Shown: positions 1 to 64,000 of the stretch, piece by piece
How the letters are laid out: each line of letters opens with the position of its first letter
Position numbering within the stretch: the first letter of the stretch is position 1
Program-made: the position numbers and the translations under genes
DNA from: a virus
Taxonomy: Duplodnaviria; Caudoviricetes
Reading direction: 5' to 3' (one strand)
IMG/VR virus record: IMGVR_UViG_3300027974_001530
Length of the DNA stretch: 64,000 nt
Notes under the pieces: model-generated
Told to the model about the DNA's origin: nothing
What the model saw: only the letters and a program-made list of their open reading frames with translations
Database searches by the model: none

Positions 1-2681
1 CCATCTACTATATTTAAATCACCAATATTATATAAATTAATCCCTGAAACAATATTAATTTCTTTATTAAAAATTTCAGATCCTTTTGTATCTTTAATTA
101 TTAGTTTTCCATTACCAATCATATTTTTATTGTTTAACACAACTTGAAAATCTCCAGAACTAGGATTTGGAAATATGAGAAAATAACCTTTTGAATTTCC
201 ATTACAAATAACATTTATTGGTCCATACTCTTTATTCACTCCGTCTATGTCATATTGAAGAAGTTTATAATAGTTATTTCCATCAATTGCGTTTTCATCT
301 TTTGTCGTGTAGGTTAACTCTTGAGTTGAGTTTCCTGCCGAATTCAAAGTTGTTAATTTAGACCAATTAATACCATCTCTTGATTTAAGAACATCAAAAT
401 AGTCAGAGTTATGTTCGGTTGCCGTTTTCCAATTTAAAGTAATTAAGTTGTTATTACAAGACCCATCAAAAGATAATAGTTCCACAGGAAGAGCACCATT
501 AGTAATAATATTAAAAAATCTGGTTTGAGTTCCACAATTTGAAGCGTTTGATACCGTAACCCTAACAGAACCATTAGTTGTTGTCTGTGGCCAAGTAAAT
601 GTAATTGATGGAGAGTTAGAATTTGGAACGTTTATCCAAAGTTGTGCGGTTACGGACTGTGTGTATGCCCATTGGTATGTTGCGTTTGCTACCGGTGTTA
701 TTGAATAACTTTCTTGTGTTCCGGCAATTATGGTATTATTACCAGATATTGTAGACACAAAACCAACAGAAGGATTTACGGTTATTGTTGTTGAAGTTGA
801 TGCCGAACATCCATTTGCCGTTGCGGTTAATTGATAGGTCTGTGTAGTCGTAGGAGAAGCAAATGGACTTGGAGCACTTGCATTTGTAAGTCCGTTTGAA
901 GGTGTCCATAGATATGTTACACCGGGAGAAGACCCACAAGATGATATTGATTGTGTTATGCTCTGTCCACCAACTAAACTTCCACTTAGGACCGTTGTTC
1001 CGTTACAAGTTACCAAATAATTTGCCGTGTTGTCATTCCATATTCCTTGAGTTTCCACATTAAATGTATATGGGCCATTTGCCGATGAACCGATTGGAAT
1101 TATATTTGTTGACCCTAAACCATAAGGTCCACCTGAACCAATTACAGCCCCTAAACTATTTGTTAAAGTCCAAGAACTTTCGTCTAAGAATCCACTGGTG
1201 GAGATGGTTACAACAAGATTTCCTGGTGATGACACTCCACTAATGTTAGATATCAATTGGGTATTTGATCCGTTACATATTGTATTGGTTGCCGCACTTA
1301 TAGTTACAGTGGGATTAGGGTTAACTGTTATTGTTGTTGAAGCGCACCCACTACTAAAAAGACCTCCGTTTAGATTTCTCGCATAGTATGTAGTGGTTGA
1401 TGCAGGACTTACCGAGATGGAATTTCCAGTTGACACGAAAGTGGATGCACAACCTCCTATATACCAATAAACCACACCCAAAGCGCCATTTGCGGTTAGA
1501 GTGGTAGATGATCCATTACAAATAGTATTTTGTGTCGCAGATATTGATGTTGGGTCTGCTGGCGGGGGAGATATACAAGTTAGACCAATAGAAAAACTAC
1601 TACTTGCGCTATACCCATGAACTAATATATAGTAATTTGTTCCAATTGACGAAGTCCATGAAAATGAGGCTGATGAACTAGAACAAGCGGGCCCAAAATC
1701 ATCATTACCTCCAACACATGATAATGTTGAGCAATTAGGACCACTAAATACAGACATTTTACTATCCCATGCCGTTGCACAAAGATTTGCGGTCATAATT
1801 TGTCCGTTTCCTGAAATAACATACCAAACACCGGGTTGTGTTTGACTAACAGAACATAAACCATTTTCACCCGTTCCAGAGTTAGTTGCATTTACGGTGG
1901 TTCCTGATAGTGTTTGACCACAAGTAATTGGAGTTGAGTTACATACTAAATCGTTGGATGGGGGTGGTGGTGGTGCACAAGTTAGACAAGTAATATAAGA
2001 TGTTCCACAACTTGAAGCAGTTCCACAAGTGTTATTTGTGTTGTAATGAACAAAATATGTTCCTGAGGACGGACAAACCCAATTTAGTGGAGAGTTTCCA
2101 CTAGTTACTACAGTACCATTATAAGTTCCAGATCTAACTGTGATATATCCACCTAAATTGTAATATGATTGATATGTTTGTCCTGCAACACAAGAATAAA
2201 TTGTATTATATTCAGTTTGGTATTGACAAGTACTGATGGTTACAGTTGTTGGTGTTGATGGTGCAGTTGCCGTCATGTAAGAGGAAGTATTAGTACATGG
2301 GCCGGCAGCAACTGCGGCACAACTACCTAATACTGTTTGTCCTCCCGTAGTTGCGGTTCCGGCAACTGGTTGTATAGTATTGATTATGATAGATCCTGAG
2401 CCATTTAGAACCTGTATACGCATTTCGGAAGGGTAAGACCCTGCGAGTGTTCGGTATACTCTAATGGTTGACCCAACAGATGCGGTAAATGTAGAATTAG
2501 TAGGACCTAATCCAACACAACTTAAATTAGATAAAACGGTTACTCCGTTAACGGAAACTGCGACTGTTCCTCCATTCCACCCATCACCAAAGGTATCTGT
2601 TCGTTTAATAGTGTGGAGACATGATTGAGAAAATAAGAAAGATGAAAATAGAACAAAAAGTCCAAGCAATATATTCTTCAT
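1..2681 (-). CDS. Secreted multi-domain adhesin-like protein with Sec signal peptide and T9SS (Por) C-terminal sorting domain; runs off the window edge (>=893 aa); absent from the ORF track
   Basis: Translated by hand from ATG 2681: MKNILLGLFVLFSSFLFS|QSCLHTIKRTDTFGDGWNGG. Later segments include PPSNDLVCNSTPITCG, DSKMSVFSGPNC...GGNDD, the Ig-like TICNGSSTTLTANG...SPASTTTYY, GALPVELLSFDG, NYYKLLQYDIDG and LIFPNPSSGDFQV. No stop in the many lines checked; the frame is open at base 1. Confidence 0.9.
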   Translation of the reverse strand, partial: MKNILLGLFVLFSSFLFSQSCLHTIKRTDTFGDGWNGGTVAVSVNGVTVLSNLSCVGLGPTNSTFTASVGSTIRVYRTLAGSYPSEMRIQVLNGSGSIIINTIQPVAGTATTGGQTVLGSCAAVAAGPCTNTSSYMTATAPSTPTTVTISTCQYQTEYNTIYSCVAGQTYQSYYNLGGYITVRSGTYNGTVVTSGNSPLNWVCPSSGTYFVHYNTNNTCGTASSCGTSYITCLTCAPPPPPSNDLVCNSTPITCGQTLSGTTVNATNSGTGENGLCSVSQTQPGVWYVISGNGQIMTANLCATAWDSKMSVFSGPNCSTLSCVGGNDDFGPACSSSSASFSWTSSIGTNYYILVHGYSASSSFSIGLTCISPPPADPTSISATQNTICNGSSTTLTANGALGVVYWYIGGCASTFVSTGNSISVSPASTTTYYARNLNGGLFSSGCASTTITVNPNPTVTISAATNTICNGSNTQLISNISGVSSPGNLVVTISTSGFLDESSWTLTNSLGAVIGSGGPYGLGSTNIIPIGSSANGPYTFNVETQGIWNDNTANYLVTCNGTTVLSGSLVGGQSITQSISSCGSSPGVTYLWTPSNGLTNASAPSPFASPTTTQTYQLTATANGCSASTSTTITVNPSVGFVSTISGNNTIIAGTQESYSITPVANATYQWAYTQSVTAQLWINVPNSNSPSITFTWPQTTTNGSVRVTVSNASNCGTQTRFFNIITNGALPVELLSFDGSCNNNLITLNWKTATEHNSDYFDVLKSRDGINWSKLTTLNSAGNSTQELTYTTKDENAIDGNNYYKLLQYDIDGVNKEYGPINVICNGNSKGYFLIFPNPSSGDFQVVLNNKNMIGNGKLIIKDTKGSEIFNKEINIVSGINLYNIGDLNIVD

Positions 2682-2729
2682 AGTAAAAATAAATAAAATA
2701 AAATTATTTACTCTCTTGAAGAATCTTTT

Positions 2730-2776
2730 TAGGAAACCCCCATCTTCCATGGGCCGGTCGAGTTCACTAATAAATA
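2730..2776 (-). promoter_or_regulatory. TATTTAT late-type motif (2776-2770) followed by a GC-rich leader hairpin upstream of the T9SS gene
   Basis: Minus strand reads TATTTATtagtgaactcgaccggCCCATggaagATGGGggtttcc, a GC island in AT-rich DNA. Confidence 0.5.
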
Positions 2777-2839
2777 CGAATATAATTGGGATTAGTGGTT
2801 AATAAATCCTCGTATTGAGCAAACTATGATTTTAGTTTA

Positions 2840-4096
2840 TTATTTAATCTTCCAATCTTTAATTTCGGTTTCTATTTTTCTTTTACCGTATTTTTTTTCC
2901 ATAAGTTTCTGGTGTAAATCCCAATTTAATATAGATTCGTTTGTTTGTTCTTTCTCATCAGGAATAAGTGAATATATTTTAGAAAGTCTTTTAATTAATT
3001 TTGTTGCAACATAATTAAATCTTTCGCACTCATCAACAAAGAACCGTTCTTCTTTATTTCGGTATCTAGCAATGTGGTTTAAAAACTTATTTCTAACTTT
3101 CTCCAATCCTTCACTATTATTATCTTTAACCATATGCCCCATACCCATCATTCTCATAAATGCCGCGGCTCTATCATTCATATCCTCTGTCATTCTATCA
3201 AAAATATCTTTTTTAGCACTTATTAGATTAATATAAACCAAATCCATAAGTACATATATTTTTTTATCTTCAGACATATCTTCATAAGGTACTCCAGCAT
3301 GTGATAATAAAGAATCAATTCTATCCATTTGTTCGTGTAGTTTTTTAACTAAATTAGTATAACTAAAATATCTAATTTCTTTTAGTTCTTTAACTACTTT
3401 ATCGTTTTCAAAAAATTCTCTAAACTTTTCTTTTGTAATACCGGTTAATTTCATTCTTGTTGCAATTTCAGTTGGTCTAACAAGGTTCTCAACGTGTTGA
3501 ATAAAATAACTGTGTCTCATAAATTCATTAATCACTGGAATTCCAAAGTTTAATCCTGAACTAGTGTATGCTTGGTAATCAGCATCTTTACCTATCAAAT
3601 CCGTTTCTTTTTTTTGTTTATCAAACTTATGTTTAATTTCGTGAGCAATTACAGATATAAATTCAACCTTATCTTTACTAAAATAGTTATAAATGTCTTC
3701 AGAATCCCAATTATCCTCATTTGATCCAAAATTTAAAGATAATTCAATACTATTATCTAATTTATGCACCTTCATTAATATTTTTTTATCAAAATTAAAT
3801 TGGCTTGCAACTCCAGCAGACATCATAACAAGAGGTCCATCATAATCATCCATTTCGTTAATTTCAACTCGTAATTCTAACTCGTGTATTTTATAATCAG
3901 ATATTGTTAAATCTAAATTGTTTTCAGTAAATGTTTGTGTGGTATTGTAATCGTCCATACCTTTTAATAGATTCAAAATGATTTCATATAATTTTTCTGC
4001 TGATTCAATAATACCTTCTGGAACACCAACTGCCTCACTTAATAGATTTTTTACTATCAAGTCCATTTGTCTTTCTGTAATAATAATTTTTGTCAT
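2840..4096 (-). CDS. Putative virion/head-associated protein with an HExxH zincin-like motif
   Basis: N-terminal KIIITERQ...LLSE leader, VIAHEIKH motif, and TATTTAT at 4107-4101. Confidence 0.6.
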   Translation of the reverse strand: MTKIIITERQMDLIVKNLLSEAVGVPEGIIESAEKLYEIILNLLKGMDDYNTTQTFTENNLDLTISDYKIHELELRVEINEMDDYDGPLVMMSAGVASQFNFDKKILMKVHKLDNSIELSLNFGSNEDNWDSEDIYNYFSKDKVEFISVIAHEIKHKFDKQKKETDLIGKDADYQAYTSSGLNFGIPVINEFMRHSYFIQHVENLVRPTEIATRMKLTGITKEKFREFFENDKVVKELKEIRYFSYTNLVKKLHEQMDRIDSLLSHAGVPYEDMSEDKKIYVLMDLVYINLISAKKDIFDRMTEDMNDRAAAFMRMMGMGHMVKDNNSEGLEKVRNKFLNHIARYRNKEERFFVDECERFNYVATKLIKRLSKIYSLIPDEKEQTNESILNWDLHQKLMEKKYGKRKIETEIKDWKIK

Positions 4097-4122
4097 ACAT
4101 ATAAATATTATGGTGTTGCGAT

Positions 4123-4776
4123 TTAACCCACAACACCAACTAATCCATCCAAGTGATGATCTCCTGACATATCAGAACCAACTGTTCTTTTATCCATTAT
4201 TTTAATGATATCAGAAATACTATATGGATCCATCCCATTACCATCAACACCAACGTCCATTCTTCTACCATTACCAAATTTTCTATTTTCCGGTAAGTGA
4301 ACGTGCCCATGAAGGTGTATTACACCTTTGTTTAGTCCATTCCAACTTTGTAGTGGGTAGTGACATAACACAAAATCTTTACCTTCAATGTTCACTTCCA
4401 AATAATGTTGAACACTTAAAAACCTTTTTTGAACAAAATCATAGTTTCTGTCAATATGGTGATCGTGATTCCCTAATATTAAGTGAATGTTGTGACAAAC
4501 CAACCTTTCAAGAAAGATTCCAATATTATCAAATCCACCAAATGAAACATCACCCAACATAATTAGAGTGTCTTCCTGACCCACAAAATGATTTATACCA
4601 TCAATCAAACGTTCATTCATCTGTTCAATAGTTTGAAAGTCACGAGTAGAACCCACCGGTACTTCACCATCTTGTGTTCTCCAATTGGTAGTTCCTCTTA
4701 CAATATTTTTGTGACCGTAGTGTGTATCACTTGTAATCCACACTTTTCCTGTTGTCAATATTTTTTTAAAACTCAT
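4123..4776 (-). CDS. Calcineurin-like metallophosphoesterase
   Basis: Motifs SDTHYGH, LGD, GNHD, CHYP and HLHGHVH. Confidence 0.9.
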   Translation of the reverse strand: MSFKKILTTGKVWITSDTHYGHKNIVRGTTNWRTQDGEVPVGSTRDFQTIEQMNERLIDGINHFVGQEDTLIMLGDVSFGGFDNIGIFLERLVCHNIHLILGNHDHHIDRNYDFVQKRFLSVQHYLEVNIEGKDFVLCHYPLQSWNGLNKGVIHLHGHVHLPENRKFGNGRRMDVGVDGNGMDPYSISDIIKIMDKRTVGSDMSGDHHLDGLVGVVG

Positions 4777-5162
4777 AATTTTATATTAAAACGATTACGC
4801 ATTTGTTCTAACTTATCTTCAGGTACTCCATGTTGGTTTACTCCCCCATGCCTGTTTTCAACTACCACTGAAAAAACAGTATACCCATATTCTTTTGCCA
4901 ATTCAAAGTATACTTCAAGTTCCCACTCTTGTGTTGAGGTATTGGAAACCACAATCTTTGGGTACTCCAATATCATGTCTGTTTTAATCATTCCTTGGCA
5001 CCATTGGTGAGCATCTTTGATTTTAGTAAAATCAAAATTATATTCCCCATTCTCACTAATGAAGAACATATCCGCTTCATAATGTTGCCCTCCCAAAGTT
5101 TTTGCAAATGTTGATTTTCCTGATCCCGGAATTCCTCTAACAATATATAATACTTTTTCCAT
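4773..5162 (-). CDS. P-loop AAA_33 / polynucleotide-kinase-like protein
   Basis: Walker A RGIPGSGKST, YEAD, VVSNT and HGVP; 4-bp overlap with the phosphoesterase gene. Confidence 0.85.
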   Translation of the reverse strand: MEKVLYIVRGIPGSGKSTFAKTLGGQHYEADMFFISENGEYNFDFTKIKDAHQWCQGMIKTDMILEYPKIVVSNTSTQEWELEVYFELAKEYGYTVFSVVVENRHGGVNQHGVPEDKLEQMRNRFNIKL

Positions 5163-5165
5163 ATC

Positions 5166-5378
5166 TTACGCCTTTACCCAACCAAAATTATTTCCAGGAT
5201 TAACTTTAATCATCCCTTTTTCTAACAAATCAAAAGCAATATTCCAAGCCTTGTACGCGATTACTTTATCATAACCCTTTTTATCTTTAGTGGTGTAAAA
5301 AACATAATCAAATTGCCATACAACACCCTCTCTTTCCAAGAGATCCATAAATAATTGTTCTTTCTTTGTTATTTTCAT
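5166..5378 (-). CDS. Hypothetical early protein (start revised to MKITKK)
   Basis: The ATG at 5378 sits just downstream of a TATCTTTG promoter; the ORF-track extension crosses a terminator. Confidence 0.75.
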   Translation of the reverse strand: MKITKKEQLFMDLLEREGVVWQFDYVFYTTKDKKGYDKVIAYKAWNIAFDLLEKGMIKVNPGNNFGWVKA

Positions 5379-5382
5379 AAGA

Positions 5383-5413
5383 CAAAGATAATGTTTTTTT
5401 TTAAATAAACAAA
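5383..5413 (-). promoter_or_regulatory. Bacteroidota housekeeping promoter (-33 TTTG / -7 TAnnTTTG)
   Basis: TTTG (5413-5410), 19-nt spacer, TATCTTTG (5390-5383). Confidence 0.75.
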
Positions 5414-5441
5414 AAAAAGGAACCATTTCTGATTCCTTTTT
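5411..5441 (-). terminator. Intrinsic terminator
   Basis: AAAGGAA/TTCCTTT stem with a T-run on the minus strand. Confidence 0.6.
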
Positions 5442-5500
5442 AGGGTCGCACAAGGATTGTGTCGATCTTCCACCACTTTGTTTTAAAGTTAACAAAGAAA

Positions 5501-5776
5501 CTATTTTGTCACAAGTGCCTCAATTTTACTCTTAACTTGTTCTACCATTGTTATTTCCTTTATGTTTGTAACAATAACAGAGTCTTTTAGAATTCTATTA
5601 GGTATGTTCACAAAAAATGTATCTCCATTGAAGAATGTAAGGTCTTCTCCTAATTCAACACACCCGTGTATCATTTTAAGGAACAATTTAAATTGTATTT
5701 GGTCCATGAAAGTTTCGTTGATAAGATCACCAAACTTTTCATTCATAACTCTAATATTAAAACCCGTCTTATTCAT
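5501..5776 (-). CDS. Hypothetical early protein (start revised to MNKTGF)
   Basis: ORF with a TATATTTG promoter at 5788-5781. Confidence 0.75.
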   Translation of the reverse strand: MNKTGFNIRVMNEKFGDLINETFMDQIQFKLFLKMIHGCVELGEDLTFFNGDTFFVNIPNRILKDSVIVTNIKEITMVEQVKSKIEALVTK

Positions 5777-5780
5777 ACCA

Positions 5781-5812
5781 CAAATATACATTATTTATTT
5801 AAAAACCACAAA
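5781..5812 (-). promoter_or_regulatory. Bacteroidota housekeeping promoter
   Basis: TTTG (5812-5809), 20-nt spacer, TATATTTG (5788-5781). Confidence 0.75.
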
Positions 5813-5823
5813 TTTTATTATAA

Positions 5824-6015
5824 TTAATTTTTCATTTCTAACCAAATTTCATTCAACTTGTCAATTGAGATCTCCTGACTAAGGTCTTCGTATCTGTTTG
5901 TTAGGATTTTAACAAACCGAATTCTTTCTTTAGCCAACTCAGGATTAAATCCCATTTCAATCAATGCGTCGCTAAGATGACTATTCACGGCAATATACAA
6001 TTTAGTGCTTCTCAT
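5824..6015 (-). CDS. Hypothetical early protein
   Basis: 63-aa ORF with TATATTTG at 6037-6030. Confidence 0.7.
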   Translation of the reverse strand: MRSTKLYIAVNSHLSDALIEMGFNPELAKERIRFVKILTNRYEDLSQEISIDKLNEIWLEMKN

Positions 6016-6056
6016 ATTTTTTATTTAGACAAATATAAAAGAAAATATTAGATAAA

Positions 6057-6093
6057 AAAAATCCACAAAGAAATTTTACAATTTTGTGGATTT
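6057..6093 (-). terminator. Intrinsic terminator after the NUDIX gene
   Basis: AAATCCACAAA/TTTGTGGATTT stem plus an A/T run. Confidence 0.65.
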
Positions 6094-6171
6094 AATTTTG
6101 ATAAACCATTACTAGTTTTGAAAGGGGTAATGCTTTTTGTGTTAAATAAATATATGGTACTTTAACAAAAA

Positions 6172-6597
6172 TCAATCTTTATTAAAGATATTCATAATTA
6201 TTTTCTTAAAATCTTTGTTTTTTTCATTTAATGGGTTATTTGTTTTTGTAAAATACCCACATTTGGTATGTTCAAACCCATCTCTAGCCTTTTTTAGATC
6301 CGGATTAATTTCTTGATTTGTATTATATTGATATACATACATAAGACCTTTTTTAGTTTCTCCATCTCTTTTGTACATATTAAGAATGTCAACAATATTT
6401 AAATCACCTTTTAATTTAATATTAGTTTCCTCATAAAACTCCCTTATAGCCGCCTCTTTTGGGGTTTCATTTCCTTCAACCTTACCAGATGGTATGGACC
6501 ATTCATTTGGTAAAGTTTTATTCGGTGACCTTTTACAAAGTAAAACTTTATCTTTGTTTTTTACCACCACACCTGAATATCTGTTAAATTCTGCCAT
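6172..6597 (-). CDS. NUDIX hydrolase (start revised to MAEFNR)
   Basis: Nudix box GKVEGNETPKEAAIREFYEET. Confidence 0.9.
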   Translation of the reverse strand: MAEFNRYSGVVVKNKDKVLLCKRSPNKTLPNEWSIPSGKVEGNETPKEAAIREFYEETNIKLKGDLNIVDILNMYKRDGETKKGLMYVYQYNTNQEINPDLKKARDGFEHTKCGYFTKTNNPLNEKNKDFKKIIMNIFNKD

Positions 6598-6604
6598 GTT
6601 AATA

Positions 6605-6616
6605 TATTTATAAATA
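6605..6616. promoter_or_regulatory. Palindromic TATTTATAAATA: a late-type motif on both strands between divergent genes
   Basis: Perfect 12-bp palindrome in the 18-bp gap between the NUDIX and DUF192 starts. Confidence 0.6.
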
Positions 6617-6963
6617 TGGATATAATCATAAATAATAACAAATACACAGTTAAACCTGTTATCACACAAAAAGATATCTCAAATGGAATGATGAATAAAA
6701 AATTCAATAATTCTTTTGATGGTATGTTATTTATTATGGAAGATGGTGATCATAGTTTTTGGATGAAAAACTGTATAATCCCTTTAGATATTATATTCAT
6801 AAAAAATAACGAAGTAACGGAAATACACCACAACTGTCTTCCTTGTAAAGAAGAAGAGTGTGAAAGATTTGAAGGGTATGGTGATATGATATTAGAAATA
6901 CCGGCAGGACATTGTGAAGAATATAATATCGTTGAGGGTAATAAGATTACTTTTCACTATTAA
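6616..6963 (+). CDS. DUF192 family protein
   Basis: GMLF...SFWMKNCIIPLDIIFI...ILEIPAG. Confidence 0.85.
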   Translation: MDIIINNNKYTVKPVITQKDISNGMMNKKFNNSFDGMLFIMEDGDHSFWMKNCIIPLDIIFIKNNEVTEIHHNCLPCKEEECERFEGYGDMILEIPAGHCEEYNIVEGNKITFHY

Positions 6964-8326
6964 TCTTTGTTTGTAAAATTTCGTAAAACTTCTGTTGTAT
7001 TTCTTTTGTTAGATCAACATAACTTTTTTGTCCATTCCCATCTTTTTTTCTATATAAAGAATTAATACCTGAAATATTAGTAATACATTTATGTCCACCT
7101 GAATTAGCATTTATGATGTCTCTACCATTTAACACAACTTTGTCCAATAGTGCAACTTGTTTTACACTTAAATTTCTGTAAGGTCTATCCATTATATTTT
7201 CTATAATCGGGAACAATGTCTCTTTTCTACCAAAAACTTTTAAGGAAGGACTTTTGCCATATATCGCCATAAAGTCTTTGAATGTAAATCCGACTGATTT
7301 GAATGTTGCTTTTTGTTCTGAAACAACTTTTAATGTTGATAATGGGACTATAATACTTTCTAATTCTGGATTCATCTCATCCAAAACCTCATTTTTTATT
7401 TCACCTAAATCAACACCTTTAAGTGCTCTTTCTTTTTTATATGGGTTACAGGAAGCCTGAACTAATCCCATTGGCCAAGCAATAACTAAAAAGTCAGCGT
7501 CAGGATTATTTTTAAAAGGCGTGTATCTATCGTAAGATCCTTGTGGTGTCATATAACCTCCACCGTATTGTACCAATATGTTTCCACTAACATTTACGTT
7601 AGGACTAACATTCATACTTTGAATATATTTTTGTTGGTTTTGTGTTAGTTTTTCTTCATTATCAAAACCTTCTCTTTTCATTATAGATTTTATCTTAAGT
7701 AGTATATTAAGTAAAGAAGGTTTACAATCTAAAACTAATTCCTCTAAGAATCCTGGTTTGTTTTTAAATGCCAATAGTAATTTGTTTGCAACTAATCCCA
7801 TTAACATTTTATTTCTTTTAACGTCAGAATTTCTATCTATCTTAAATAGATAATTTATAACTTCATCAACAGAAATATTATATTGAGCAAAATTTGCGGA
7901 GTCTACGGTAGAAATTAATGTAATATCTTCATTAGGGAATATTTCTTTAGGTGAAACACTTTGAGATATTGTCTCTACATTAGATCTTGAACTTCTAAAA
8001 GAAGTTGCAGTTCCGTCCTCAACTCCGGCTTGAGTGTCGTGGTGATCTGTATGAATAACAAACATTGGTTTACCGTGAGCAAAATCAACTAAAACAGGCA
8101 TTATATCACCTTTAGCGTCTAATTTTTTAATTGCAAACTCTTTATCTCCATATTGAATAATTTCAGCATCCACAACATTTATGTTATTTGACTCTAAATA
8201 TTCTTTCATCGCAATGGCGGTTGTTACACCATCTAAATCTTGATGAAAATAAATTTTTGCTTTAGGGTATCTTTTTGATAAATTTTTGATGTCTCTAATA
8301 CCCGATTCTTTAATTAGTCTTTTCAT
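6947..8326 (-). CDS. DHH-family phosphoesterase
   Basis: FHQDLDG, VDFAH, TDHHD, TVDSA and SGGH motifs; LIKE leader; TATTTAT at 8338-8332. Confidence 0.8.
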   Translation of the reverse strand: MKRLIKESGIRDIKNLSKRYPKAKIYFHQDLDGVTTAIAMKEYLESNNINVVDAEIIQYGDKEFAIKKLDAKGDIMPVLVDFAHGKPMFVIHTDHHDTQAGVEDGTATSFRSSRSNVETISQSVSPKEIFPNEDITLISTVDSANFAQYNISVDEVINYLFKIDRNSDVKRNKMLMGLVANKLLLAFKNKPGFLEELVLDCKPSLLNILLKIKSIMKREGFDNEEKLTQNQQKYIQSMNVSPNVNVSGNILVQYGGGYMTPQGSYDRYTPFKNNPDADFLVIAWPMGLVQASCNPYKKERALKGVDLGEIKNEVLDEMNPELESIIVPLSTLKVVSEQKATFKSVGFTFKDFMAIYGKSPSLKVFGRKETLFPIIENIMDRPYRNLSVKQVALLDKVVLNGRDIINANSGGHKCITNISGINSLYRKKDGNGQKSYVDLTKEIQQKFYEILQTKINSEK

Positions 8327-8350
8327 ACTAAATAAATACCATATAAAATA

Positions 8351-8378
8351 AAAAACCCCATTTATGAAAATGGGATTT
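8351..8378 (-). terminator. Intrinsic terminator after the methyltransferase gene
   Basis: aaaaaCCCCA...TGGGattt imperfect stem overlapping the stop codon. Confidence 0.45.
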
Positions 8379-9213
8379 CTTTTATTTGACCTAATGTTTT
8401 AAAATATTCAACTCTTGTTTTGGCAATCTCAGTATAATTTGGTGATAACTCAATACCCAACCATCTACGCCCCAATATCTCTGCTGCTACCAAACTTGTT
8501 CCTGACCCAACAAATGGGTCTAATACTACATCGTTTTTGTAGGACAATATTTTAATCGCCTTTGTTGGGATGTCCATTGAGAAGGTCGCCTTGGTGAGTG
8601 ATTTAGTATCTGCAAAGTAATTCCACTGACCAAAAACAAGTTCCATAAATTCTTTCTTATCTTGTTCTTCATATACCACTTTATTTTTTATGGTTCCATC
8701 CTCCTGAATAATTTCAGTTGGTGTTCCCTTCCACTGTGGTTCTCCTTTAACCTTTTTGATGTGTAATTTTTTATAACCCAAAATAACACATTCTTTTGGG
8801 TTATATATATAAGGACTTGACGGTGACATCCAAGATCCCCACGCAGTTGTTTTACTACGATGAGGTGATTGTTCTTCAAGGTCAACAATACCAAAGAACC
8901 CAAACCCTATCTCTTTCATTATTTGATACATCTCAGAAACAAAAAAGATTCTTCCTCCTTTCTTTTGTCTGTTAATTTCATACGGTATGTTTAACGCAAT
9001 TCTACCATCATCTTTTAACACATTATAGGCTTCAGTTAACCAATTCCTTGCAAAGACCAAGTATTCTTGAAACTCCACGTCATCATCATGAGTATCATAA
9101 GCAATACCAACACCGTATGGTGGTGAGGTAACAATTAAATCAACACAACCTTCAGGTAAGGTTTTCATCACTTCAACACAATCTCCAGTTATTATTTTTC
9201 CTGTTTCTATCAT
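8362..9213 (-). CDS. N4-cytosine/N6-adenine DNA methyltransferase (beta class)
   Basis: TSPPY catalytic motif precedes the LDPFVGSGT SAM-binding motif. Confidence 0.92.
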   Translation of the reverse strand: MIETGKIITGDCVEVMKTLPEGCVDLIVTSPPYGVGIAYDTHDDDVEFQEYLVFARNWLTEAYNVLKDDGRIALNIPYEINRQKKGGRIFFVSEMYQIMKEIGFGFFGIVDLEEQSPHRSKTTAWGSWMSPSSPYIYNPKECVILGYKKLHIKKVKGEPQWKGTPTEIIQEDGTIKNKVVYEEQDKKEFMELVFGQWNYFADTKSLTKATFSMDIPTKAIKILSYKNDVVLDPFVGSGTSLVAAEILGRRWLGIELSPNYTEIAKTRVEYFKTLGQIKEIPFS

Positions 9214-9425
9214 TTTTTTTCCAATGTTTTAATGTGATGTTGTAAATACCAAAGTGCCTTTTTAAGATCTTCAAGTTCTTTATCTTTATTTTTCTTACCT
9301 GCTCTTGAGATATATTTTACGGTGTTTCCTAAACTAAAACCCAAATCCCAAGCATCAATGACTTTGATTGCTTCGTATGGATTTTCTTCACCACCGTAAT
9401 GGTTGGGGTGATTAACTTGTTCCAT
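9210..9425 (-). CDS. DUF3310 (SaV-like) protein
   Basis: VNHPNHY...E(A)I...GNTVKYISRAGKK...DLKKALWYL. Confidence 0.88.
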   Translation of the reverse strand: MEQVNHPNHYGGEENPYEAIKVIDAWDLGFSLGNTVKYISRAGKKNKDKELEDLKKALWYLQHHIKTLEKK

Positions 9426-10196
9426 TTAAATCGTTTCTTTTTCTTTTTTAAAATTTTCTGAGATTTTTTTCTGATTAATATATGAAATCAGTTTTCTTTT
9501 AAAGATAGGTAACAATGTTTCCTGTATTGGAAAAATCCCTTTACTTGTCATTTCAAAAACCGGTAACTTATTATTTTCAGAATTCCATATTGAAAAATTA
9601 TTAATTATTTTTGTAAATGTCAAATCTTTAACGTCAGAATAAATTAAATTTACCTTTGTTTTACTTTCCATGGAACCTTTGGCCGCCGGTTTTATGTTAT
9701 ATTCCCAAACATGTATTTTATTATCTGATGTGTTGTTGAAGTAGAAGTACCCGGTGTCTGACAGGGTTTCTTTTGCTCTTCTATTTGGTTTTATGTCCAC
9801 ATTCTCATAAACTATTGTCCAAACAGATTTTGCTATGTTAAAATACTCTAACATTCTAGGGGCACTATAACTTAATATTTGTATAAATTCTTTTGATTCA
9901 TCATCATTTAGTTCAGGTATCTCTTTTAACTTTAGATCCTTAACTAATAACTCATCGTCTACTGAGTCTAATTTCTTATTTGTGTAGATAATTTTTTTAT
10001 CTTTAATAAGTGTCTGCAAATTTGCGAGATGTAATGAAAGTTCTATGAATCCAGGATAAAGTTCCATTTTATCAAGTTTATCTCCCATTTTTTGAAAGTA
10101 CGACAATAATTTATATTCTTTGTGTTCTCTGTCAATTGGTTTTTCGAACATCCAATCGGTGTCCATCAAAAATTCTATTTTCTTTTTTCTTCTCAT
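9426..10196 (-). CDS. Hypothetical protein
   Basis: 256-aa ORF with a TTTACT-17-TATTAT element upstream. Confidence 0.8.
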   Translation of the reverse strand: MRRKKKIEFLMDTDWMFEKPIDREHKEYKLLSYFQKMGDKLDKMELYPGFIELSLHLANLQTLIKDKKIIYTNKKLDSVDDELLVKDLKLKEIPELNDDESKEFIQILSYSAPRMLEYFNIAKSVWTIVYENVDIKPNRRAKETLSDTGYFYFNNTSDNKIHVWEYNIKPAAKGSMESKTKVNLIYSDVKDLTFTKIINNFSIWNSENNKLPVFEMTSKGIFPIQETLLPIFKRKLISYINQKKISENFKKEKETI

Positions 10197-10235
10197 TTGA
10201 CATAATAATAATCATAATTTGTTAATCAGTAAATA

Positions 10236-11747
10236 TTAGTCTATTCTCATTACAACATAATTAGTACCATTAATGTTAACTGTATCATAACTACCATCAT
10301 AACCATTTAAATCACCATAATCCCCATTTCTAACTAAATCATCTAATAACTCTCTTGTATCAATAAAATCGGCAATATCCCCACCCATATTATCTAACCA
10401 TCCGGCTGGATCATAACCTATCTCATTTTCTAAGTAATTATCAACCGCCTCTTCAATACTACTTTCGTCAGGATCCCCATCAGGACTTTCTTTTATATCA
10501 TCTATCTCTGAGTCTATTTCACTAATCCTATTTTCACGATCGGTTTCATGTTCTTCGGTGTCCTCATCGTCATATAATTGTCTTGGTGGAACAACTTGAC
10601 CCTCCTTATATAATATTGAATTATTTCCTTCTCTTCTATATTGTAATTCATTATCCTCAGAATCATAAAAATCAAATGTTCCATCTTTTTCTTTTGATGG
10701 GTACCTGATTGGGGCTCTTACTCCTTCATTTTCGTAAACCCATTTTTCCATTTCTAGTAACCAAATTTCTTCTTCTTGAGAATTACTTAATTCTTTTTCA
10801 ACCCCGTAACTATCAGGTTCATCTCTTATCCATTCTTCTACAGAATCCCTATAATATTCTTTTATTTTATCTTCATCAACATAACTTGATAGAGTTTCTT
10901 TAGAAAAATAATTATCAAGGTCATCAATTTGTTGTTCATAATAATCCTCCAATGAATCATCGGCTTCCCTATATTCACCAACCGCAAATCTCATTTTTGT
11001 TGACAATGACTCAAACTCGGCCAAATTATAATGGGAACCTGTCGGATATAGATCATATACATCATTTTTATCTTCAATTAATCTATCAATGTCTTCTTGT
11101 ATACTATCTATTTCTTCTTGTATCTCATCAAATTTGTCACTGTAGTCATATTCATCAGTATCTGTACTTAAATTTTCTTGCTCTTCTTCTTTATTTTTTA
11201 TTCTTATTTTAAGTTCCTTAAGTTCTATTTTTTCGTCATCATCAAGAGATTGTAAATGCCCATCATTTACCGCATATTGAAAAACCGCATTGGCTCTTGG
11301 ACTTTCGTAACCAGTATTTTCTATATCCCAATCACCATCTTCTCTTTTTTCATTTTGTTCATTATATTTGGCTTGTAGTTGTCTTCTTTCAATAACCTTT
11401 TCGTAAGGGGTTTGCCAAAAAGTTTTATGTCCCGTAACCTTAACATCATCCAATGATTTAACATTTGTGTATGAAACATTCAAACCTCCTTCAACCTCAA
11501 TGTCCCCAATTTTATAAATCTTTTGTTTACCATCAACATTACTAAGATTAAGGTCACCTTTAACAACAAGTTTTTTACCCCTAAATTTTGGTAAATAAGG
11601 TATTGCATGAGCCATAAAACCAACTTGTCTTAAATATTGCATATATTGTTCAGGTGAAATATAAACTTTTTCAATTTCATCTTCTTTAATTAATTTAAGA
11701 ATAATACTAACAAGTTTATTTTCAGTAAGTCTTATTTTCTTTTTCAT
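10236..11747 (-). CDS. Highly acidic putative head-associated protein (start revised to MKKKIRLTE)
   Basis: KIRLTENKL...LIKE leader, a short GDLNLS/GGLNVS repeat, a D/E-rich C-terminus, and TATTTAT at 11760-11754. Confidence 0.7.
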   Translation of the reverse strand: MKKKIRLTENKLVSIILKLIKEDEIEKVYISPEQYMQYLRQVGFMAHAIPYLPKFRGKKLVVKGDLNLSNVDGKQKIYKIGDIEVEGGLNVSYTNVKSLDDVKVTGHKTFWQTPYEKVIERRQLQAKYNEQNEKREDGDWDIENTGYESPRANAVFQYAVNDGHLQSLDDDEKIELKELKIRIKNKEEEQENLSTDTDEYDYSDKFDEIQEEIDSIQEDIDRLIEDKNDVYDLYPTGSHYNLAEFESLSTKMRFAVGEYREADDSLEDYYEQQIDDLDNYFSKETLSSYVDEDKIKEYYRDSVEEWIRDEPDSYGVEKELSNSQEEEIWLLEMEKWVYENEGVRAPIRYPSKEKDGTFDFYDSEDNELQYRREGNNSILYKEGQVVPPRQLYDDEDTEEHETDRENRISEIDSEIDDIKESPDGDPDESSIEEAVDNYLENEIGYDPAGWLDNMGGDIADFIDTRELLDDLVRNGDYGDLNGYDGSYDTVNINGTNYVVMRID

Positions 11748-11828
11748 ATAACAATAAATATGAAACATTTACAAATAAGACAATAGACTGATATTTATGT
11801 TTAAATAAACATTAAAAAACAATTTGTT

Positions 11829-11972
11829 ATGGGATGTGGTTGTAAAAATAAAGGAAATCAACAAGCTTCAGCTCCTCAACAGGCAGCAAGACCTCAAAAT
11901 GAACAGGTTAAAAATCAATCAGTTCAAGAGTCAGTAAAGAAGATAGTTGAAAAATATTATAATAAAAAGTAA
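11829..11972 (+). CDS. 47-aa MGCGCK microprotein (not in the ORF track)
   Basis: MGCGCKNKGNQQASAPQQAARPQNEQVKNQSVQESVKKIVEKYYNKK*, with TATTTAT at 11792-11798 and a terminator downstream. Confidence 0.8.
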   Translation: MGCGCKNKGNQQASAPQQAARPQNEQVKNQSVQESVKKIVEKYYNKK

Positions 11973-11997
11973 TTAATTTCCTTTGGCCAAAGAAATT

Positions 11998-12023
11998 AAG
12001 GTGGAGTTTTTTCCACCTTTTTT
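11998..12023 (+). terminator. Intrinsic terminator
   Basis: AAGGTGGA/TCCACCTT stem plus a T-run. Confidence 0.75.
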
Positions 12024-12035
12024 GTATTTATAATT

Positions 12036-13148
12036 ATGGACAATTCAAACTTAAAAGAACTAATTGAACTATTCAATAATGGGTATTGGGAAAAGAGCGT
12101 AAAACCATACTTTAAAAGAGTCCGTACTTTTTTAAAGTACGTTGCAGTAAAAGGTTTATCTGAAGAAATTAGTGTTGAGGTATTAGATAGTGAAGATTAT
12201 AATGAAGGTCCTGATTTTTTTGGGTTTTTAAATGAGAATGGTTATTTAAAAGGAAAAGAGTATGATGACTTTGATAATGAACTTAGAAATTACTTTTTAT
12301 CTTATTGGATTTCAGTTGCTCCAAATAACGCATTTAAATATATAACGAATAATATTATAACCGATGTAGAAATTAGAGATGATGGATTTTGGTTATATTT
12401 AAGGGATCGAGATGAATTGGCCCCTCTTTTTGATGGTAGAGGTCGTGATACGACGGCTAGAAATGTTGCCGAACATGTTTTTGGTGAAGATATGTGGGAA
12501 CCTTATTGGGACACAACATCTGACGTATATAGTGATGTAATTGAGGAACTTGATGAATCTAACTATAGACATTTAGAAAATTATATTTTAAAAATGATCG
12601 GTAATCAGGATTTGGTTGTTGACGATTATAGTTCTGATTTTTTTCATGATTTGGCAAAGTCTCAAAATAGAGGCGAGTTTTTTATGATAACCCAAAATGA
12701 TGTTAATGAGTTACTAAAGGATTCTGAGGCAATGAACGAACTTCTTGATGGTGATCTATCCGATTTAAAAAGTGAATTATATTCTATACATAATAACGCC
12801 TATAATGGTGCATATCAAGATGAATGTTACGCACTTGTTTATGGTGGTCTTGAGGAATTTTTTTCCTCTAAGATTGAGGACGTTCAGATTAAGTCAGGAG
12901 ATAAAACAAAATGGGCATCGTATATTAAGATCGGGGATTTTAAAAGGGATATTATGGAATTTATTGGCCTTGAGGGTGGTAGTGGATATAATGAATCAAA
13001 TTTAGAATACTGGGGTGGTTATGTTAGTATGTTAGGACATCTAATGGATAATGATGTATATGACGAAATTGACTTTAGAGTACCTGATTATGCAGATTGG
13101 ACCTATATTAGAAAAAATATAAACGATCTTTTTACAGACTATATATAA
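12036..13148 (+). CDS. Acidic hypothetical protein with a late-type promoter
   Basis: 370-aa ORF with TATTTAT at 12025-12031. Confidence 0.8.
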   Translation: MDNSNLKELIELFNNGYWEKSVKPYFKRVRTFLKYVAVKGLSEEISVEVLDSEDYNEGPDFFGFLNENGYLKGKEYDDFDNELRNYFLSYWISVAPNNAFKYITNNIITDVEIRDDGFWLYLRDRDELAPLFDGRGRDTTARNVAEHVFGEDMWEPYWDTTSDVYSDVIEELDESNYRHLENYILKMIGNQDLVVDDYSSDFFHDLAKSQNRGEFFMITQNDVNELLKDSEAMNELLDGDLSDLKSELYSIHNNAYNGAYQDECYALVYGGLEEFFSSKIEDVQIKSGDKTKWASYIKIGDFKRDIMEFIGLEGGSGYNESNLEYWGGYVSMLGHLMDNDVYDEIDFRVPDYADWTYIRKNINDLFTDYI

Positions 13149-13223
13149 TACGTTTTTTAAACTAAATCACTTAACTATTTATATATTAAAATAAAACTCA
13201 TATCCATTATAAAAAAATAGATT

Positions 13224-13919
13224 ATGAGATTATTAAACAAAAATTCAAAAAGATTTATAGTAAATTTATTTTCTGATTTTATTCTTTCAAAGATAGATAA
13301 AACAGAAAAAACTATAATACAAGTTTCTGACTGTAATAGCTTTATTGTTGTCGCAGGTAAAAGTACCAGTAAGGAGATACTTGATCTACAATCAATAAAA
13401 GGAGAGTTCTTTATTAAATTTAAATCTTATTTAGATGACGTTGGTATTGATCACATGAATATAATTGATATAATCACCTATGGTGCAACTTTAGAACCAT
13501 TAGAATGTGGTTGGGTGAATGTTACTAAAGATCTGTATTATAATGTTCCTGAACCTGTGACAAACATTATAACGACTTCAGAATTTCCTTACGGACATAG
13601 TTTAAGTTGTGGTAGATCTATGGTGTATTACTCTAACTACATATTCAATCATATGTATAGTTTGCTTGGTGTAAAAGATTTAAAATTTTATTTCACAACT
13701 GATGTTGACTCTGATGAAGATTTTAAAATTGAAATTTTATCTAAATCTAAAGTTAGTCCTAATGAAATTAAATCTTTGATTTTGGATGTTTTTGATTTTA
13801 ACCTAAATGAGTTCAATAATAAATTAACTAACTATAACCTTATTGAAGACATTTTATACCAAGATAACAATAAGCCATACATGGTACAGGACAGATTAGA
13901 ACATGTAGTTTTATTATAA
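13224..13919 (+). CDS. Degenerate S-adenosylmethionine synthetase (MetK)-like protein lacking catalytic motifs
   Basis: By-eye alignment to MetK N- and C-terminal domains: LFSDFILSKI~QISDAVLDAI, IVVAGKSTS~VLVGGEITT, GRSMVYYSNYI~DRSAAYAARYV, KVSPNEIKSLILDVFDF~KVPSEQLTLLVREFFDL. Confidence 0.55.
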   Translation: MRLLNKNSKRFIVNLFSDFILSKIDKTEKTIIQVSDCNSFIVVAGKSTSKEILDLQSIKGEFFIKFKSYLDDVGIDHMNIIDIITYGATLEPLECGWVNVTKDLYYNVPEPVTNIITTSEFPYGHSLSCGRSMVYYSNYIFNHMYSLLGVKDLKFYFTTDVDSDEDFKIEILSKSKVSPNEIKSLILDVFDFNLNEFNNKLTNYNLIEDILYQDNNKPYMVQDRLEHVVLL

Positions 13920-13921
13920 AG

Positions 13922-13947
13922 AAAAACCACTATTAGGTGGTTTTTTT
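13922..13947. terminator. Bidirectional intrinsic terminator between convergent genes
   Basis: AAAAACCAC/GTGGTTTTT inverted repeat. Confidence 0.75.
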
Positions 13948-14233
13948 ATTTCTTAAAAAATTCTTTTATTATTTTCACCCCATCTTCAATTTCGTCAAAA
14001 TCTCTTTCAGGAGCAAATAATTTAGTTTTTGGTCTTTTTGAGTTTGGGTTCTCTATTGTCATAAAAGATGGTACGTATTCATTCTTTGTTATTTCTGTAA
14101 AAATATCATACTCCTCTTTATAATCGTCAATATCCCTATCAAAGTATTTAATGTTTTCTTTATCCAACATATTTTTTAAGTCGTGACAATAAGAACAACT
14201 TTTCATGGTATATAGTACAACTATCTTATCCAT
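13946..14233 (-). CDS. Glutaredoxin/NrdH-like redoxin
   Basis: LYTMKSCSYC and YVPSF motifs. Confidence 0.85.
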   Translation of the reverse strand: MDKIVVLYTMKSCSYCHDLKNMLDKENIKYFDRDIDDYKEEYDIFTEITKNEYVPSFMTIENPNSKRPKTKLFAPERDFDEIEDGVKIIKEFFKK

Positions 14234-14236
14234 ATT

Positions 14237-14377
14237 TTATTTATTTAAGTAATTTATACTATCATTATAATAGTTTTTATTTTGGTTCGACCCATAAGCA
14301 TCGCAATTAGCGGATTTTGTTGTCTTACATGAAAATAAAACAAAGGTTAACAAAACTGATAAAATTATTCTATACAT
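14237..14377 (-). CDS. 46-aa small lipoprotein (not in the ORF track)
   Basis: MYRIILSVLLTFVLFS|CKTTKSANCDAYGSNQNKNYYNDSINYLNK*, with an LFSC lipobox; fills the trx-grx gap exactly. Confidence 0.8.
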   Translation of the reverse strand: MYRIILSVLLTFVLFSCKTTKSANCDAYGSNQNKNYYNDSINYLNK

Positions 14378-14378
14378 A

Positions 14379-14693
14379 TTAATTTAATAAAAGATTTTTA
14401 ACTAAACTTTTTATGTTGTTTTCGGCCATAACACCAACTCGTGTATCAACAACATTTCCCTCATTGAAAATTTTTACAGTAGGGATGCTTCTAATCCCTA
14501 GAGTTGAACTAATCTCTTTATTAAGATCCACATTCATCGTATACATTTCAACTTCTGTTTCATTTTCCGTTGATACTTTTTCAAAAACTGGTTTCATCAT
14601 CTTACATGGTCCGCACCATTCCGCCCAAAACTCAACAATAACTTTTTTACCTGAGTTTATTTTTTTTGTTAGTTCATCACCACTAATTTCCAT
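14379..14693 (-). CDS. trxA: Thioredoxin
   Basis: FWAEWCGPCK and IRSIPT motifs. Confidence 0.93.
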   Translation of the reverse strand: MEISGDELTKKINSGKKVIVEFWAEWCGPCKMMKPVFEKVSTENETEVEMYTMNVDLNKEISSTLGIRSIPTVKIFNEGNVVDTRVGVMAENNIKSLVKNLLLN

Positions 14694-15031
14694 TATTTTA
14701 ATTTTATTAAATTTTTTATGAAGAATTTTATTTCTTCTAATCTTTCAGGGTCAAAATATATCATGGTTTGATAACCAACTTCATTTGTTTCCTTTTTTGA
14801 TAAATATATGAATATGTCAGACTTATTTCTAAAAATGGTATCCGTATAAAAAAACCCATTTTCATATGTTAACATATCACAATACTCTATCTTATAATTC
14901 TTTTCAAGTAATAATTCAGGAGTTAAATTAAGAGTTCCCTGTACCCTATTTTTGGATAATAGTTTACCTTCTTTATCGTAAATTGATTTTAAGAACTCAT
15001 CTTCCTTTCCAAAATAATCTTTTTTATCCAT
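14693..15031 (-). CDS. Hypothetical protein
   Basis: 112-aa ORF translationally coupled to trx. Confidence 0.75.
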   Translation of the reverse strand: MDKKDYFGKEDEFLKSIYDKEGKLLSKNRVQGTLNLTPELLLEKNYKIEYCDMLTYENGFFYTDTIFRNKSDIFIYLSKKETNEVGYQTMIYFDPERLEEIKFFIKNLIKLK

Positions 15032-15042
15032 AATATAAGAAT

Positions 15043-15072
15043 AAAAAAAGTGGTGAAAAAGTCACCACTTCT
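15043..15072 (-). terminator. Intrinsic terminator
   Basis: AAGTGGTGA/TCACCACTT stem plus a T-run on the minus strand. Confidence 0.75.
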
Positions 15073-15075
15073 TTA

Positions 15076-15831
15076 TTAAATCATTTCTTCGGCCAATTCC
15101 CAAAGTTTTGTGTTAATTGTGTTTTGTGCGATTATGTTATCAATTTTTCGCATCTTTGCCATATTACCTCTTTGGTTTGACACTTGTACCCCACCACGGA
15201 TAAATTTCTCTTGTACGGTGTTAAAAACTCTCCAAAGGTCATCTCCTTCATCTTCTTGTCGATTAGGCGTTAGAAGACCCAAGATTTCCATATCATTTAA
15301 TGTTTTTTCAGCATTAAATCTAATTTTTGCAGATTCACGTACGAAATTTATTTTTTCATCAACCGTTAGTTCTCGAGACATCATACGACCAACAGATTGT
15401 TCAATAAATGGAAGTTTTTTAGAAAAGTTGTCTGCCAACTCTTTAACGTCGTCTAATTGAAAGTGGTTATGTCTCATTGTGAATCTCTCAGCGACTGCGG
15501 TTGGTACTGTTAATCCGTTTGAACACACAAGTCTGAATAGTCCTGCACTCAATGAAAATGCCGATGAACCGTTGTGTGAGTTTTTTACGATCGCCTCAAC
15601 CAAAGTGTCACCTACTTTTGGTAGTTCACTATTACGGAATCTGATCTCGTGTAGAGAATGTACTCCCTTCCCTGTTTGTTTTACTGATGCGATTTGCCAA
15701 CCTTCTCTATCAAAGAATTCCAAAACCTGGTCTGTTGGTACAAATGTGTACTTTTCTGTCATCTTAGGTGAGGCTGAAGTTGCAAATACTGAAGGTGCTT
15801 GTGTTTTAATAAGTTCTGGTGTGTAGATCAT
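15076..15831 (-). CDS. DUF932/DUF945 family protein (start revised to MIYTPE)
   Basis: APSVFAT..S...YTFVPT, NSHNGSS, GLFRLVCSNGL and DLWRVFNTVQEKFIRGG motifs. Confidence 0.88.
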   Translation of the reverse strand: MIYTPELIKTQAPSVFATSASPKMTEKYTFVPTDQVLEFFDREGWQIASVKQTGKGVHSLHEIRFRNSELPKVGDTLVEAIVKNSHNGSSAFSLSAGLFRLVCSNGLTVPTAVAERFTMRHNHFQLDDVKELADNFSKKLPFIEQSVGRMMSRELTVDEKINFVRESAKIRFNAEKTLNDMEILGLLTPNRQEDEGDDLWRVFNTVQEKFIRGGVQVSNQRGNMAKMRKIDNIIAQNTINTKLWELAEEMI

Positions 15832-15855
15832 GTCTTTAGATTTAAAATTATAAAA

Positions 15856-15886
15856 CAAATGTAATGGTTTATTTTAAATAAACAAA
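15856..15886 (-). promoter_or_regulatory. Bacteroidota housekeeping promoter
   Basis: TTTG (15886-15883), 19-nt spacer, TACATTTG (15863-15856). Confidence 0.75.
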
Positions 15887-15887
15887 A

Positions 15888-16178
15888 TTAATTTAAAATA
15901 ATATCACCAAATTTTGTTCTTTGTATTATCTTATCAATATAAGGTTTTTTTTCTCCCTTAATGATAGGTAATTTTAATTCCAATACCACCTCAACAATTT
16001 GTGACTTTGTTAAAATATAATCCTGACCCTTTTCAAAATTAGAAATAGCTCTTTCTTTTAATTTTACATAGAATTCATCCTTTTGTAAGTCACCTATTAA
16101 AACAAGCAAATCATTAGGATTTTTTTCAAAAAAATTAATGAGGTTACTAATATAAACCTCTATGTCTACGTTTTTCAT
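15888..16178 (-). CDS. Hypothetical protein (start revised to MKNVDI)
   Basis: ATG lies immediately after the stop codon of the LRR gene. Confidence 0.7.
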   Translation of the reverse strand: MKNVDIEVYISNLINFFEKNPNDLLVLIGDLQKDEFYVKLKERAISNFEKGQDYILTKSQIVEVVLELKLPIIKGEKKPYIDKIIQRTKFGDIILN

Positions 16179-16179
16179 T

Positions 16180-18114
16180 TTAGTCTTCGCTTTTACAACC
16201 TCTTTTCTTTTTAAGTTCCGGTGGGAAATTAACAATAAAGAAGTCTTCGGTTGGTATCATGTATTTAAATAACTCTTTAGGTAGTCTATCAACATCAATA
16301 CCAGAATCTAACACTGACACAAATGTCAGACAGTATAATGTTGATAATGATTTTGGTAAAGTTTTAAGTTCCTTATTCCCGGTAACGTTTAGGAATGATA
16401 ATACCCCACACTCACCAATAGATTCAGGTAAACTTTTTATTATGTTGTCAGCAACAAAGGTCTTTAAATTTTTAAATCTTGATATATTTGCTGGCACATC
16501 AAATGGTTTTACTTTATCTGATTTGTTTTCTAAGTTAATAAACTGAGTATCTTTAGGTAACATTTCGAATAAAGTTTCTAACCCAAACATCATAGCAAAT
16601 TTGGCAACAGAATCATTAGGGAAAGAAATAGGTAAATATGACAGGTCAAGATTTTTCTTAGCCAATTGTTTTGCATATGAATTAATAAGTGCCTCATGGT
16701 AAGGAGCCATCTCATCACTCATAATTAAGGAAACATCCGCTTCACTTAATTTGTCAATATCTGTTAACAACAACGATTTTCTTTTCTTTGAAAGGTAATA
16801 ATCCTTACTTTCTTTGTCACTTACTTTAAGCATTTCACCATTAATCTTACCATCCATACCAATGTATTTGTGTCTTAAGTATGGCGTAAAGTTTGCCCAT
16901 ATTTGATCACCATTACCAACAGTTGTTAAGTCAGGTGTTCTTAATTCTAACCATAATTCAACATTCTCTTCTGATCCTAATTCCTTTATCGCATCGTCTG
17001 TTGTTAAATTTTTTCTTTCAAAAGTCATCATCATACTTTGTTGTTCACTTGAGTATGGATTAGGTTTGAAGTATTTTTCTTTTCCGTTTAGGTTTGGTAT
17101 TTTTTGTACAATCTCACTAAAAGGCATAATCGTAGATCCTGCGAATCTACCTGAGTTAGTTCCATCCGCTAATCTAAATTGTGTGTTATTTCTCCAATCG
17201 TTATCAACTAAGATTACCACCGCATAATTAACATCACTTTCTTTTAAATTTTTATTAATTACATAGTATAAAGTTAAATTCTGTCTTAATCTATAATTGT
17301 AATAATAGTTTGAGGATCCCTCCCAAGATGTACACCATCTTCTATCAGGAGCGAATTTTTTTCTAATATTAATACACTTATGTTTTTGATCAGGTGCAAA
17401 TATTAATATAGTGTCATCCTCATATGTGACATCAACATCATTAACATCAACTTCAGGCATTTTATATTCATCCTGCATAGGTAAAACGTCAACAACATGT
17501 TCAAACTCAATAAAAGTCATCATACCCGCCGGTTTAGTATTAATAGGGACCAAAGGATAGTTTGCAATATATCTATCAACCCTATTAACGACTTGTTCTA
17601 TATTTTCTTGGGGATTTTCTTTAACCAACTTTTCAGTTAACTTTTCTTTCATAAAATTTTCAAAGTCTCTTCTTATTAAAGCAGAAAGTTCTATGGATGT
17701 CATAGTTAAAATGTCTTTTCTGAACTTCTTAGAATCCAAAGCTTTCATTTCAAAAAATTTCTTAATGTTTAACTTTGTTAATCTTTTATCTGCTCCGGCA
17801 TTTTTTTCCATGAAAGTCTTATAAATGTCATCAAAAGATTTTTTAGACTTTTGACTCTCAGACTTGGAGTTTACAACATCTTTTAGTTTTTGATAGTCAT
17901 AAGTAAAGATATCTCTCTCATTACCCTGTAAAGTACCTTTAAATCTTTCAAAATCAGATATTGTTTGTTTAATAACCTCAATCGAATCTTCTGTTTGGCC
18001 AGAAAATTTTCCAACAAGTTTTTTAACGGTAGATTCTGGATATTCAAGTAATAACCTATTTTTTTTATTCGTATTTTCTTTAACTATATTTGATAATAAT
18101 TTAACAAGTTCCAT
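16180..18114 (-). CDS. Putative head-associated protein with a central RWCTS domain and C-terminal leucine-rich repeats
   Basis: IVKE/LLLE leader; RWCTSW...YYYNY; LRRs NISRFKNLKTF, SLPESIGEC and LKTLPKSLSTL; TATTTAT at 18136-18130. Confidence 0.7.
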   Translation of the reverse strand: MELVKLLSNIVKENTNKKNRLLLEYPESTVKKLVGKFSGQTEDSIEVIKQTISDFERFKGTLQGNERDIFTYDYQKLKDVVNSKSESQKSKKSFDDIYKTFMEKNAGADKRLTKLNIKKFFEMKALDSKKFRKDILTMTSIELSALIRRDFENFMKEKLTEKLVKENPQENIEQVVNRVDRYIANYPLVPINTKPAGMMTFIEFEHVVDVLPMQDEYKMPEVDVNDVDVTYEDDTILIFAPDQKHKCINIRKKFAPDRRWCTSWEGSSNYYYNYRLRQNLTLYYVINKNLKESDVNYAVVILVDNDWRNNTQFRLADGTNSGRFAGSTIMPFSEIVQKIPNLNGKEKYFKPNPYSSEQQSMMMTFERKNLTTDDAIKELGSEENVELWLELRTPDLTTVGNGDQIWANFTPYLRHKYIGMDGKINGEMLKVSDKESKDYYLSKKRKSLLLTDIDKLSEADVSLIMSDEMAPYHEALINSYAKQLAKKNLDLSYLPISFPNDSVAKFAMMFGLETLFEMLPKDTQFINLENKSDKVKPFDVPANISRFKNLKTFVADNIIKSLPESIGECGVLSFLNVTGNKELKTLPKSLSTLYCLTFVSVLDSGIDVDRLPKELFKYMIPTEDFFIVNFPPELKKKRGCKSED

Positions 18115-18157
18115 GATATTTTTTTATTAATAAATATTAGAATTATGAAAAAAAATC

Positions 18158-18997
18158 TTAATAGTTCATTATTAATATCTCTTCTCCCATATTTTGTTTT
18201 TTACCTTTTTTTGCTGCCGCGGCCTTTGCAAACTCCTTTGATTCCCATCTGTATTCATTTTTAGGGAACCATTCGGATAATAAAGGGAAATCATAATACG
18301 ATAAAGAAAACTTACCTTCAATGTTTTTCAACGTGTTTGCCAATCTTTCATGGTCTTGTCTATCAAAATCATGGTTAGAATAATAGTTTTCTGTTTTCCA
18401 ATATGGTGGATCCAAATAAATGTATGTGGATGGTGAGTCATATTTTTTAATTACATCCGCAAAGTCCATATTTTCCACTTTTGTGATCTTAATAAAATGA
18501 TCAATCCAATCAGGCTTTGATAGTTTATCTCTAAACGTCAAATACTTTGACTTGTACTTACCTTTAAGATCAATAAAAGAACTTGTTTCAGGTTTTGATC
18601 CACTAAATACTTGAGTTAAAACGTAAACATATTTTGCTGCAACTTCATAATCGCCAGGTTTTACGCTGAAACCTTCATTAAATATTTCAGCTTGGAACCT
18701 GGTAAATTGTTCTTTATATAATGGTGGAGTTGTCACCTCACCAAATTTTTGACAATCAATTGAGTTTATTGCCTTCAATAACTCCGTTGGGTTTTGGATA
18801 CACTTAAATAAGTTGTAGTTTAATGGGTTAAAGTCGTTGTAAACAACTTTCTTTAGGTTGGGGAACTCTTTTAAGTCCATATTATAAAAACACCAAAACA
18901 TTCCTCCAAACGTCTCAACATACGTTTCCATATTCTTATCATAGAAAGGGACGATCCACTTTCCTATTTTACTTTTTCCTCCGATATAACTTAACAT
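18158..18997 (-). CDS. Dam-like (D12 class) DNA adenine methyltransferase (start revised to MLSYIG)
   Basis: YIGGKS, YVETFGG, VVYND and YLDPPY motifs. Confidence 0.92.
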   Translation of the reverse strand: MLSYIGGKSKIGKWIVPFYDKNMETYVETFGGMFWCFYNMDLKEFPNLKKVVYNDFNPLNYNLFKCIQNPTELLKAINSIDCQKFGEVTTPPLYKEQFTRFQAEIFNEGFSVKPGDYEVAAKYVYVLTQVFSGSKPETSSFIDLKGKYKSKYLTFRDKLSKPDWIDHFIKITKVENMDFADVIKKYDSPSTYIYLDPPYWKTENYYSNHDFDRQDHERLANTLKNIEGKFSLSYYDFPLLSEWFPKNEYRWESKEFAKAAAAKKGKKQNMGEEILIMNY

Positions 18998-19054
18998 ATT
19001 CAAAAAATAATAAACTTATAGTAATTAATCAACAAGAAAAAAATATAAAAAAAC

Positions 19055-19086
19055 TTTGGTGGATAAATATAAAACAACTATATTTG
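19055..19086 (+). promoter_or_regulatory. Bacteroidota housekeeping promoter
   Basis: TTTG (19055-19058), 20-nt spacer, TATATTTG (19079-19086). Confidence 0.75.
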
Positions 19087-19116
19087 TATTGTGGATGTGG
19101 TTAACCACTAAACAAA

Positions 19117-19215
19117 ATGGATGATTTGGTACACCATTTAAAAAACGCAAGTCGTGATGTCATCTTACGGTTATTAGAGACAGGTCAAAATACCTTCCTA
19201 ACAGGAAAAATATAA
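19117..19215 (+). CDS. Possible 32-aa microprotein (or sRNA) in a stand-alone early transcription unit
   Basis: MDDLVHHLKNASRDVILRLLETGQNTFLTGKI*, lying between a host promoter and a terminator. Confidence 0.5.
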   Translation: MDDLVHHLKNASRDVILRLLETGQNTFLTGKI

Positions 19216-19242
19216 AGAGGGGACTTTTGGTCCCCTTTTTTT
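19216..19242 (+). terminator. Intrinsic terminator
   Basis: GGGGAC/GTCCCC stem followed by T7. Confidence 0.85.
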
Positions 19243-19263
19243 ATTTCATTATATTTATTAATA

Positions 19264-19770
19264 ATGAAAACATTAAATGTTCTTAAAAATTTAATTTTAG
19301 AAAATAGAGGTAAGTACCATAGGTTATTTACTTCTCCTGAAGGAGTTAAATTTATTTCAACAACTCATCAAACAGAAGATAGAAAGAGTAATTTAAGTTA
19401 TGATGAAATAAAAGACATAATTCTAACTGCGATTAGTTCCAATATTAATATACATACACGAGTTGGTGTCCCTAACCTTATGATTTCAAAATTAATAAGA
19501 GACAAATATAGAAAAATACTTAATGAATTTTCATTAAACCCGGAAGAGAAAAAAATAAAATTTGTACACAAAAGAAATAATAATGAAGATGAGGAGGTTT
19601 TTGACTACATTGAATTTATCCTTGCTCGTGGCGAAGATAATACTTTTTTAGTGGTGTCAAGTACTTTTTCCGATAATGGTAATTATTTAAAACTTTACGG
19701 TAGAGATGTTGTCCAAGCAAGAAAAGTTATAATAGAAAAGTATTTTCATTTAAGAACCGTGTTATTATAA
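19264..19770 (+). CDS. Hypothetical protein, putatively head-associated
   Basis: LILE leader; TATTTAT at 19252-19258. Confidence 0.75.
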   Translation: MKTLNVLKNLILENRGKYHRLFTSPEGVKFISTTHQTEDRKSNLSYDEIKDIILTAISSNINIHTRVGVPNLMISKLIRDKYRKILNEFSLNPEEKKIKFVHKRNNNEDEEVFDYIEFILARGEDNTFLVVSSTFSDNGNYLKLYGRDVVQARKVIIEKYFHLRTVLL

Positions 19771-19777
19771 TTAATTT

Positions 19778-19936
19778 ATGGAAAAGAAAGAAGCAACTAA
19801 AGTCACAGGATGTCGTAAATGTAATAAAGGACAAGAAAATTTACAAATGTTTTTAGTAATCTCAGGTGGATTATTATTTTCTTTGGCAATTTACGGAGCC
19901 GTTAGATTGGTTCAAGACATCGTATCTTGGTTTTAA
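19778..19936 (+). CDS. 52-aa CxxC single-pass membrane protein (not in the ORF track)
   Basis: MEKKEATKVTGCRKCNKGQENLQMFLVISGGLLFSLAIYGAVRLVQDIVSWF*. Confidence 0.75.
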   Translation: MEKKEATKVTGCRKCNKGQENLQMFLVISGGLLFSLAIYGAVRLVQDIVSWF

Positions 19937-20856
19937 TCCCTATCATATTTCAAATATGGTCTTATTAGCAGATCTCCTATAACAGTCTGTAATCTAAATC
20001 CTTTACTCTTAATTCTCAATGGTTTAGATGTATCCATATGTTTTGGGAAATTGACCGATATGTCCCCATCAGGGTGTGGAACTATAAAATTATCCTTGTT
20101 AATCTCTTCTAAATTAAAAAACTTATTATAAATTAAATGTTCCCCAAATTTTTCAAATCCACTCTCATTTGTTAAACTAATTTTTAATAATAAATCCCCG
20201 TATATTCCATTACCATAATCGCCCATATCATTTAGTCTCAACATTTGTCCATCATCAATACCATGTGGTACTTTAACTTCAACTGACTTTACCTCATCTT
20301 TTGTACCAGATCCATGACAAGCATAACAAGCATTCGTTATAATTGTTCCAAATCCTCGACAAGAGTCACATGGAGATTGTACCATTTGTACGAACATTCC
20401 ACTCCCCATTTGTTTCCAAGTAATCCCTTCTCCTTTACATGTTTCACAAACTTTTTTATCACCACCAGTACCATTACAAGGATCACACTTTTCTTTTCTT
20501 TTATAATTTAACGAAACTTTTTCATTAGTGAAACTTTTTAAAACATCCACACTTAAGTTGATTACTCTTGATGGTTTTCTTTGTTGTCTAAATTGATTAT
20601 TAAACATCTCATACATATCCGAAAATTGGTCGAACTTTGAATTGCCGAATGGGTTCTTTCTTTGGATGTCATATTCTCTACGTTTATTGTCATCCCCAAT
20701 CACATCATAAGCACCAGATATTTTCTTAAACAATTCTTCATCCCCGCCTTTATCTGGGTGGTTTTCCTTTGCTAAACTTCTATAAGCCTTCTTAATTTCG
20801 TCTTGTGTTGCCGTCTCCTCAACGCCTAATATGTTATAATAATTTTCAGAGTTCAT
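19933..20856 (-). CDS. dnaJ: DnaJ co-chaperone
   Basis: J-domain with HPD, four CxxCxGxG repeats, and a C-terminal domain (VPHGIDDG, GDLLL). Confidence 0.93.
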   Translation of the reverse strand: MNSENYYNILGVEETATQDEIKKAYRSLAKENHPDKGGDEELFKKISGAYDVIGDDNKRREYDIQRKNPFGNSKFDQFSDMYEMFNNQFRQQRKPSRVINLSVDVLKSFTNEKVSLNYKRKEKCDPCNGTGGDKKVCETCKGEGITWKQMGSGMFVQMVQSPCDSCRGFGTIITNACYACHGSGTKDEVKSVEVKVPHGIDDGQMLRLNDMGDYGNGIYGDLLLKISLTNESGFEKFGEHLIYNKFFNLEEINKDNFIVPHPDGDISVNFPKHMDTSKPLRIKSKGFRLQTVIGDLLIRPYLKYDRD

Positions 20857-20900
20857 TTATTAATTTTTTGTTGTATTATTTGTAATATAGGATAAAAAAT

Positions 20901-21539
20901 ATGAAATATCTAATAGTCTTATTTAAAAATAAGAAAAGAAAAAAGATTTTAAATAAATTTAAAACATTAGAGAGGGCAAACAAATATTTTAACGATACCC
21001 TTAAAACAAGTAACAATGTTTTATTTTCAAAATCATTCGAGAATGGTAAACCTTGTAAGTATGAGATTGGTTTTTTAGAATCAGGTTCAACAGACTTTAA
21101 TTTATATTTTGTTAAAGACGAACTAGGAAGACAAATAAAAGTGGATATTGATGATCCTGATTACCGTCTTACTAAGATTGTTGATTATAATATTGAAGAG
21201 TTACTATATGATGTTGATGAAAAGAATAAAATATCTTTCGGTGGTTTTATTAAAAAGTATCTAACAAGGTCAGGAATAAAACTAATATCTAAACTTAATA
21301 ATAAAGTTGCAATACAAAATGATGATAAGGTAAATTTGGTTTCTTTAAAATCTATTGATGAATGCTCAAGATTTATAGATGTTCTTGAGGATTATTTAAT
21401 AAAAAATGGTAGGTTGGATTGTATCTTGGTTAAGGATACCTCTAAACAACAAAAAAAATACCTTTATACTATTTTAGAGTCTAAAGGTATTGATAAATCA
21501 TTTCTTTATAGAAGGTTTACTACGTTTACTAGGGAATAG
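20901..21539 (+). CDS. Hypothetical protein
   Basis: 212-aa ORF with phage-like composition. Confidence 0.8.
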   Translation: MKYLIVLFKNKKRKKILNKFKTLERANKYFNDTLKTSNNVLFSKSFENGKPCKYEIGFLESGSTDFNLYFVKDELGRQIKVDIDDPDYRLTKIVDYNIEELLYDVDEKNKISFGGFIKKYLTRSGIKLISKLNNKVAIQNDDKVNLVSLKSIDECSRFIDVLEDYLIKNGRLDCILVKDTSKQQKKYLYTILESKGIDKSFLYRRFTTFTRE

Positions 21540-21827
21540 TCTTTCCCAAAAACTTATTTTTTTCTTTTCAATAACTTCTTCTTCAATAACTTCTTCCTCG
21601 TAAATTTTATTATTGATAAAAACAATTTCTGTCCCTGAAATTTCAACTTTAAATCTTAATCTATTACTATCAACTTTTCTAAAATTTTTTTGTACTTCTT
21701 TAAAATCTTCATTGTCTAATTCATACACCAAAATTGTTTTTCCTGAAGGAAAAATATTATTAGCGGCATCAGTAACAATAACTAATTTTTCTAAGATATC
21801 ATTAATATTTTTTTCAGTTTCTCCCAT
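21498..21827 (-). CDS. Hypothetical protein
   Basis: 109-aa ORF ending KKISFWERLF. Confidence 0.7.
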   Translation of the reverse strand: MGETEKNINDILEKLVIVTDAANNIFPSGKTILVYELDNEDFKEVQKNFRKVDSNRLRFKVEISGTEIVFINNKIYEEEVIEEEVIEKKKISFWERLFPSKRSKPSIKK

Positions 21828-21991
21828 AAAGTAAGTTTCTTAGGTTTTTTTGGTAATATATCCTCTTTTTTTAATTCTTTGATCTTATTGATAAAGTTAT
21901 TTTTTTCAAAATTTAAATCTTTAGAGTCTCTTTCTATTTCATTTTTTAGCCAATCAATCTCAGCTTCCAATTTGCTTTTCTTCTTCATCAT
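21791..21991 (-). CDS. Hypothetical protein
   Basis: 66-aa ORF ending KLTLWEKLKK, similar to the tail of its neighbour. Confidence 0.65.
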   Translation of the reverse strand: MMKKKSKLEAEIDWLKNEIERDSKDLNFEKNNFINKIKELKKEDILPKKPKKLTLWEKLKKILMIS

Positions 21992-22376
21992 CTTCTAACT
22001 CAATTTTAGGTGATTTTATTTCAAATTTCAATCCTTGTAGGTCATTTAATTTTTGTTTTTCAAAAATATGTTTTAGTTCGTCTATCTTTTGTTGAAATAA
22101 TTTATCTTTGTCTTCTCTCTCCTTATTGTAAGCAATTATATTTTTTATATTAGTGATCTGATTATCAATTAATTGTTCATTAAATTCACTAACAAAAGAA
22201 AACAACCTTACGTTAGGGGTTTGGGTTTTACTTTCTAGTACGCTTTTTTCATCGACAAATTTTTTAGGTAATTTCCAAGTGTCTGGAAATTCTATGTCAA
22301 ATGATAGATAATTTTTTAATTTTCTTACCGATTGTAAGTACGGAAATAAGATATTAAATTCTTGGAACATGCTCAT
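21960..22376 (-). CDS. Hypothetical protein
   Basis: 138-aa ORF overlapping both neighbours. Confidence 0.75.
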   Translation of the reverse strand: MSMFQEFNILFPYLQSVRKLKNYLSFDIEFPDTWKLPKKFVDEKSVLESKTQTPNVRLFSFVSEFNEQLIDNQITNIKNIIAYNKEREDKDKLFQQKIDELKHIFEKQKLNDLQGLKFEIKSPKIELEDDEEEKQIGS

Positions 22377-22567
22377 TCGTTTGTTTGTATTAAAAATGTT
22401 ATTATATAAGTTAAAGATAAACCATACAAAAATATTTCCCTACCACTTAAATCAATTGGTTTAGGATTACTATGTAGTAGGGAAATAACAAATTTTAGAA
22501 AAATTCTAAATATTGATAATATTGAAAATATAAATACAAAAAGATATAATGTATTAATGTTTGTCAT
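22373..22567 (-). CDS. Small two-TM membrane protein
   Basis: Two hydrophobic stretches. Confidence 0.65.
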   Translation of the reverse strand: MTNINTLYLFVFIFSILSIFRIFLKFVISLLHSNPKPIDLSGREIFLYGLSLTYIITFLIQTNE

Positions 22568-22568
22568 A

Positions 22569-22739
22569 TTATACTTTTTTACTTTCTAAAATTTCACCTC
22601 TTAGTTGTTGCATTAAAGCCTTTAACTCCTGAGCCGATTTTCTTGCTCTTGTTCCCGCACTTTTATTACCCTCAAAAAATTTTGTGGTATCTACGCTAAG
22701 TTGTTCTGTTAAAACTTTGATTTTTTCAAGTGTTTCCAT
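22569..22739 (-). CDS. Histone H1-like (Hc1 / Bacteroidota histone H1 family) protein, 56 aa (not in the ORF track)
   Basis: METLEKIKVLTEQLSVDTTKFFEGNKSAGTRARKSAQELKALMQQLRGEILESKKV*, with the GNK.AGTRARK signature. Confidence 0.8.
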   Translation of the reverse strand: METLEKIKVLTEQLSVDTTKFFEGNKSAGTRARKSAQELKALMQQLRGEILESKKV

Positions 22740-22799
22740 TTTTTATTATTATATGTTTATTTAATATTAAAAATATCAATTTTAAGATCTTAGTAAATA

Positions 22800-23273
22800 T
22801 TAAACAGTTAAATTGTTATCTAATGATTTGTATATATTTAACATTATGTCAAGATCTGATTGTGTGAAAGTTTTTTCTATGTTGAATATGTCATCAAAAA
22901 ACTCCCCTATTGATTCTTTAATTTTTTTATCGTTTTGATTATAAAAGATCTCTATAAAAAATAATACAAAGTATTCGTAGTGTTTTCCCTCGTTGGTAAA
23001 AAATATACCTTCTTTACCAAAATTATCTATTGTTTTATTCCAACACCATTTAAAATGATTGACTATATCTTCTTCCGACATTTTTATTTTGGTTTCAGAA
23101 TTATCTTCCTCCCCTAAAAATGTTTTTTTAATTAAATCATATAATGAATATGAAAAATCATAATACAATTCTAATTTTTCCGGTAAGATATTGTTAATTT
23201 TAAACCAAGTATCAATATCTTCTTTATTGATAGGTTTAGAGATATAGTTAAAAAAATTATCCATAGAGTTCAT
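22800..23273 (-). CDS. Hypothetical protein
   Basis: 157-aa ORF. Confidence 0.8.
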   Translation of the reverse strand: MNSMDNFFNYISKPINKEDIDTWFKINNILPEKLELYYDFSYSLYDLIKKTFLGEEDNSETKIKMSEEDIVNHFKWCWNKTIDNFGKEGIFFTNEGKHYEYFVLFFIEIFYNQNDKKIKESIGEFFDDIFNIEKTFTQSDLDIMLNIYKSLDNNLTV

Positions 23274-23310
23274 CTATGGATAATTATAGGTTATTATATT
23301 TTTATGTAAA

Positions 23311-24753
23311 TTATTGTGTTTTTCTACCGTATGAAATTAAATTTCCTATTCTTTCTAAATCCTCGTTAATTTTTTTAGACTTTTTACTACTTCTTTTTTC
23401 CCCACTTTCAACTTTATTTAAAAGATCAGAAGCATCATCACTTCCTGGTCTATCTTTAACAATAGGTTGTGGAGATTTATTATAAGCCTTTTTCTTAATT
23501 TGACCTAACAAATTCTTTTCTCTAATTTCATTTCTTCTTTTGTTTGTTGGTGTTTCTACCGCATTTGCCCATTTAGGGTTGTTTCCTGTTCTTGACGATC
23601 CAAGAACATTATCTTCAACCCACTCTTTATTAGGTGCGAATTCATCGTATTCAATATTTTCTAATGCTGCTGCAGTAAAGTTTTCAACGTATTCTGCAAC
23701 ACTATCTGAAGGAACATACGCCATCTTATCCATTTCTTCTATCTCTCCATTACCCATTGGGAAATGTTTAGGTTCCATAGTAAATGACTCTTTAGATCCA
23801 TCTTTCATGTAATCTTTCATTTTTTTAGAAACTTCTTTGTAGTAATCTTGATTTTCTTTTCCTGATTTATCAAAAGATCTTTCATACTCAGAATATCCTC
23901 TAGTTTTTTTAGATGGTTTTAATTTCTCTTCGGCCAAAGTCTCAATTAAATTAACAACTTGTTCTTCACTTAATCTTACGGTTCTACCTAACTTATCGTT
24001 GAATATTTCGTACTCATACATTTTTGTTCTGAAGGTTTTTTCTCCGTCATTCCAAAAATCAGATGTTTTTTTCGCATTATCAAACATGTCTTCTTCAAGT
24101 TTTGGTTCGTACTGGAAGTCGATACCTTGAGAAAAACCTTCTCCTCCACACCATTCACATTCAGTGTCATTAAATTCGTCGTATCCTGTTCCATTACAAT
24201 GTGAACACTCCTCTTCATGATCACCATAATAAGGGTTAAACATACTTAAATCTTTATAATCATCACCTTTAAATTCTAAAAGATCAGACTCTTTCATTCC
24301 ACATTCAGAACATTCTCCCTCCATTTTCAATCCACCACACTCACAAACATCACTTTCATTAACCTCAAATTCGTAGATTGTTTCTTCTTCCATTGGCCAT
24401 TTACCTCCACATTCCATACATTCTCCACGACCTTCTTTTGTTTCTTTTTTGTTTCTTAACATTTTGAAGTCCTCTCTATCGATTCTACCATTTTTGTTTT
24501 TGTCTATATTTCTTTGTTTACCATATAGTTTTTCGCTAAGGTCTTTTTCCATACTTTCTTTTGTTTCTTTTTTGTTTCTTAACATTTTAAAATCTTCACT
24601 ATCAATTCTACCGTTTTTGTTTTTGTCTATATTTCTTTGTTTACCATATAGTCTTTCATTAAGATCTTCTTCCACATAATCAAAAGAATTTCCGGCTTTA
24701 TTGAATTTCATTGTATCGTATTTTTCGGATATTTTTCCTCTATAGTTTTTCAT
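23311..24753 (-). CDS. Acidic/basic putative prohead core-like protein with duplicated EF-hand-like loops and Cys clusters (start revised to MKNYRG)
   Basis: Two copies of LYGKQRNIDKNKNGRIDxEDFKMLR; CxxCGG clusters; CSHCNGTG/CEWCGGEG; TATTTAT at 24773-24767. Confidence 0.6.
   Translation of the reverse strand: MKNYRGKISEKYDTMKFNKAGNSFDYVEEDLNERLYGKQRNIDKNKNGRIDSEDFKMLRNKKETKESMEKDLSEKLYGKQRNIDKNKNGRIDREDFKMLRNKKETKEGRGECMECGGKWPMEEETIYEFEVNESDVCECGGLKMEGECSECGMKESDLLEFKGDDYKDLSMFNPYYGDHEEECSHCNGTGYDEFNDTECEWCGGEGFSQGIDFQYEPKLEEDMFDNAKKTSDFWNDGEKTFRTKMYEYEIFNDKLGRTVRLSEEQVVNLIETLAEEKLKPSKKTRGYSEYERSFDKSGKENQDYYKEVSKKMKDYMKDGSKESFTMEPKHFPMGNGEIEEMDKMAYVPSDSVAEYVENFTAAALENIEYDEFAPNKEWVEDNVLGSSRTGNNPKWANAVETPTNKRRNEIREKNLLGQIKKKAYNKSPQPIVKDRPGSDDASDLLNKVESGEKRSSKKSKKINEDLERIGNLISYGRKTQ
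24432..24652. repeat. Intragenic tandem duplication, period 123 bp (41 aa)
   Basis: ccatatagt occurs at 24521 and 24644, with near-identical flanks. Confidence 0.9.
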
Positions 24754-24778
24754 TTCTTTTTTTATTATAAATATATGA

Positions 24779-25504
24779 TTATCCAAGTTTATTCATTTCA
24801 CTTAAGATAATATCTTTAATAATATCCTCATGAATTTCATACTTATCACTTATTCTTTTTATTACATTTTCTACCGATTGATTCTCAAAAATGTTAAGAG
24901 CTTTGATATCACCTTGGTTACAATATGGGAAACGTTTACATTTTTTTTTAACCTGAACAAATTTTCCTCCAGGTAATTGTGTTTTGGCTCTACCTCTCCA
25001 ATTTTTCTTACTCATAGATTTAGCCCAAGCTCCTGTTGTTTCATATGATCCGGAAGATGAAGATGAGGTTGCCTCAGTTGCCTCAATTTTTTTCGGTTCT
25101 TCACCTGAAAATAAAGGTTCAAAGGATCCTGATCCTCCTGTTGCGGTCGCCTCTTTGGTTTCTGAATTATTTTTTTTAGTAGTAACTACCATTTCTAAAA
25201 AATCCTTTAATTCTTCAGGATCTTTTAAATATTTTTTCATTTCCTGTTTTATCTTGTTTTTTGATAACTTTTTGTTTTTAATAAGTTTGTACATTTCAAT
25301 TATATCCTTCTTATCTTTTAAAAAATCCATATAATGATTTTTTGTATTTTCTCCGTTATCTTCTTCTGTTTGTATTGTTGATAATAAATCGTTTTTTGAT
25401 TGGATGGCAGAGGTAGGATCTAATTGACCTCCACCCTCATAACCTCTAGCATTTGCAATTACTTCGGAAAAACTTTTTTGTATTGCCCCTTTCCAATCTT
25501 CCAT
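24779..25504 (-). CDS. Hypothetical protein, putatively head-associated
   Basis: KEATATGGSGS and EATEATSSSSSGSY low-complexity motifs. Confidence 0.7.
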   Translation of the reverse strand: MEDWKGAIQKSFSEVIANARGYEGGGQLDPTSAIQSKNDLLSTIQTEEDNGENTKNHYMDFLKDKKDIIEMYKLIKNKKLSKNKIKQEMKKYLKDPEELKDFLEMVVTTKKNNSETKEATATGGSGSFEPLFSGEEPKKIEATEATSSSSSGSYETTGAWAKSMSKKNWRGRAKTQLPGGKFVQVKKKCKRFPYCNQGDIKALNIFENQSVENVIKRISDKYEIHEDIIKDIILSEMNKLG

Positions 25505-25506
25505 TT

Positions 25507-25923
25507 TTATTTAAAAATTAAAATATATGTTAATGCTCCAACTATTGATCCTGAAACTATTTCAATAATTGTGTTTTTTGTTTTTATTTTTTTAATATCT
25601 TTTCTTAACTCTTTGTTTTCAGTATCTAATAGTGTTACCTTTTCTTCGGTATCTTTTATTATTATTTCACTATTTTTATCTTTTTGTTCCAAAAATTTAA
25701 CAACACCCTCTTCTTTAATTACTTTGGTTTCTAATTCTTTTATTTCTTTTTGATCTAAAATAGATTGTTTTTTTAATTTATCTAAGTCATTAAGATCTAA
25801 TAGTATTTGTTTCCCCACATTAACAGGAAAACATATTGTAGTGGTATCTTCTTTTTGTGGTTTAGTTTGACTAAAACCTATAAAAGACACCATAAAAAAT
25901 GTTAATAAAATAATTTTTTTCAT
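25507..25923 (-). CDS. Exported coiled-coil protein with a C-terminal TM anchor (spanin-like?)
   Basis: Signal peptide ...IGFS|Q, coiled coil, and C-terminal IIEIVSGSIVGALTYILIF. Confidence 0.6.
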   Translation of the reverse strand: MKKIILLTFFMVSFIGFSQTKPQKEDTTTICFPVNVGKQILLDLNDLDKLKKQSILDQKEIKELETKVIKEEGVVKFLEQKDKNSEIIIKDTEEKVTLLDTENKELRKDIKKIKTKNTIIEIVSGSIVGALTYILIFK

Positions 25924-25925
25924 AA

Positions 25926-26279
25926 TTAATATTTGTATCTTTGTTTGAACGAACTGTCAATTTCTTTTTTGTCCATTCCTTTTATTTGATCTTTCTTTTG
26001 TTCGTAATAATTATTTACGGTTGTTTTTTCACTTTTTATTTTTAATATATTTTCATCAATCTTTTCAATATCTTTTTTATATGATGTGATAGAATCATTT
26101 AATTGTAGTTGTAAGTTTTTAACTTTACTAATGTTTTGATCTAATTGATCTAACTTATAATTTAATAATTCAGACCTATCTTCAATTGGTTTAAATATCT
26201 TAATTAGAATTATTGTTAATAATAATGTTAATACTACTAATAAGATTTCTTTATAATATTTAACTAAAAAATTTTTCAT
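25926..26279 (-). CDS. N-terminal TM coiled-coil protein (i-spanin-like?)
   Basis: ILLVVLTLLLTIILIKIF followed by a heptad-rich region. Confidence 0.55.
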   Translation of the reverse strand: MKNFLVKYYKEILLVVLTLLLTIILIKIFKPIEDRSELLNYKLDQLDQNISKVKNLQLQLNDSITSYKKDIEKIDENILKIKSEKTTVNNYYEQKKDQIKGMDKKEIDSSFKQRYKY

Positions 26280-26851
26280 TTTTCTTTTGGTGTTTTTTTT
26301 CTGTTAGCGATAACTTTTGACCATTTTGCCTTAAACTTTTCGTAATAAGTTCTTAACTTAGTGGTAAATTCAACAAATTCATCATTAATGTTTATCATGT
26401 CTCCGTTTATGTAAACCCCATTTGTTTCACCAATAGAGAAGAAAAATTCAATATCTAAGTCTTGTATTTTACCTGACCATTCTACGTTATTTGGGTATAA
26501 ATTAAGAGTATTAAAATCAACTAATTCAGATACTTCACCAACAAACTCGTCCATTGATTCCTGAAATGCGTTTTTATCGTCTGTTGTTAATTGTAATTCT
26601 TTTTTATCTTTACCATTTATTGTCATAAGTCCTCCTGAAATCCTATAGGTTGTTTTCTTTTCAAACTTTCTATCTTCAGGAGTTTCTTCATTATCTTCGT
26701 CGTTGGGTTCTGCGGTTTCATATTCATCATCAGATTCCTTAATTATACCGTAATACTTATTAAGTATGTCTGTTGATTCCTTCACCATATCTTTGTTAAG
26801 AAGATTTCTTGATGCTGACAATAATTTTTTTATTTCTTCCTGTCTATTCAT
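26276..26851 (-). CDS. Hypothetical protein, putatively head-associated
   Basis: MVKE/IIKE motifs and an acidic linker. Confidence 0.7.
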   Translation of the reverse strand: MNRQEEIKKLLSASRNLLNKDMVKESTDILNKYYGIIKESDDEYETAEPNDEDNEETPEDRKFEKKTTYRISGGLMTINGKDKKELQLTTDDKNAFQESMDEFVGEVSELVDFNTLNLYPNNVEWSGKIQDLDIEFFFSIGETNGVYINGDMININDEFVEFTTKLRTYYEKFKAKWSKVIANRKKTPKEK

Positions 26852-27440
26852 TTTCTAATAATTTACTAAATAATTCAAAATTAAAGGCCGGACTTAAGTC
26901 TGTAATCTCACTTAAATAATTACTTTTTGTGACAATACCTTCAAAATTTTCAATACCATTTATTTTTGTGTTGTTTCCCAAAATTTTGACCTCAATATTG
27001 TTATCACCACATAATTTTAAACATAAGTCTGAAGTAGATTTCATCTGATCTTCAGTATATGGTTGCCAATAATAATAATCTCTCCATCTTCTTTGGAAAA
27101 CTTCACTATTATAAATATTGCCAATCCAGTTAATGTAACCAGTTTTTAATGGTTGTTTTTCTAACCAACCTAAATTTTCTAAACAAACAAAAATTGCGTT
27201 TTTATTTAAATCATTTTTATTAAAAAATTTTGAGTATTCTTGATCCTCCAATAACTTAACTATTTTACCTTCCCGATCAATAAAATAGTTAGGTATTTTA
27301 TTGTATGACTCGTTGTGCCTGTATTTTAGGGATGTAATATATTCTTCAGAATATCTGGAGGAATGTATTAATATGATTTGTTTTTTTAAATCTGATACAT
27401 TTTTAGATTTAAAGTTTCCATATTTTATTATGTCCACCAT
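26844..27440 (-). CDS. Amidase_2 (N-acetylmuramoyl-L-alanine amidase)-like protein with a degenerate active site
   Basis: QIILIHS, PNYFIDREGKI, NKNAIFVCLEN, PYTEDQ and TDLSP; the usual GH zinc ligand reads TK. Confidence 0.7.
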   Translation of the reverse strand: MVDIIKYGNFKSKNVSDLKKQIILIHSSRYSEEYITSLKYRHNESYNKIPNYFIDREGKIVKLLEDQEYSKFFNKNDLNKNAIFVCLENLGWLEKQPLKTGYINWIGNIYNSEVFQRRWRDYYYWQPYTEDQMKSTSDLCLKLCGDNNIEVKILGNNTKINGIENFEGIVTKSNYLSEITDLSPAFNFELFSKLLENE

Positions 27441-28573
27441 TATTTTTTATAAATCAATCTTTTCTTATTGTTTTCTTCAACATAGTCGGTTTCCCCCAAA
27501 TCTTCAATTTCATATGGGGTAAATACCAATGCGGTAGGTTCATCAATCTTTTCTTCTTCTGTTTGTTCAAGAGGTAATAAACCTTTTTTTCTTAATTTTT
27601 TAACCCTTTCCCAAACCTTTTTTACTTCGTCGGTACTTAGTCGGTACTTAGTCGGTACTTCGTCGGTAACTTGAGGGGTATGATGAGTTAAATAACTTTC
27701 AGGAATCTCAACCTCATCATGTATGGTAACTTGGGGGGTAACTTGGGGGGTAACTTGGGGGGTAAGTTCGTCTTTTCTTTTTCCTTTAAACGCTTGGTTT
27801 GTTGCAATAACTAACGTGATTGCCAATGGATCAAACACAAATATCAGAATTAAAATAAAAAGATTTGCCGTTCTTTTAATATCCCAATCAAGTAGTTCGC
27901 TAACATACTTTAGAGCTCCCAATTCACTTCCTGAAATTTCTTTTGATTCCATGTTTAAAATATCAATATCAAGTTGTGTGATACTATCATTCATATTATC
28001 AATTCTTTTTGCTATAGTGTCCCTTCTAACTTGTGCTTGCGATAATTGAGATTCAAATAATTTTCTATTACCGTCGTTGGCTCTTGTAATTACCTGTCCT
28101 GTTCTTCTATCTATAGATTGTGTTGTTGTGTTATTAGATACCCCATCTCTTAACTTAGTAATGTCTCCATCTAAAGTGTTTTTTTCTTTGGTTAACTCAA
28201 CTTTAACTTCATCAAATCGTTTCTTTTTGACTTCAATATTTTTAACTTGTTTTTCATTTATTTCAAGTTTTGCGATATTACTCTGAAAACCGGTACTTAA
28301 CAGTCCGTATATCCCTAAAGAGGTAATTATAGATAGTACTATAAGAGCAATTGATAGGTAAATCTTAAGAATACCATAGGTTTCTTTCCATTTATCGTGT
28401 AAGTATGTTGCAATTGCAATCTTGGATATTTCAAGAAATGATCCCATAATGATAACGGGTAATGCTACACCAACAAATACTATTGATAAACCAACTACTG
28501 AATAATATGCCGCAGTTCCAGATAAACCCAACGCACAAAATAACATAAACCAAGGTAAAAATTTTTCTTTCAT
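27440..28573 (-). CDS. Multi-TM membrane protein with an extracytoplasmic coiled coil and a repeat-containing tail
   Basis: Three N-terminal TMs (AAYYSVVGL, GSFLEISK), a coiled coil, a fourth TM (IFVFDPLAI), and TPQV repeats. Confidence 0.75.
   Translation of the reverse strand: MKEKFLPWFMLFCALGLSGTAAYYSVVGLSIVFVGVALPVIIMGSFLEISKIAIATYLHDKWKETYGILKIYLSIALIVLSIITSLGIYGLLSTGFQSNIAKLEINEKQVKNIEVKKKRFDEVKVELTKEKNTLDGDITKLRDGVSNNTTTQSIDRRTGQVITRANDGNRKLFESQLSQAQVRRDTIAKRIDNMNDSITQLDIDILNMESKEISGSELGALKYVSELLDWDIKRTANLFILILIFVFDPLAITLVIATNQAFKGKRKDELTPQVTPQVTPQVTIHDEVEIPESYLTHHTPQVTDEVPTKYRLSTDEVKKVWERVKKLRKKGLLPLEQTEEEKIDEPTALVFTPYEIEDLGETDYVEENNKKRLIYKK
27624..27667. repeat. Four tandem 11-bp units inside a CDS
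   Basis: acttcgtcggt, acttagtcggt, acttagtcggt, acttcgtcggt. Confidence 0.9.
27726..27765. repeat. Three tandem 12-bp units encoding TPQV
   Basis: (gtaacttggggg)x3 followed by gtaa. Confidence 0.9.
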
Positions 28574-28611
28574 ATTAATAAACTATACTTAATAAATATA
28601 AAAGATAAAGA

Positions 28612-28638
28612 AAAACCCCCATTTTAGGTGGGGGTTTA
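28612..28638. terminator. Intrinsic terminator
   Basis: AAAACCCCCA/TGGGGGTTTT inverted repeat. Confidence 0.8.
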
Positions 28639-28663
28639 TATATGATAGGGTTGTTATTTTAAA

Positions 28664-29110
28664 TTAACGATCTTCAATTGTAAAACCAGAAGAATCAACT
28701 TCAGGACCATTGTTAATTAACATTTCAACTTTGATCTCACCATCAACAAATCTTGACACAGAACAGAATTCAATTTCAACATCCTCATTAAGATTTAATT
28801 TAAATTCATTATATTGTTCCTCAGTTTCAAAAGAACCACACTGAGTTGCTGGTGATTGATAAACTTTTAACCGGTAAGAACCGTATGGATTTTTTAATTC
28901 ATTAGTTTCCCATATTAGATTATCAAAAGTGTAATTTTCAGTACCATCCTCGGTAAGAAATTTACCATCCTCACCTCTTTTATAAAATCCAGATCTATGA
29001 TATCCACAATTGTTACAATTTAAATATTCTTCTCCTGTTTTGTAATAGAAATCACTAAAGGCTTCTTGTTTACAATTTGGACATTCAATAAAGTCAATTA
29101 CACTTCCCAT
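28664..29110 (-). CDS. Zn-ribbon hypothetical protein
   Basis: CPNC...CNNC. Confidence 0.8.
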   Translation of the reverse strand: MGSVIDFIECPNCKQEAFSDFYYKTGEEYLNCNNCGYHRSGFYKRGEDGKFLTEDGTENYTFDNLIWETNELKNPYGSYRLKVYQSPATQCGSFETEEQYNEFKLNLNEDVEIEFCSVSRFVDGEIKVEMLINNGPEVDSSGFTIEDR

Positions 29111-29130
29111 TTTAATTTATATATTTTTTA

Positions 29131-29313
29131 TTAATTTTTATTTTTCCATTCTTTCCAAGTATCAAAGTCCTTGAGTTTCTCCATCTCTTCTTCCATCCAT
29201 TTAGCTCCTGATATAAACATATCTTTCCAATAACCTGCATCTGATGGTCGATGATAAGGGTATTTCCTATCTAATACTTTAGTAGCTGCTTCTTCAACTG
29301 TTTCTTTTTCCAT
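29131..29313 (-). CDS. Hypothetical protein
   Basis: ETVEEAA...FISGAKW pattern, typical of small phage helical proteins. Confidence 0.7.
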   Translation of the reverse strand: MEKETVEEAATKVLDRKYPYHRPSDAGYWKDMFISGAKWMEEEMEKLKDFDTWKEWKNKN

Positions 29314-29324
29314 ATCACTTATTT

Positions 29325-29660
29325 TTATTTTGTTTCAACTACGTATTTTCTTCCTTCTTTTTCTAATTTCCCGACAAAATCATTTTCGTGATTAATACCA
29401 CCATAAAAACCACTTCCGTCCGACCAAACACCTTTTTTATTATTTTTATAAACCATTTCACCATCGAATGTAATATATTCAGGTTGGTCATTTTTAGTCA
29501 AAGCGTAAGCTCTTGTCATTTCTCTCTTCTCAGATGGTGAGTAATTACCTGACCAATCTTGACGACACATAAATGTTGCTTGTCCAACAACAACCTTCTC
29601 TCCGTTGAAGGTTGCGTTCTTATCAAATTTTTTCTTGTAGGTATAAATGTAGGTTCCCAT
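29325..29660 (-). CDS. Hypothetical early protein (start revised to MGTYIY)
   Basis: ATG lies 4 nt after the upstream stop codon. Confidence 0.75.
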   Translation of the reverse strand: MGTYIYTYKKKFDKNATFNGEKVVVGQATFMCRQDWSGNYSPSEKREMTRAYALTKNDQPEYITFDGEMVYKNNKKGVWSDGSGFYGGINHENDFVGKLEKEGRKYVVETK

Positions 29661-29664
29661 AATT

Positions 29665-30111
29665 TTAATTTTGTTTAAATGATTTGTCTGCCCAAGTTTT
29701 TGCTCCCATTCTACCCCACAATTCCATGTCACACATATCAGGGAATGACTCTCTCATAGTTCCTACGGTTAACACGTCCAAGAACCCTTTGTCGATTGAG
29801 TACCATTTACCTCCTTTGACAGTGTAAACGTTCATCCAGTATCCGTACTCATTTTTTGCTTGGATATTAACCAATGAGTTTTTTTGGTATCCACGGATTA
29901 CTGATTCTGCGGTTCCTTTAGTGTCGTGGATATTGATAAACCCTGCCTGACATTTATTTGCGATACGGAATTCGTATTCTTTGTTCACATCTTTAAGGTG
30001 GTTAGATACCCCAACGGTAATTCTTTTACCTTTGATGTTTGTGTTAAAAGATCCGTAGAATACATCTCCGGACATTATCCCTTCAGTTACTTTGATGATG
30101 TCAGTTGTCAT
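29665..30111 (-). CDS. Hypothetical early protein (start revised to MTTDII)
   Basis: Downstream of a TACCTTTG promoter. Confidence 0.75.
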   Translation of the reverse strand: MTTDIIKVTEGIMSGDVFYGSFNTNIKGKRITVGVSNHLKDVNKEYEFRIANKCQAGFINIHDTKGTAESVIRGYQKNSLVNIQAKNEYGYWMNVYTVKGGKWYSIDKGFLDVLTVGTMRESFPDMCDMELWGRMGAKTWADKSFKQN

Positions 30112-30134
30112 AATATTTCGTTTTAGATACATTA

Positions 30135-30165
30135 CAAAGGTAATGATTTTTTTTAAACCACCAAA
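30135..30165 (-). promoter_or_regulatory. Bacteroidota housekeeping promoter
   Basis: TTTG (30165-30162), 19-nt spacer, TACCTTTG (30142-30135). Confidence 0.75.
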
Positions 30166-30185
30166 CAAAAAGTATGAAAAATTAT

Positions 30186-30986
30186 TTAAATATATTCAAA
30201 TAATACAGAACCACCATTTCTAAGTCTTCGTAACGCTTTTTCTTTAATCTGTCTAACTCTTTCTTTTGTTAGGCCAAAATCAGTCCCAATGTCCTCAAGG
30301 GTTCTTGGTGTTCCTGTTAACCCAAAATAATCTCCAACAATTATTTTTTCACGATCGTCTAAAACATTTAACAAAGACATTAATTTATCTTTTAATAAAT
30401 CTTTAGTATTAAATGCTGAATCAGGTTGTTCGGCATCTGGGTTTGAGATCATGTCAATTAAAGTATCTCCTTCATCATTAATTTTCATATCTAAATCAAT
30501 TATTGATGGTAAAGATGAGAACTTATCTTCAAGTTTTTTACCTGTTTGTTCTAACTCTTTCTTTGCTCTTTGTAGATCCTGAACAACATTAACTGGTAGT
30601 CTTATTGTTCTTGCGTTATCATTTAATGATTGGATTATAGATTGTTTAACCCACCACACTGCGTATGAGATAAATCTTAAGTCCTTATTCCAATCAAAGT
30701 GTTTAATTGCCTTCATAAGACCTAAATTACCTTCAGCGATTAAATCTGAAAGATCCAATCCTTGGTTTTGGTATTGTTTTGCGACTGTTATCACAAAACG
30801 TAAGTTACCTCTAAGTAATTCTTCCTCAATTTGTTTTCTTTGGTCCACACTTATTTCATCTGACTTCATAAGTTTTGCCATTTCCTTTTCTCTATCGGGA
30901 GTCATAACTTTTATTTTCCTAATGTCTTTAAGGTAGTGTTGAATTTCTTCTTGGTTTATTGGTGCCCCAACATTTTTGTCTTTCAT
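30186..30986 (-). CDS. Sigma-70 family RNA polymerase sigma factor, Bacteroidota primary-sigma type (start revised to MKDKNV)
   Basis: NLRFVITVAKQYQNQGLDLSDLIAEGNLGL, RFISYAVWW, RTIRLPVN and TLEDIG..FGLTKERVRQIKEKALRRLR; region 1.1 absent. Confidence 0.95.
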   Translation of the reverse strand: MKDKNVGAPINQEEIQHYLKDIRKIKVMTPDREKEMAKLMKSDEISVDQRKQIEEELLRGNLRFVITVAKQYQNQGLDLSDLIAEGNLGLMKAIKHFDWNKDLRFISYAVWWVKQSIIQSLNDNARTIRLPVNVVQDLQRAKKELEQTGKKLEDKFSSLPSIIDLDMKINDEGDTLIDMISNPDAEQPDSAFNTKDLLKDKLMSLLNVLDDREKIIVGDYFGLTGTPRTLEDIGTDFGLTKERVRQIKEKALRRLRNGGSVLFEYI

Positions 30987-30987
30987 A

Positions 30988-31518
30988 TTATACGTTTTTA
31001 GAATATTCGTCAAGTTTATTTTTTTCTGATTTAGTTAAAGAGTTAATACCATTATCTGTTATTTTATCTAATATCTCATCAACTGTAAGGATACAAATAT
31101 CTTCATTTTTTTCCTTATAATCAACAGATGATAGATAATTTTTTATAAACTCCTCTTCGTTGAGTTCAATTTTAGGTAATTCAAAGATACCTTTATTACT
31201 TTTTCTTTTTTTCTTATTTGGATAAAGATCCATTAGGTGGTCTAAATTTTGTTTCTCAATATTACTTGCAAAATTCCTTCCTTTTGGGATTAAGAAGTAC
31301 GTAAAGTCATCAAAGTCTTTACTAACTAATTCCAAATAGATATTCAATTCAGGAAATGACATTTCTGTTTCAAAATGGTAAACCGCGTTTGTATCACCAA
31401 AAACAAATTTAATTTCGTCTGATTTAACAATTGGACTTAATTCTTGAGCAATTCCTCCAACAAATTCGGTTTTGTTTTTTTTATCGTCACAACGGTAGAT
31501 AAATAAGATATATTTCAT
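30988..31518 (-). CDS. Hypothetical protein with a C-terminal DUF6576-like helical motif (start revised to MKYILF)
   Basis: VDEILDKITDNGINSLTKSEKNKL; TATATTTG at 31574-31567. Confidence 0.65.
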   Translation of the reverse strand: MKYILFIYRCDDKKNKTEFVGGIAQELSPIVKSDEIKFVFGDTNAVYHFETEMSFPELNIYLELVSKDFDDFTYFLIPKGRNFASNIEKQNLDHLMDLYPNKKKRKSNKGIFELPKIELNEEEFIKNYLSSVDYKEKNEDICILTVDEILDKITDNGINSLTKSEKNKLDEYSKNV

Positions 31519-31623
31519 TTTTATAATTTTCGTAAGAATTAAAACAACTATACTGTTATTGTTGTACAAATATAGTTGTTTTTTTTTGATTTACAGAATT
31601 TTTAATGAATAAATATTTTTTAA

Positions 31624-33999
31624 TTATTTTGATAGTCTTGAGACATTATTTTGTTTGGATATCTTAACCGTTGAGTCTGCCCATTGATTAACCAAAGGAT
31701 TGTGCGAAATAAGGAATATCTTATCAAAATATGTCTTAATTTTGATGAAAAATTCGGAAACCATTTCTAAATTATCGTTAGATATTTTACCAAATACCTC
31801 ATCAAAGACAACAACATTTGGTTTTGGTAACGAACAAACCTTACTTAATACCGATCTTAACGCTAACGAAGCAATTGTTTTTTCGTAACCTGAACCTGAA
31901 ACCATCAATTTTTCAATACCAGTTCCATTATCAACCATAATAAATTCAACCTCACTTTTATCATTAATTCTCACCTCCAATTTAAAATATGAACTATCTT
32001 CCATTAATCTTTGTAATTCAGAATTAATTAGTGGCATCATAGTTTTCATTATTGATTTTGATACCCCATTTTTTCCGTAAGATTCAAGATACATTTTATA
32101 AATTTTATCTTTTTCGTCCTCTTCTTTTATTTTAACGATTAATTTTTTATTATGTTCTATTTTTTCTTCATTTGTTTTTATATTGTATTCACAGTTAGAT
32201 ATTTCAGTGTTCTTATTCTTTTTTAATCTATCTAATTCCTCTAAACGAAGATCTGCCTTTATTAATTGACCGTCTATTTGGGTATTTAATTTGATCTTGT
32301 CTTGTACTTCGGACCATCTTTTTAATTTATCATTTAAACCATTAATCTTAAGGTCACAACTTTCCACACTTAAATCATATTTTTCTTTGATTAATTTGTT
32401 TTTTTCATACTCATCAAATTCTTTTTTAAGTCTAACAAATGTTTGTTCTGTGCCGGTTAAAACCTGCATTATGGTATAAATTTGGTCTTTTTGCATGATA
32501 TAACCATCAAGTTCGGCAATTTTAGATTGTGTGATTGAGGCCATCATTAAGTCAATTCCACAGTGTTCACATTTGATTCCACCGTCAACAGAACTCTTTA
32601 ATTCTTCAATTGATTTAATCTTACTTTCAACCTCAACCATTTGTTTAAATGATTTGTTGTATTCATCTTTAACTTTATCGTGATCATCCTCATAATAAAA
32701 CGAAGATGGTTCAATAACTTTAAGTTCGGTTAACTTAACTAAGAATTCTTCTTTTTCTTTTTTTAACTTAACAACCTCGTCTTGAGTTTTATCAGGGTTC
32801 ATCAGAGCAATTTCTTTATCAATGTCGTTATGTTTTTTCTTTAACATATCGTCACGATATTCTTTACCTTTGGATATCTTATCTTCGATGTCCTCTAGTT
32901 CTTTTTTGTTTTCCTCAATCTGATCATTGTATTCAACAATTTTAGTCGCATAAGTTTCTATATCCGTTTTTAATTGTTCAGAACTATACAAATTTGATAG
33001 TTTTGATTTTCCAAACGAACTATATATTTCTTTCGCGACCTCCTCTTTCCTTTTTAAAAACTCAAGACCCATAAATCTTGATAGGACTTGCCCTCTTGCA
33101 GTTGGTTTTGACTCCAACAACTCTTCAAGATTTGTCGAAGTTGTAAGTATTGTCATTAAAAAATCTTCTTTTGTTCCAATAGAATTTTTAATGAAAGCTT
33201 CGGTTTCTCTTCTTTGTTCACCAGTAAAATTTTGTAAACTACCGTCGGAAAGTTTTTTAAAGAAATCTAATTCTGTTTTTACATTCCAATCACCTTTTTT
33301 TGATTTCTTTCTTTCAATTTTTCTTAAGATTATATAATCTTCACCATCAATTGTGATTTCACCTTTAACAACTACCGAGTCTTTATCGGTAAATCGATTA
33401 AAGATTTCTTCGGCCTTGGTTGTTTTTGTTGTCTCATTAAAGAATAAGAACATTAATAAGTCCACAGACAAAACTGTTTTCCCTCCAAAATTTGGTGGGT
33501 CGGACTCAACAACAATTAATCCATTTAAAGTATCAAAATTTAATTTTTGATTTTCACCATAGGATAGAAAATTTGAGAACTCAATATTTCTAATGTACCA
33601 TTTTTTAAATTGGGTTACATCAACGTCACCTTCTTCCATTTTATGTTCTACAGTTCTGTTTAGATCTAATATTTGGTCTAAGTTTTTATCATAACCTTTA
33701 GATTGTAAAAAATTTTTCAAAAGATCTATTTGATAATTACTATCAGTGATATTAACAGACACATCAACTGTTTGCATTGTTTCTTGATCTACGTTTTTAA
33801 CTTTTGTTAATACGTTGACGTTTGTTGTATTATATTTTTTTTGAAAATAGTATTTAACACTTTTAATTTTATCTTGAGTAAAATTTTCTTGTAAGTCCTC
33901 CCAAACAACTTGTATTGTTGGGTTTTCAAACTTAGTAAAGTCTAAATCTTTTATCATAATTTTGTAGTTGTATATTTTTGGTGGATTAAAGAGATCCAT
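31624..33999 (-). CDS. sbcC: SbcC/Rad50/T4 gp46-like recombination ATPase with an N-terminal extension
   Basis: Walker A NFGGKT, zinc hook CEHC, signature SGSGYE, Walker B VVFDEVFG and H-loop ISH. The start may instead be 33957. Confidence 0.92.
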   Translation of the reverse strand: MDLFNPPKIYNYKIMIKDLDFTKFENPTIQVVWEDLQENFTQDKIKSVKYYFQKKYNTTNVNVLTKVKNVDQETMQTVDVSVNITDSNYQIDLLKNFLQSKGYDKNLDQILDLNRTVEHKMEEGDVDVTQFKKWYIRNIEFSNFLSYGENQKLNFDTLNGLIVVESDPPNFGGKTVLSVDLLMFLFFNETTKTTKAEEIFNRFTDKDSVVVKGEITIDGEDYIILRKIERKKSKKGDWNVKTELDFFKKLSDGSLQNFTGEQRRETEAFIKNSIGTKEDFLMTILTTSTNLEELLESKPTARGQVLSRFMGLEFLKRKEEVAKEIYSSFGKSKLSNLYSSEQLKTDIETYATKIVEYNDQIEENKKELEDIEDKISKGKEYRDDMLKKKHNDIDKEIALMNPDKTQDEVVKLKKEKEEFLVKLTELKVIEPSSFYYEDDHDKVKDEYNKSFKQMVEVESKIKSIEELKSSVDGGIKCEHCGIDLMMASITQSKIAELDGYIMQKDQIYTIMQVLTGTEQTFVRLKKEFDEYEKNKLIKEKYDLSVESCDLKINGLNDKLKRWSEVQDKIKLNTQIDGQLIKADLRLEELDRLKKNKNTEISNCEYNIKTNEEKIEHNKKLIVKIKEEDEKDKIYKMYLESYGKNGVSKSIMKTMMPLINSELQRLMEDSSYFKLEVRINDKSEVEFIMVDNGTGIEKLMVSGSGYEKTIASLALRSVLSKVCSLPKPNVVVFDEVFGKISNDNLEMVSEFFIKIKTYFDKIFLISHNPLVNQWADSTVKISKQNNVSRLSK

Positions 34000-34002
34000 T
34001 TA

Positions 34003-34236
34003 TTATTTGTCTTCTTCCTTATTTTCTTCATTAATTTCAGGAGTATCTTGATCAACAACATTAAAAGTTAATGGTTGTCCCGATAAACTAACGTCAACCC
34101 CATTATTTTCTTGTAATCTTTCTATTTGTTGTTTCATTAAGATATCAAATGCTTTTTGCATTCCTGATTTTTGTTCTTTTACTTTTGCATTTCTTTTTGC
34201 AACCTTTGCTCTGTGTTCTTTATCTTTTTTTCCCAT
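34003..34236 (-). CDS. Hypothetical protein
   Basis: 77-aa ORF with a basic N-terminus. Confidence 0.75.
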   Translation of the reverse strand: MGKKDKEHRAKVAKRNAKVKEQKSGMQKAFDILMKQQIERLQENNGVDVSLSGQPLTFNVVDQDTPEINEENKEEDK

Positions 34237-34248
34237 TTTATTTATTAT

Positions 34249-34650
34249 TTAATCGTTTAAAATTTGTTCTTCAGTTTCTGTTGTTTCTTCAACATATTGA
34301 TTTTGTTTCATTGGTCTGTTTTCTTCAAACCATTCAATTATAGAATTTATTGCCCACACAAAACCTGCGGATAATATCCCATCAAAAAATACCGATAAAT
34401 ATTTATTAAGTCCAATGAAACAAGTGTTCGGAGAAAAGTACGCCAAGGACAGGAAGAACCCTACCCAAGTAGATGTACATAAAACACAAGATATTAATTC
34501 AGATAAAAATTTACCAAAGTGATTAAAGGGAGCATATTTATTATTTCCCCATTTATGGATTGAGTTTCTTAATCCGTTAAATATTGACCCATAAACTAAA
34601 ATGTTTGTCATACCATAGGCAACCATTGCCCAAATTACTAATTCTATCAT
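34249..34650 (-). CDS. Membrane protein (DUF1360-like?)
   Basis: LISCVLCTSTWVG motif and TM segments. Confidence 0.6.
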   Translation of the reverse strand: MIELVIWAMVAYGMTNILVYGSIFNGLRNSIHKWGNNKYAPFNHFGKFLSELISCVLCTSTWVGFFLSLAYFSPNTCFIGLNKYLSVFFDGILSAGFVWAINSIIEWFEENRPMKQNQYVEETTETEEQILND

Positions 34651-35297
34651 AATATATCTTTTAAGTTTGATCCTTTCATAAAAAATGCGTTCATCGCATT
34701 ATTGTTAGGTTCTTTGTTTATTTTTTCTAACTCTTCTATTTTTTTATTTTTTTCTGAAATCTCTTTTCTTAATTTCTGTAGTGTCTCTTGAAGTAACTTT
34801 ACTTGGTCGTCATCTTTTTTAATGTCTAAATTACGTCTAAGTTCGTCTAACTCTTTATCCTTTTTAGACATCTCATAATGGAAAATATTTTCTATTTCTT
34901 CCGTCTTAGTGGAAAATATTTGTCTTTCTTTATCTAATTCTTCATCCTTTTTAGACATTTCTTCTTCCAACTGTTGTATTTTTAACAACAGTTCATTTTC
35001 ACCTGTTTTGTCACTAATGTATTCTATTTTTGTGACAATTTTCTCAACTTCTTTAATAACTTCAACAGGTACTTCCACCCGTATTTCACGGATTACCTCA
35101 ATTTCTACCTGTTTTTCACCAACAATACCCGTTTTTAAGTCTTTTTCACCTTCATTAAGTGTTTTACCCAAAAGCCCATAAACTTCAACATCTAACCCTT
35201 TTTTTATTGTTTTAATAATAAAACCGTTTACGTCGGTTATATCATTTAATCTACAATAATTCCAAACTTTGTCTTTTAAGTCTTTTGGTAATTCCAT
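34647..35297 (-). CDS. Coiled-coil protein
   Basis: EVPVEVIKEVEKIV repeat and a long heptad region. Confidence 0.75.
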   Translation of the reverse strand: MELPKDLKDKVWNYCRLNDITDVNGFIIKTIKKGLDVEVYGLLGKTLNEGEKDLKTGIVGEKQVEIEVIREIRVEVPVEVIKEVEKIVTKIEYISDKTGENELLLKIQQLEEEMSKKDEELDKERQIFSTKTEEIENIFHYEMSKKDKELDELRRNLDIKKDDDQVKLLQETLQKLRKEISEKNKKIEELEKINKEPNNNAMNAFFMKGSNLKDIL

Positions 35298-35300
35298 TAA

Positions 35301-36080
35301 TTAAAAATTTTGTATTTTTTCCGTTCCTTTTTCAATATCTTCAAATGACTTCATTGAGAATTTTAAAAAAGGTTTTGGGTTAAATAAGTCTCTATAAGTA
35401 TAGTCGTTTGTTTCAACATTATAAACACCATAACCATGTCTACCGATACTTTCACCAATATTGTTTTGTATTGTTGATCCAATCATATAACCTTTACCTG
35501 TCTTAAACTTAAATTCCGCTCTTTTGTGAATATCTCCACATAAAACAACATCAAGTCCATCAAACTTTTCAACATCATACGCCTCTTCCCCAAATTCGAA
35601 ACCTAAATCAGTTTTAAGTCCTGATATTGGTCCATGGAATAATCCAACCTTAATTCCAGTTGCAACATTTAAATCAGGTGGTATGTTTCCTTGATATTGA
35701 GAATAGACACACCAACTTATATTTTCATCCTCATACACACCCCTATCTCTGTAATAAAATATATTTGGGTTGTTTAGTGAATTAATTACGGGTGAAAGTG
35801 CGTCTAATCTTTCTGTATTATTAACTAAGAAATCGTGATTACCTGGTATTATAATTGTTGGTGCAATGTATGAACATTCTTTTAATATCCAAGAAACCAT
35901 TTCAATAAGCTCAGGTGTCATTTGATTTTTAGAGTGTACTAAATCTCCCGTAAATACAATTCTATCAGGTTCAAGTTCTCTCCATTGATTAATAGCCTCT
36001 TCTAAAATTGATTTATATAAGTCGTGATCTTTAAATAATCTTATATGTAAATCAGAAAAATGTATAATAGTTTTTATCAT
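35301..36080 (-). CDS. sbcD: SbcD/Mre11/T4 gp47-like nuclease (start revised to MIKTII)
   Basis: SDLH, TGDLVH, PGNHD, FHGP, CGDIH and GSTIQ motifs. Confidence 0.9.
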   Translation of the reverse strand: MIKTIIHFSDLHIRLFKDHDLYKSILEEAINQWRELEPDRIVFTGDLVHSKNQMTPELIEMVSWILKECSYIAPTIIIPGNHDFLVNNTERLDALSPVINSLNNPNIFYYRDRGVYEDENISWCVYSQYQGNIPPDLNVATGIKVGLFHGPISGLKTDLGFEFGEEAYDVEKFDGLDVVLCGDIHKRAEFKFKTGKGYMIGSTIQNNIGESIGRHGYGVYNVETNDYTYRDLFNPKPFLKFSMKSFEDIEKGTEKIQNF

Positions 36081-36086
36081 ACACAA

Positions 36087-36115
36087 AATATAAACTATTT
36101 TAAATTAATTGTCAA
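36087..36115 (-). promoter_or_regulatory. Class II promoter TTGACA-17-TATATT
   Basis: Exact 17-nt spacing, 6 nt upstream of the sbcD ATG. Confidence 0.6.
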
Positions 36116-36120
36116 TCAAC

Positions 36121-36149
36121 AAAAAACCCACCTTTTTGGGGTGGGTTTA
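36121..36149. terminator. Intrinsic terminator
   Basis: AAACCCACC/GGTGGGTTT inverted repeat. Confidence 0.8.
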
Positions 36150-36168
36150 ATAATTCTTTTACTAAAAA

Positions 36169-36525
36169 TTAAAATCCTTCATAAAGTCTTAAAATATTTG
36201 TTCCGTCCCCTTCTTCAATATAAAAAGATTCTTCTTCTGTTACACATGTATCTTCACAAACACATCCTTTTACATCATAACTTCCTGCCTTATCTTCGGG
36301 AGTTTTAGTGAATTTATATAATTTTTTTCCATTTTCTTCACCTGAAGGAGTTAAAAATGATATTGACTCGGAAGATAAAGTATTTAAATTACCATCACAA
36401 GATTGCCATTTTATGTCTGTAGGTAGAGTATTTTCAAATAAATAAAATTTAGATGTTGCCTTTTTATGCATTTCAAGAATTCTATTTTTTTCATTGTTTG
36501 TTAAACTTGATAGTATGTTTTTCAT
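36169..36525 (-). CDS. Hypothetical protein, putatively head-associated
   Basis: NEKNRILEMH...YLFE leader; TATTTAT at 36547-36541. Confidence 0.7.
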   Translation of the reverse strand: MKNILSSLTNNEKNRILEMHKKATSKFYLFENTLPTDIKWQSCDGNLNTLSSESISFLTPSGEENGKKLYKFTKTPEDKAGSYDVKGCVCEDTCVTEEESFYIEEGDGTNILRLYEGF

Positions 36526-36569
36526 AATTTTAATTTACTAATAAATACCTTAATACTTTAAAAAATTAA

Positions 36570-36809
36570 TCACATAATAATTTTTGGTGGTGAACCTAAA
36601 TCATCATAACCATCTTCTTTAAAAGGGTTATGTGGTATTGGTATTTGAATTGGAGAGACCATTGTTCTTGGGTTAGGAAAAAATGGATCGTTATTATTAA
36701 CTTTTTTCATTTTTTCTTTAATACTTTCAATATCAACCTCTTTAATTGTCGTCCAATCTCTGTTGGTCATAAAACCATCTAACCAAACGTAAAATTCTTT
36801 GTGTGTCAT
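36570..36809 (-). CDS. Hypothetical protein
   Basis: 79-aa ORF, EFYVWLDGF. Confidence 0.75.
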   Translation of the reverse strand: MTHKEFYVWLDGFMTNRDWTTIKEVDIESIKEKMKKVNNNDPFFPNPRTMVSPIQIPIPHNPFKEDGYDDLGSPPKIIM

Positions 36810-36952
36810 ACCAATTCTCTATTATAAAGGTTTACTAATATAAGTCTAGCAAATCTAAATTCCCTAACTCTATTTAAGTTTAATCCATAAGACAAATCCA
36901 CACTTTTAAGGTGTGGGTATGCCTCATTTATTGTCATTTTCCCTATTTCCAT
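36806..36952 (-). CDS. 48-aa hypothetical protein (not in the ORF track)
   Basis: MEIGKMTINEAYPHLKSV...NRELV*; overlaps both neighbours in coupled fashion. Confidence 0.65.
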   Translation of the reverse strand: MEIGKMTINEAYPHLKSVDLSYGLNLNRVREFRFARLILVNLYNRELV

Positions 36953-37164
36953 TATTCAAAAATTAAAAATTCTTCATTTACGAATCCACAACTATCACAC
37001 ATATAGGTTGGGAACGGTACAATGGTATCCTCTGGGGTTCCTGTCAATAACTTAGGTACTTTTTTTATCATCGTAACTTCTTTGAAGAATTTAGATTCAC
37101 ATTTTTCGCATTTAATTGTTTCTTGTTTTTTAAGATCAATTCTTGGTTTAATAATATCGTCCAT
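36952..37164 (-). CDS. Zn-ribbon protein
   Basis: CEKC...CDSCG. Confidence 0.8.
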   Translation of the reverse strand: MDDIIKPRIDLKKQETIKCEKCESKFFKEVTMIKKVPKLLTGTPEDTIVPFPTYMCDSCGFVNEEFLIFE

Positions 37165-37253
37165 TATTTTATAATATAATTTATGTTTATTTTAAATTTT
37201 GGGTAGTCCCAACTAGTGTTGGTATACCAAATAGGTGTGATTGTACTTTCCAT
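37164..37253 (-). CDS. 29-aa microprotein (not in the ORF track)
   Basis: MESTITPIWYTNTSWDYPKFKININYIIK*, TAATG-coupled to the next gene, with TTGAAA-16-TATATT upstream. Confidence 0.5.
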   Translation of the reverse strand: MESTITPIWYTNTSWDYPKFKININYIIK

Positions 37254-37275
37254 GGTAAAAATATAGTTTTTTATT

Positions 37276-38130
37276 TTATTTTTTCAAGTATTTGGTCATA
37301 TCCATTTCAAGGATTGTTTTAATTGTTTTTCTTGAGACTCTGTACTCAACGTACTCTCTTTCGTCCGTTAATCTTACGACTATACAACCCATTAATTGTA
37401 TGTCTTCATACTTAGACCCTTCTAACATTTTTAAAAGTAGTTTACCGTAGAATGGTAACTGAGTATTATAATGTCCGAGAGCGTTATTTGGTAAGTCCTC
37501 AAATGGTTTTCTCATTGGTTTTGTGTATTTGTTGGTAACAAAGTTTTTTTCCTTATTTGTTTTCCAATCTGTTATTAAAATACCAAGTTTACCATTAACC
37601 CCAATAACCAACCAAACCTTATCAGGTTGTCCCGTATATCCTAATTCAGGATGTCCCAAAACAATTTCAGTGTCCAATAAAATACAACCTCTTTCTTTGA
37701 TTAAATCAATGTATCGTTTACCGGCAACTATCATCGAGTCTCCTTTGACTATCTGTTCGGCATCACACTCAAATATTGGTTGTCTTATTTCTTTTTCAAT
37801 ACCAAATTCTTTTAATGTATGAGTTTCAAGTATGTAGTGAACACGAGATCCCATATTTGTTGAGTATGTTCCGGCGTCTGACCATTCTTTTAATAAACGT
37901 TCTTTTTCGTCAGGATTACCACCTGATTTATATTCCGCAATTCCTTCTGAATCAAATTCCTCATAAAACAATTTCATTAATTTTGAAACTGAGGGAAATT
38001 TAGAAGTTAGATTACCCTCAAGGTCAATCATTGTGTACTTGTGAGATTCTTCCTCAAAAGTTAATTGTAATTCTTTTTGTTTTTCTGAAATAATTTGTCT
38101 TATTTCTTCTGCTATTAATAATAAATCCAT
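37276..38130 (-). CDS. PD-(D/E)XK (RecB/Cas4-like) exonuclease
   Basis: GSRVH, ETEIV-like segment, GQPDK, ITDWKT and YNTQL..Y motifs. Confidence 0.85.
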   Translation of the reverse strand: MDLLLIAEEIRQIISEKQKELQLTFEEESHKYTMIDLEGNLTSKFPSVSKLMKLFYEEFDSEGIAEYKSGGNPDEKERLLKEWSDAGTYSTNMGSRVHYILETHTLKEFGIEKEIRQPIFECDAEQIVKGDSMIVAGKRYIDLIKERGCILLDTEIVLGHPELGYTGQPDKVWLVIGVNGKLGILITDWKTNKEKNFVTNKYTKPMRKPFEDLPNNALGHYNTQLPFYGKLLLKMLEGSKYEDIQLMGCIVVRLTDEREYVEYRVSRKTIKTILEMDMTKYLKK

Positions 38131-39029
38131 TAATCTCTTATTTCTATAAAGTATTCATTTATATTACCTCTCAAATCACATACGTCTTGATCTTTAGGTA
38201 ATTTTACTATTTTTATTTTTTCATATAATTCTCCACCATTTAATTCGTGGTAAAGTTTAATTGCATTATTCCATGCGTCCCCATCCAACGCAATTATCAC
38301 ATTTCCTTTTGCGTTATTATAAACTTTATCAAATAACATTTCTGACATATGTTTACCCAACATTGGTATTGAGTTCTCTAAGAAAAATCCATCGAATACT
38401 CCCTCAACCAAATAAATGTCTTTTTTCCAATCTATTAGTTTTTCATTAAAGATTATTTTGTCTTTCTCAGCTTCTGGGTTTTTATATTTAAATTTAGTAT
38501 GTGGGTCCCAACTACGGGCAACATAATAATTTAATTCTCCTTTTTTATCGTACGATGGAACAACTATTCTACCAACATGACTTCCCTTATCACAAAAACC
38601 AATACCATATTTTTCAATAATATCATCTGTTATTCCACGACTTTGTAAATAATTATAAGCCTGTCTTCTAACAGGATAAATTTTATGAGAGTCTTTAAAT
38701 AACGTAAAACTTTCAGGTAACTTTAATTTTTTGTATTTTTTTTCTTTTACGGGTACGGTTTCTGGTTTTAAAATATAATATAACTTTTTTTGTTTTTTAT
38801 TACCAAATTTGTCAAATAACTTACCCAAAGATCCGTGAGTATTCTCAATATCACCACAAGACCAACACTTATAAACATTACTTATGTAATTTATTTCCAA
38901 ATTATGTTTATTTCTACCTTCATCGCAAACGGGACAATTGAAGGATATTTGACCTCTGTTGTCATAATGCAACCCGTGGTCTCCCAAAATTTCTTCTAAT
39001 AATTCAACTAAAGCCTCATTTTCTTCCAT
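38130..39029 (-). CDS. dnaG: DNA primase (zinc finger plus TOPRIM)
   Basis: CPVCD...CWSC, YLVEGVFD and ALDGD motifs. Confidence 0.9.
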   Translation of the reverse strand: MEENEALVELLEEILGDHGLHYDNRGQISFNCPVCDEGRNKHNLEINYISNVYKCWSCGDIENTHGSLGKLFDKFGNKKQKKLYYILKPETVPVKEKKYKKLKLPESFTLFKDSHKIYPVRRQAYNYLQSRGITDDIIEKYGIGFCDKGSHVGRIVVPSYDKKGELNYYVARSWDPHTKFKYKNPEAEKDKIIFNEKLIDWKKDIYLVEGVFDGFFLENSIPMLGKHMSEMLFDKVYNNAKGNVIIALDGDAWNNAIKLYHELNGGELYEKIKIVKLPKDQDVCDLRGNINEYFIEIRD

Positions 39030-39036
39030 TACCTAA

Positions 39037-39065
39037 AATATAGTCCAAATAATTAAGTTAATCAA
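39037..39065 (-). promoter_or_regulatory. Class II promoter TTGATT-17-TATATT
   Basis: Upstream of the primase start. Confidence 0.55.
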
Positions 39066-39113
39066 CTTCACAAGTTTTTTCAATTTTCTATATTTATTAT
39101 AGATAATATATTT

Positions 39114-39329
39114 ATGCCAACAAACGTAACAATAACAAATTTAACAGGATCTTCACCTTATAACGTGTGGGTTTGTGATACAACTTTAACAACCTGTATA
39201 TATGTTAGTACATTTAGTACGGTACCTTACACATTTGAGGTTCCTTACGTATACTCTTCTTTAACAGATTTTATTGTAAAAATTGTTGACAATAATAATT
39301 GTATAAAAACTAATACCATTACCGTATAA
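39114..39329 (+). CDS. Small Cys-containing beta-domain structural protein
   Basis: PYNVWVCD...C...VKIVDNNNC; TATTTAT at 39091-39097. Confidence 0.75.
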   Translation: MPTNVTITNLTGSSPYNVWVCDTTLTTCIYVSTFSTVPYTFEVPYVYSSLTDFIVKIVDNNNCIKTNTITV

Positions 39330-39330
39330 T

Positions 39331-40953
39331 ATGACTTGTGTTTTACTTGGAACGTTTTCCTACTCATCAACTAGTCCTGAATTACTTTGTGACGAAATTA
39401 AAACTATATCAATTTATGGTGATGATTTAAACTTGGGATCCTTAATCTATTCAGATTCCTTATGTACAGTGTTGGTAAATAATGGATTTTATTCTGACGG
39501 GATTAATACATATACAGTTGGTGAAACAAGTGACAGGGGAACCATAGAAACCATAGAACCTTGTGCCGAATGTAATACAGAATACTGTATCTCAGGTACA
39601 GACACGTATGACGATAACTATACGTTTAATGGATCTTATAACGGTTTCCCATATTATACAGGACAAAGTGGGAGTTATTTGATTTACTATTCGACAGGCG
39701 AGACTTGTTGGTGCGTTTCTTCCGTATTAGATGGCCCTTGTGAACTTTTTGGTAAATCGCCTTGTCTTAGTAATTGTCCTGATTTATGTGAAACATTTTT
39801 TACTGAAGGATATTGTGTTGTAAGTACAACAACAACATATAATAGTTGTGACATAATTGATTTTGAGGCATTATTTAATTGTGATGTCACTCCAACTCCA
39901 ACTGTTACTCCAACATCAACACCAACACCAACCCCTACAGTAACTCCAACACCATCTAATGTGTGTAATAGTTTAAATTTTGTCGCAACAGGTATAACAT
40001 ATACCCCAACACCCACACCAACACCTAGCGACACACCAAGTCCAACTCCAACACCAACAATAGATTGTTTGGTTTCAGGTTTAGTTACATTTAATATTAT
40101 TGATGATTACATAAGATGTTCAAATAGTAAGAAATTTAGAGATTGTTTTACAGGAACTGAATATTTTAGTGCCGATCTAATTCTTATAAATGGTGAAATC
40201 CCTATACAAGGTTATGTTTATAAAACAATAATTAATGATGAATCTATTTGTGCAACTTTCTTAGGTTTAGTGGATAACATAAGTGGTGTTGATAAAATAG
40301 AATTAGTGTCAGAACTTGGTCCTGAAAATGAAGGTAAGTGTTTGGATTGTATTCCGAGTCCTTCAAATACCCCAACACCTACACCGACATCAACCCCAAC
40401 ACCTACACCGACAACTCCGGTTGGTTGTATTGAGTGTTCATCAATAACTAACTTACCTCAAGTCGGTAATTCAATTACGGTTAATGGTATAACAATTACA
40501 GGTAATGGAACAGGTACCATAGAAGAAGGAATACTTGGTGGTTTCTTGGGTTGGTGTCTTACGGGTCCTTTAATACAAAACGGGTTTTTATATTTAGGTA
40601 ATGGTGTTTTACCTGTGAATTACCCATTCTCATATACTTTAACATTTAGTCAACCCGTAAATAATATAAGTTTAAGAATAAATGGTTATAATTATTTAAG
40701 TCCAACAAATTATGAAACCTTTGCGTTTACGACAAATTCAGGTAACCCATCTATTTCAAGTTGTAGTTATTGTTGCGCTAAAATTAATAGTAATAACATA
40801 GAGGCATCTCCTTGTCCTCAAACATCCCCTCAAGGTAATATTGGTTCAGGTATATTCACCTTTACAACTTTGACACCATACACAACTCTTACAATAACAG
40901 GTAATGGAGCTGCAAATTGTGGAGGTACTGTTTTTGATTTATGTGATTTTTAA
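39331..40953 (+). CDS. Cys-rich, Pro-Thr-repeat structural (fibre-like) protein
   Basis: Three (TP)n tracts separating Cys-rich domains. Confidence 0.75.
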   Translation: MTCVLLGTFSYSSTSPELLCDEIKTISIYGDDLNLGSLIYSDSLCTVLVNNGFYSDGINTYTVGETSDRGTIETIEPCAECNTEYCISGTDTYDDNYTFNGSYNGFPYYTGQSGSYLIYYSTGETCWCVSSVLDGPCELFGKSPCLSNCPDLCETFFTEGYCVVSTTTTYNSCDIIDFEALFNCDVTPTPTVTPTSTPTPTPTVTPTPSNVCNSLNFVATGITYTPTPTPTPSDTPSPTPTPTIDCLVSGLVTFNIIDDYIRCSNSKKFRDCFTGTEYFSADLILINGEIPIQGYVYKTIINDESICATFLGLVDNISGVDKIELVSELGPENEGKCLDCIPSPSNTPTPTPTSTPTPTPTTPVGCIECSSITNLPQVGNSITVNGITITGNGTGTIEEGILGGFLGWCLTGPLIQNGFLYLGNGVLPVNYPFSYTLTFSQPVNNISLRINGYNYLSPTNYETFAFTTNSGNPSISSCSYCCAKINSNNIEASPCPQTSPQGNIGSGIFTFTTLTPYTTLTITGNGAANCGGTVFDLCDF

Positions 40954-40965
40954 CTTTTATGATAA

Positions 40966-40995
40966 AAAAAAATACCATCTAAAAAGATGATATTT
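40966..40995. terminator. Probable terminator between convergent genes
   Basis: AAATACCATCT/AGATGATATTT imperfect inverted repeat. Confidence 0.5.
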
Positions 40996-41020
40996 AAAAT
41001 TATTAGTATTTTAATAGATA

Positions 41021-41620
41021 TTATTTCCAAATTTCTTTTGATTTCATATATCCAAGAACACAAGCATATGCGTCAGTTTGATCAAAGTTTTCTTTTTTAA
41101 GGGTATTGTTTCTTGTGTATAGCCATTTTATTTGTGGTTCTCTTTTTGCAACTTTTTCCCATATCAACATCTTCTTATCAACGTCTTTTGGTAATCCTCC
41201 AAATAAAACATATTTACCTTTATCATTTTCTTTAACCAACTCAGGAAAAGCAAATTTCCTTGAATTGTATGTTGATATAAATTCGGGTACTATATTTAGA
41301 GTTTCATATATTTCTTTAAATATAAAACTGTTAAATCTTAATAAAGTTTGTACTGTATACACATTATTAGAGTTCATTAACGGTTCTTCAATAATAACAC
41401 TAACAACCCCTAAATTTTTATATTGTATTAACTTTTCTCTAAAAATCTCACACTTAAGTAATAATTCTTTTAACTTTTCGTCCTCTTTCATTTTTGGTCT
41501 TGGCGACACATGTGTTAACTCCAACAATTGTTGTGATTGAATGTCAAATAACGCCCATCCTATTGTCTTAGTTGATATATCTAAACCAAGGACCTTTGGT
41601 GAATTTTTTATTTTTGCCAT
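41021..41620 (-). CDS. RuvC-like Holliday junction resolvase
   Basis: LGLDISTKTIGWA, IIEEP and D..DAYAC motifs. Confidence 0.8.
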   Translation of the reverse strand: MAKIKNSPKVLGLDISTKTIGWALFDIQSQQLLELTHVSPRPKMKEDEKLKELLLKCEIFREKLIQYKNLGVVSVIIEEPLMNSNNVYTVQTLLRFNSFIFKEIYETLNIVPEFISTYNSRKFAFPELVKENDKGKYVLFGGLPKDVDKKMLIWEKVAKREPQIKWLYTRNNTLKKENFDQTDAYACVLGYMKSKEIWK

Positions 41621-41666
41621 AAAGTGTTTTTATTATAAAATAAATTAAACTTTAAAAAATTAAAGT

Positions 41667-44372
41667 TTAAAAATCTATTTTAACTAAGTACTGTTGGATT
41701 CCCTGTCTTAAAACAGGTGATTGTAATTTAGACATAACTAATATATCTTTATCTTCATCTAACAATGCAATTTCGGTTATATAAGATTTTGTACCTTGTT
41801 TCCAAGTTGGGTTTGTTGTATTTTGGAACTCGGTAAAATTTAAATTAATTTTATATTTCATCTCATATATTGTTGCCATAATATCAGACTCAAAAGACCC
41901 ATAAAAATAGTATTCATCACCAAAATTTAAATCAGGTACATCATTACCAATTTTTGTTAAATTAATGTAATTACCTAAATCATAATATGGTGCTTTATCA
42001 TATTGATCTTTAGTTATAACAAATGTATTATTTGTTAATGTGTCTTGGGTTACTATACCTCCTAAATCACTCGTATAATCAATTACTCTCCAATTTGATG
42101 GGTCAGGTCTTTGACCTGTTACCACTTTTTGACAAATTATTTGGAAGTATTCCGCAAAATAACCTTTTGTGATGTCACAAGTTTGTGGACATATTGTTGT
42201 TGTGGTGGTGATTGGGTAATAAGTAGTGGTTGTACTTGTGATTGGATAATAAGTGGTACTTGTAGTTGTGATTGGATAATAAGTTGTAGTTGTTGTTGTT
42301 ATTGGATTTTCCCCCAAACAATTAAACTCTCTTCCAAATCTTACCGCCACGTTTTGTGAAACATTAGGACTACAATCATTATTATTACCGACTAATTTAA
42401 CATAGTAATTACAATGTAGTGAATTAGTACTACATGTTTTATTTGTAAATCTATAAGTTACATACATAGTTTCTCCATTACCTGTAAGAACCCCATCAGC
42501 ATTTAAAGATGCTTGTCCACAAGTGTTAGGGGTTATTAACGATAGTTGTGGTGCTGGTAATGTAAAGTTTCTATTTGACTTGTAAGACATTGCAGCAATT
42601 ACCTCTTCATCATCAATAATAATTAATTTACTATCAGGGAATACTTTACCAATTCTATTAGGTAGTCCATTTTTATTTTTATTGTTATCCCAAAGATGAT
42701 AATATCTAATTCCAGGATTATTCATATCATCATTTTTAGTTGTTTGTACATATCTCACTTGGAATAGTCCCTTACCTTCAAATTCTGGAGGATCTACCCA
42801 AAACGTTTGTCCAAAACAACAATCGGGATTTTTATGCCACATTAACCATGGTATATGTAGTCTAAAATTTCTTGCTTGACCTGTAGTATCATCAAGATTT
42901 GACGGATCATAAGGTTCTAACGCAAATTTTTCACCATAGAAGAAATCTATGGTTTGATTAGTGTAGTGTATAATTGCAATCGCTTTTTGTTCTTCAGGTT
43001 CAACATCAACAACTTCACCTAAAGAGTTATAATAGAATGTATCTGTTGTCTCAGCACTTAAAGTGTTATTAATAAAAAATGTCTGACCTGAATTTGAATT
43101 GTACCCAAAGTATTCTTTAGACCCGATATAATCTACAGATCCAAAATATTCATACCCTTCATATTTTGTTGGTACTAAACCAGCAGGATTTTCAGTCCAT
43201 GGAATGTTCATATTCCAAATTTTTACATCAAACTGATCGGTATCACATATTGATTCAAAATCAATAACTTGTTCACCCCAATGTGGGTTTGGTGTTAGAC
43301 TATCATATATAGATGTCATGTTTGGCGGATAAATTAAAGTTCTCGCATAACAATGACTAATAACGGTACCGCAAAAATCAGGTGTATTTCTATCTAATGT
43401 TATTATATCTTCACAAACATCAACAATTCTATATGTTAATATCTGATAACAAGAGTTCATAGAGACCACACAATTAGGTGGTGGTGGTGCCGGACACAAT
43501 CTACTAGGTGTAGGTGTCAAACATGGTGTTTTAGTTGGCGTAGGTGTAGGTGTTGGCGACTCACAAGGATTATAATTTTTAGTAACACTTGGTGTCGGTG
43601 TCGGTGTTGGTGTTTGAGATGATGTCGGTGTAGGTGTTAATGCCGGAACGTCTTGACAATCTCCCCATACCAAGAAATCTCCATCTTCTGTTGTTAAAAA
43701 TTCAGATAATTCTGTCATTAATATACATGTCTCTGAAATTGGCATTTGAGATGATGTGGGTGTTGGTGTGAGTGTTGGGGTTACGCTTGGGGTTGGTGTT
43801 GGTAAATTAATACAACTACAGTCATACTCTCCAAAACCATCATAATAAATTGTTATAATATCACCTATAGATGGTTTATTTAAATTCGTATAGTTACATC
43901 CAGAATATATTATTTGTACTTTATTTGACCCACTTAATGTGGACATATCTATAACATAATTAGAACTAACAACATACTGATCATTAGTTAATGCACTCCA
44001 AACTATTGTGTCGGCGGTGGTATTACCCGTAAAAAAACCTCTTAATGGGGCTCTATTATAAACAGGTTCAACAACAGAGTCCATATATGGTATACCATAT
44101 GTTGATCCACTAGATCCATCAACATAATAAGGATATTTAATACTTTGTCTATTTGATTCAGGTACTCCCGCAGAGTTTTGTGTATTGAACGCAGGTTCTA
44201 ACACAAATAAATTATTGTAATTATAATTTGATGGTAATTTATCGTACGACACTTCACTATCCCCTACTTGGAAATACGCAATCTTAAAACTACCCTGTGA
44301 TAATTTTTTTCTACCTGTGTCAGTAACTCTAGTGTTAACTAACCCTGATGTATTTTTAATTATATATGCCAT
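41667..44372 (-). CDS. Baseplate/tail-associated structural protein with PT and TTTYYPI repeats
   Basis: C-terminal YITEIALLDEDKDILVMSKLQSPV resembles a tail-collar/baseplate end; (TP)n tracts; TATTTAT at 44386-44380. Confidence 0.65.
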   Translation of the reverse strand: MAYIIKNTSGLVNTRVTDTGRKKLSQGSFKIAYFQVGDSEVSYDKLPSNYNYNNLFVLEPAFNTQNSAGVPESNRQSIKYPYYVDGSSGSTYGIPYMDSVVEPVYNRAPLRGFFTGNTTADTIVWSALTNDQYVVSSNYVIDMSTLSGSNKVQIIYSGCNYTNLNKPSIGDIITIYYDGFGEYDCSCINLPTPTPSVTPTLTPTPTSSQMPISETCILMTELSEFLTTEDGDFLVWGDCQDVPALTPTPTSSQTPTPTPTPSVTKNYNPCESPTPTPTPTKTPCLTPTPSRLCPAPPPPNCVVSMNSCYQILTYRIVDVCEDIITLDRNTPDFCGTVISHCYARTLIYPPNMTSIYDSLTPNPHWGEQVIDFESICDTDQFDVKIWNMNIPWTENPAGLVPTKYEGYEYFGSVDYIGSKEYFGYNSNSGQTFFINNTLSAETTDTFYYNSLGEVVDVEPEEQKAIAIIHYTNQTIDFFYGEKFALEPYDPSNLDDTTGQARNFRLHIPWLMWHKNPDCCFGQTFWVDPPEFEGKGLFQVRYVQTTKNDDMNNPGIRYYHLWDNNKNKNGLPNRIGKVFPDSKLIIIDDEEVIAAMSYKSNRNFTLPAPQLSLITPNTCGQASLNADGVLTGNGETMYVTYRFTNKTCSTNSLHCNYYVKLVGNNNDCSPNVSQNVAVRFGREFNCLGENPITTTTTTYYPITTTSTTYYPITSTTTTYYPITTTTTICPQTCDITKGYFAEYFQIICQKVVTGQRPDPSNWRVIDYTSDLGGIVTQDTLTNNTFVITKDQYDKAPYYDLGNYINLTKIGNDVPDLNFGDEYYFYGSFESDIMATIYEMKYKINLNFTEFQNTTNPTWKQGTKSYITEIALLDEDKDILVMSKLQSPVLRQGIQQYLVKIDF

Positions 44373-44400
44373 TTAAATTATAAATATTAAATAACTTTTT

Positions 44401-45405
44401 TTATTTGTTAAAAACTACCTTCGTAACATTACAACAATTGCAATTAATTACTTGTAAATTTTTTAAAGTTAATGTCAAATCTTGACTACCATTATAACAT
44501 AAAGTTTTAACGTCAATATTTGGACTAATACTACTCATAATATATCCTATTAACGTGTCCCCACTTTCAATGGTTAAATTTTGCCATTCTTTTATTTTAA
44601 TTATTCTATAATTACTACCAATACATGGTCTTTGTAAGTTAGTAACTTGGGTGTTTTCACTAAAATTTGTGTATTCACTTATATCTCTATTATTAATATA
44701 GACTTGTTCGGTATAATTTTGTATAACAGAATTTACTTCTGGTCCATAATTTAAAACATTTTGATAAACAAGATCAAATTTTAATTTTATATTATTTGTT
44801 AATTCAGGATTACAAACAACACTAAATTCTCCATTAGTTTTATTATAATTTAATGTAACAAAATATTGTGTAGATTTATTTTTTGGTATTATAACTTCCT
44901 TAATTGTTTCCGATTCTTTACTATCAACAACTTTAACAACATATTTACCTTCACATAGATTTTCAATTATGTTTCCAAGTTGTTTTTTATCATTTAAAAA
45001 ATATTTAAAAGGTCCTATCCCACTAAAAGTATCAATGATTAAAGATCCGTCACATTTACAAGAACTGTTTTTTATGTTAACACTATAATCAACTATCACA
45101 TTATTAACGCAATCTCCTGTTGTAATTCTAATATTTTTTATTTGTTTAGGTGGTCTTGATCCCAAAATCTGCCATCCAGATAATGGAACATCATTTGTGG
45201 TATATGTGAAAATAAAAGTATTTTCAACCCCACTTAATACCCATTGGTTTGTATCTCCCGTATACCAAAATATGGTATATCCATTAGAATTAACCCAACT
45301 ATTTTTTCCATTAACTTCATTTGATGGTTCAAAAGCGTAAGTCTCAACTTTTCTAACGTTATTCTCCAATACTTCAGATAAAAGACATAATTCCATACTA
45401 TTCAT
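44401..45405 (-). CDS. Structural protein with an SprB-like repeat
   Basis: SCKCDGSL...GIGPFKY...NLCEGKYVVKVVDS. Confidence 0.7.
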   Translation of the reverse strand: MNSMELCLLSEVLENNVRKVETYAFEPSNEVNGKNSWVNSNGYTIFWYTGDTNQWVLSGVENTFIFTYTTNDVPLSGWQILGSRPPKQIKNIRITTGDCVNNVIVDYSVNIKNSSCKCDGSLIIDTFSGIGPFKYFLNDKKQLGNIIENLCEGKYVVKVVDSKESETIKEVIIPKNKSTQYFVTLNYNKTNGEFSVVCNPELTNNIKLKFDLVYQNVLNYGPEVNSVIQNYTEQVYINNRDISEYTNFSENTQVTNLQRPCIGSNYRIIKIKEWQNLTIESGDTLIGYIMSSISPNIDVKTLCYNGSQDLTLTLKNLQVINCNCCNVTKVVFNK

Positions 45406-45406
45406 A

Positions 45407-46462
45407 TTATACGCAATGACCTAAAGTAGATTCGTTTATTCCGTATATTACAGATGGATTATTAATCCAATTTTCGGTGATAGTACTATTAGGATAATCA
45501 GAAGAATTACTCAAATATGAATAATAAGACCCTGAAGGTCCTGCCGTTGGGTTAAATATTTGCCAAAACTCCCATCTATTATCAACATCATCCCAAAATA
45601 CGTATCCAATTAATGATGGTGGGAATGTTGAAGGATTATATACTCCATAGTAAAACTTATTATTATACGTTCCTGCAACATAAGCATTACTTGTAATTAT
45701 TATAGGTGTTGTCCCATTTTTAACCACAGTAAAACACATATCTGTTGGCGGATAACTACATAAACCATATGATGTTAACATATATGTAACTCTTTCACTA
45801 ACCCAATCAACTGTGTTATCAACAGGGAAACTATTTGTTGATGGTAAATACGCAAGTAGTAACCCTCCACCTAAAACTAAAGTCATTTCCCATCTATTTA
45901 ACGTTGAGTTCCACCAAACGTAAGCATTTCCTCCAACACCAACTAAAGTATAATAGTACTTACCATTATAAAGTCCTGTTGATGGTATTGTTGTATATAT
46001 TGGGCCCAAAAATTCATATTCAGTTGTAAAACAAATGATTGGTTCTGGAGTTGCCGATGGTGTTAGACTAGGTATCGGTGTTGCCGTTGGTGTTAAAGTA
46101 GGTGTAGGCGTAATGGTAGGTGTCGGTGTAGGTGTTGGTGTTCCTGTTGGTGTGGGCGTTGGTAATGCCGTAGCACTTAAAATACATGTTGTATTAACAA
46201 TAAAATCACCATAAGAATCTGTTATTGTAACAGGGTATTCTCCAACCCCTAAATTTGTAATTGCTGGAGCTATATTTCCGTTTTCCCAAGAAATTGTATA
46301 TGGTGGTGTTCCTCCCGTAACTCCAACCGCAATAGATCCATTAAAAGTTGTAACATTTGTTGGTTCTTTACTGAAGCATTTAGCCCCCATAGGAAATATT
46401 GTGAGAACGTCACATTCATTTCTTGGTTCAATACTTGGTTTTGGTCTATCAGGTGATGCCAC
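45407..46462 (-). CDS. Structural protein with an SprB repeat, a PT stalk and two NGK-YY/RWE modules (GTG start)
   Basis: NGSIAVGVTGGTPPYTISWENG...LGVGEYPVTITDS; TATTTAT at 46483-46477. Confidence 0.75.
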   Translation of the reverse strand: MASPDRPKPSIEPRNECDVLTIFPMGAKCFSKEPTNVTTFNGSIAVGVTGGTPPYTISWENGNIAPAITNLGVGEYPVTITDSYGDFIVNTTCILSATALPTPTPTGTPTPTPTPTITPTPTLTPTATPIPSLTPSATPEPIICFTTEYEFLGPIYTTIPSTGLYNGKYYYTLVGVGGNAYVWWNSTLNRWEMTLVLGGGLLLAYLPSTNSFPVDNTVDWVSERVTYMLTSYGLCSYPPTDMCFTVVKNGTTPIIITSNAYVAGTYNNKFYYGVYNPSTFPPSLIGYVFWDDVDNRWEFWQIFNPTAGPSGSYYSYLSNSSDYPNSTITENWINNPSVIYGINESTLGHCV

Positions 46463-46486
46463 TTTCTTTTTTATTTATAAATACAA

Positions 46487-47464
46487 TTATTTGTCGTTTT
46501 CAATGAAAGATTTCATAACTTCTATATATTTGATCGTTGAATTATTAACTTCAACATAATCAAAATGATTAGGGTTATTCCTTAATTTTTCAATTGGGTC
46601 TACATTTATATACTCGCCCTTGTAAAACTTAATTCTTTTAAGATTGTCAGTTACTCCGGCCATGTGTAGTATTGGTTTTTTTTCGTACACTTGTATTGGG
46701 TCTGTTGCCCAAGAAAAATCTAACTCTTTTGTTATTTTTGTGTCGTTACCGTTTAACCAAAGATTCCAAAGTAATGACCACATCTCTGCAGTCCAAAATT
46801 GGATCTCTCCTGGATTTATTGGGAATCTTTTTTGATAATCTAACATTTGGTTATACAAAGGAGTACAATCGGTATATATTTTTTTCCACAGATTATGATC
46901 TGTATTTTTGATTAGGTACTGTCCTCCTCCTGAATTTTCTTGATTACATTTAACACAATCAACACTAACTCCAATAACATCAACCATTTCTTGTAATAAT
47001 TGACCTTTTTCAGATGTTGGGTGGTTTTTTTCATATCTATTACAACAATCCATAATATAATTGTAACCTATGTAACCAATTGTGTCTGAAAGATATGTTA
47101 TATCATCATCTAATAATAAATTAAAATTAGGTAAATAATTAAATATAATATCGGCATCGTGTAGAAAAAATAACTTACCAAATTCAGGATATTCCTCTAA
47201 CCATTTAGAGATTAGGTAAGGTTTAACGCTTGGTATATACGTTTTTACGTCTCTATTATCCTCATAAAAATGAATGTTTATTCCAAAATCTTTTAATTTT
47301 AAGGCATCTTCAGTCGGGGTTTTAGCTCCGTGTACCATGGCAAAAATTACGTGAATTTGGTTTGGGTCAATTCCTTTTTCTATAAAATTGTGAACATAAA
47401 GTTTAATTTGCCAATGAAAATATGGAACATCGGGTTGTGCGGTTACAAATACAATATCTTTCAT
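46487..47464 (-). CDS. GT-A glycosyltransferase resembling peptidyl-Ser galactosyl / Hyp arabinosyltransferases (GT96/GT95-like)
   Basis: PYFHWQ, YIPSVKPYLISKWL, LHDADIIF (DxD), SGGGQYL, WTAEMWS and ILHMAG motifs. Confidence 0.75.
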   Translation of the reverse strand: MKDIVFVTAQPDVPYFHWQIKLYVHNFIEKGIDPNQIHVIFAMVHGAKTPTEDALKLKDFGINIHFYEDNRDVKTYIPSVKPYLISKWLEEYPEFGKLFFLHDADIIFNYLPNFNLLLDDDITYLSDTIGYIGYNYIMDCCNRYEKNHPTSEKGQLLQEMVDVIGVSVDCVKCNQENSGGGQYLIKNTDHNLWKKIYTDCTPLYNQMLDYQKRFPINPGEIQFWTAEMWSLLWNLWLNGNDTKITKELDFSWATDPIQVYEKKPILHMAGVTDNLKRIKFYKGEYINVDPIEKLRNNPNHFDYVEVNNSTIKYIEVMKSFIENDK

Positions 47465-47499
47465 ATTGAAAATATATTCGTAAAAGTAAAAAAGTGAAT

Positions 47500-49458
47500 T
47501 TAATAAATTTTGTTTAACGTGAATATCTCTGAATATATTGAGTTTCCTGCGTTATTAGTATTCCATTCAGCAGTGACAAGAAGTGTATTAGATATTGTAG
47601 TATCAAAAGTTGTGTTGTTTACAATACTGAAATTTACTCCTTCAAAGTCAAGTCCTCCATTTTTAGTGTATGAAAACAATCCCCCTGATGCTATAGAACC
47701 TACACTTGCAACTCCTAATTGTCTAATAGTGAAGTTCACATCTAGTTTCCAATGTTTATTAGTGGTGGCATTCATTGCCATTACCCCTGTTTCCGCTAAT
47801 AATACACCCGAATCCGTTTTAATTCTAATATGTAAAGTGGCAGAACCCACACAAGATAGATGCCCTATTAACACTCCATGAAAACCATCACCCACACTAA
47901 ACCCATTTGCGGGAATTATAATAGATCCTACTCCCCCACTTATTAATGTAGTCTCAACAGTTGTTGCACTTACTGCAACGCTGGTTCCTGTTTGAGAAAA
48001 TAAACCATATACCGTTGGTCCAGGAATTGTTTTAACTTTAACTTCACCCGTTGATCCGTCTCTTGTTAAATAATTTAGGGTTGTTCCCGTATCTGTTGTT
48101 GGTGTTGATGATATGTTTAATGTTGTTGCCGTAAGTCCACTTGATATAATAGTATTACCACTTACGTGTAGTTTTTTTGATGGTGTGGTTGTCCCAATAC
48201 CAACGTTACCTGTACTAGTGATATTTATTACACCAGATGATGGTGCAGACGTTCCAATACCACCTATTGACATAGTACCACCAGAAGGGGTATTAATCCA
48301 AAAAGATGTACCTAATCCATATTGTAATCTTAAACCGGTATTAGTATTACCTGACCCCCATATAAATTGATTACCATCTACTATGGACACTTTTTCACCG
48401 GGGTTTGTTATTCCAATACCAACACGACCAATTGAGTCAATTACAAATGGTGTTGAATCAGGGTTGGTGCTATCTTCTACTAAGAATGAGTTACCGGCAT
48501 TTAAATTATTTATGTGAAGTTTAGCAGTTGGTGATGTTATACCAATACCCACATCACCTGATGAAGAGATAACCATTCTAGGTGTACTGTTTGGTCTAAA
48601 TGATATACTATTACTTCCTAGAGTTCCTATAATAAACTCATTACCTGCGTTAAATAACTCATTATTATCTATACCAATACCGTTATTAATTGTACCAACT
48701 AATAATGTTGAACCTGATAAACTAGTACCACCAATTGTTGATGATCCACTAATAGCGATTTGTAATCGTTGAGTAGGGTTTGAATTACCAATACCCACAT
48801 TACCAGATGATGATATATACATTCTAGGGTTAAATTCAGTACCGAATATAAGTTTTCCACCAGAAACTTGATTAAAAACATTTAAATTAGTACTACCAGA
48901 TGTTTCATACCCAATAAAACCAAATCTACCGGCTGATATCCCTTGTGGGTAATATTCTTGATATACATGATCAATACCTTCATATCTAACAGAATTAGCG
49001 TTACCACTGATCTGTAGGGCAACTGCTGGTGTAGGTGTTCCAATACCAACACGACCAATTGAGTCAATTACAAATGGTGTTGAATCAGGGTTTGTATCAT
49101 CCTCTACTAAGAATGTATTACCTGATGTTGTGTTGTTTATATGAAGTTTTGCTGTTGGATTTGCAATCCCAACCCCTAATCTATTATTTGCTAAATCAAT
49201 GGTAACCGCACTTGTAGACCCAAAATAAACATTTCCTTCATCTAAAGGGTTTATGTTAAGAGGTGAACAAGAATGGATGTTAGAAACGTATAAATCGGTA
49301 ATACAATAACCTGTTATTGAGTCGAAAACTTGTGATATTTTAGCCTTATAGGAAGATCCCGCCGGGTTTCCTTGTGATGTGTCACCTGTTATAACAATAT
49401 GAATTAAATCATTTAATGTTACTCCTGTCGCTAAAGATCTGTCTGTTAAAAATGCCAT
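47500..49458 (-). CDS. Tail fibre-like protein
   Basis: Repeated G(N/R)VGIG...P..KLH units and a C-terminal beta domain; TATTTAT at 49479-49473. Confidence 0.8.
   Translation of the reverse strand: MAFLTDRSLATGVTLNDLIHIVITGDTSQGNPAGSSYKAKISQVFDSITGYCITDLYVSNIHSCSPLNINPLDEGNVYFGSTSAVTIDLANNRLGVGIANPTAKLHINNTTSGNTFLVEDDTNPDSTPFVIDSIGRVGIGTPTPAVALQISGNANSVRYEGIDHVYQEYYPQGISAGRFGFIGYETSGSTNLNVFNQVSGGKLIFGTEFNPRMYISSSGNVGIGNSNPTQRLQIAISGSSTIGGTSLSGSTLLVGTINNGIGIDNNELFNAGNEFIIGTLGSNSISFRPNSTPRMVISSSGDVGIGITSPTAKLHINNLNAGNSFLVEDSTNPDSTPFVIDSIGRVGIGITNPGEKVSIVDGNQFIWGSGNTNTGLRLQYGLGTSFWINTPSGGTMSIGGIGTSAPSSGVINITSTGNVGIGTTTPSKKLHVSGNTIISSGLTATTLNISSTPTTDTGTTLNYLTRDGSTGEVKVKTIPGPTVYGLFSQTGTSVAVSATTVETTLISGGVGSIIIPANGFSVGDGFHGVLIGHLSCVGSATLHIRIKTDSGVLLAETGVMAMNATTNKHWKLDVNFTIRQLGVASVGSIASGGLFSYTKNGGLDFEGVNFSIVNNTTFDTTISNTLLVTAEWNTNNAGNSIYSEIFTLNKIY
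48411..49092. repeat. 55-bp exact direct repeat within the tail fibre gene (48411-48465 and 49038-49092)
   Basis: ttccaataccaacacgaccaattgagtcaattacaaatggtgttgaatcagggtt occurs twice, 627 bp apart. Confidence 0.9.
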
Positions 49459-49481
49459 TTAAGTTTTTTTTAATAAATATT

Positions 49482-49790
49482 TTAAGTTTGGAAATCATAT
49501 TCCTCGTTATCCATAAAATAAAAGTCGTCTCCGTCTTGAAATTGTTTTATTGTAAGAGATTGTTGTGTACAATCAACTATTTTAAATATTTCACAACCTA
49601 ACGAGTCAATTAGTTTTATACCAACCGCAGGTGCGGTGTTAAATTGTGATGGTATTGTTAATACTATTGTTGGTGGTTGTGGTGGTAACACATTTGCAAC
49701 CAAAACACATTGATTACCATAGACATCACAAACAAACACATTATATGATGTGAAAATAAAACTTGTTGTTTGTATCTGTATCTGTGCCAT
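49482..49790 (-). CDS. Small Cys-containing structural protein (paralog of 39114-39329)
   Basis: YNVFVCDVYGNQC...GIKLIDSLGC. Confidence 0.75.
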   Translation of the reverse strand: MAQIQIQTTSFIFTSYNVFVCDVYGNQCVLVANVLPPQPPTIVLTIPSQFNTAPAVGIKLIDSLGCEIFKIVDCTQQSLTIKQFQDGDDFYFMDNEEYDFQT

Positions 49791-51982
49791 TATATAAAAT
49801 AAGTTGGGTCTATTATGTTTGGTACTCCTCCAATGTTTTCGTAAATTTTAAATAGGGTTGTTACGTACTGTGAGGGATATGTTGCGGTATCATATGTCCA
49901 TATTTCAAAGTCACCACTTAAACTTGTTATTCTAAATTGATAACAAACCATTGTCCAACTATATGTTCCAAGATTTTTAGTTGGTGTGTAGTTATAAAAA
50001 TAAAAATTAGATAGGTCACATGTTTCGGCACTTAAAGATGGTATTGTCGTTAGTGGTGATCCGGAATATGGGATTGTTTGAATAACATATTTTGGGATCT
50101 CCACAGAAGCGGTCACAGTAGTTGAGGAAAAAGTATTAGTAGATGAGTTTAGTAATCTAAAACGGTAAAACGGATTATCTACTTTTGATCCAGTATTGGT
50201 TATAATTGATATATTATTTGTTACTGCCGTTGAGGAATTGTTTATAAAATCACATATCCCATTTGTATAACCACTACAATTAATGTCACAACTTCCCCAC
50301 GTTAAAGAATTTGAGATTGTTGGCATTGTAATTGACATTGTCCAAGGACCGGTCCCTCCTGTTGTTACTACTGAAGATGGGTGAATGTAGTATTCTTGGA
50401 ATCCAGTTATATCCCCACATTGTTGTGTGCCTGAAGCTAATGGTATTCTAAGATTAAAAAATCTATAATAATCAATATCTAATGGGTTTGTTGGGTTTCC
50501 CGAATAAGAAGTATAAAAATTATCCCAACTAAAGTTATAATGTTCTAAATCAGAATATGTATTAAATGTCATGACAATTAAACCCTCACCAAGAACCACA
50601 GATTTATCATATGTAATTGTATTTGTATTTGGAACATCACAAGTCGGGGTAAATATATTAAAGAATGGGTTTCCACATGTAGTTATTGGGTTATAATATA
50701 AAATTGACGTGTTTAAATCATATGGTACTGTATCATAAATAAACCCATTTATACTTCCATTATATGACGTACCGTCAATAAATCCATTATCGGTATTTAG
50801 ATATCTAAAAATATTACTATCGTTACATCCCGAAATTTTAAATCCATAATAATACCCATCACATGGTTGTGAAATTTTATTTATGGTAGATTCGACAATT
50901 CTAATTGGGGGTATTAATGTATCGTAACACAATTCACAATCAAAAGTCTCTAAACACTCACACAGTAATCCCCAATTTGTGTTATTATTTAAAGGGTTAG
51001 GGGTTATTTCTATTTCTAAATAATCCCCACTATTTACAGTAATTCCTGTTAAACATAAAACTTTTGGGAAAAGCGTATATGTTGTTAGGTTTTTTATAGT
51101 TTTTGGGGTAACTAATGGACTAAAATTTGTTTCTGATTGGTTCATCCCCATACTAATATACTCCAAAACTATAGGGACAGAATAATTAGACCCAAAAAAA
51201 GTAATTTTTAAGTCATCATAAATTTGTTGTCCCTTAAATGAATAAGCAAAATATGGCTTTAATGGATCCAAAGCAAATGTTGTCACAACAGGTTGTGGTG
51301 TTATACTTGTGGTGGCACTAAAACTAAACCCGTGAGAATAATAAGGACTTGTTGATCCAGGTCCGTTATCACAAGTTAACGCATCTACATTAACTGTAGT
51401 AGAGTTAAAACAATTAAGGTCCGTATATTCCGTTCCATTTAATTTAATTTTTTGTATTACAGGAGTATAAACTCCGGCAACTATAGGAACTTCGCTTGAT
51501 CCTGTTAATGGGTGTGTATATAAATAATCACCAACATAATCCGTCCCATATCCTGACGTGAAAGCAACTGTTGTACTTACAATTCCAGGTCCGTACCATT
51601 CAATGACGTAATCAGTTACACTAGGATCACAACTTGCGGTAATTATTCCCACTGAAATTACTCCTATTGGGTTTGTATCATAAAAATCAAATCCAATATC
51701 ACAACTAACACATAATGGATTAATGGTTGTTGTTGATGTTGTCGATGTTGATGTCGTGGTCGTTCCTTGGAACGTTTGACAATATTCACAATTTGCTGCG
51801 TCTATAATTTTAACACCAAAAGATGAATATCCACTATATGGTCCTGGAATTGTTATTGTTGCGGGGACAGAACTAATTGTATCAACTAAAGTACAATCTA
51901 TATCAGGACAATCTCTACATACATACACATCAACAGGATATGTTACTTGTGATATATTTGTTATATTAACTTCTAAAGGCAT
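49790..51982 (-). CDS. Cys-rich structural/fibre protein
   Basis: N-terminal PVDVYVC...VKIIDAANC module and a Thr/Ser stalk. Confidence 0.75.
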   Translation of the reverse strand: MPLEVNITNISQVTYPVDVYVCRDCPDIDCTLVDTISSVPATITIPGPYSGYSSFGVKIIDAANCEYCQTFQGTTTTSTSTTSTTTINPLCVSCDIGFDFYDTNPIGVISVGIITASCDPSVTDYVIEWYGPGIVSTTVAFTSGYGTDYVGDYLYTHPLTGSSEVPIVAGVYTPVIQKIKLNGTEYTDLNCFNSTTVNVDALTCDNGPGSTSPYYSHGFSFSATTSITPQPVVTTFALDPLKPYFAYSFKGQQIYDDLKITFFGSNYSVPIVLEYISMGMNQSETNFSPLVTPKTIKNLTTYTLFPKVLCLTGITVNSGDYLEIEITPNPLNNNTNWGLLCECLETFDCELCYDTLIPPIRIVESTINKISQPCDGYYYGFKISGCNDSNIFRYLNTDNGFIDGTSYNGSINGFIYDTVPYDLNTSILYYNPITTCGNPFFNIFTPTCDVPNTNTITYDKSVVLGEGLIVMTFNTYSDLEHYNFSWDNFYTSYSGNPTNPLDIDYYRFFNLRIPLASGTQQCGDITGFQEYYIHPSSVVTTGGTGPWTMSITMPTISNSLTWGSCDINCSGYTNGICDFINNSSTAVTNNISIITNTGSKVDNPFYRFRLLNSSTNTFSSTTVTASVEIPKYVIQTIPYSGSPLTTIPSLSAETCDLSNFYFYNYTPTKNLGTYSWTMVCYQFRITSLSGDFEIWTYDTATYPSQYVTTLFKIYENIGGVPNIIDPTYFI

Positions 51983-52009
51983 ATATTATATATGTTTAAT
52001 TTTATTTTT

Positions 52010-55000
52010 TTAAGGTATAAAACTTATTGTTTCACACGATGATATTTGAGATGCCCCCCCAAACGGTATTGTTGCGGTTTGTAAATATGTTAAAGTATAT
52101 GGTGAATTTTCATCTATTTGATAGACTTCTCCCCCATTATTTAATATATGTATTTTACCTGAGTCAGTGAATAAACCGTATGGGTTTAGTATGGTTGGGG
52201 ATATTAATTGGTCAAATTCTAATGTTCCTGTTGAGTAGTCATACTGTGAAATATATCTGTCAAACCCAATTTGGGTTGTTAATATTAATTTATTACTTGT
52301 TGTATAAATAAAATCCCCTGAAATTGTTCTACCCGCAGGTATATTAAATTTATTTGTTACTATGGGACTAACACCACTTATATCAATTTCTACCACAGTT
52401 TGAGGGGTACTAAAATTTGTAACTCCTGTTGTTGTGATAAGAGTAGTATCATCAATTGCGGTTAATCCAGCACCAATAGTGCAGTTACTAATAACAATAT
52501 TTCTATTGTAAGACCCACTAAATGGACTTAAAATTATGTCATATTCTGTTATTGCACTTGTGGATGCATAACTTAACCACATTTTATTTGAGGTATGTGC
52601 AATATCTCCAGGTCCAGCATCTAAAGTTCCACTTATAAATGGTGTTAATAATATATTAGTATTTGTTAATGGATAATAAACATATATACTATTGTCCAAA
52701 TAAAAAGATGTCATTATATCACATGTCAATAAATTTGGTGGTGTAGGAGGTATAGGGGATGGGGTTGGTGTAACAGGAGGCCCACAAACATCGGCAACAC
52801 AAGTATATAGAGATAAACTATAACCACCTGTACCACTATCTAATGTAGGTACGGTACTTGCACAAACATATGTTGTTGCGCCTCTTCCAACCCCAACTCC
52901 CTGAGGAATAGGTTTACAATCGGTATAACTAAATGTTGACCCAGTTGATGCCGAACCACCACTTAACTCATAACAATCACAAGGAAAGGCCGGAGTTTGG
53001 GTTGGTGTTGGTGTTACTGTTGGTGTTGGTGTTGGATTTAAACAGTTACCCAAGGTTGAGTCTTCTATTACACATCCAAAGGCAATCATAAGATCAGTAA
53101 CCCATGGATACGTTACATTACTTTCTGGAAAATATGATGGATTATCATTATGTTGTAAAATTATTGTTGGTGCCGAAATGTTAACATGTTCCCATCTGTT
53201 TGTTATATCATTCCAATATACAATACTGTTACAACTTGTTGTACAGTCTGATTGATAAATTATATAGTATGGTTTACCGTTTATTATACCAACAGGATTT
53301 AAACTACAATCCCAAGAAGGTAATACCATTAAGTCAGTATTTACGGTAAAACACATAATTGTTGCGGGAGTTGCGGTTGGGGTTAACGTTGGTGTAGGTG
53401 TAACGGTTGGTGTTGGCGTTAATGTGGGCCCCACTAATGTCATATCTGCATTAAACCCTAAACATTCAGGTGCCTTACCACAATCTTTACAAGAAATTAA
53501 ATATTCAATTAGTAAATTGATTTTAACGTTTGTATCCCCTAAATCATTAAAATTTGTTAACTGACAATCCTTAATTTTCTCATTACAGTTATTTGTGATT
53601 GTTATCTTATTTTTTCCAAGATCAATTATAACATCACCAATTTCAGGATATTCTTGTATTGTGTCTTTAAGACTTTGTATCCATATTGTGTCCGCATATT
53701 GAGCAAAACTACCACCTGTATATGTATAAAATAAATCTTCTTTTATAACCCCATCGATTTCTACTTGGGTTCTGAATGTCGCATTTACAATATAACAACC
53801 AATATCTCCTGATGTTAGATCAAAAAACCCTTCATTCATCATTTGTAGTATTCCTCTCTTACCATATATTCCGGTATTAACAAAATCATCAGAACATACT
53901 GTATATGAAGCATAACTAGTTGTTAATTCAGTACCATTTAATATTATTGTATCACTTTTTAAACAACCTTCACTATCTGTCACTAATACAGAGTAATTTC
54001 CATTTGATAACCCCGTTAAATGTAGTCCTGTTTGAGCCCCAACATTTGAACTCCAAACAATTGTGAAAGGTGGTACTCCACTTGTTATATTTAAATAAAT
54101 TTCACCGTCATTACCAATAGTTGGTTGTACACCAACTAAAGTAAAATCAACAGGTTGGGAATCTGCAATATAGAAATTTTCAGTTTGTGTACAGGTAGGT
54201 GATCCCGAATCTGTTACTGTTGCAACATAAAACCCAGAACTTAAATTGTTAAATACATTTGTTAATTGGGTTGTTGTTGTAACGGGTGTTCCTCCTGATA
54301 AATTATATGATAACGGTAATGTTCCTCCTGAAGTAGCGGTTATTATTGCGGTACCATTATTTAAACCACATGTTGTATCTGAATAACTTACTGATATTTC
54401 ATATTTATTTACATTTACAACAGTAAAATGTCCAGTATATATACATCCCGAATTATTAGGGACATCTTGTATTAATATTGTATAACTTCCACTTTCTAAA
54501 CCAAAAAAATCACAAATTGAGTTTGTGGTAGTTACGGTAGAATTTCCGTTGAAGTCATATAAAGTGTATTGGTAGTTTCCCGGAGATAGTCCATTATTTA
54601 ATTCTATGTGAACAGATCCATCACTTGAATTACAATTAGAGTTTGTTACTGACATTGTCGTAACAATAAAACCATTTGGTGTTAATAACGAAACGGAACT
54701 TATCACATTACAAAGTCCTGCATCTGTTACTGACACTGTAAATACTCCCGAAGATAAACCTGTAAAAGTATAGATATTACTATACTGTATTGTTATTTCA
54801 CCGTTTGAACCTGAAAAATAATAAGGTGCGGTTCCTCCTGAAACAATAACCTCAACCTCTCCATCATTTGAAAAACAAGAGGGTTGTATTGTTGTTAACA
54901 TTGCGGCAACTCCCAAATCAGGAACATCAGATAGTACAACACTTTTAGTTATCGTACATCCTTCAAAGTCGGTTATTGTAAGTGTGTAGGTTCCCAAAGT

Positions 55001-55681
55001 TAGTCCTGTAACTTCAGGGCCTGTTTGCGTTCCAACATTAGGACTCCAACTATACGTATAAGGCGGATTTCCTGTTAGACCTGTCACAAATATTTTTCCT
55101 GTACCATCAATAGGTACACAACTTGCATCATTTACAACATATAGACCAAAGTCCAAAGGACTTGTTTCTTTAATTAAACAAACTTCACTTCTTCCTGTAC
55201 ATCCACCACCATCATCACCGATCACATAATATAGTCCTGGTGAAAGATTTGTAAAAACATTACTTGTACTGTCACCACTTGTTATATACCCTAAAGTGTT
55301 TTCGTATAAATAAAACGATCCAACACCATAATAATTTGTTGTTGATGCGGTAATCGTACCATTATTTAGTCCACAAGTAGTCCCACTACTTTCTATAGAC
55401 ACACAGGTTCCTGAAGATATTGTAAATTCAACATATCTAGGAATAAAAGGTGGTTCTAAACAACTATCTATAATCTCTAAAATATAAGTATCAGGAGTTA
55501 GACCTGTAACAAAATAAGTTGTTGTATTTGATGATAGCGGTAATAAACCTGATGTTGATATCTCACTTACAGTATAATTTGGGGATCCTCCTGTAATAGA
55601 AAAGGAAACTCCCCCAAATCCTGAGTTTGTGCAGTCTCCACTTACACTATAATTATATATATTTATTGACCCACAACTCAT
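52010..55681 (-). CDS. Large fibre/adhesin-like structural protein with multiple SprB repeats, PT stalks and a possible C-terminal beta-propeller
   Basis: About six C..NDG.I.V..GG..PY.Y.W....L..G.Y.V.VTD..GC units plus (TP)n tracts. Confidence 0.8.
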   Translation of the reverse strand: MSCGSINIYNYSVSGDCTNSGFGGVSFSITGGSPNYTVSEISTSGLLPLSSNTTTYFVTGLTPDTYILEIIDSCLEPPFIPRYVEFTISSGTCVSIESSGTTCGLNNGTITASTTNYYGVGSFYLYENTLGYITSGDSTSNVFTNLSPGLYYVIGDDGGGCTGRSEVCLIKETSPLDFGLYVVNDASCVPIDGTGKIFVTGLTGNPPYTYSWSPNVGTQTGPEVTGLTLGTYTLTITDFEGCTITKSVVLSDVPDLGVAAMLTTIQPSCFSNDGEVEVIVSGGTAPYYFSGSNGEITIQYSNIYTFTGLSSGVFTVSVTDAGLCNVISSVSLLTPNGFIVTTMSVTNSNCNSSDGSVHIELNNGLSPGNYQYTLYDFNGNSTVTTTNSICDFFGLESGSYTILIQDVPNNSGCIYTGHFTVVNVNKYEISVSYSDTTCGLNNGTAIITATSGGTLPLSYNLSGGTPVTTTTQLTNVFNNLSSGFYVATVTDSGSPTCTQTENFYIADSQPVDFTLVGVQPTIGNDGEIYLNITSGVPPFTIVWSSNVGAQTGLHLTGLSNGNYSVLVTDSEGCLKSDTIILNGTELTTSYASYTVCSDDFVNTGIYGKRGILQMMNEGFFDLTSGDIGCYIVNATFRTQVEIDGVIKEDLFYTYTGGSFAQYADTIWIQSLKDTIQEYPEIGDVIIDLGKNKITITNNCNEKIKDCQLTNFNDLGDTNVKINLLIEYLISCKDCGKAPECLGFNADMTLVGPTLTPTPTVTPTPTLTPTATPATIMCFTVNTDLMVLPSWDCSLNPVGIINGKPYYIIYQSDCTTSCNSIVYWNDITNRWEHVNISAPTIILQHNDNPSYFPESNVTYPWVTDLMIAFGCVIEDSTLGNCLNPTPTPTVTPTPTQTPAFPCDCYELSGGSASTGSTFSYTDCKPIPQGVGVGRGATTYVCASTVPTLDSGTGGYSLSLYTCVADVCGPPVTPTPSPIPPTPPNLLTCDIMTSFYLDNSIYVYYPLTNTNILLTPFISGTLDAGPGDIAHTSNKMWLSYASTSAITEYDIILSPFSGSYNRNIVISNCTIGAGLTAIDDTTLITTTGVTNFSTPQTVVEIDISGVSPIVTNKFNIPAGRTISGDFIYTTSNKLILTTQIGFDRYISQYDYSTGTLEFDQLISPTILNPYGLFTDSGKIHILNNGGEVYQIDENSPYTLTYLQTATIPFGGASQISSCETISFIP

Positions 55682-58680
55682 TGGTTACAAAGTAGATTAA
55701 AGTTTATTCCAACATTTATTTTAAAATCTTGAGTAACACTTAATGGAATACAATTACCATTATATACAGTAACAGTATCATCAGTATTAATAACATAATT
55801 TAAACCTTCTGATTGTAAATTACTTAAACTCGATTCAAGTGCGGTTATCCAATCGTTTTGAGATGGGTAACTAGCAATAGGACTTGTATTACCATATCCC
55901 GTAAAAAATTCATCATGAACTAAAGTATTACCATTTAAAACTAAATCAATATACCAAGTACTTTCTAATGAATTAAGATCACAACCAGTCAAAACATATC
56001 CTTGAGATTGTAATAAACTATTTAACACAACCGCAAATGAGGTCACTGTTGGATTAGACCCCCAAGGATAGATAGGACAAGTAACTTCTTGTATAGGACA
56101 ATCAACCGCAAATAATTGACCAACCAACGCACAAGGTTTACATGGTATTGGAACTATTTGACAACCCATTTGTCTTCTCCAAACAAATTTTTGTCTATGA
56201 AATATAGAATTTTCCAATCTTACTCCTGATGTTACCAATGTTGTTGCTGGTATCATTTGTCCAACTAATTTTATCCAATAATCGCCTATTCCATTAACAT
56301 AGTCGATCATTGTTCTATATGTAAAGTTATCGTTAGGGATATTAATCGCCTGTTCAGATTCTAAGTATTTCCAATATATAGACTGTAATGTTGGGTATCC
56401 TCCTGTTTTACCATCGGTAATAAATTGTCTATTTCTAACATTGATCATGTTATGCCAAAATGTTTGAGCAAACTCAAAGAATGTTTTTTGTTTTGGTTTT
56501 GGGTTAATTTCAGTCCAATCTATACCTCCCCTATTTGGGTATGGTCCGTTTGGATTAGGGTTACAATATGTTGGTTCAACATAGTCTAATCCCTCATTTG
56601 GTATTGGGTAATTATACTGTCTTGACATTGACCAAACATCATAAACCAACCCTTGAGCCGGATTTAAAAATACGTCAACATTTTTAACGTTTACAACAAA
56701 TCTTTCATCATAAACCCTATAGTATGCAGTAAATCCACCATCAGACGTATTTCTTAAACCAACATTATCAATAGTCCAACTTTTTTTATTATCAATTACT
56801 TTAACTAAATCATAACCTAAAGACATAAATGGAAATTTACGATACCTATCAAGGTATGTTTGACCATAATTAAATGGTAATAGAACAGTTTGGTAATTAG
56901 GGTTTTGACCAACAAATACTTGATTTGTCTCTACAACTTGTTCAGGCATGTGATGATCAGGTGTTGATTCATACCAACCTCCTCCTATTTGGAAGAAATA
57001 CCCTTCGCTTTCTTGTGCTGCGGTTGGGTAACCTAAACTATCCATTGGATAATCTAACCTTGTTGTTGTTACTCCACTAATAGTCGTTTGTAATGTAAAA
57101 CCGCTATATAGGACTCCCATTATTGAAAATGTATCTGTAGGGTCTGAAACAGGAAGTTGTTGTACATACAGACCACCTGAAATATTTAAATATTGATTTT
57201 CAAACTGAGAAAGGTTTATTCTTTCATCTGCAATGTATATGTATTCATTAAAATCAATTAAAGCCTCAGGTGCTCCAATCAATCTTAATAAAATTTCAAT
57301 AGATCTTCTTGTTCCCTTTGATTTAAACAAATAGGCGGCATTTAAAATTAAATTTTTATAGAATTGGTAATTAATTTCATCAGGAGTTAACGCTCTTGAG
57401 TATCCAGGAAAATTACTTTCTTGATTGGTACCAAAAATTGAATCTAAAAGCGATTCATTACTTATTGGTGAAATGTTTGTTTTCCACCCTAATGTTTCTG
57501 CAAGATTTTTTAATAATTGTGATGGTATGTCATTACCTGTATTGTAATTAACGGATGTCATATTTGCCAATGACATAACAAATTTTCTCACCTCATCAAA
57601 ACTTCTTCCGTATATCTGTAATACCTTTTCTAATTTTCTATCACCAGTATCAAATTCTTTTAATGCTCCTGTGGTTAAAAACCTTGATATTAAATTAGTA
57701 TTATATGAGTCTAAGTTTTCACATAAGTCATTTAAAGTTGTTAAATATTTATCAAAATCGTTAGTTCTAATATCTAAATTCCACAATCCATCCAAAGGCC
57801 ATGTAATGTTTTGACTTGTTGTTGTGTAAGTACCATCATTGTTTTCTTGTGGAACTTGGAAAGTTGCGGTATAAATTGGTTGTATTAATCTATTTAAAAG
57901 AAATTTTTCTACCTCATCAAAAAAATCATTAAACGATTTTTCCGTATAAGTAGTGTTGGGTCTTAATATGATATTATCTGTTGTTGCGGACATCCCTGAA
58001 AAAGGATTTCCATTTACATAAAGTTTTAAATAATTATCAGTTTCATCAGTAGGATCTAAAAATACTACGTTATATTCGGAATTATTAACAAATATTGAAT
58101 AGTTCCTATATTGAACTGTTAAATTTCTTAAAGGTGATTGCTCAACCTCACTTAATTCAAAGTTTCTTGTTGCGTTTGTTGTAAAATCAATATCAAATGG
58201 ATTTCTTATCCAATTTAAAGGTATCTCTAAATATGTTTCATTTAAAATTTTGTTATATAAAATATTAACTGCCGTTAGTCCTGTTTGAAAATTAAGGTTA
58301 TTCTTTAAACATTCTACGGATGCCGGAAAATAATTAATTATTCTTGTTATAGACGTTGAAATTCTTTTTGTTAGTGATCCAAATAATGTAAAGTTGGTTA
58401 TTTCACTTAAATCAAAATTTGGGTAAACTTGTAAATTTTTAGCAATTAAGACTTTTGACTCTTCGATACTTTTTAAATCTAAATCAGATAAACTTATCGG
58501 ATCTGAAAAAGCACCAATATTAAATGTTCTGTTTTGTTTTTCAGTAATTCCTGTTGTGAACTCAAAATTAGCGTTAGTTAATCCCCCACCGGCAACTAAT
58601 TGAACCCCAACTAAATCGTCAGAAAATGTACTATCTCCTGTATCAGTTTGTGGAGGCCATTTATATTTTATTACTGCCAT
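55678..58680 (-). CDS. Baseplate wedge-like protein
   Basis: LLKNLAETLGW...YLFKSKGTRRSIEILLRLIG motif of gpI/gp7-type wedge proteins. Confidence 0.7.
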   Translation of the reverse strand: MAVIKYKWPPQTDTGDSTFSDDLVGVQLVAGGGLTNANFEFTTGITEKQNRTFNIGAFSDPISLSDLDLKSIEESKVLIAKNLQVYPNFDLSEITNFTLFGSLTKRISTSITRIINYFPASVECLKNNLNFQTGLTAVNILYNKILNETYLEIPLNWIRNPFDIDFTTNATRNFELSEVEQSPLRNLTVQYRNYSIFVNNSEYNVVFLDPTDETDNYLKLYVNGNPFSGMSATTDNIILRPNTTYTEKSFNDFFDEVEKFLLNRLIQPIYTATFQVPQENNDGTYTTTSQNITWPLDGLWNLDIRTNDFDKYLTTLNDLCENLDSYNTNLISRFLTTGALKEFDTGDRKLEKVLQIYGRSFDEVRKFVMSLANMTSVNYNTGNDIPSQLLKNLAETLGWKTNISPISNESLLDSIFGTNQESNFPGYSRALTPDEINYQFYKNLILNAAYLFKSKGTRRSIEILLRLIGAPEALIDFNEYIYIADERINLSQFENQYLNISGGLYVQQLPVSDPTDTFSIMGVLYSGFTLQTTISGVTTTRLDYPMDSLGYPTAAQESEGYFFQIGGGWYESTPDHHMPEQVVETNQVFVGQNPNYQTVLLPFNYGQTYLDRYRKFPFMSLGYDLVKVIDNKKSWTIDNVGLRNTSDGGFTAYYRVYDERFVVNVKNVDVFLNPAQGLVYDVWSMSRQYNYPIPNEGLDYVEPTYCNPNPNGPYPNRGGIDWTEINPKPKQKTFFEFAQTFWHNMINVRNRQFITDGKTGGYPTLQSIYWKYLESEQAINIPNDNFTYRTMIDYVNGIGDYWIKLVGQMIPATTLVTSGVRLENSIFHRQKFVWRRQMGCQIVPIPCKPCALVGQLFAVDCPIQEVTCPIYPWGSNPTVTSFAVVLNSLLQSQGYVLTGCDLNSLESTWYIDLVLNGNTLVHDEFFTGYGNTSPIASYPSQNDWITALESSLSNLQSEGLNYVINTDDTVTVYNGNCIPLSVTQDFKINVGINFNLLCNQ

Positions 58681-59588
58681 TATTGTGTTATATTTGCAAA
58701 GTTTTTACTAAAATCTATGTTATCACCTCTATCTTGTTTTACTTCATATAAAAGTTCGTTATATTGATCTCTAATTTCAAATAAATTGTATTGTTTGTAA
58801 ATGTTATTCTGAGTATCGTAAAGTGTATAAATTCCATCATTAAGAGACTTAGTCTGATTACCAAACAAAGAAATTGCCAATGTGGAAATGTCGTGTTCAA
58901 CCATTTCAATCTCCATAGTAACAGGATTAAAGAATGTATTACTTATTATTATTTCTTGATCTGGTTGACCAATAAATGGTGTTGCGTTTGGTTTGTTAGA
59001 TGGTGATGAAGAAGGTGATAATGTACAAAATATTAAATTTGTAACCCCATTCACATATTGATATCTAACAGTGCTTGTTGAGGTGTTTGTGGTATTTTGG
59101 ACCACGGGTTCGCAGTAAAAAGATGAGGTAACTATTCTGAAAAAATTTGGTATTTTAGCCCCACTTGTCTGTAAGTATTCAACCCTATAACCAATTAAAC
59201 CTTGATTAACAAATTTATCTCTGAATGAAACGGGAACGTTACTTATATCTATTACTATCCCTTTTATGTTTGGTAGTGCTGCCAATATACCACAATCAGT
59301 TATTCTAGTTCTAATTTCTGCGGGTCTTATATATAATGTATAAATCCCTAATTGATTAAAAATATTTGATGGTAGTCTTAAATTATATAGTCCACCTAAG
59401 ATTTCTACACCTGAATTACCTCCAGTATTTGTGTTGTGAAAATAAGGGGTCAAAACCGCAGAAGAATTTAATTTTGTCAACTGAAAGTTGTTTGTAACGT
59501 CTCTTGACTCCGTATAATTTAATATAATATCAACGTCAGTTGGACTTACGTCCGCCGGTCTTATTGTTCCATATGTTCCTGTTGCCAT
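58680..59588 (-). CDS. Structural (tail/baseplate region) protein
   Basis: 302-aa ORF; TATTTAT at 59616-59610. Confidence 0.7.
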   Translation of the reverse strand: MATGTYGTIRPADVSPTDVDIILNYTESRDVTNNFQLTKLNSSAVLTPYFHNTNTGGNSGVEILGGLYNLRLPSNIFNQLGIYTLYIRPAEIRTRITDCGILAALPNIKGIVIDISNVPVSFRDKFVNQGLIGYRVEYLQTSGAKIPNFFRIVTSSFYCEPVVQNTTNTSTSTVRYQYVNGVTNLIFCTLSPSSSPSNKPNATPFIGQPDQEIIISNTFFNPVTMEIEMVEHDISTLAISLFGNQTKSLNDGIYTLYDTQNNIYKQYNLFEIRDQYNELLYEVKQDRGDNIDFSKNFANITQ

Positions 59589-59623
59589 GTAATTTTACTT
59601 TGTTATTTTATAAATATTAATAA

Positions 59624-60766
59624 TTAAGTTTCCACGTTAAAAAAACCATAACCATATTTGACTAAATCTCCTATGTTATCAACTTCTCCTAATCTTTCGA
59701 TAGATTCTAACGCCGAATTTTTCCCCCTTTCAATAAATAAATCAGATCTTATTTCAGGTTCATAAGCCACCCCAATTAATGCTTCTTCTTTTGTCATCGC
59801 AGATAAAACCAAATCATTTTGTGTTAATCCCGAAGATTGAACAAAATATAATGTTGTACCTCCACTTAGGTCCCAATAATCCACACCATTTATTGTATAC
59901 GCAGAATACGATCCATTTGGTACTGATCCGTAATAGATACCAACAACTCCTGTTTCTCCTGTTACTTGTATTCCTAATGGGTATGGTACTGGTCCATACT
60001 GTTCTAAGTCAGATAATGTAGAATTTGTCGTTCCTGTTACCAAAAATGGTACTCCAACATAACTTGAACTTATATAATCTATAATATTTGGGTTCGAGTC
60101 TCCTGTAAATAAGAAATCATAACTTACGGGAATGTTTGCCCAATTACCCCCTTGTTGGTAAAATACTACCGTTCCATTTGGATTAATTGGTACTATATTT
60201 TGGTAAGGTACGTTTATGGTTTTTGTAACTTCAGTTATCCCCCAAGGTGTAGTTCCTTTAATTTTTATTGTATAAATACCATTAGATGCGGGGTACGTAT
60301 GGTTTAATGATGAGGGTGAAAAAATATTAATAGGGACTATCGGCGATCCATCCCCCCAATCTATTTCAAATACCGATTGAGTTACATTATTTGATGTATT
60401 AAAAACATAAAATGTATATGGATTAATAGTGTCAGATGAAAAAATAAAGTTATTTAAAGTTTCTTTTTGGTAAATTAAACCATCAAACACAGAATACCAT
60501 CCCATATCGTATGTTGTCTGTGTTAACATGATTGGAATAGTTAACCCTGTTAAGGTTGAGTCTCCGTTTGTTCCCCCTGATAATAATTGGGTCATGGAAG
60601 AATAAACATATGTTGTCCCTGTTTCACAATTAACGTAAGTTACCCCTGTAGGACAACAAGGATCTTCCACATATATTTCTTCACAATCTCCTGTCCAATT
60701 AATAGGAAATATTTTATTCTTTATATCTTCAAGACCAATCTGTATATAATATCTTTGTTCTTCCAT
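59624..60766 (-). CDS. Structural protein with a PKD-like domain
   Basis: IDWGDGS...LNHTY...YTIKIKG. Confidence 0.65.
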   Translation of the reverse strand: MEEQRYYIQIGLEDIKNKIFPINWTGDCEEIYVEDPCCPTGVTYVNCETGTTYVYSSMTQLLSGGTNGDSTLTGLTIPIMLTQTTYDMGWYSVFDGLIYQKETLNNFIFSSDTINPYTFYVFNTSNNVTQSVFEIDWGDGSPIVPINIFSPSSLNHTYPASNGIYTIKIKGTTPWGITEVTKTINVPYQNIVPINPNGTVVFYQQGGNWANIPVSYDFLFTGDSNPNIIDYISSSYVGVPFLVTGTTNSTLSDLEQYGPVPYPLGIQVTGETGVVGIYYGSVPNGSYSAYTINGVDYWDLSGGTTLYFVQSSGLTQNDLVLSAMTKEEALIGVAYEPEIRSDLFIERGKNSALESIERLGEVDNIGDLVKYGYGFFNVET

Positions 60767-61548
60767 TATGGGTTCATATATTCATACCAGTTTATTGGTG
60801 TTGTTGTTCCAACTCTATTATTATTGTTGTCTTTAATAGTATATGTAAAATCACTGTAATCTAAATTAACTTCATAATAAAAATACTCAGCGGGATCAAA
60901 ATTATATTGTGTAGGTAAAATACTTGTTTGTGGAGTGTTTGTCATAATAACATAACTTCCCGTTTTACCGTTAAAGAATTTGGCCCTCATATAAAAAGTA
61001 TCTATATCAATAAAATCTCTACTTCTAACCCAATAAATAAAAAACCCTTCTTTATCTCCAACAAAGTCTAACTTAAATTCAGGTTTTTTTATGTTAACAG
61101 TAGGGATGGACGGACTTAAAACTAAACCGTTTTCTATTCCCCCTTGTTGTACTGGTAAAATTATTGTTAAATAATTTCTTTGTGTTGCAGAATCTTTAGT
61201 ATCATATAGGTCTAACTTGAAGAAACTTTTTGTGAATGGTTTTGTGTAATAATAGACTTCATTAACGGAAAATCCTTCGGTTAAATAAGAAGAGTTCCAT
61301 AAATTAAGAGATTGATCAAAAAATCCAAAATCGTAATTTATATCGGTCTTATCAGTATTATCATGTTTTTTATGTGAGAATCTTGCAACCTCAAAATCAT
61401 TTTCTTTACCAATAACCTCATCAATAGTTTTAAGAACAAATTCATCAATGGCGTCATCATTACCATCTATGTCCCACTTAACTTCAACAGGTATATTAAT
61501 ATAAACGTCTGTTGGTTTTTTCAATATTTTATAATTATTCACAATCAT
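60766..61548 (-). CDS. Structural-region hypothetical protein
   Basis: 260-aa ORF coupled to both neighbours. Confidence 0.75.
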   Translation of the reverse strand: MIVNNYKILKKPTDVYINIPVEVKWDIDGNDDAIDEFVLKTIDEVIGKENDFEVARFSHKKHDNTDKTDINYDFGFFDQSLNLWNSSYLTEGFSVNEVYYYTKPFTKSFFKLDLYDTKDSATQRNYLTIILPVQQGGIENGLVLSPSIPTVNIKKPEFKLDFVGDKEGFFIYWVRSRDFIDIDTFYMRAKFFNGKTGSYVIMTNTPQTSILPTQYNFDPAEYFYYEVNLDYSDFTYTIKDNNNNRVGTTTPINWYEYMNP

Positions 61549-63268
61549 CTATAATAGGTTCTGCAATTACGTTTGGATTATTTATATTACTTCCGTCTCC
61601 AATTAATCTGAATATAATTTGATCGTAAGGGTAATGACTACCATTTAAAAATGGGTAATCAACTCCGAATCCTTCACTATCTTTGTACCCATATGGGTAA
61701 ATATCTCTCCATCTAAAAGTTTGACTTGTTATTGAGAAATATGAGTAGTCAGGAACTAAATCTATATTTTGATATCCTTCTTCATTTACAGATGTTGAGA
61801 AAACTTTAATTGTCATTGGGTGGTGTACTTTATAGTAATACCCTAATTGATTTGATGGTGTTAACAAACTTGTTGATGTAAAGTAGTTAGGATTAAATGT
61901 GAATTTTTGATAGGTACTTGATATAACTCGTTCTTTTTGTTCATAAGGATTAAATTCACAAAAGTCTCCATTTATGTTATCTCCAATATTTAAATTATCG
62001 ACATAATAAAAAACATTACCATTAGATGTGTAATTGTTTGTTAAAAACCCTGTATCCGATTGTGTATTTGTTTGATCCCACCAAACACTAGGTTGGTTAT
62101 TCTCTAAAGGTAAATTAAATTCGTAACCCTCTTTAAGATTTGTATTCGGACCTAATGTCCACCCAAAATATCCTTTCCAAATAAAACTAAAAAATAACTC
62201 GCTTACAGGTCTGTTAAGGTTATCCCTTAAACCGTCAATATCAATGTTATTATTAAACATTAAATTGTAACTGTCATTACCTTCTTTAATTGAAGATCTA
62301 TCAACCCCATTTGGTGTTAAGACCGCTTTTTCAAATTTAACGGCTTTACTAAAAATATTTTTTTCAAATCCGGCATTAACTAAAACAGAATCTTCAATAC
62401 TAGTTAATATTTTGTGAACCCTAACATAATAGTTTGAGGTTGTGTCTATTTCATTAGTTGCGTTTATAATTCTTTTAAATGTCCCTGTTGTGTTCACACT
62501 GAAAGTGGTACCTAAATACCCTATATTTTGTATGTTAAAAATGTAATCTTCAGAATCATAATTTTCATTACCCAAAGAAGTCACTTGAAAGGTGTCTGTT
62601 CCATTGTAATTAAAGTTAAGTTTAACTGATTCTCCAACAGATAATCCATGATTCATAGGACATCTAAATGATATTACATCGTCACCATATAAAGTGTTGT
62701 TTTCAATAATAAACGGTATTCCATCAAAAGCCTGCCAAGACCATGTGTTTGTAGTATCTTGATCATCAGCATATAATTGTCGATCAACATTTAAATGTGG
62801 GTACGTTAAATAATACATCCAATTATATGTTGTTGCACTTTTATTAATAAAACTAACATGATTACCCACACCTGTTGTGTATCCATTTACATTATTATCT
62901 GTCCTAATAAGATCAAATTCATAATATTGTGGAAATCCATCCCAAGGTGCTGATGGATTACCTATTGATGTAACCGCATTTGATATAGCGTTTGTGTAAT
63001 ATAAATTATTTCTATATGGAACATAAGACGTTCCTCCACTGTATTGGTTTTTAAATAAAAATACTATCTTTGTTGTTGGTCTAAATATTGTAGATTCTCC
63101 TCTTTCTTTTTGAAACAACTCAGCCAAATTTATTTCTTCGGTTCTATCATATTCAACTTGTTGTTTAAACGTTTGATTTAGAGGAACTCTTACCGCTTCA
63201 TCAACATTTGAGGATATTTTATTCTTTTTAGATCCTAATAATATTTGTATAGTTTCATTATTACCCAT
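61535..63268 (-). CDS. Structural-region hypothetical protein
   Basis: 577-aa ORF coupled to both neighbours. Confidence 0.75.
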   Translation of the reverse strand: MGNNETIQILLGSKKNKISSNVDEAVRVPLNQTFKQQVEYDRTEEINLAELFQKERGESTIFRPTTKIVFLFKNQYSGGTSYVPYRNNLYYTNAISNAVTSIGNPSAPWDGFPQYYEFDLIRTDNNVNGYTTGVGNHVSFINKSATTYNWMYYLTYPHLNVDRQLYADDQDTTNTWSWQAFDGIPFIIENNTLYGDDVISFRCPMNHGLSVGESVKLNFNYNGTDTFQVTSLGNENYDSEDYIFNIQNIGYLGTTFSVNTTGTFKRIINATNEIDTTSNYYVRVHKILTSIEDSVLVNAGFEKNIFSKAVKFEKAVLTPNGVDRSSIKEGNDSYNLMFNNNIDIDGLRDNLNRPVSELFFSFIWKGYFGWTLGPNTNLKEGYEFNLPLENNQPSVWWDQTNTQSDTGFLTNNYTSNGNVFYYVDNLNIGDNINGDFCEFNPYEQKERVISSTYQKFTFNPNYFTSTSLLTPSNQLGYYYKVHHPMTIKVFSTSVNEEGYQNIDLVPDYSYFSITSQTFRWRDIYPYGYKDSEGFGVDYPFLNGSHYPYDQIIFRLIGDGSNINNPNVIAEPIIDDCE

Positions 63269-64000
63269 TTGTATCTGCGTTATTTACATAAAGTTTAATG
63301 AATCTATCAAGTGCGGTAAAACCGTTATTCAATCCAAAATAAAAATGGAACGGTGCCCCAACAAGAATAGGGTCTAAACCAGGTGTGTTTGGTGCTCCAT
63401 AAGTAACGTTAACTGTTGTTGGGTTAGGTCCTGGGGTAAAGTTTGCAATATGACCTTCTTGTGTTGTTGTGGTTTTAAAATAATCTGAGGTTTGGAAATC
63501 TAAACTCTGGTATTTGTTTTTATAAAACCCTCCACTTGTTATAAATGGGGATGTATACCAATTATTATTCTCCGTCCCAAAAATGTAATTTGATGGGGAA
63601 GTAATTTGCCATTTATAGAATGGAACTTCTTGTGTGGATGGATACCCATAATTATAACCAACAAATGGTGAAATGTTATATGTTTGTATTCCAGGTGTTA
63701 ATTTTTTTCTTGTTATTTTTTCCTCGTTATTGTCTTGAAAGAAAATACCAAAAATAGGTCTTGATGGTGATTGGGTGTCGTCTCCAATGAATAAGTAGTT
63801 ATTTGGGTAGTTCTGTTCTAAATAAGGATTTACTTTAAATTCACTATTTGTTGAGATTGCTTGTGCAAAATCTCCGTCAATTCTATCACCACCTCTCGTA
63901 CTATTAAAGAACTGAACAACACCTATACCTTCTCCTTGATTTCCGTTTGTAGATACCGGAAACATTTGTTGTATTATAGTTTGATTCAGTAATCTAGAAA
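63261..64000 (-). CDS. Structural-region protein, 5' end outside the window
   Basis: The frame stays open upstream of the track start (...SRLLNQTIIQQMF) to the window edge. Confidence 0.75.
   Translation of the reverse strand, partial: SRLLNQTIIQQMFPVSTNGNQGEGIGVVQFFNSTRGGDRIDGDFAQAISTNSEFKVNPYLEQNYPNNYLFIGDDTQSPSRPIFGIFFQDNNEEKITRKKLTPGIQTYNISPFVGYNYGYPSTQEVPFYKWQITSPSNYIFGTENNNWYTSPFITSGGFYKNKYQSLDFQTSDYFKTTTTQEGHIANFTPGPNPTTVNVTYGAPNTPGLDPILVGAPFHFYFGLNNGFTALDRFIKLYVNNADTNG

Follow-up and report, generated by a model that had tools for sequence, protein, structure and literature searches.

The window analysed here, a 64,000-nt stretch of the roughly 290-kb genome of an uncultured, T4-like jumbo phage found in lake water, has at its left end a leftwards-transcribed gene whose product resembles a cargo protein of the Bacteroidota type IX secretion system (T9SS). 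The locus raises the question of what such a protein would do for a phage, and of whether the gene belongs to the phage at all.

The first-pass annotation described an open reading frame of at least 893 codons, and this is borne out, with an ATG start codon at 2681–2679 and a frame that is still open at the window edge (Table 1). Judged from the length of an ortholog (L007:10001–12745) that encodes 915 aa and shares 94.6% amino acid identity with the window protein, another 22 codons and a stop follow outside the window, past position 1. An in-frame ATG at 2750 was rejected as the start; it sits within a conserved non-coding leader. The window gene and the L007 copy have a dN/dS of 0.21, which indicates functional constraint, and the gene is under purifying selection.

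Table 1. Coordinates of the cargo gene, its protein domains and its upstream elements in the window.
Feature	Position	Strand	Basis or remark
Cargo protein CDS	3..2681	minus	codons 1-893 of about 915, open at window edge
T9SS type A CTD, first 58 of about 80 residues, aa 836-893	3..176	minus	profile matches
FN3-like domain, aa 735-831, LPVELLSF...NYYKLLQYDIDG	189..479	minus	model m1d58bca213fc, pLDDT 87; alignment
Middle region, aa 374-734	480..1562	minus	Ig_7 Pfam matches and module lengths
N-terminal binding module, aa 20-375	1557..2624	minus	model m98f73aa6e0c6, fold matches
Predicted Sec/SPI signal peptide, aa 1-19	2625..2681	minus	read from sequence
Lineage-variable hairpin	2684..2713	minus	folding of distinct versions
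5' leader invariant core, ACTCGACC...CAAGAGAG	2711..2763	minus	alignments, RNAalifold
TATTTATTA box, promoter-like	2768..2776	minus	fixed 5-8 nt upstream of invariant leader
Cassette/backbone junction	2858..3013	.	within 3' end of 418-aa neighbour gene

The protein begins with a predicted signal peptide (residues 1–19) that has Lys in the n-region, a 14-residue hydrophobic core and an FS/Q junction; both the signal peptide and its cleavage site were judged by inspection of the sequence, which contains no lipobox. Predicted cleavage (..FS/QSC..) leaves Gln at +1, following the Q-rule for Bacteroidetes signal peptidase I (PMC5837995). The junction form [STAG]-Q-(S/T)-C is kept in 110 of the 115 members of the cargo family, in agreement with the earlier reading of a Sec signal cut before Gln.

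The mature protein contains 29 cysteines, a number that fits periplasmic folding. Its N-terminal module is composed of three Cys-rich beta-sandwich or jelly-roll domains (AlphaFold model of residues 20–378, pLDDT 89), these being D1 with a DTFGDGWNGG motif, D2, and a PPC-like D3. The closest folds are the ColG collagen-binding tandem, CUB, SGBP-B, PPC and 'T9SS-like galactose binding', and the 4088 relatives of the module at E ≤ 0.001 include giant Bacteroidota T9SS proteins. The middle region contains Ig_7 (CHU_C-associated Ig-like) repeats together with other Ser/Thr-rich beta domains; Pfam Ig_7 (PF19081) matches residues 374–455 (E 2e-9; two stretches), and the length of the region in the family is about 150, 196 or about 620 aa. 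The Cys-paired, adhesin-like domains that had been noted are represented here by Cys-rich jelly-roll and PPC-like folds plus Ig_7 repeats, and no catalytic domain was found in the protein. D1 and the 520–640 region have only a weak WN..V..NG.TVLS motif in common (E 0.04), and a repeat relation between them is not claimed.

In the family alignment (A1) an FN3-like domain is always positioned immediately N-terminal to the C-terminal tail, and its structure matches to FN3 domains have Z-scores of 10–11 and rmsd values of 2.0–2.5 over 81–98 residues. The tail itself had been read as a T9SS type A sorting signal. In the window it is cut after 58 residues and scores 17.8 bits against PF18962 (cut-off 27; profile positions 1–40 of 75); the low score is explained by the loss of the remainder at the window edge, as is the lack of any match in an NCBIfam scan of the window protein. 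An ortholog with 95% identity (P0002) matches the whole of TIGR04183 (27.9 bits versus a cut-off of 23; positions 1–72 of 72) and is just under the PF18962 cut-off at 26.3 bits. PF18962 is matched by 25/25 family CTDs tested (best E 3e-10), and a further relative (L130) scores 29.1 bits against the CTD profile. In the orthologs, the two profiles named earlier as a check bear out the sorting signal, and the ortholog's complete copy supports a CTD that is completed just past the window edge. The ortholog CTD is modelled as a compact seven-stranded beta sandwich (model residues 98–181, pLDDT about 90), with structure matches to the DUF3244 protein BT_1867 (Z 9.7, rmsd 2.3 over 80 residues) and the C-terminus of PorU.

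Together these features support a domain architecture like that of the type A cargos of the Bacteroidota T9SS. A type B cargo was also considered and set aside: the Ig_7 'CHU_C associated' domains are present, but Pfam and NCBIfam scans at E ≤ 1 contain no type B CTD (CHU_C/TIGR04131). Of the family members listed, roughly one in four has a short C-terminal tail of about 37–45 residues with no PF18962 match at E ≤ 1, and given these tails T9SS dependence may not be universal across the family. A CTD HMM built from the family found no second CTD gene in the window.

The cargo gene is a flexible accessory gene of the phage. The nearest relative (G001) has a backbone that is 97–99% identical but lacks the gene, carrying a 121-aa ORF in its place. 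The match to the G001-like backbone extends from 2858 upward and that to the L007-like cassette from 3013 downward, the cassette being 92.6% identical to L007 whereas the flanks are only about 70% identical. Assembly graphs from three lake metagenomes have branch points at 2858/2864 and 2902/2904, and several junction variants coexist in lake metagenomes; the loose contig ends at 2858–2904 have no exact match to G001 or to the other retrieved loci. The gene moves from one phage lineage to another and is polymorphic within populations, and the presence of cargo-plus and cargo-minus variants in the same lake samples would allow a direct comparison, both ecological and experimental, of what the phage gains from remodelling the host surface. 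Bodies are swapped between constant ends in P0119, L173 and L139, and the arrangement of constant signal-peptide and FN3-CTD ends flanking swappable cargo bodies is new here. A tentative extension, which we regard as possible but somewhat doubtful, is that these jumbo phages carry an 'export cassette' made up of a phage-specific, cis-regulatory leader RNA (invariant core plus co-varying hairpin), a constant signal peptide and a constant FN3-CTD tail, with different binding bodies recombined between these ends and the cassette exchanged among diverged lineages. The leader would then time or limit translation of the exported cargo, perhaps via a leader-binding phage protein, and a phage population could reprogramme the host cell surface strain-specifically.

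Upstream of the gene is an invariant leader core of ~53 nt with a predicted 9-bp hairpin formed on CCCAT/ATGGG (RNAalifold). It has a single copy in the window and occurs once per contig in 57 viral contigs; it corresponds to no Rfam family (chance-level matches only), its pattern is not above the control rate in five candidate host MAGs, and a search of 401 genomes from the order of these candidate hosts did not find it. The leader is followed by a lineage-variable hairpin that stops a few bases short of the start codon; 27 of 28 distinct versions fold, using at least five different stem sequences, with a mean z of -2.2 relative to shuffles. This combination of an invariant phage-specific leader and a co-varying hairpin is new here, and the conserved leader RNA is a separate candidate regulatory element. 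The TATTTATTA box preceding the leader is a putative promoter, with TATAAATA in its place in the relative L139. A phage TATTTAT motif had been noted upstream of the gene, and there are indeed TATTTAT sites at 2689–2695 and 2770–2776. Sense copies are present just upstream of the starts of 16 of 67 genes, compared with 4.2 ± 1.9 in shuffles, although the motif is not enriched across the window as a whole (53 found, 60 expected). Five short contigs of metatranscriptome X24 (95–99% identity) align to 3439–4739 only and are uninformative on cargo expression.

The phage most likely infects a freshwater bacterium of the order Flavobacteriales, a candidate suggested by the closest cellular homologs, which are encoded in Flavobacteriales and Crocinitomicaceae MAGs from lakes. 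SprA is encoded by all five of the MAGs with the closest homologs (E down to 1e-163), which serve as stand-ins for the phage's own host. We consider it probable that the accessory gene encodes a non-enzymatic binding protein of ~915 aa that is exported by Sec and the host T9SS and alters the surface of the infected cell; from the sequence and models we infer the export route, the surface display and the biological role as follows. The gene would be transcribed from the phage TATTTATTA-type promoter with its structured, conserved 5' leader, and the pre-protein would cross the inner membrane via Sec. Signal peptidase I would cleave before Gln, which would then be cyclised as in host proteins, and the Cys-rich beta-sandwich domains would fold and form disulfides in the periplasm. 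Recognition of the FN3-like domain and type A CTD by the host T9SS would lead to passage across the outer membrane and CTD removal, leaving the protein either attached to the surface or released. The PPC/CUB-like and Ig-like domains would bind a putative glycan or protein ligand, and this binding could change the infected cell's adhesiveness or its receptor properties. Candidate roles put forward in the first-pass annotation are aggregation, receptor masking, superinfection exclusion and jamming of gliding. The hijacking of the T9SS by Bacteroidota phages so that phage proteins end up on or outside the infected cell is barely documented, and the locus shows that genes for predicted T9SS cargo are widespread in abundant freshwater jumbo phages, with 560 relatives at E < 1e-5.

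An origin by mis-assembly or mis-binning, with host DNA joined to phage DNA, has very little probability. It would account for the host-like domains, for an overall GC content of 0.37 in the gene compared with about 0.31 in the window, and for the graph branching at 2858–2904, where no single short contig connects the gene to the backbone past 2904. The GC excess, however, comes from codon position 2 only, and at third positions the gene (GC3 0.208) equals the phage mean (0.209). Relatives of the cargo are encoded at a minimum of 35 viral loci on contigs of up to 292 kb, and the gene lies directly after a homolog of window gene 2840–4096 in seven or more viral contigs that were assembled independently. 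Phage genes flank the gene on both sides in L007, resuming downstream, and none of the cellular genomes searched contains a close full-length copy. On the read linkage that had been called for, one contig from an independent lake metagenome spans 2750–2893 with zero differences, and read depth there is about 21x for cargo and backbone alike; depths are equal in three metagenomes. In the worst case two co-occurring phage variants have been joined and the gene is still phage-borne. The gene is thus truly phage-borne and not host contamination, as it had appeared in the first-pass annotation. Among 20 large window proteins PHROGs gives names to few, namely tail fibre, SbcC-like and phosphoesterase, so the phage identity rests on relatives with gp23 and terminase genes; among these is a 99% complete, 292-kb T4-like genome (G004) that has a cargo relative and encodes T4 gp23 (213 bits) and a large terminase. 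GenBank phages contain no close cargo relative, and the FN3-like domain alone matches four huge uncultured GenBank phages at 35–42%.

Within the phage, the protein could instead be a virion component, a decoration or fibre protein whose hydrophobic N-terminal stretch and CTD-like sandwich have nothing to do with secretion. Phage particles commonly bear Ig-like, FN3 and PPC-like domains, a late-type promoter would suit such a protein, the gene has a TATTTAT-type box as do many genes of the same phage, and the high GC2 is shared with the Thr-rich fibre genes of the window. This reading is nonetheless improbable, with an SPI signal and Gln +1 conserved through nearly the whole family, a Cys-rich mature protein, and a CTD profile match in every member tested. 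The gene also lies among non-structural genes (phosphoesterase, kinase-like) with the fibre cluster elsewhere, and it is dispensable, being absent from the closest relative; assignment to the fibre or decoration class was rejected on the conserved export signal, the neighbours and this absence. In Flavobacterium, release rather than anchoring is the fate of many type A CTD proteins, and a smaller but appreciable chance is given to a cargo that follows the same export route without surface anchoring, either as a soluble factor that binds glycans or polymers or as one that acts on neighbouring cells or particles. The N-terminal domains look like carbohydrate- and collagen-binding modules, and the Cryophage cargos are secreted enzymes (PMC7468147). 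A soluble role is harder to rationalise without a catalytic domain, and long Ig/FN3 stalks are a typical trait of proteins displayed on the surface.

Phage-encoded T9SS type A cargo has already been described in Cryophage (Bellas et al. 2020, Nat Commun, PMC7468147), whose authors also speculated on superinfection exclusion; one paper termed its phage T9SS cargo case a unique occurrence. Phage-borne T9SS cargo has thus been reported once before, and the present gene is a further example and not a new principle. Common to the two cases are a phage with a Bacteroidota host, encoded proteins that have a T9SS type A sorting domain at their C-terminus, cargo genes that vary between otherwise near-identical genomes, and proposed roles in surface modification, competition and superinfection exclusion. 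They differ in that Cryophage has a 76-kb genome, is from cryoconite and encodes an endoglucanase, a GH39 and a PA14 protein, whereas the present phage, a lake-dwelling T4-like jumbo with a genome of about 290 kb, has a cargo lacking a catalytic domain; the conserved structured 5' leader and the swapping of bodies between constant ends are also unlike Cryophage.

The structural archetype of the sorting signal is the RgpB/PorZ-type CTD of P. gingivalis (PMC11285876). It shares with the predicted phage CTD a seven-strand sandwich preceded by an Ig/FN3-like domain, but sequence identity is very low, and the structure searches put forward FN3, DUF3244 and PorU instead of the RgpB CTD itself. Superinfection-exclusion proteins such as Llp of phage T5 are small lipoproteins or inner-membrane proteins with early expression and a known receptor target. 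The proposed cargo role is similar to that of Llp in that a lytic phage places its own protein in the infected-cell envelope, where it may mask receptors; unlike Llp, the cargo is a 915-aa multi-domain predicted T9SS protein.

Cellular Bacteroidota cargos, including the MAG-encoded, adhesin-like type A examples MCP4123056.1 ('T9SS type A sorting domain-containing protein') and HKR05411.1 ('HYR domain-containing protein'), have the same D2/D3 jelly-rolls, Ig_7 repeats, FN3-like pre-CTD domain and type A CTD, and a Sec signal obeying the Q-rule. They are chromosomally encoded and, at 1449–3344 aa with up to 21 repeats, are far larger than the phage cargo, to which they are only about 35–64% identical over parts of the protein. 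The phage family is distinct in a fixed three-domain N-terminal module, phage codon usage and a phage-specific leader.

The first-pass annotation proposed an open reading frame of at least 893 aa at the start of the window, and this gene, here called the cargo gene, is real; it is read on the minus strand from an ATG at 2681 and is open at the window edge. A second in-frame ATG at 2750 would add 23 codons and lies inside an element that is conserved and non-coding in alignment with relatives, which do not maintain its reading frame; the start is therefore placed at 2681. An ortholog on viral contig L007 is 95% identical and 915 aa long, so only the last 22 residues are missing from the window copy.

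Positions of the cargo gene, its leader and associated features
Feature	Location	Strand	Content or basis
Whole leader region	window 2684–2776; also viral loci L125–L177	minus	box, core and variable hairpin
Leader core, 53 nt	window 2763–2711	minus	alignment of 32 distinct sequences
Cargo ORF	ATG at window 2681 to window edge, 893 codons	minus	ORF read from sequence
SPI signal peptide	cargo residues 1–19	minus	predicted cut before Gln
Ig_7	cargo residues 374–455 and a second stretch	minus	Pfam
Second, unrelated cargo of phage G004	L042 1468–3171 (G004 near 287.7–289.4 kb)	minus	cohesin-like domain and type A CTD

The cargo gene is phage DNA. Relatives of its product are encoded at 35 viral loci, some of them on contigs as long as 217, 263 and 292 kb, and all 560 proteins matching it at E < 1e-5 are metagenomic. 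The gene lies immediately after a homolog of window gene 2840–4096 in at least seven contigs assembled independently of one another, and in L007 phage genes common to the window's closest relative resume immediately past it. The 292 kb record G004 (99% complete by CheckV) has genes for a capsid protein of the T4 gp23 type (213 bits) and for a large terminase. GC3 of the cargo gene (0.208) equals the average over 28 further genes of the window (0.209±0.034), and its excess total GC comes from codon position 2 only, reflecting a Ser/Thr/Gly/Cys-rich composition. Contig depth is equal on cargo gene and backbone in three lake metagenomes (~21x in X4), and an X4 contig spans 2750–2893 without difference, connecting the leader with the neighbouring phage gene at its 3′ end. 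No close full-length copy is present among 185,579 species representatives of cellular genomes, the best cellular matches being partial (46–64%) and located in lake Flavobacteriales and Crocinitomicaceae MAGs. Because of the synteny, the phage-like GC3, the equal depth and the lack of a close cellular copy, host contamination is ruled out for practical purposes, and the earlier proposal of a phage-integrated gene stands. At worst, the window fuses two co-occurring phage variants via a ~40-nt shared segment at 2864–2902; lake-sample assembly graphs branch on either side of this segment, so several variants coexist in these samples.

The first-pass annotation had drawn its phage assignment from the motif TATTTAT, which is a reasonable signal but a weak one, synteny being far stronger evidence. 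The motif is not enriched in the whole window (53 found versus 60 expected), and sense copies lie within 60 nt upstream of 16 of 67 gene starts, versus 4.2±1.9 in shuffles, sitting 4–21 nt before many start codons. One cargo-carrying record, the 263 kb G003 (IMGVR_UViG_3300032321_002024), is classed as a provirus by IMG/VR; it contains a terminase and resembles other T4-like jumbo genomes, and host-like genes such as the cargo gene may be the cause of this call.

The Sec signal noted earlier before a Gln is borne out by the relatives, 110 of 115 of which retain the [STAG]-Q-(S/T)-C junction; residues 1–19 contain no lipobox, and the predicted junction fits the Bacteroidetes Q-rule (PMC5837995). 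Residues 20–378 are modelled as three beta-sandwich or jelly-roll domains (pLDDT 89), with the ColG collagen-binding (PPC-type) tandem, CUB domains and a Bacteroides surface glycan-binding protein as closest solved folds, and PPC, 'T9SS-like galactose binding' and 'secretion system C-terminal sorting domain' proteins as closest AlphaFold clusters. Ortholog residues 735–915 (model pLDDT 87) form an FN3 domain (Z 10–11) and, after it, a sandwich of seven strands. There are 29 cysteines in the mature protein, and none of the scans run detected a catalytic domain.

The window copy ends 58 residues into the T9SS C-terminal sorting domain (CTD) and, being cut, scores under threshold with the profile PF18962. 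The full L007 ortholog aligns over the entire CTD profile, including the residues beyond the window where a truncation had been considered, and scores 27.9 bits with TIGR04183 (cut-off 23; domain scored alone) and 26.3 bits with PF18962 (cut-off 27). PF18962 is also matched by 25 of 25 diverse family tails (best E 3e-10), and the CTD of a divergent relative scores 29.1 bits. On this profile evidence the predicted type A CTD is judged genuine for the family and, via the 95% identity, for the window gene.

Both ends of the protein, the signal peptide and FN3 plus tail, are kept across the family, and the part between them varies, the middle region measuring ~150, 196 or ~620 aa. In P0119 an unrelated 206-aa body replaces the whole three-domain N-terminal module, and the remainder is 90–95% identical to the rest of the L007 protein (P0002). 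Members end in one of three tails: a type A CTD of 80 aa, or either of two short forms (37–45 residues) that take its place after the FN3-like domain in about a quarter of the listed members (such as P0122, P0015, P0096 and L173; examples end ...GIIIEIYEDGSIKKIIK and ...VGVYLRVCEEGVKRFIKFY). The short tails look by eye like the last CTD strands and are not detected by CTD profiles, giving no PF18962 match. Complete phage G004 encodes a short-tailed relative of 622 aa as well as its second cargo, which has a strong type A CTD (46–51 bits) and a cohesin-like domain scoring 23.6 bits, just below the cut-off of 24.1. The FN3-like LPVELLSF-type domain alone has 35–42% matches in four GenBank uncultured huge phages of 460–640 kb (LR756500.1, LR756502.1, LR756504.1 and LR745206.1; records without annotation).

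In the best-supported route the pre-protein would be exported by Sec, cut by SPI before Gln and folded in the periplasm with disulfides; the host T9SS would then recognise the FN3-CTD module, leaving a binding protein displayed on the cell surface or released. The SprA translocon is encoded in all five candidate host MAGs. The benefit to the phage may lie in masking of receptors, in aggregation or in particle attachment. Surface interference is plausible, though short of proof, because Flavobacterium phage sensitivity is linked to T9SS and gliding surface proteins (e.g. PMC9804748).

Phage-encoded T9SS type A cargo is already known from the 76-kb 'Cryophage', in which Bellas et al. 2020 (PMC7468147) described three variable cargo genes of this type, terming the case a unique occurrence; the window gene is therefore not the first of its kind, and the roles that they proposed are the same. 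P. gingivalis phages also encode Q-rule secreted proteins (PMC10367356). Three additions stand out here, namely how abundant such genes are in freshwater jumbo phages, how the cassette is built and the conservation of its leader RNA.

Sequence comparison shows that the cargo gene is flexible and mobile, missing from a near-identical genome and closely similar in a diverged one. The closest relative of the window, G001, is 97–99% identical from 2858 onward and has no relative of the cargo protein, a 121-aa ORF lying at that place. The L007 backbone has DNA identity of only ~70–78% to the window, whereas identity is 92.6% over the cassette, which takes in the last 170 nt of the neighbour and the entire cargo gene. 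A dN/dS of 0.21 between the two cargo copies shows the gene to be under purifying selection. The neighbour itself (418 aa, window 2840–4096, minus strand) is only about 41% identical between these lineages with 95%-identical cargo genes; it begins MTKIIITERQ, carries the HExxH-type motif HEIKH and matches nothing in PHROG or Pfam.

The leader core upstream of the cargo gene hardly varies over 32 distinct sequences, among which protein identity falls to about 55%. A TATTTATTA-type box lies 5–8 nt upstream of the core, and one relative has at this position TATAAATA, the T4 late-promoter consensus. A 9-bp hairpin is predicted within the core, its two variable positions replacing G-U by A-U and A-U by G-U, and a small stem carries U-A in place of C-G in eight sequences. 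Between the core and the AUG lies a second hairpin, which stops a few bases short of the AUG; its sequence is lineage-specific, with at least five stem versions, and 27 of the 28 versions fold. The core is present once in the window and once per contig in 57 viral contigs, with a gene matching the cargo protein 15–38 nt after it in 50 of these; in three further contigs (L139, L150 and L173) the protein encoded after it has a signal peptide and a different body at the N-terminus. No Rfam family matches the leader, and a search of 401 genomes from the candidate host order did not recover the core. We read the leader as a putative phage-specific structured 5′ UTR travelling with the cassette, whose inferred function could be mRNA stabilisation, that of a translational operator, or timing control.

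A second small variable spot is located at window 5164–5371 (~208 bp), which has no counterpart in the 97–99% identical G001, and metagenome contigs part from the window at 5163. Downstream of the cargo gene, no more than 456 nt beyond window position 1, contigs from two lake metagenomes contain an exact 31-nt copy of window 5758–5788, the start region of a 96-aa ORF (5501–5791); the copied stretch may be a small gene-start or promoter segment that is repeated.

What the first reader, a model, noticed from the sequence alone, without database searches (positions are those of the whole stretch)
13224..13919. Catalytically stripped MetK (SAM synthetase) mimic
Seen: the 231-aa protein aligns by eye with the N-terminal and C-terminal domains of MetK (LFSDFILSKI, IVVAGKSTS, GRSMVYYSNYI, KVSPNEIKSLILDVFDF, KPYMVQDRL). 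It lacks the middle domain and the GHPDK, GAGDQG and GGGAFSGKD motifs. Knowledge: MetK is an oligomer, and T3 SAM lyase inhibits host MetK by binding it, helping to defeat SAM-dependent defences (type I R-M, BREX). Inference: a pseudo-MAT could poison or retune host MetK oligomers as a new anti-defence or SAM-control factor. This sits in tension with the two SAM-dependent methyltransferases the phage also encodes.
Basis: inference. Interest (0 to 1): 0.8.

Follow-up and report, generated by a model that had tools for sequence, protein, structure and literature searches.

The report
Two-domain dead MetK relative in phage
A giant freshwater phage of Flavobacteria-like hosts carries a strongly conserved 231-residue relative of the SAM-making enzyme MetK that has lost one of the enzyme's three domains and every catalytic motif, so it cannot make SAM; what it does instead, including whether it touches host MetK, is still unknown.

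Summary
ORF 13224-13919(+) is a real 231-aa gene under purifying selection (dN/dS 0.09-0.26), and it ends at a bidirectional terminator. An AlphaFold2 model (pLDDT 95) matches only methionine adenosyltransferases (MAT/MetK): VIA Z 15.8 over 220 residues, next unrelated fold Z 5.5, and all top 50 Foldseek PDB hits are MATs. It keeps the MAT central and C-terminal domains. A linker of about 15 residues replaces the third domain, the gating loop and GAGDQG. The triphosphate P-loop is shortened and rewritten as SxFPxGxS..GR. HP[DE]K, GDQG and G.FSGKD occur in 0 of 271 family proteins against 79 of 81 MetKs. The family holds hundreds of sequences, all 'hypothetical', with no Pfam model. It is a syntenic core gene of freshwater jumbo phages of the bS21 type that infect Bacteroidota. 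Relatives of about 272 aa keep a vestigial third domain, so the family arose by reduction of a three-domain MAT. My best reading is a non-catalytic MAT-fold binding module that pairs through the MAT flat sheet and carries a remodelled, conserved cleft. This scan flagged the same family before on two other genomes, with the same conclusion.

The parts
13224..13919 (+). Gene for the 231-aa two-domain MAT-like protein (P0001)
   Evidence: ORF. 588 homologs. dN/dS 0.09-0.26. MAT fold.
13224..13526 (+). Residues 1-101: equivalent of the MAT 'central' domain (Pfam S-AdoMet_synt_N), plus the strand that MATs donate to the C-domain. The GHPDK position reads S8-K-R-F.
   Evidence: hhalign maps phage 7-64 to MetK 14-74. 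MetK HMM aligns P0077 18-97 to MetK 35-113. Secondary structure. Residue map.
13527..13571 (+). Residues 102-116: short variable linker standing where MATs have the third (Pfam M) domain. Relatives have 14 to about 60 residues here.
   Evidence: Alignment of the linker region. The long-variant model shows a helix plus three strands here that superpose on MAT.
13578..13616 (+). Residues 119-131: family signature S-E-F-P-Y-G-H-S-L-S-C-G-R (consensus SxFPxGxS..GR) at the place of the MAT triphosphate P-loop GGGAFSGKD..DR
   Evidence: S119, F121, P122 and G124 are at least 95% conserved and R131 81%. The motif is in 221/271 family proteins and 0/81 MetK. hhalign register.
13572..13916 (+). Residues 117-231: equivalent of the end of the MAT central domain plus the C-terminal domain (Pfam S-AdoMet_synt_C)
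   Evidence: hhalign phage 128-225 to MetK 270-374, E 7.8e-4. Pfam PF02773 hits in members. TIGR01034 metK weak hit in P0135.
13920..13947 (.). Bidirectional intrinsic-terminator hairpin between the MAT-like gene and the convergent glutaredoxin gene
   Evidence: 12-bp stem followed by a T run, found on both strands. 6 terminator-like sites found against 0.5 expected.
11829..11972 (+). Conserved 47-aa microprotein (MGCGCK...QESVKKIVEKYY) that heads the + strand cassette in all relatives. It is the constant companion of the MAT-like gene.
   Evidence: Alignment A3. Directly upstream of the MAT-like gene in L093 and on the P0241 contig. Also in L007. RNA-library contigs cover it.
11998..12019 (.). 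Terminator-like hairpin after the microprotein gene
12036..13148 (+). 370-aa gene of no known family, a lineage-specific insertion between the microprotein and the MAT-like gene
   Evidence: Present in the window, L007 (371 aa) and L009 (380 aa), absent in L093, L011 and the P0241 contig. No family hit.
13946..14233 (-). Glutaredoxin, conserved tail-to-tail neighbour
   Evidence: PF00462, E 1.9e-9. Same position in relatives.
14379..14693 (-). Thioredoxin, conserved neighbour
   Evidence: PF00085, E 1.1e-25. Same position in relatives.

Best explanation
The gene encodes a degenerate member of the methionine adenosyltransferase (MAT/MetK) superfamily. SHOWN: it keeps two of the three MAT beta-alpha-beta-beta-alpha-beta domains, the central domain and the C-terminal domain, in the MAT arrangement. 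The third domain, the gating loop and GAGDQG are replaced by a linker of about 15 residues. The triphosphate P-loop is about 7 residues shorter and rewritten as SxFPxGxS..GR. The positions of His14, Asp16, Lys17, Glu42, Glu55, Lys265, Lys269 and Asp271 are not kept. It therefore cannot synthesise SAM. It is a core, syntenic gene under purifying selection in a clade of freshwater jumbo phages of Bacteroidota (bS21-type, Flavobacteriia hosts). Longer relatives keep a vestigial third domain, so the family arose by reduction of a three-domain MAT, possibly a phage-borne one. INFERRED (mode of action): it works as a non-catalytic binding module. In every MAT the flat beta-sheet face is buried in an obligate dimer and holds the active site. 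By my residue map the family's best conserved residues lie on or around that face (F40, V42, D82/I84/Y86, N99, S119-S126, R131). The protein therefore most likely pairs through that face, more probably with itself than with host MetK, and presents a remodelled, conserved cleft that binds a still unknown ligand or partner. I put the identity part at above 0.9 and this particular mode of action at about 0.35-0.45.
For: Fold: AF2 pLDDT 95.3. Foldseek top 50 all MAT. VIA Z 15.8, 13.8 and 9.0 against 5.5 for the next fold. AFDB clusters and the ESM Atlas by shape also give MATs. Sequence: 11/97 members hit PF02773. P0135 residues 173-252 match PF02773 positions 41-119. hhalign E 7.8e-4 with collinear halves. 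Loss of catalysis: motif counts 0/271 against 79/81 and the residue map. Real and constrained: 588 and 408 homologs, about 198 clusters at 50% identity, dN/dS 0.09-0.26, a terminator, and fragments in lake RNA libraries (weak). Core-gene behaviour: the same neighbourhood (47-aa ORF, MAT-like gene, then convergent Grx, Trx and DUF932) holds down to 25% identity. Reduction series: the long-variant model has pLDDT 93.9, and its extra 45 residues or so superpose on MAT (266/276 aligned, Z 16.1). Length class changes several times on the tree. Conserved surface: N14, F40, G45, T47, D82, I84, Y86, S119, F121, P122, G124, S126, R131 are 80-100% conserved. Glu42 maps to Q33 and Glu55 to K46, which places F40, V42 and residue 44 on the MAT flat face (inference). 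The family is acidic, pI about 4.9, so nucleic-acid binding is unlikely.
Against: No oligomer or ligand was tested, so homodimerisation and the 'cleft' are inferred from MAT architecture and a low-confidence residue map. I had no model coordinates, so I could not map conservation on the surface directly. The many conserved polar residues (S8, N14, D18, D36, T47, D82, Y86, N99, S119, S126, R131) would fit a true enzyme as well as a binder. The arguments against MetK as the partner are indirect.
Confidence: 0.45

Rival explanations
1. First reader's model. The pseudo-MAT co-assembles with host MetK through the MAT dimer face, giving heterodimers with incomplete active sites. This lowers or retunes SAM synthesis to blunt SAM-dependent defences (type I R-M, BREX) or to control the SAM pool. 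An activating, 'prozyme-like' variant of the same idea is also possible.
For: It is a MAT homolog that keeps two thirds of the sheet that forms the MAT dimer interface, and it has lost catalysis. These phages have no MetK of their own: there is no PF02772 or PF02773 hit in a 93%-complete relative. There is a precedent for phage proteins that inhibit MetK: T3 SAMase forms heteropolymers with MetK and helps against BREX (PMC8406200; bioRxiv 10.1101/2023.02.27.530186). There is also a precedent for a dead paralog regulating its active homolog: the AdoMetDC prozyme (PMC6221367).
Against: Identity to MATs is only 9-14%, with no sign of retained interface residues. MetK is among the most conserved proteins, so a face-to-face mimic would be expected to stay more MetK-like. 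The gene is a deeply syntenic core gene rather than a variable early or accessory gene. The phage encodes two SAM-dependent DNA methyltransferases and so needs SAM. MAT dimers are obligate (established knowledge), so only newly made MetK could be poisoned.
Confidence: 0.2
2. It is a true enzyme with a new activity, built on a two-domain MAT scaffold. The rewritten loop SxFPxGxS..GR, together with R/K9, T47, D82, Y86 and N99, forms a new active site, for example for a phosphate-bearing or nucleotide substrate. The neighbourhood is rich in nucleotide and redox genes.
For: The strongest conservation sits exactly where MATs bind triphosphate, and it comprises Ser, Thr, Arg, Gly, Asp and Tyr residues typical of catalytic or phosphate-binding sites. 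Neighbours are Grx, Trx, NUDIX, DHH-like and DNA MTase genes. Family-wide purifying selection and fixed length support it too.
Against: None of the MAT metal, ATP or methionine ligands is kept. A third of the MAT active-site shell, the whole third domain, is missing. No known enzyme family matches. Synteny with Grx and Trx may only reflect conserved gene order on opposite strands.
Confidence: 0.2
3. The MAT fold has been recycled as an inert scaffold, for example a virion, assembly or replication-factory component, with no link to SAM, to MetK or to small ligands.
For: Core-gene behaviour in jumbo phages is typical of structural and replication genes. No functional motif of any known family is present.
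Against: The gene lies in a metabolic/early-looking region, not among the structural genes. It lacks the N-terminal capsid-targeting-like leaders that earlier notes report on many neighbouring genes. The many invariant polar residues are unusual for a plain scaffold.
Confidence: 0.1
4. Chance resemblance, or not a real gene.
For: The single sequence has no Pfam, PDB, NCBIfam or PHROG hit.
Against: There are hundreds of homologs under purifying selection. Two independent structure aligners rank only MATs at the top, by a wide margin.
Confidence: 0.01

Closest known systems
Canonical methionine adenosyltransferase (MetK/MAT, EC 2.5.1.6; Pfam PF00438 + PF02772 + PF02773; e.g. E. coli MetK, PDB 7r2w, 5h9u, 4le5)
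   Same: Same superfamily fold and same relative placement of the central and C-terminal domains (Z 15.8 over 220 residues). Shared structural sequence features include the G-x-T-[TS]-S strand, the R-S..Y..Y-[IV] helix after the P-loop, and the F-D-[FL] helix cap.
   Different: 231 aa instead of about 385. The third domain, gating loop and GAGDQG are deleted. The P-loop is shortened and rewritten. GHPDK is absent. All catalytic, metal and substrate ligands are lost. Identity is 9-14%. Scores are far below the Pfam and TIGR01034 cut-offs.
Phage-encoded full-length MATs (e.g. the roughly 345-aa enzymes of Streptococcus temperate phages, Microcystis phage Mel-JY01; a 348-aa, mostly viral MAT cluster in the ESM Atlas)
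   Same: MAT-fold proteins carried by phages. The nearest shape in the ESM Atlas is this viral cluster (TM 0.71, 208 aligned). They are a plausible ancestral source.
   Different: Those keep all three domains and the motifs: five of the six fetched have HP[DE]K, GDQG and G.FSGKD, and the Erysipelothrix one lacks a match to the last pattern. They are annotated as working SAM synthetases. This family is reduced and motif-free.
T3 SAM lyase (SAMase), a MetK-binding anti-restriction/anti-BREX factor
   Different: Unrelated fold and an active enzyme. It binds MetK and drives it into heteropolymers, and it is not itself a MetK homolog. In PDB 8bb1 my model matches the MetK chain.
Catalytically dead paralogs that regulate their active homolog (e.g. 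trypanosomatid AdoMetDC prozyme, PMC6221367)
   Same: Homolog of a SAM-pathway enzyme that has lost its catalytic residues but stays under purifying selection.
   Different: Heteromerisation with the active enzyme is the defining property of a prozyme and is untested here. This protein is viral, and its putative partner would be a host protein only about 10% identical.

Membership tests
MAT/MetK enzymes (EC 2.5.1.6) | Three intertwined beta-alpha-beta-beta-alpha-beta domains with pseudo-threefold symmetry | tested here: not met
   Two domains superpose on MAT (220/231 residues). The third is a linker of about 15 residues here and a helix plus three-strand vestige in long relatives.
MAT/MetK enzymes (EC 2.5.1.6) | GHPDK motif (His14, Asp16, Lys17) | tested here: not met
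   HP[DE]K is in 0/271 family proteins against 79/81 MetKs. The mapped positions are S8, R10 and F11.
MAT/MetK enzymes (EC 2.5.1.6) | GAGDQG motif (Asp118) and gating loop | tested here: not met
   GDQG is in 0/271 against 79/81. The region is deleted in the alignment.
MAT/MetK enzymes (EC 2.5.1.6) | GGGAFSGKD triphosphate P-loop, with Lys265, Lys269 and Asp271 | tested here: not met
   G.FSGKD is in 0/271 against 79/81. The loop is about 7 residues shorter. Lys269 maps to S128 (N/S/K/D in the family) and Asp271 to G130.
MAT/MetK enzymes (EC 2.5.1.6) | Scores above the curated cut-offs of PF00438/PF02772/PF02773 or TIGR01034 | tested here: not met
   P0001 has no hit. The best member scores I saw were 17.8 bits against cut-off 25 (PF02773) and 13.7 against 309 (TIGR01034).
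MAT superfamily (fold-level homology) | Significant structural superposition on solved MATs over most of the chain, standing clear of other folds | tested here: met
   Z 15.8, 13.8 and 9.0 against 5.5 for the next fold. Foldseek E about 2e-7, top 50 all MAT. Long variant: Z 16.1, E 7e-12.
MAT superfamily (fold-level homology) | Collinear sequence-profile similarity | tested here: met
   11/97 members hit PF02773, best E 4.3e-5. hhalign E 7.8e-4 for the C-domain, with the N half collinear at E 0.082. This is weak, but it is in the register the structure predicts.
MAT superfamily (fold-level homology) | Dimer through the flat beta-sheet face | not testable with these tools
Regulatory pseudoenzyme of its active homolog (prozyme-like) / MetK poison subunit | Homology to the active enzyme with loss of catalytic residues | tested here: met
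Regulatory pseudoenzyme of its active homolog (prozyme-like) / MetK poison subunit | Physical association with the active enzyme (host MetK) and an effect on its activity | not testable with these tools
   This needs pull-down, activity and SAM-pool assays. The in-silico attempt gave no verdict and is listed only under Tried and rejected.
Known anti-defence or defence families (PADLOC, PHROGs annotations) | Profile match to a described family | tested here: inconclusive
   No PADLOC hit. The only PHROG hit is a weak one to phrog_7643 of unknown function, E 0.036. Absence from these libraries does not exclude an undescribed anti-defence role.

The most novel reading that the evidence does not exclude
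The family is a virus-encoded regulatory paralog of a central metabolic enzyme. In this reading a two-domain pseudo-MAT docks onto host MetK through the MAT dimer face, possibly together with the conserved 47-aa CxC microprotein, and switches host SAM synthesis off or up during infection by jumbo phages of Bacteroidota. It would be the first 'poison or prozyme subunit' of MetK, and a new way for phages to control SAM-dependent immunity and their own DNA methylation.
Probability: 0.18. Interest if true: 0.85.

Novelty: new variant of a known kind. Interest (0 to 1): 0.6.

Why it matters
MAT is one of the most conserved enzymes in biology. To my knowledge, its three-domain architecture with active sites at the dimer interface is regarded as invariant. 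This family shows that the fold can survive as a stable two-domain derivative, with a graded series of relatives that still carry a stump of the third domain. That makes it a natural experiment in domain loss for a pseudo-threefold fold. The family is large, restricted so far to jumbo phages of freshwater Bacteroidota, kept at a fixed genomic position, and entirely unannotated: it has no Pfam model, every source name I saw was 'hypothetical protein', and the ESM Atlas's own model of this protein fails at pLDDT 0.34. A simple outcome is a new family definition that would annotate hundreds of phage genes. If the protein acts on host MetK or on a SAM-related ligand, it would add a new mechanism to phage control of SAM, which matters for type I R-M and BREX. 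If it is a new enzyme, it would be a new activity on an old scaffold.

Tried and rejected
1. Complex prediction of P0001 (with alignment A1) against Flavobacterium johnsoniae MetK (METK_FLAJ1): no verdict, score 0.00 in both runs, controls not run.
2. Single-sequence searches gave nothing useful. Pfam, PDB phmmer, NCBIfam and PADLOC had no relevant hit, and PHROGs gave only phrog_7643 of unknown function at E 0.036.
3. The family profile (A1) by hmmsearch against PDB sequences found no MAT at E up to 10.
4. The first hhalign, against a MetK profile made only of Gammaproteobacteria, was weak (E 0.022, probability 2%). A MetK HMM against the family gave no significant scores. Both improved only after adding diverse phage MATs.
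5. ESM Atlas by features gave no usable hit. The Atlas's own model of this protein is poor (pLDDT 0.34), so its structure neighbours are meaningless.
6. tblastn of P0001 against the sequenced phages (INPHARED) found no match. The scan of one genome per prokaryote species found no relative. That scan finds close relatives only, so it does not show absence from cells.
8. The window's own assembly is not held. I used the nearest records G001-G004 instead.
9. The 370-aa upstream gene has no family in Pfam, PHROGs, NCBIfam, PADLOC or the ESM Atlas. Synteny shows it is a lineage-specific insertion, so I did not pursue it as a functional partner.
10. Sigma-70-type promoter scan: 21 sites against 18.9 expected, so it is uninformative. 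Bacteroidota and phage promoters are not covered.
11. RNA libraries: only short contigs cover parts of the gene. Uncovered parts mean nothing, and DNA carry-over cannot be excluded.
12. I searched for three-domain 'missing links' or named relatives with the long-variant profile. There were none among the best 120 of 408 hits.
13. I could not map conservation onto the 3-D surface because model coordinates are not returned.
Full report
THE OBSERVATION. The window holds an ATG-initiated ORF at 13224..13919 on the + strand, 231 aa. The single sequence matches nothing in Pfam, the PDB sequences, NCBIfam or PADLOC, and has only a weak hit to a PHROG of unknown function. The gene is real. A word-indexed search of 5.8 billion proteins found 588 homologs, nearly all of the listed ones 231 aa long. 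An exhaustive HMMER search of 1.84 billion cluster representatives found 198 clusters at 50% identity, lengths about 205-277 aa for full-length members, none MetK-sized. Pairwise dN/dS against orthologs is 0.09-0.26. A 12-bp-stem bidirectional terminator follows the stop codon. Short contigs from lake-water RNA libraries of two studies lie inside the gene, two of them identical to the window. That is weak support for expression, since DNA carry-over cannot be excluded.

IT IS A MAT-FOLD PROTEIN. An alignment of 97 diverse members (A1) gave an AlphaFold2 model with mean pLDDT 95.3 and pTM 0.90. In Foldseek against the PDB, all 50 best hits are methionine adenosyltransferases from bacteria, plants and humans (E about 2e-7, TM by query 0.62-0.67). 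VIA-align, which does not lean on Foldseek, ranks three MATs first among 48,161 representative chains. These are 5h9u_C (Z 15.8, 220 of 231 residues, rmsd 3.9), 4le5_B (Z 13.8, 223 residues) and the archaeal 7p82_A (Z 9.0). The next, unrelated folds score Z 5.5 and cover a single domain. AFDB clusters and an ESM Atlas shape search also return MATs. Sequence evidence is weak but points the same way. 11 of the 97 members individually hit Pfam S-AdoMet_synt_C, best E 4.3e-5. For example, P0135 residues 173-252 match profile positions 41-119, and the same protein weakly hits TIGR01034 metK positions 268-340. I built a MAT profile from E. coli MetK, a subset of the 80 gammaproteobacterial MetKs I had fetched, and six phage MATs. 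hhalign of the family profile against it gives E 7.8e-4 for phage 128-225 against MetK 270-374. The N half is collinear (phage 7-64 against MetK 14-74, E 0.082), and one large deletion lies between them.

WHAT IS KEPT AND WHAT IS LOST. Residues 1 to about 100 correspond to Pfam S-AdoMet_synt_N, the structural 'central' domain. Residues from about 117 to 231 correspond to the end of that domain plus the C-terminal domain. The stretch where MATs have the gating loop, GAGDQG and the whole third domain (Pfam M, roughly MetK 100-240) is a variable linker of about 15 residues here. Motif counts are unambiguous. HP[DE]K, GDQG and G.FSGKD occur in 0 of 271 family proteins and in 79 of 81 MetK controls. 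The hhalign register maps His14 to S8, Asp16 to R10, Lys17 to F11, Glu42 to Q33 (Q/E/K in the family), Glu55 to K46 (variable), Lys269 to S128 and Asp271 to G130. Lys265 falls in a 7-residue deletion. That register is low-confidence around the loops. Asp118, Asp163, Lys165, Phe230, Asp238, Arg244 and Lys245 have no counterpart. The protein therefore cannot be a SAM synthetase. The former active-site region is nonetheless the best conserved part of the family. S119, F121, P122 and G124 are at least 95% conserved, and S126 is at 89% and R131 at 81%. Together they form the signature SxFPxGxS..GR, present in 221/271 members and 0/81 MetKs, at the place of the P-loop. Other strongly conserved residues are N14, F40, invariant G45, T47, D82, I84, Y86 and N99. 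That pattern fits a repurposed surface better than a decaying one. The family is acidic (median pI 4.9, net charge about -11), which argues against nucleic-acid binding.

A REDUCTION SERIES. Many relatives are 262-277 aa, and a profile search found 408 proteins, most of the listed ones about 272 aa. A model of one of them (P0126, pLDDT 93.9) shows that the extra 45 residues or so form a helix and three strands (residues 109-157). The model aligns to MAT over 266 of 276 residues (Z 16.1), and Foldseek E improves to 7e-12. The insertion is therefore a stump of the third MAT domain. On a quick, midpoint-rooted and poorly resolved tree, length class changes several times, and the window's 231-aa group sits inside a clade dominated by long forms. 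Because the outgroup state is three domains, I read this as repeated trimming. The polarity is inferred, not shown. Full-length MATs are common in sequenced phages (138 records). The nearest shape in the ESM Atlas is a compact 348-aa, three-domain MAT cluster that is 80% viral (TM 0.71). A phage-borne ancestor is therefore plausible. No three-domain intermediate was found.

GENOMIC SETTING. The nearest held record is a 92-kb fragment judged 32% complete. A 54%-identical ortholog lies on a 272,576-bp contig judged 93% complete, and other members lie on contigs up to 290-464 kb. That 93%-complete relative has no MAT middle domain anywhere, and the nearest record has no PF02773 hit, so these phages carry no working MetK. 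The same relative encodes ribosomal protein bS21. This ties the clade to the freshwater bS21 phages predicted to infect Bacteroidetes, mostly Flavobacteriia (PMC9723584). A relative's neighbour gene carries a CHU_C domain, and earlier notes on this genome also point to Flavobacteria-like hosts. The neighbourhood is conserved down to 25% identity. A 45-51-aa ORF and the MAT-like gene lie on one strand, facing glutaredoxin, thioredoxin and DUF932 on the other. The small ORF is a real, conserved microprotein with an invariant MGCGCK start and QESVKKIVEKYY end. In the simplest layouts it lies directly upstream of the MAT-like gene. The 370-aa gene between them in this window is a lineage-specific insertion of no known family. 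This behaviour is that of a core gene, not of a mobile accessory gene.

MECHANISM. Shown: MAT fold, two domains, no catalytic apparatus, strong constraint, core-gene synteny. Inferred: in all MATs the flat sheet formed by the three domains is buried in an obligate dimer and carries the active sites (established knowledge). Glu42 and Glu55 map to Q33 and K46, which places F40, V42 and residue 44 on that face. Together with the conserved D82/I84/Y86 strand and the rewritten P-loop, this suggests a conserved, partly hydrophobic surface that should be covered by a partner. I consider self-pairing, with a remodelled cleft that binds an unknown ligand or partner, the most likely reading (about 0.35-0.45).

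It has precedents in spirit: T3 SAMase inactivates MetK by heteropolymer formation and helps against BREX (PMC8406200; bioRxiv 10.1101/2023.02.27.530186), and the dead AdoMetDC paralog 'prozyme' regulates its active homolog (PMC6221367). Four points count against it. Identity to MATs is only 9-14% with no retained interface. The gene behaves as a core gene. The phage needs SAM for its own N6_N4 and D12 DNA methyltransferases. And MAT dimers are obligate, so subunit exchange would be slow. A true new enzyme on this scaffold (about 0.2) is suggested by the number of invariant Ser, Thr, Arg, Asp and Tyr residues. An inert scaffold role is less likely (about 0.1).

COMPARISON AND NOVELTY. The protein belongs to the MAT superfamily by fold and by weak collinear profile similarity, but it fails every defining feature of MAT enzymes that I could test (three domains, three motifs, curated score cut-offs). 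I found no paper describing a two-domain or catalytically dead MAT-like protein in phages. The only BFVD match is one uncharacterised phage protein. Every source name listed in the searches was 'hypothetical protein'. The scan itself has flagged the same family on two other genomes, and one follow-up reached the same verdict. I class it as a new variant of a known kind. It is ordinary in fold but unusual in architecture, and its function is open and testable.

Noticed in passing
window 11829-11972 (+): Conserved 47-aa microprotein with an invariant MGCGCK N-terminus, a Q/P-rich low-complexity middle and an invariant QESVKKIVEKYY-like C-terminus. It always heads the cassette that ends with the MAT-like gene. 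It is followed by a terminator-like hairpin (11998-12019) and is covered by RNA-library contigs in three runs. The CxC motif next to a Grx/Trx pair hints at a redox or metal role.
   Followed up: partly
window 14237-14377 (-): 46-aa ORF between the glutaredoxin and thioredoxin genes that starts with a hydrophobic signal-like stretch ending in L-F-S-C, a lipobox-like motif. It may be a small phage-encoded lipoprotein.
   Followed up: no
window 12036-13148 (+): 370-aa acidic protein of no known family, inserted between the microprotein and the MAT-like gene only in part of the clade (371 aa in L007, 380 aa in L009, absent in L093 and L011). L007 and L009 carry a further 299-331-aa gene at the same spot.
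   Followed up: partly
window 8362-9213 (-) and 18158-19003 (-): Two DNA methyltransferases, N6_N4_Mtase (PF01555, E 5e-32) and D12/Dam class (PF02086, E 1.4e-20). The phage depends on SAM yet has no MetK.
   Followed up: partly
window 19933-20856 (-): Full-length DnaJ chaperone (J domain, CXXCXGXG zinc-finger domain and C-terminal domain) encoded by the phage. It is also present at the same relative position in L093.
   Followed up: no
window 6172-6669 (-) and 6947-8326 (-): NUDIX hydrolase (PF00293, E 3e-17) and a 459-aa protein with a weak DHH-phosphoesterase N-terminal hit, upstream of the cassette. Together with Grx and Trx this looks like a nucleotide-metabolism region.
   Followed up: no
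L100 (G002:C1:185353-185508): The 93%-complete 272-kb relative encodes ribosomal protein bS21 (PF01165, E 1.9e-8), which links this clade to the freshwater bS21 phages of Bacteroidetes described in PMC9723584.
   Followed up: partly
L093 2981-4093 (-): A relative carrying the long (272-aa) MAT-like variant has a glutamine synthetase gene (Gln-synt_N + Gln-synt_C, 370 aa) a few genes upstream, an auxiliary metabolic gene not seen at this spot in the window.
   Followed up: no
window 10236-11768 (-): 510-aa, very acidic protein with long D/E-rich stretches, divergently transcribed from the cassette and conserved in relatives (400-509 aa). No family hit.
   Followed up: no

Follow-up and report, generated by a model that had tools for sequence, protein, structure and literature searches.

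A phage glycosyltransferase distantly related to the HPAT/SGT1 enzymes of plants tracks threonine-rich protein tracts and is a likely virion O-glycosylation enzyme

An open reading frame at 46487-47464 on the minus strand of a giant phage of Bacteroidota encodes a glycosyltransferase whose likeliest function, judged from structure prediction and comparative genomics and without glycan data, is the O-glycosylation of threonine on virion proteins. The phage is represented by IMG/VR record IMGVR_UViG_3300027974_001530, and the window referred to throughout is the whole stretch of 64,000 nucleotides that was analysed. Four lines of evidence are presented here: the fold of the enzyme, as a model, its conserved catalytic motifs, its remote homology to enzymes of families GT95 and GT96, and a tight coupling, both across and within phage lineages, between the enzyme gene and genes encoding Thr-rich tracts.

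The frame is a real one, with an ATG start and a product of 325 aa, as a preliminary description made from sequence alone had stated, and the four motifs which that description listed are all found in the protein, in order: YFHWQ (residues 15-19), YIPSVKPYLISKWL (residues 76-89), LHDADII (residues 101-107, with D103 and D105 forming the DxD) and WTAEMW (residues 224-229). One detail failed, the spacing of the second motif, which had been given as Y-x4-KP-x6-WL and is actually Y-x4-KP-x5-WL. Residues W18, Y76, D103, D105 and H267 are invariant in an alignment of 50 homologues that are 30-89% identical. The AlphaFold model of the enzyme (pLDDT 97.4) has a GT-A layout with the DxD after strand 4, folding starts at residue 5 and continues to the C-terminus, and neither the translation nor the model contains a hydrophobic anchor, membrane segment or signal sequence; the model thus predicts a soluble, single-domain GT-A glycosyltransferase. 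Along its full length the protein matches PHROG 4417, a phage protein family of unknown function (E 2.4e-68, residues 6-319 against profile positions 3-290 of 293). The family is large, comprising 832 clusters at 50% identity with 1160 matches among clusters at 90% identity, and a homologue was detected by tblastn in 77 phage records; some homologues are fused to GT2, GT6, GlcNAc-transferase and O-fucosyltransferase domains. Searches of Pfam, NCBIfam and PDB sequences with either the single protein or a 50-sequence profile returned nothing informative, and a Megablast search of the phage collection with the region gave no matches.

Fold ranking places the enzyme nearest to the GT95 and GT96 families. 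When the model was compared by Foldseek with Swiss-Prot models, Arabidopsis SERGT1 (GT96) came top (E 1e-10, TM 0.63), followed by seven HPAT-type entries, HPAT1-3, RDN1/2, PLENTY and NOD3 (TM 0.60-0.65), with GT8 and UGGT models below them at TM 0.42-0.48, the GT8 enzymes among these scoring 0.43-0.48. AlphaFold DB clusters agree: the top match is a homologue at 41% identity and TM 0.94, whose accession prefix suggests a giant-virus metagenome entry, and clusters with an HPAT-like domain come after the enzyme's own family. Across the Swiss-Prot and AlphaFold DB comparisons the SERGT1 and HPAT scores span TM 0.56-0.65. The PDB fold search found no close solved structure (best TM 0.47), the nearest being GT8 and UGGT. 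Profile-profile alignment by hhalign of the 50 homologues against 40 proteins positive for the Pfam HPAT model PF23452 gave a probability of 90% and an E of 1.6e-6 over an alignment of 248 columns in which the four motifs coincide; aromatic-x-WQ, Y..P..L..WL, DxD, W.(A/S)(D/E)MW and the His all align, and where the enzyme family has its invariant W, Y, D and H, the HPAT-positive set has the same residues, likewise invariant. In the nearest ESM Atlas clusters PF23452 is found on 10-58% of members, which we treat as a lead only. PF23452 itself does not match the enzyme, and among 50 family members it matched just one, at E 0.38; the Pfam GT8 model PF01501 does not match it either, and GT8 structures and models, at TM 0.36-0.48, rank below GT95/96. 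The enzyme is a distant relative of HPAT/SGT1 by remote homology and, because the PF23452 threshold is not reached, not a member of GT95 or GT96. The likeness to GT96/GT95 that had been proposed from the motifs is therefore supported by both fold ranking and the profile-profile test, as a distant one only, and the outcome named beforehand as refuting it, a best match to a DNA glucosyltransferase or a GT8 enzyme, did not occur, SERGT1 and the HPATs being best. The donor sugar and the acceptor cannot be read from this homology.

The genes around the enzyme carry the proposed acceptor tracts. The enzyme gene sits inside a minus-strand run of fibre-like genes, and its placement between a tail fibre and structural genes with Pro-Thr stalks, as previously described, held, six genes of the cluster carrying (TP)n or poly-Thr tracts. 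Directly upstream lies a 652-aa tail-fibre-like protein (47500-49458, minus strand; PHROG 18345, E 4e-17, and 9942), whose sole Thr-rich tract, at residues 450-460, is weak. Directly downstream, a 351-aa protein with Pfam SprB repeats (45407-46462, minus strand) has a 30-aa (TP)n linker at residues 100-129. A 901-aa protein of structural type, judged from its translation and tracts (41667-44372, minus strand), has three (TP)n tracts within residues 191-284 and a T-rich YYPITTT repeat at residues 691-727, while a Cys-rich 540-aa protein on the plus strand (39331-40953) has (TP)n at residues 186-210, 222-244 and 344-365 and a tract-bearing orthologue in relatives. Further along the minus strand are a 730-aa protein (49790-51982) with a poly-Thr/Ser tract at residues 72-89 and a 1223-aa protein (52010-55681) with four stretches of Pfam SprB repeats and (TP)n linkers at residues 752-772, 882-897 and 968-982. 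From their sequences, the proteins of 39331-40953, 41667-44372, 45407-46462, 49790-51982 and 52010-55681 are possible acceptors. Outside 39331-55681 the ORFs of at least 80 aa in the window contain a single weak tract.

The enzyme gene had also been described as having its own promoter-like element rather than the late motif, and this held in part. The motif ATATTTATWAA, which precedes the fibre gene and several others (8 matches in the window against 1.8 expected), is absent from the 35-nt spacer before the enzyme (47465-47500, minus strand). The spacer instead contains AATTCACTTT at 47491-47500, then ATATATTTT, and many relatives keep this AATTCACTTT/ATATATTTT element just before their orthologue of the enzyme gene. 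It may be a gene-specific promoter or regulatory element, a possibility for which there are no functional data; since AATTCACTTT is not enriched elsewhere in the window, we do not claim a promoter class for it.

Thr-rich tracts accompany the enzyme in unrelated settings. Among isolate phages selected solely by presence of the enzyme, all eight (VPE25, 1706, phiFL2B, R3.3, phiCTP1, Bacchae, vB-SscS-F1 and Chryseobacterium MA9V-3) encode, near the enzyme, mostly structural proteins that bear poly-Thr tails or tracts; in six these neighbours are annotated as capsid, tail-tube, portal or protease, and in Bacchae and MA9V-3 they are unannotated. The GenBank record of phage 1706 labels the neighbours structural proteins and the homologue, orf14, "unknown", and orf14 therefore fits an enzyme rather than a virion component. 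In bacterial genomes, a poly-Thr tract lies within 3 kb of 31 of 40 single-domain homologues and of none of 40 multidomain ones (p 4e-14). Four of the nine tract-less single-domain homologues are on contigs shorter than 3.5 kb, and the other five loci belong to two Pedobacter genomes (three loci), a Flavobacteriaceae MAG and a delta-proteobacterial MAG. Because the multidomain chromosomal homologues (Chitinophaga, Mucilaginibacter and others) lack such tracts, the enzyme family is not confined to a role with Thr tracts. The window differs in the kind of tract it holds: its tracts are mostly (TP)n linkers, half proline, and pure poly-Thr stands out best in other lineages.

The coupling also holds when the search runs in the reverse direction. 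A blind (ACN)10 scan of viral contigs for poly-Thr-coding loci recovered the enzyme in 8 of 76 loci, always directly adjoining the poly-Thr gene, against 0 of 117 control loci (p 5e-4); over whole records the counts were 8/45 and 0/34. The controls were one set of poly-Ser/acidic loci, (GAN)10 being the reverse complement of (TCN)10 and hence the same loci. The eight enzymes found in this way are 27-64% identical to one another, and their tract-bearing neighbours are proteins of different kinds; the remaining 68 viral poly-Thr loci have no enzyme copy in the stretch fetched. Within one lineage the co-variation is complete: among 30 phiFL2B-like capsid loci, poly-Thr is present on capsid and tail tube in 12/12 with the enzyme and 0/18 without it (p 1e-8), the latter including nine whose capsids are 80-88% identical. 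The capsid core has the same end in all of these, with poly-Thr appended in carriers only. In the lineage of the phage studied here, Thr/Pro tracts occur within 10 kb of the enzyme in 79 of 80 related loci, and the downstream neighbour bears a (TP)n-type tract in 56 of the 80; in a 99%-complete relative, 12 ORFs of the 291 kb bear tracts, five of them within 8 kb of the enzyme. It had been suggested that finding the transferase in relatives without Pro-Thr repeat genes would refute the link; this check did not overturn it, the enzyme tracking Thr-tract genes across lineages, and some homologues are without tracts.

A tail protein of phage phiEf11 that runs anomalously on gels (28-30 kDa against a predicted 21.5 kDa; PMC5221750) was considered as support and rejected, as the first 22 kb of that phage, the region with the structural genes, contains neither the enzyme nor poly-Thr tails.

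We propose that the enzyme is a cytoplasmic, metal-dependent GT-A transferase of a distant branch of the HPAT/SGT1 (GT95/GT96) superfamily, which late in infection would transfer sugar from a nucleotide sugar to the hydroxyl of Thr, and possibly also of Ser, in disordered Thr-rich tracts. In this phage it would act on the fibre-like neighbours, at their (TP)n linkers and poly-Thr runs, and in Gram-positive siphophages on capsid, tail-tube and portal proteins that end in poly-Thr; the virion would thereby acquire a mucin-like sugar brush. That the enzyme works on protein, that it uses Thr as its acceptor and that the phage gains by it are inferences, as are the sugar, a retaining mechanism, suggested by the nearest families, and any extension of the glycan by other glycosyltransferases of the phage. 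That the phage glycosylates its own fibre or baseplate stalks, as the preliminary description had it, is thus supported as a reading, with glycosylation itself an inference, while the benefits it named (rigidity, protease protection and mimicry) remain proposals without supporting data. Its preference for Thr/Ser as acceptors, given that no prolyl hydroxylase was visible, is supported for Thr by the absence of PF13640 from three relatives of 93-100% completeness and by near-pure poly-Thr in Gram-positive relatives. The evidence consists of structure prediction and comparative genomics only, and none of these proteins has been shown to carry a glycan. Unglycosylated (TP)n linkers are common in Bacteroidota proteins, and linkage inside a structural module may partly reflect shared inheritance.

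The most serious alternative is that the enzyme modifies a glycan of the host envelope (teichoic acid, capsule, O-antigen or cell-wall polysaccharide), blocking superinfection or altering receptor display as many prophage glycosyltransferases do, with the Thr tracts as unrelated linkers. In its favour, many homologues lie in Bacillota prophages, the multidomain chromosomal homologues fused to GT2, GT6 and GlcNAc-transferase domains resemble polysaccharide builders, and relatives of this phage have 6-7 further GT2 genes. We nonetheless consider it unlikely: the enzyme is soluble and without a membrane segment, its gene lies within late structural operons, in strictly lytic and jumbo phages as well, and the 12/12 versus 0/18 co-variation and the direct adjacency seen in the blind scan would be left unexplained. 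It is also conceivable that the enzyme serves as a chaperone or scaffold in the assembly of tagged virion proteins, binding their Thr-rich tails but adding no sugar, or that it transfers a group other than a sugar. Co-occurrence indeed speaks for a functional link and not for a chemistry, and there are no activity data. Even so, we hold this to be very improbable, since the metal- and nucleotide-sugar-binding DxD and the His are invariant across the 50 homologues, these residues align with their counterparts in HPAT-family proteins, and the fusion partners are other glycosyltransferases.

Two further alternatives are all but ruled out. Under a true HPAT mode the acceptor would be hydroxyproline in (TP)n, produced by a prolyl hydroxylase; the HPATs rank among the nearest relatives in fold and the tracts in the window are half proline, but neither the nearest record nor any of three relatives of 93-100% completeness yielded a PF13640 prolyl hydroxylase, Gram-positive carriers have tracts of nearly pure Thr in which Pro is scarce or absent, and Thr is the sole residue common to all tracts. 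Alternatively, the enzyme could glycosylate modified bases (hydroxymethyl-cytosine or -uracil) of the phage DNA as a defence against restriction, the best-known task of phage glycosyltransferases, and relatives do encode a thymidylate-synthase-family protein. By its TIGR03284 score, however (299 bits, cut-off 108), that gene, the only one of its kind in the relatives, codes for a true thymidylate synthase. The enzyme is frequent in temperate phages of 36-40 kb, where it adjoins capsid and tail genes, and the best 50 PDB fold matches, GT-A enzymes such as GT8, GT6 and UGGT, include no DNA glucosyltransferase. O-glycosylation of virion Thr thus remains the reading we prefer.

A bolder form of this reading is that a poly-Thr or (TP)n tag and an HPAT/SGT-like transferase form a widespread, unrecognised two-part module by which phages of Bacillota and Bacteroidota, and jumbo phages of 270-320 kb, give their capsids, tails and fibres a mucin-like coat of glycans, the reputedly plant-specific GT95 and GT96 then being part of a superfamily that is much older and also has branches in bacteria and viruses; taking these propositions jointly, we lean only slightly towards their being correct. 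If the proposed function is true, an abundant unknown family, PHROG 4417, gains a concrete role, and virion glycosylation, demonstrated so far in the literature we searched only for mycobacteriophages, reaches phages of enterococci, lactic acid bacteria, staphylococci, clostridia, listeria and Bacteroidota. The enzyme and its Thr tag would then constitute a genome signature for predicting glycosylated virions. Glycan coats can alter antibody recognition, protease resistance, adhesion and particle stability, which is relevant to phage therapy and dairy phage control, and plant enzymes that glycosylate extensins would be linked to a prokaryotic and viral superfamily. Cultured, tractable carriers include phiFL1A, VPE25, 1706 and the L. 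casei phages.

Outside its own family, the best fold matches to the phage enzyme are SGT1/SERGT1 and HPAT/RDN/PLENTY of plants and algae. SERGT1 and the HPATs initiate O-glycosylation on repetitive, Pro-rich, extended protein stalks. At 11-16% sequence identity to them, the phage enzyme is predicted to be soluble and cytoplasmic, whereas they are Golgi membrane proteins acting on secretory substrates, and its inferred acceptor is Thr rather than Ser (SGT1, galactose) or hydroxyproline (HPAT, arabinofuranose). HPATs have been described as plant-specific (PMC4738400); a phage or bacterial branch is unreported in the literature searched, and our literature searches on poly-threonine tails, phage GT95/96 and virion glycosylation turned up no report of this enzyme family. 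GT8 (glycogenin, galactinol synthase and LgtC-type enzymes) and UGGT (GT24), the nearest solved structures, share the GT-A fold, the DxD and a C-terminal His, and glycogenin likewise glycosylates a protein hydroxyl; their similarity to the enzyme is nevertheless lower (TM 0.36-0.48, against 0.60-0.65 for GT95/96).

Virion glycosylation has been reported in mycobacteriophages Che8, Corndog and Myrna (Freeman et al. 2023, as cited in PMC12619734), where phage-encoded transferases place glycans at the C-termini of capsid and tail-tube subunits (Freeman et al. 2023, via PMC12619734), while ten other phages gave no glycoprotein staining (PMC12894461), their carriage of the enzyme not being established. 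Capsid and tail tube, the glycan sites in mycobacteriophages, are also the poly-Thr-tailed proteins of Gram-positive enzyme carriers; the tracts in the window are internal linkers of fibre-like proteins, unlike those C-terminal tails. The enzyme families differ, no Mycobacterium phage being among the 77 records with a tblastn homologue. The present system also differs from that of the mycobacteriophages in its inferred acceptor, a poly-Thr or (TP)n tract that can be recognised as such, in its hosts, which belong to Bacillota and Bacteroidota, and in that glycosylation is undemonstrated. In Gram-positive bacteria, GtfA/GtfB and accessory transferases, which belong to families not known to be related to the phage enzyme, are soluble and carry out dense cytoplasmic O-glycosylation of the disordered Ser/Thr-rich repeats of serine-rich-repeat adhesins before the protein reaches its final site; those substrates are exported adhesins, whereas the proposed phage substrates are virion proteins. 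Lastly, the enzymes, linkages and hosts of the chlorovirus and mimivirus systems are different ones, but there, too, virus-encoded transferases decorate the virus's own capsid or fibrils, as is proposed here for phages.

The enzyme gene (46487-47464, minus strand) encodes 325 residues, with the motifs YFHWQ (residues 15-19), YIPSVKPYLISKWL (76-89), LHDADII (101-107) and WTAEMW (224-229) occurring in the order claimed in a preliminary description; the spacing given there as KP-x6-WL did not hold, as five residues separate KP from WL. The gene lies within a long minus-strand run, with gaps of 24-35 nt on both sides, and a tail-fibre-like gene with tail-fibre PHROG matches (47500-49458, minus strand) is found upstream. 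Six genes between 39331 and 55681 contain Thr/Pro-rich tracts, and only one weak tract was found elsewhere in the window. A 115-aa Gly-Val-repeat ORF in this region (39687-40034, minus strand) was rejected as a gene, as it is the antisense of (TP)n tracts in 39331-40953. Also present is a 199-aa RuvC-like Holliday-junction resolvase (41021-41620, minus strand; PHROG 159 and 827), flanked by structural-type genes with Thr/Pro tracts. SprB is a gliding-adhesin repeat of Bacteroidota, and SprB repeats (Pfam PF13573) in two neighboring genes (45407-46462 and 52010-55681) point to a Bacteroidota host; their presence in phage fibre-like proteins might reflect host-surface mimicry or a host-acquired domain. 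The nearest related record spans 92 kb, 32% of its genome, and relatives at 93-100% completeness have genomes of 274-318 kb, together indicating a jumbo phage. That record (G001) also encodes a 371-aa thymidylate synthase (locus L415, 1486-2601) to which family models match in two or three separate stretches, possibly owing to a sizeable insertion.

In many relatives (L010-L040), as in the window (47491-47500, minus strand), the enzyme gene is directly preceded by AATTCACTTT, followed about 12 nt on by ATAT(A/C)TTTT, while in a few relatives a ATATTTATAAA-type motif replaces the AATTCACTTT element. This conservation raises the possibility of gene-specific regulation. The proposed promoter-like element distinct from the late motif is partly borne out: the upstream element is conserved, and its regulatory role is no more than suggested. 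A second motif, ATATTTATWAA, occurs 8 times in the window against 1.8 expected (sites include 6604, 18127, 19251, 28589, 34399, 49470 and 59607) and lies close upstream of several gene starts, including those of the fibre gene at 47500-49458 and a gene at 58680-59588; it is probably a promoter motif of the phage.

Sequence libraries returned no informative match apart from PHROG 4417 (E 2e-68), which has no known function. An exhaustive search identified 832 homologue clusters at 50% identity, many of them multidomain proteins with fusions to GT2, GT6, GlcNAc-transferase (PF11397) or O-fucosyltransferase domains, and W18, Y76, D103, D105 and H267 are invariant in an alignment of 50 sequences. 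The AlphaFold model, of very high confidence (pLDDT 97.4, pTM 0.94), has a GT-A layout in which the DxD follows the fourth strand; it contains no membrane segment. Among solved structures, the best matches were retaining GT-A enzymes (WbbM, glycogenin, blood-group transferases and UGGT), with TM scores of only 0.36-0.47. Among Swiss-Prot models, the top match was Arabidopsis SERGT1 (E 1e-10, TM 0.63), with HPAT1-3, RDN1/2, PLENTY and NOD3 at 0.60-0.65 and Chlamydomonas SGT1 at 0.56; GT8 enzymes scored lower (0.43-0.48), an outcome against GT8 as the best structural match. In AlphaFold DB clusters, proteins with HPAT-like domains rank directly after the enzyme's own family. We also compared the family with bacterial proteins above the Pfam HPAT threshold, expanded to 40 sequences, many of which carry the JGI name peptidyl serine alpha-galactosyltransferase. 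The profile-profile alignment covered 248 columns (90% probability, E 1.6e-6) with the motifs, DxD and His all in register. Together with the fold ranking, this comparison implies that the GT96/GT95 resemblance first proposed is real; membership in those families failed by the Pfam criterion, leaving the enzyme a distant relative. In one Candidatus Microthrix MAG (G093), a protein passing the HPAT threshold (L408) and a 1012-aa multidomain homologue (L343) are encoded about 4 kb apart.

Comparative data supply the decisive evidence on what the enzyme acts on. Using tblastn, we found homologues at 32-40% identity in 77 phage records. In Gram-positive siphophages, the gene sits inside the head-tail module, adjoining the tail-tube gene in 1706, phiFL2B, phiCTP1 and vB-SscS-F1 and the capsid gene in VPE25 and R3.3. 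When eight isolate phages were picked solely by enzyme homology, all eight had neighboring proteins with poly-Thr tails or tracts: the tail tube in VPE25; capsid and tail tube in 1706, phiFL2B and R3.3; portal and a small head protein in phiCTP1; three small neighbors in the myophage Bacchae; two upstream genes in Chryseobacterium phage MA9V-3; and the protease and tail proteins in vB-SscS-F1. The homologue in Enterococcus phage phiFL2B, gp49 (L008, 6995-7903), is labeled "major tail protein" in GenBank, probably a misannotation, with the tail-tube gene apparently gp48 just upstream. The major tail protein of Staphylococcus phage vB-SscS-F1 (L092, 6767-8469) is annotated as two pieces with an 888-nt ORF between them, which could represent an intron or homing-endonuclease insertion.

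The same coupling, previously offered as a check, held both across lineages and within one. In 80 bacterial-genome loci selected by the enzyme alone, a strong poly-Thr tract lay within 3 kb of 31 of the 40 single-domain homologues, mostly on the adjacent gene, compared with 0 of 40 multidomain chromosomal ones (p 4e-14); four of the nine tract-less single-domain homologues sit on contigs shorter than 3.5 kb. A blind scan of viral contigs for (ACN)10 found the enzyme in 8 of 76 poly-Thr-coding loci, always as the immediate neighbor of the poly-Thr gene, and in 0 of 117 poly-Ser/acidic control loci (p 5e-4); for whole records, the counts were 8/45 and 0/34. As these enzymes are only 27-64% identical between lineages and the tagged proteins differ in kind, the pattern cannot be put down to one module inherited from a common ancestor. 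In a set of 30 loci sharing a phiFL2B-like capsid gene, capsid and tail tube bear poly-Thr tails in 12/12 with the enzyme and 0/18 without it (p 1e-8), nine of the latter capsids being 80-88% identical; the capsid core ends with identical residues in all, and poly-Thr is appended only in carriers. In this phage's own lineage, Thr/Pro tracts lie within 10 kb of the enzyme in 79 of 80 related loci, the immediately downstream gene carries one in 56 of 80, and a 99%-complete relative of 291 kb has 12 tract-bearing ORFs, 5 of them no more than 8 kb from its one copy of the enzyme gene. Within a few kb of the enzyme, one relative (L021 and L022, 15182-20434, minus strand) encodes a 1750-aa protein with Thr/Ser/Pro tract making up about 718 residues.

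We infer from structure prediction and comparative genomics, with no glycan observed, that the enzyme likely O-glycosylates Thr in virion-protein tracts. It would be a cytoplasmic, metal-dependent transferase adding a sugar to Thr hydroxyls within disordered tracts, producing a mucin-like brush. Thr is the sole residue common to all tracts, and no prolyl hydroxylase was found in relatives, supporting, for Thr, the earlier preference for Thr/Ser over hydroxyproline acceptors. A retaining mechanism is conceivable, suggested only by the nearest families, and the 6-7 GT2 genes elsewhere in relatives' genomes could, speculatively, extend the glycan. As caveats, some single-domain homologues have no nearby tract, most poly-Thr loci lack this enzyme, and most tracts in the window are of the (TP)n type, which may serve simply as linkers.

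Other readings fare less well. Modification of the host envelope is improbable, as it leaves unexplained both a soluble enzyme in late operons and the coupling to tags. Glycosylation of phage DNA is unlikely, given that the sole member of the thymidylate synthase family is a genuine thymidylate synthase and that the enzyme is present in small temperate phages. The invariant DxD and His speak against an enzyme that merely binds tails without catalysis, which we also consider unlikely.

We found neither this enzyme family nor phage poly-Thr tags described in the literature searched. Cultured carrier phages exist, making the enzyme-tag finding directly testable and, for that reason, of high interest. 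HPATs have been called plant-specific (PMC4738400), and a relationship between GT95 and GT96 has been described (PMC8012813). Virion glycosylation has been documented in mycobacteriophages (as cited in PMC12619734); the 77 homologue-bearing phage records identified here by tblastn all belong to phages other than those of Mycobacterium.
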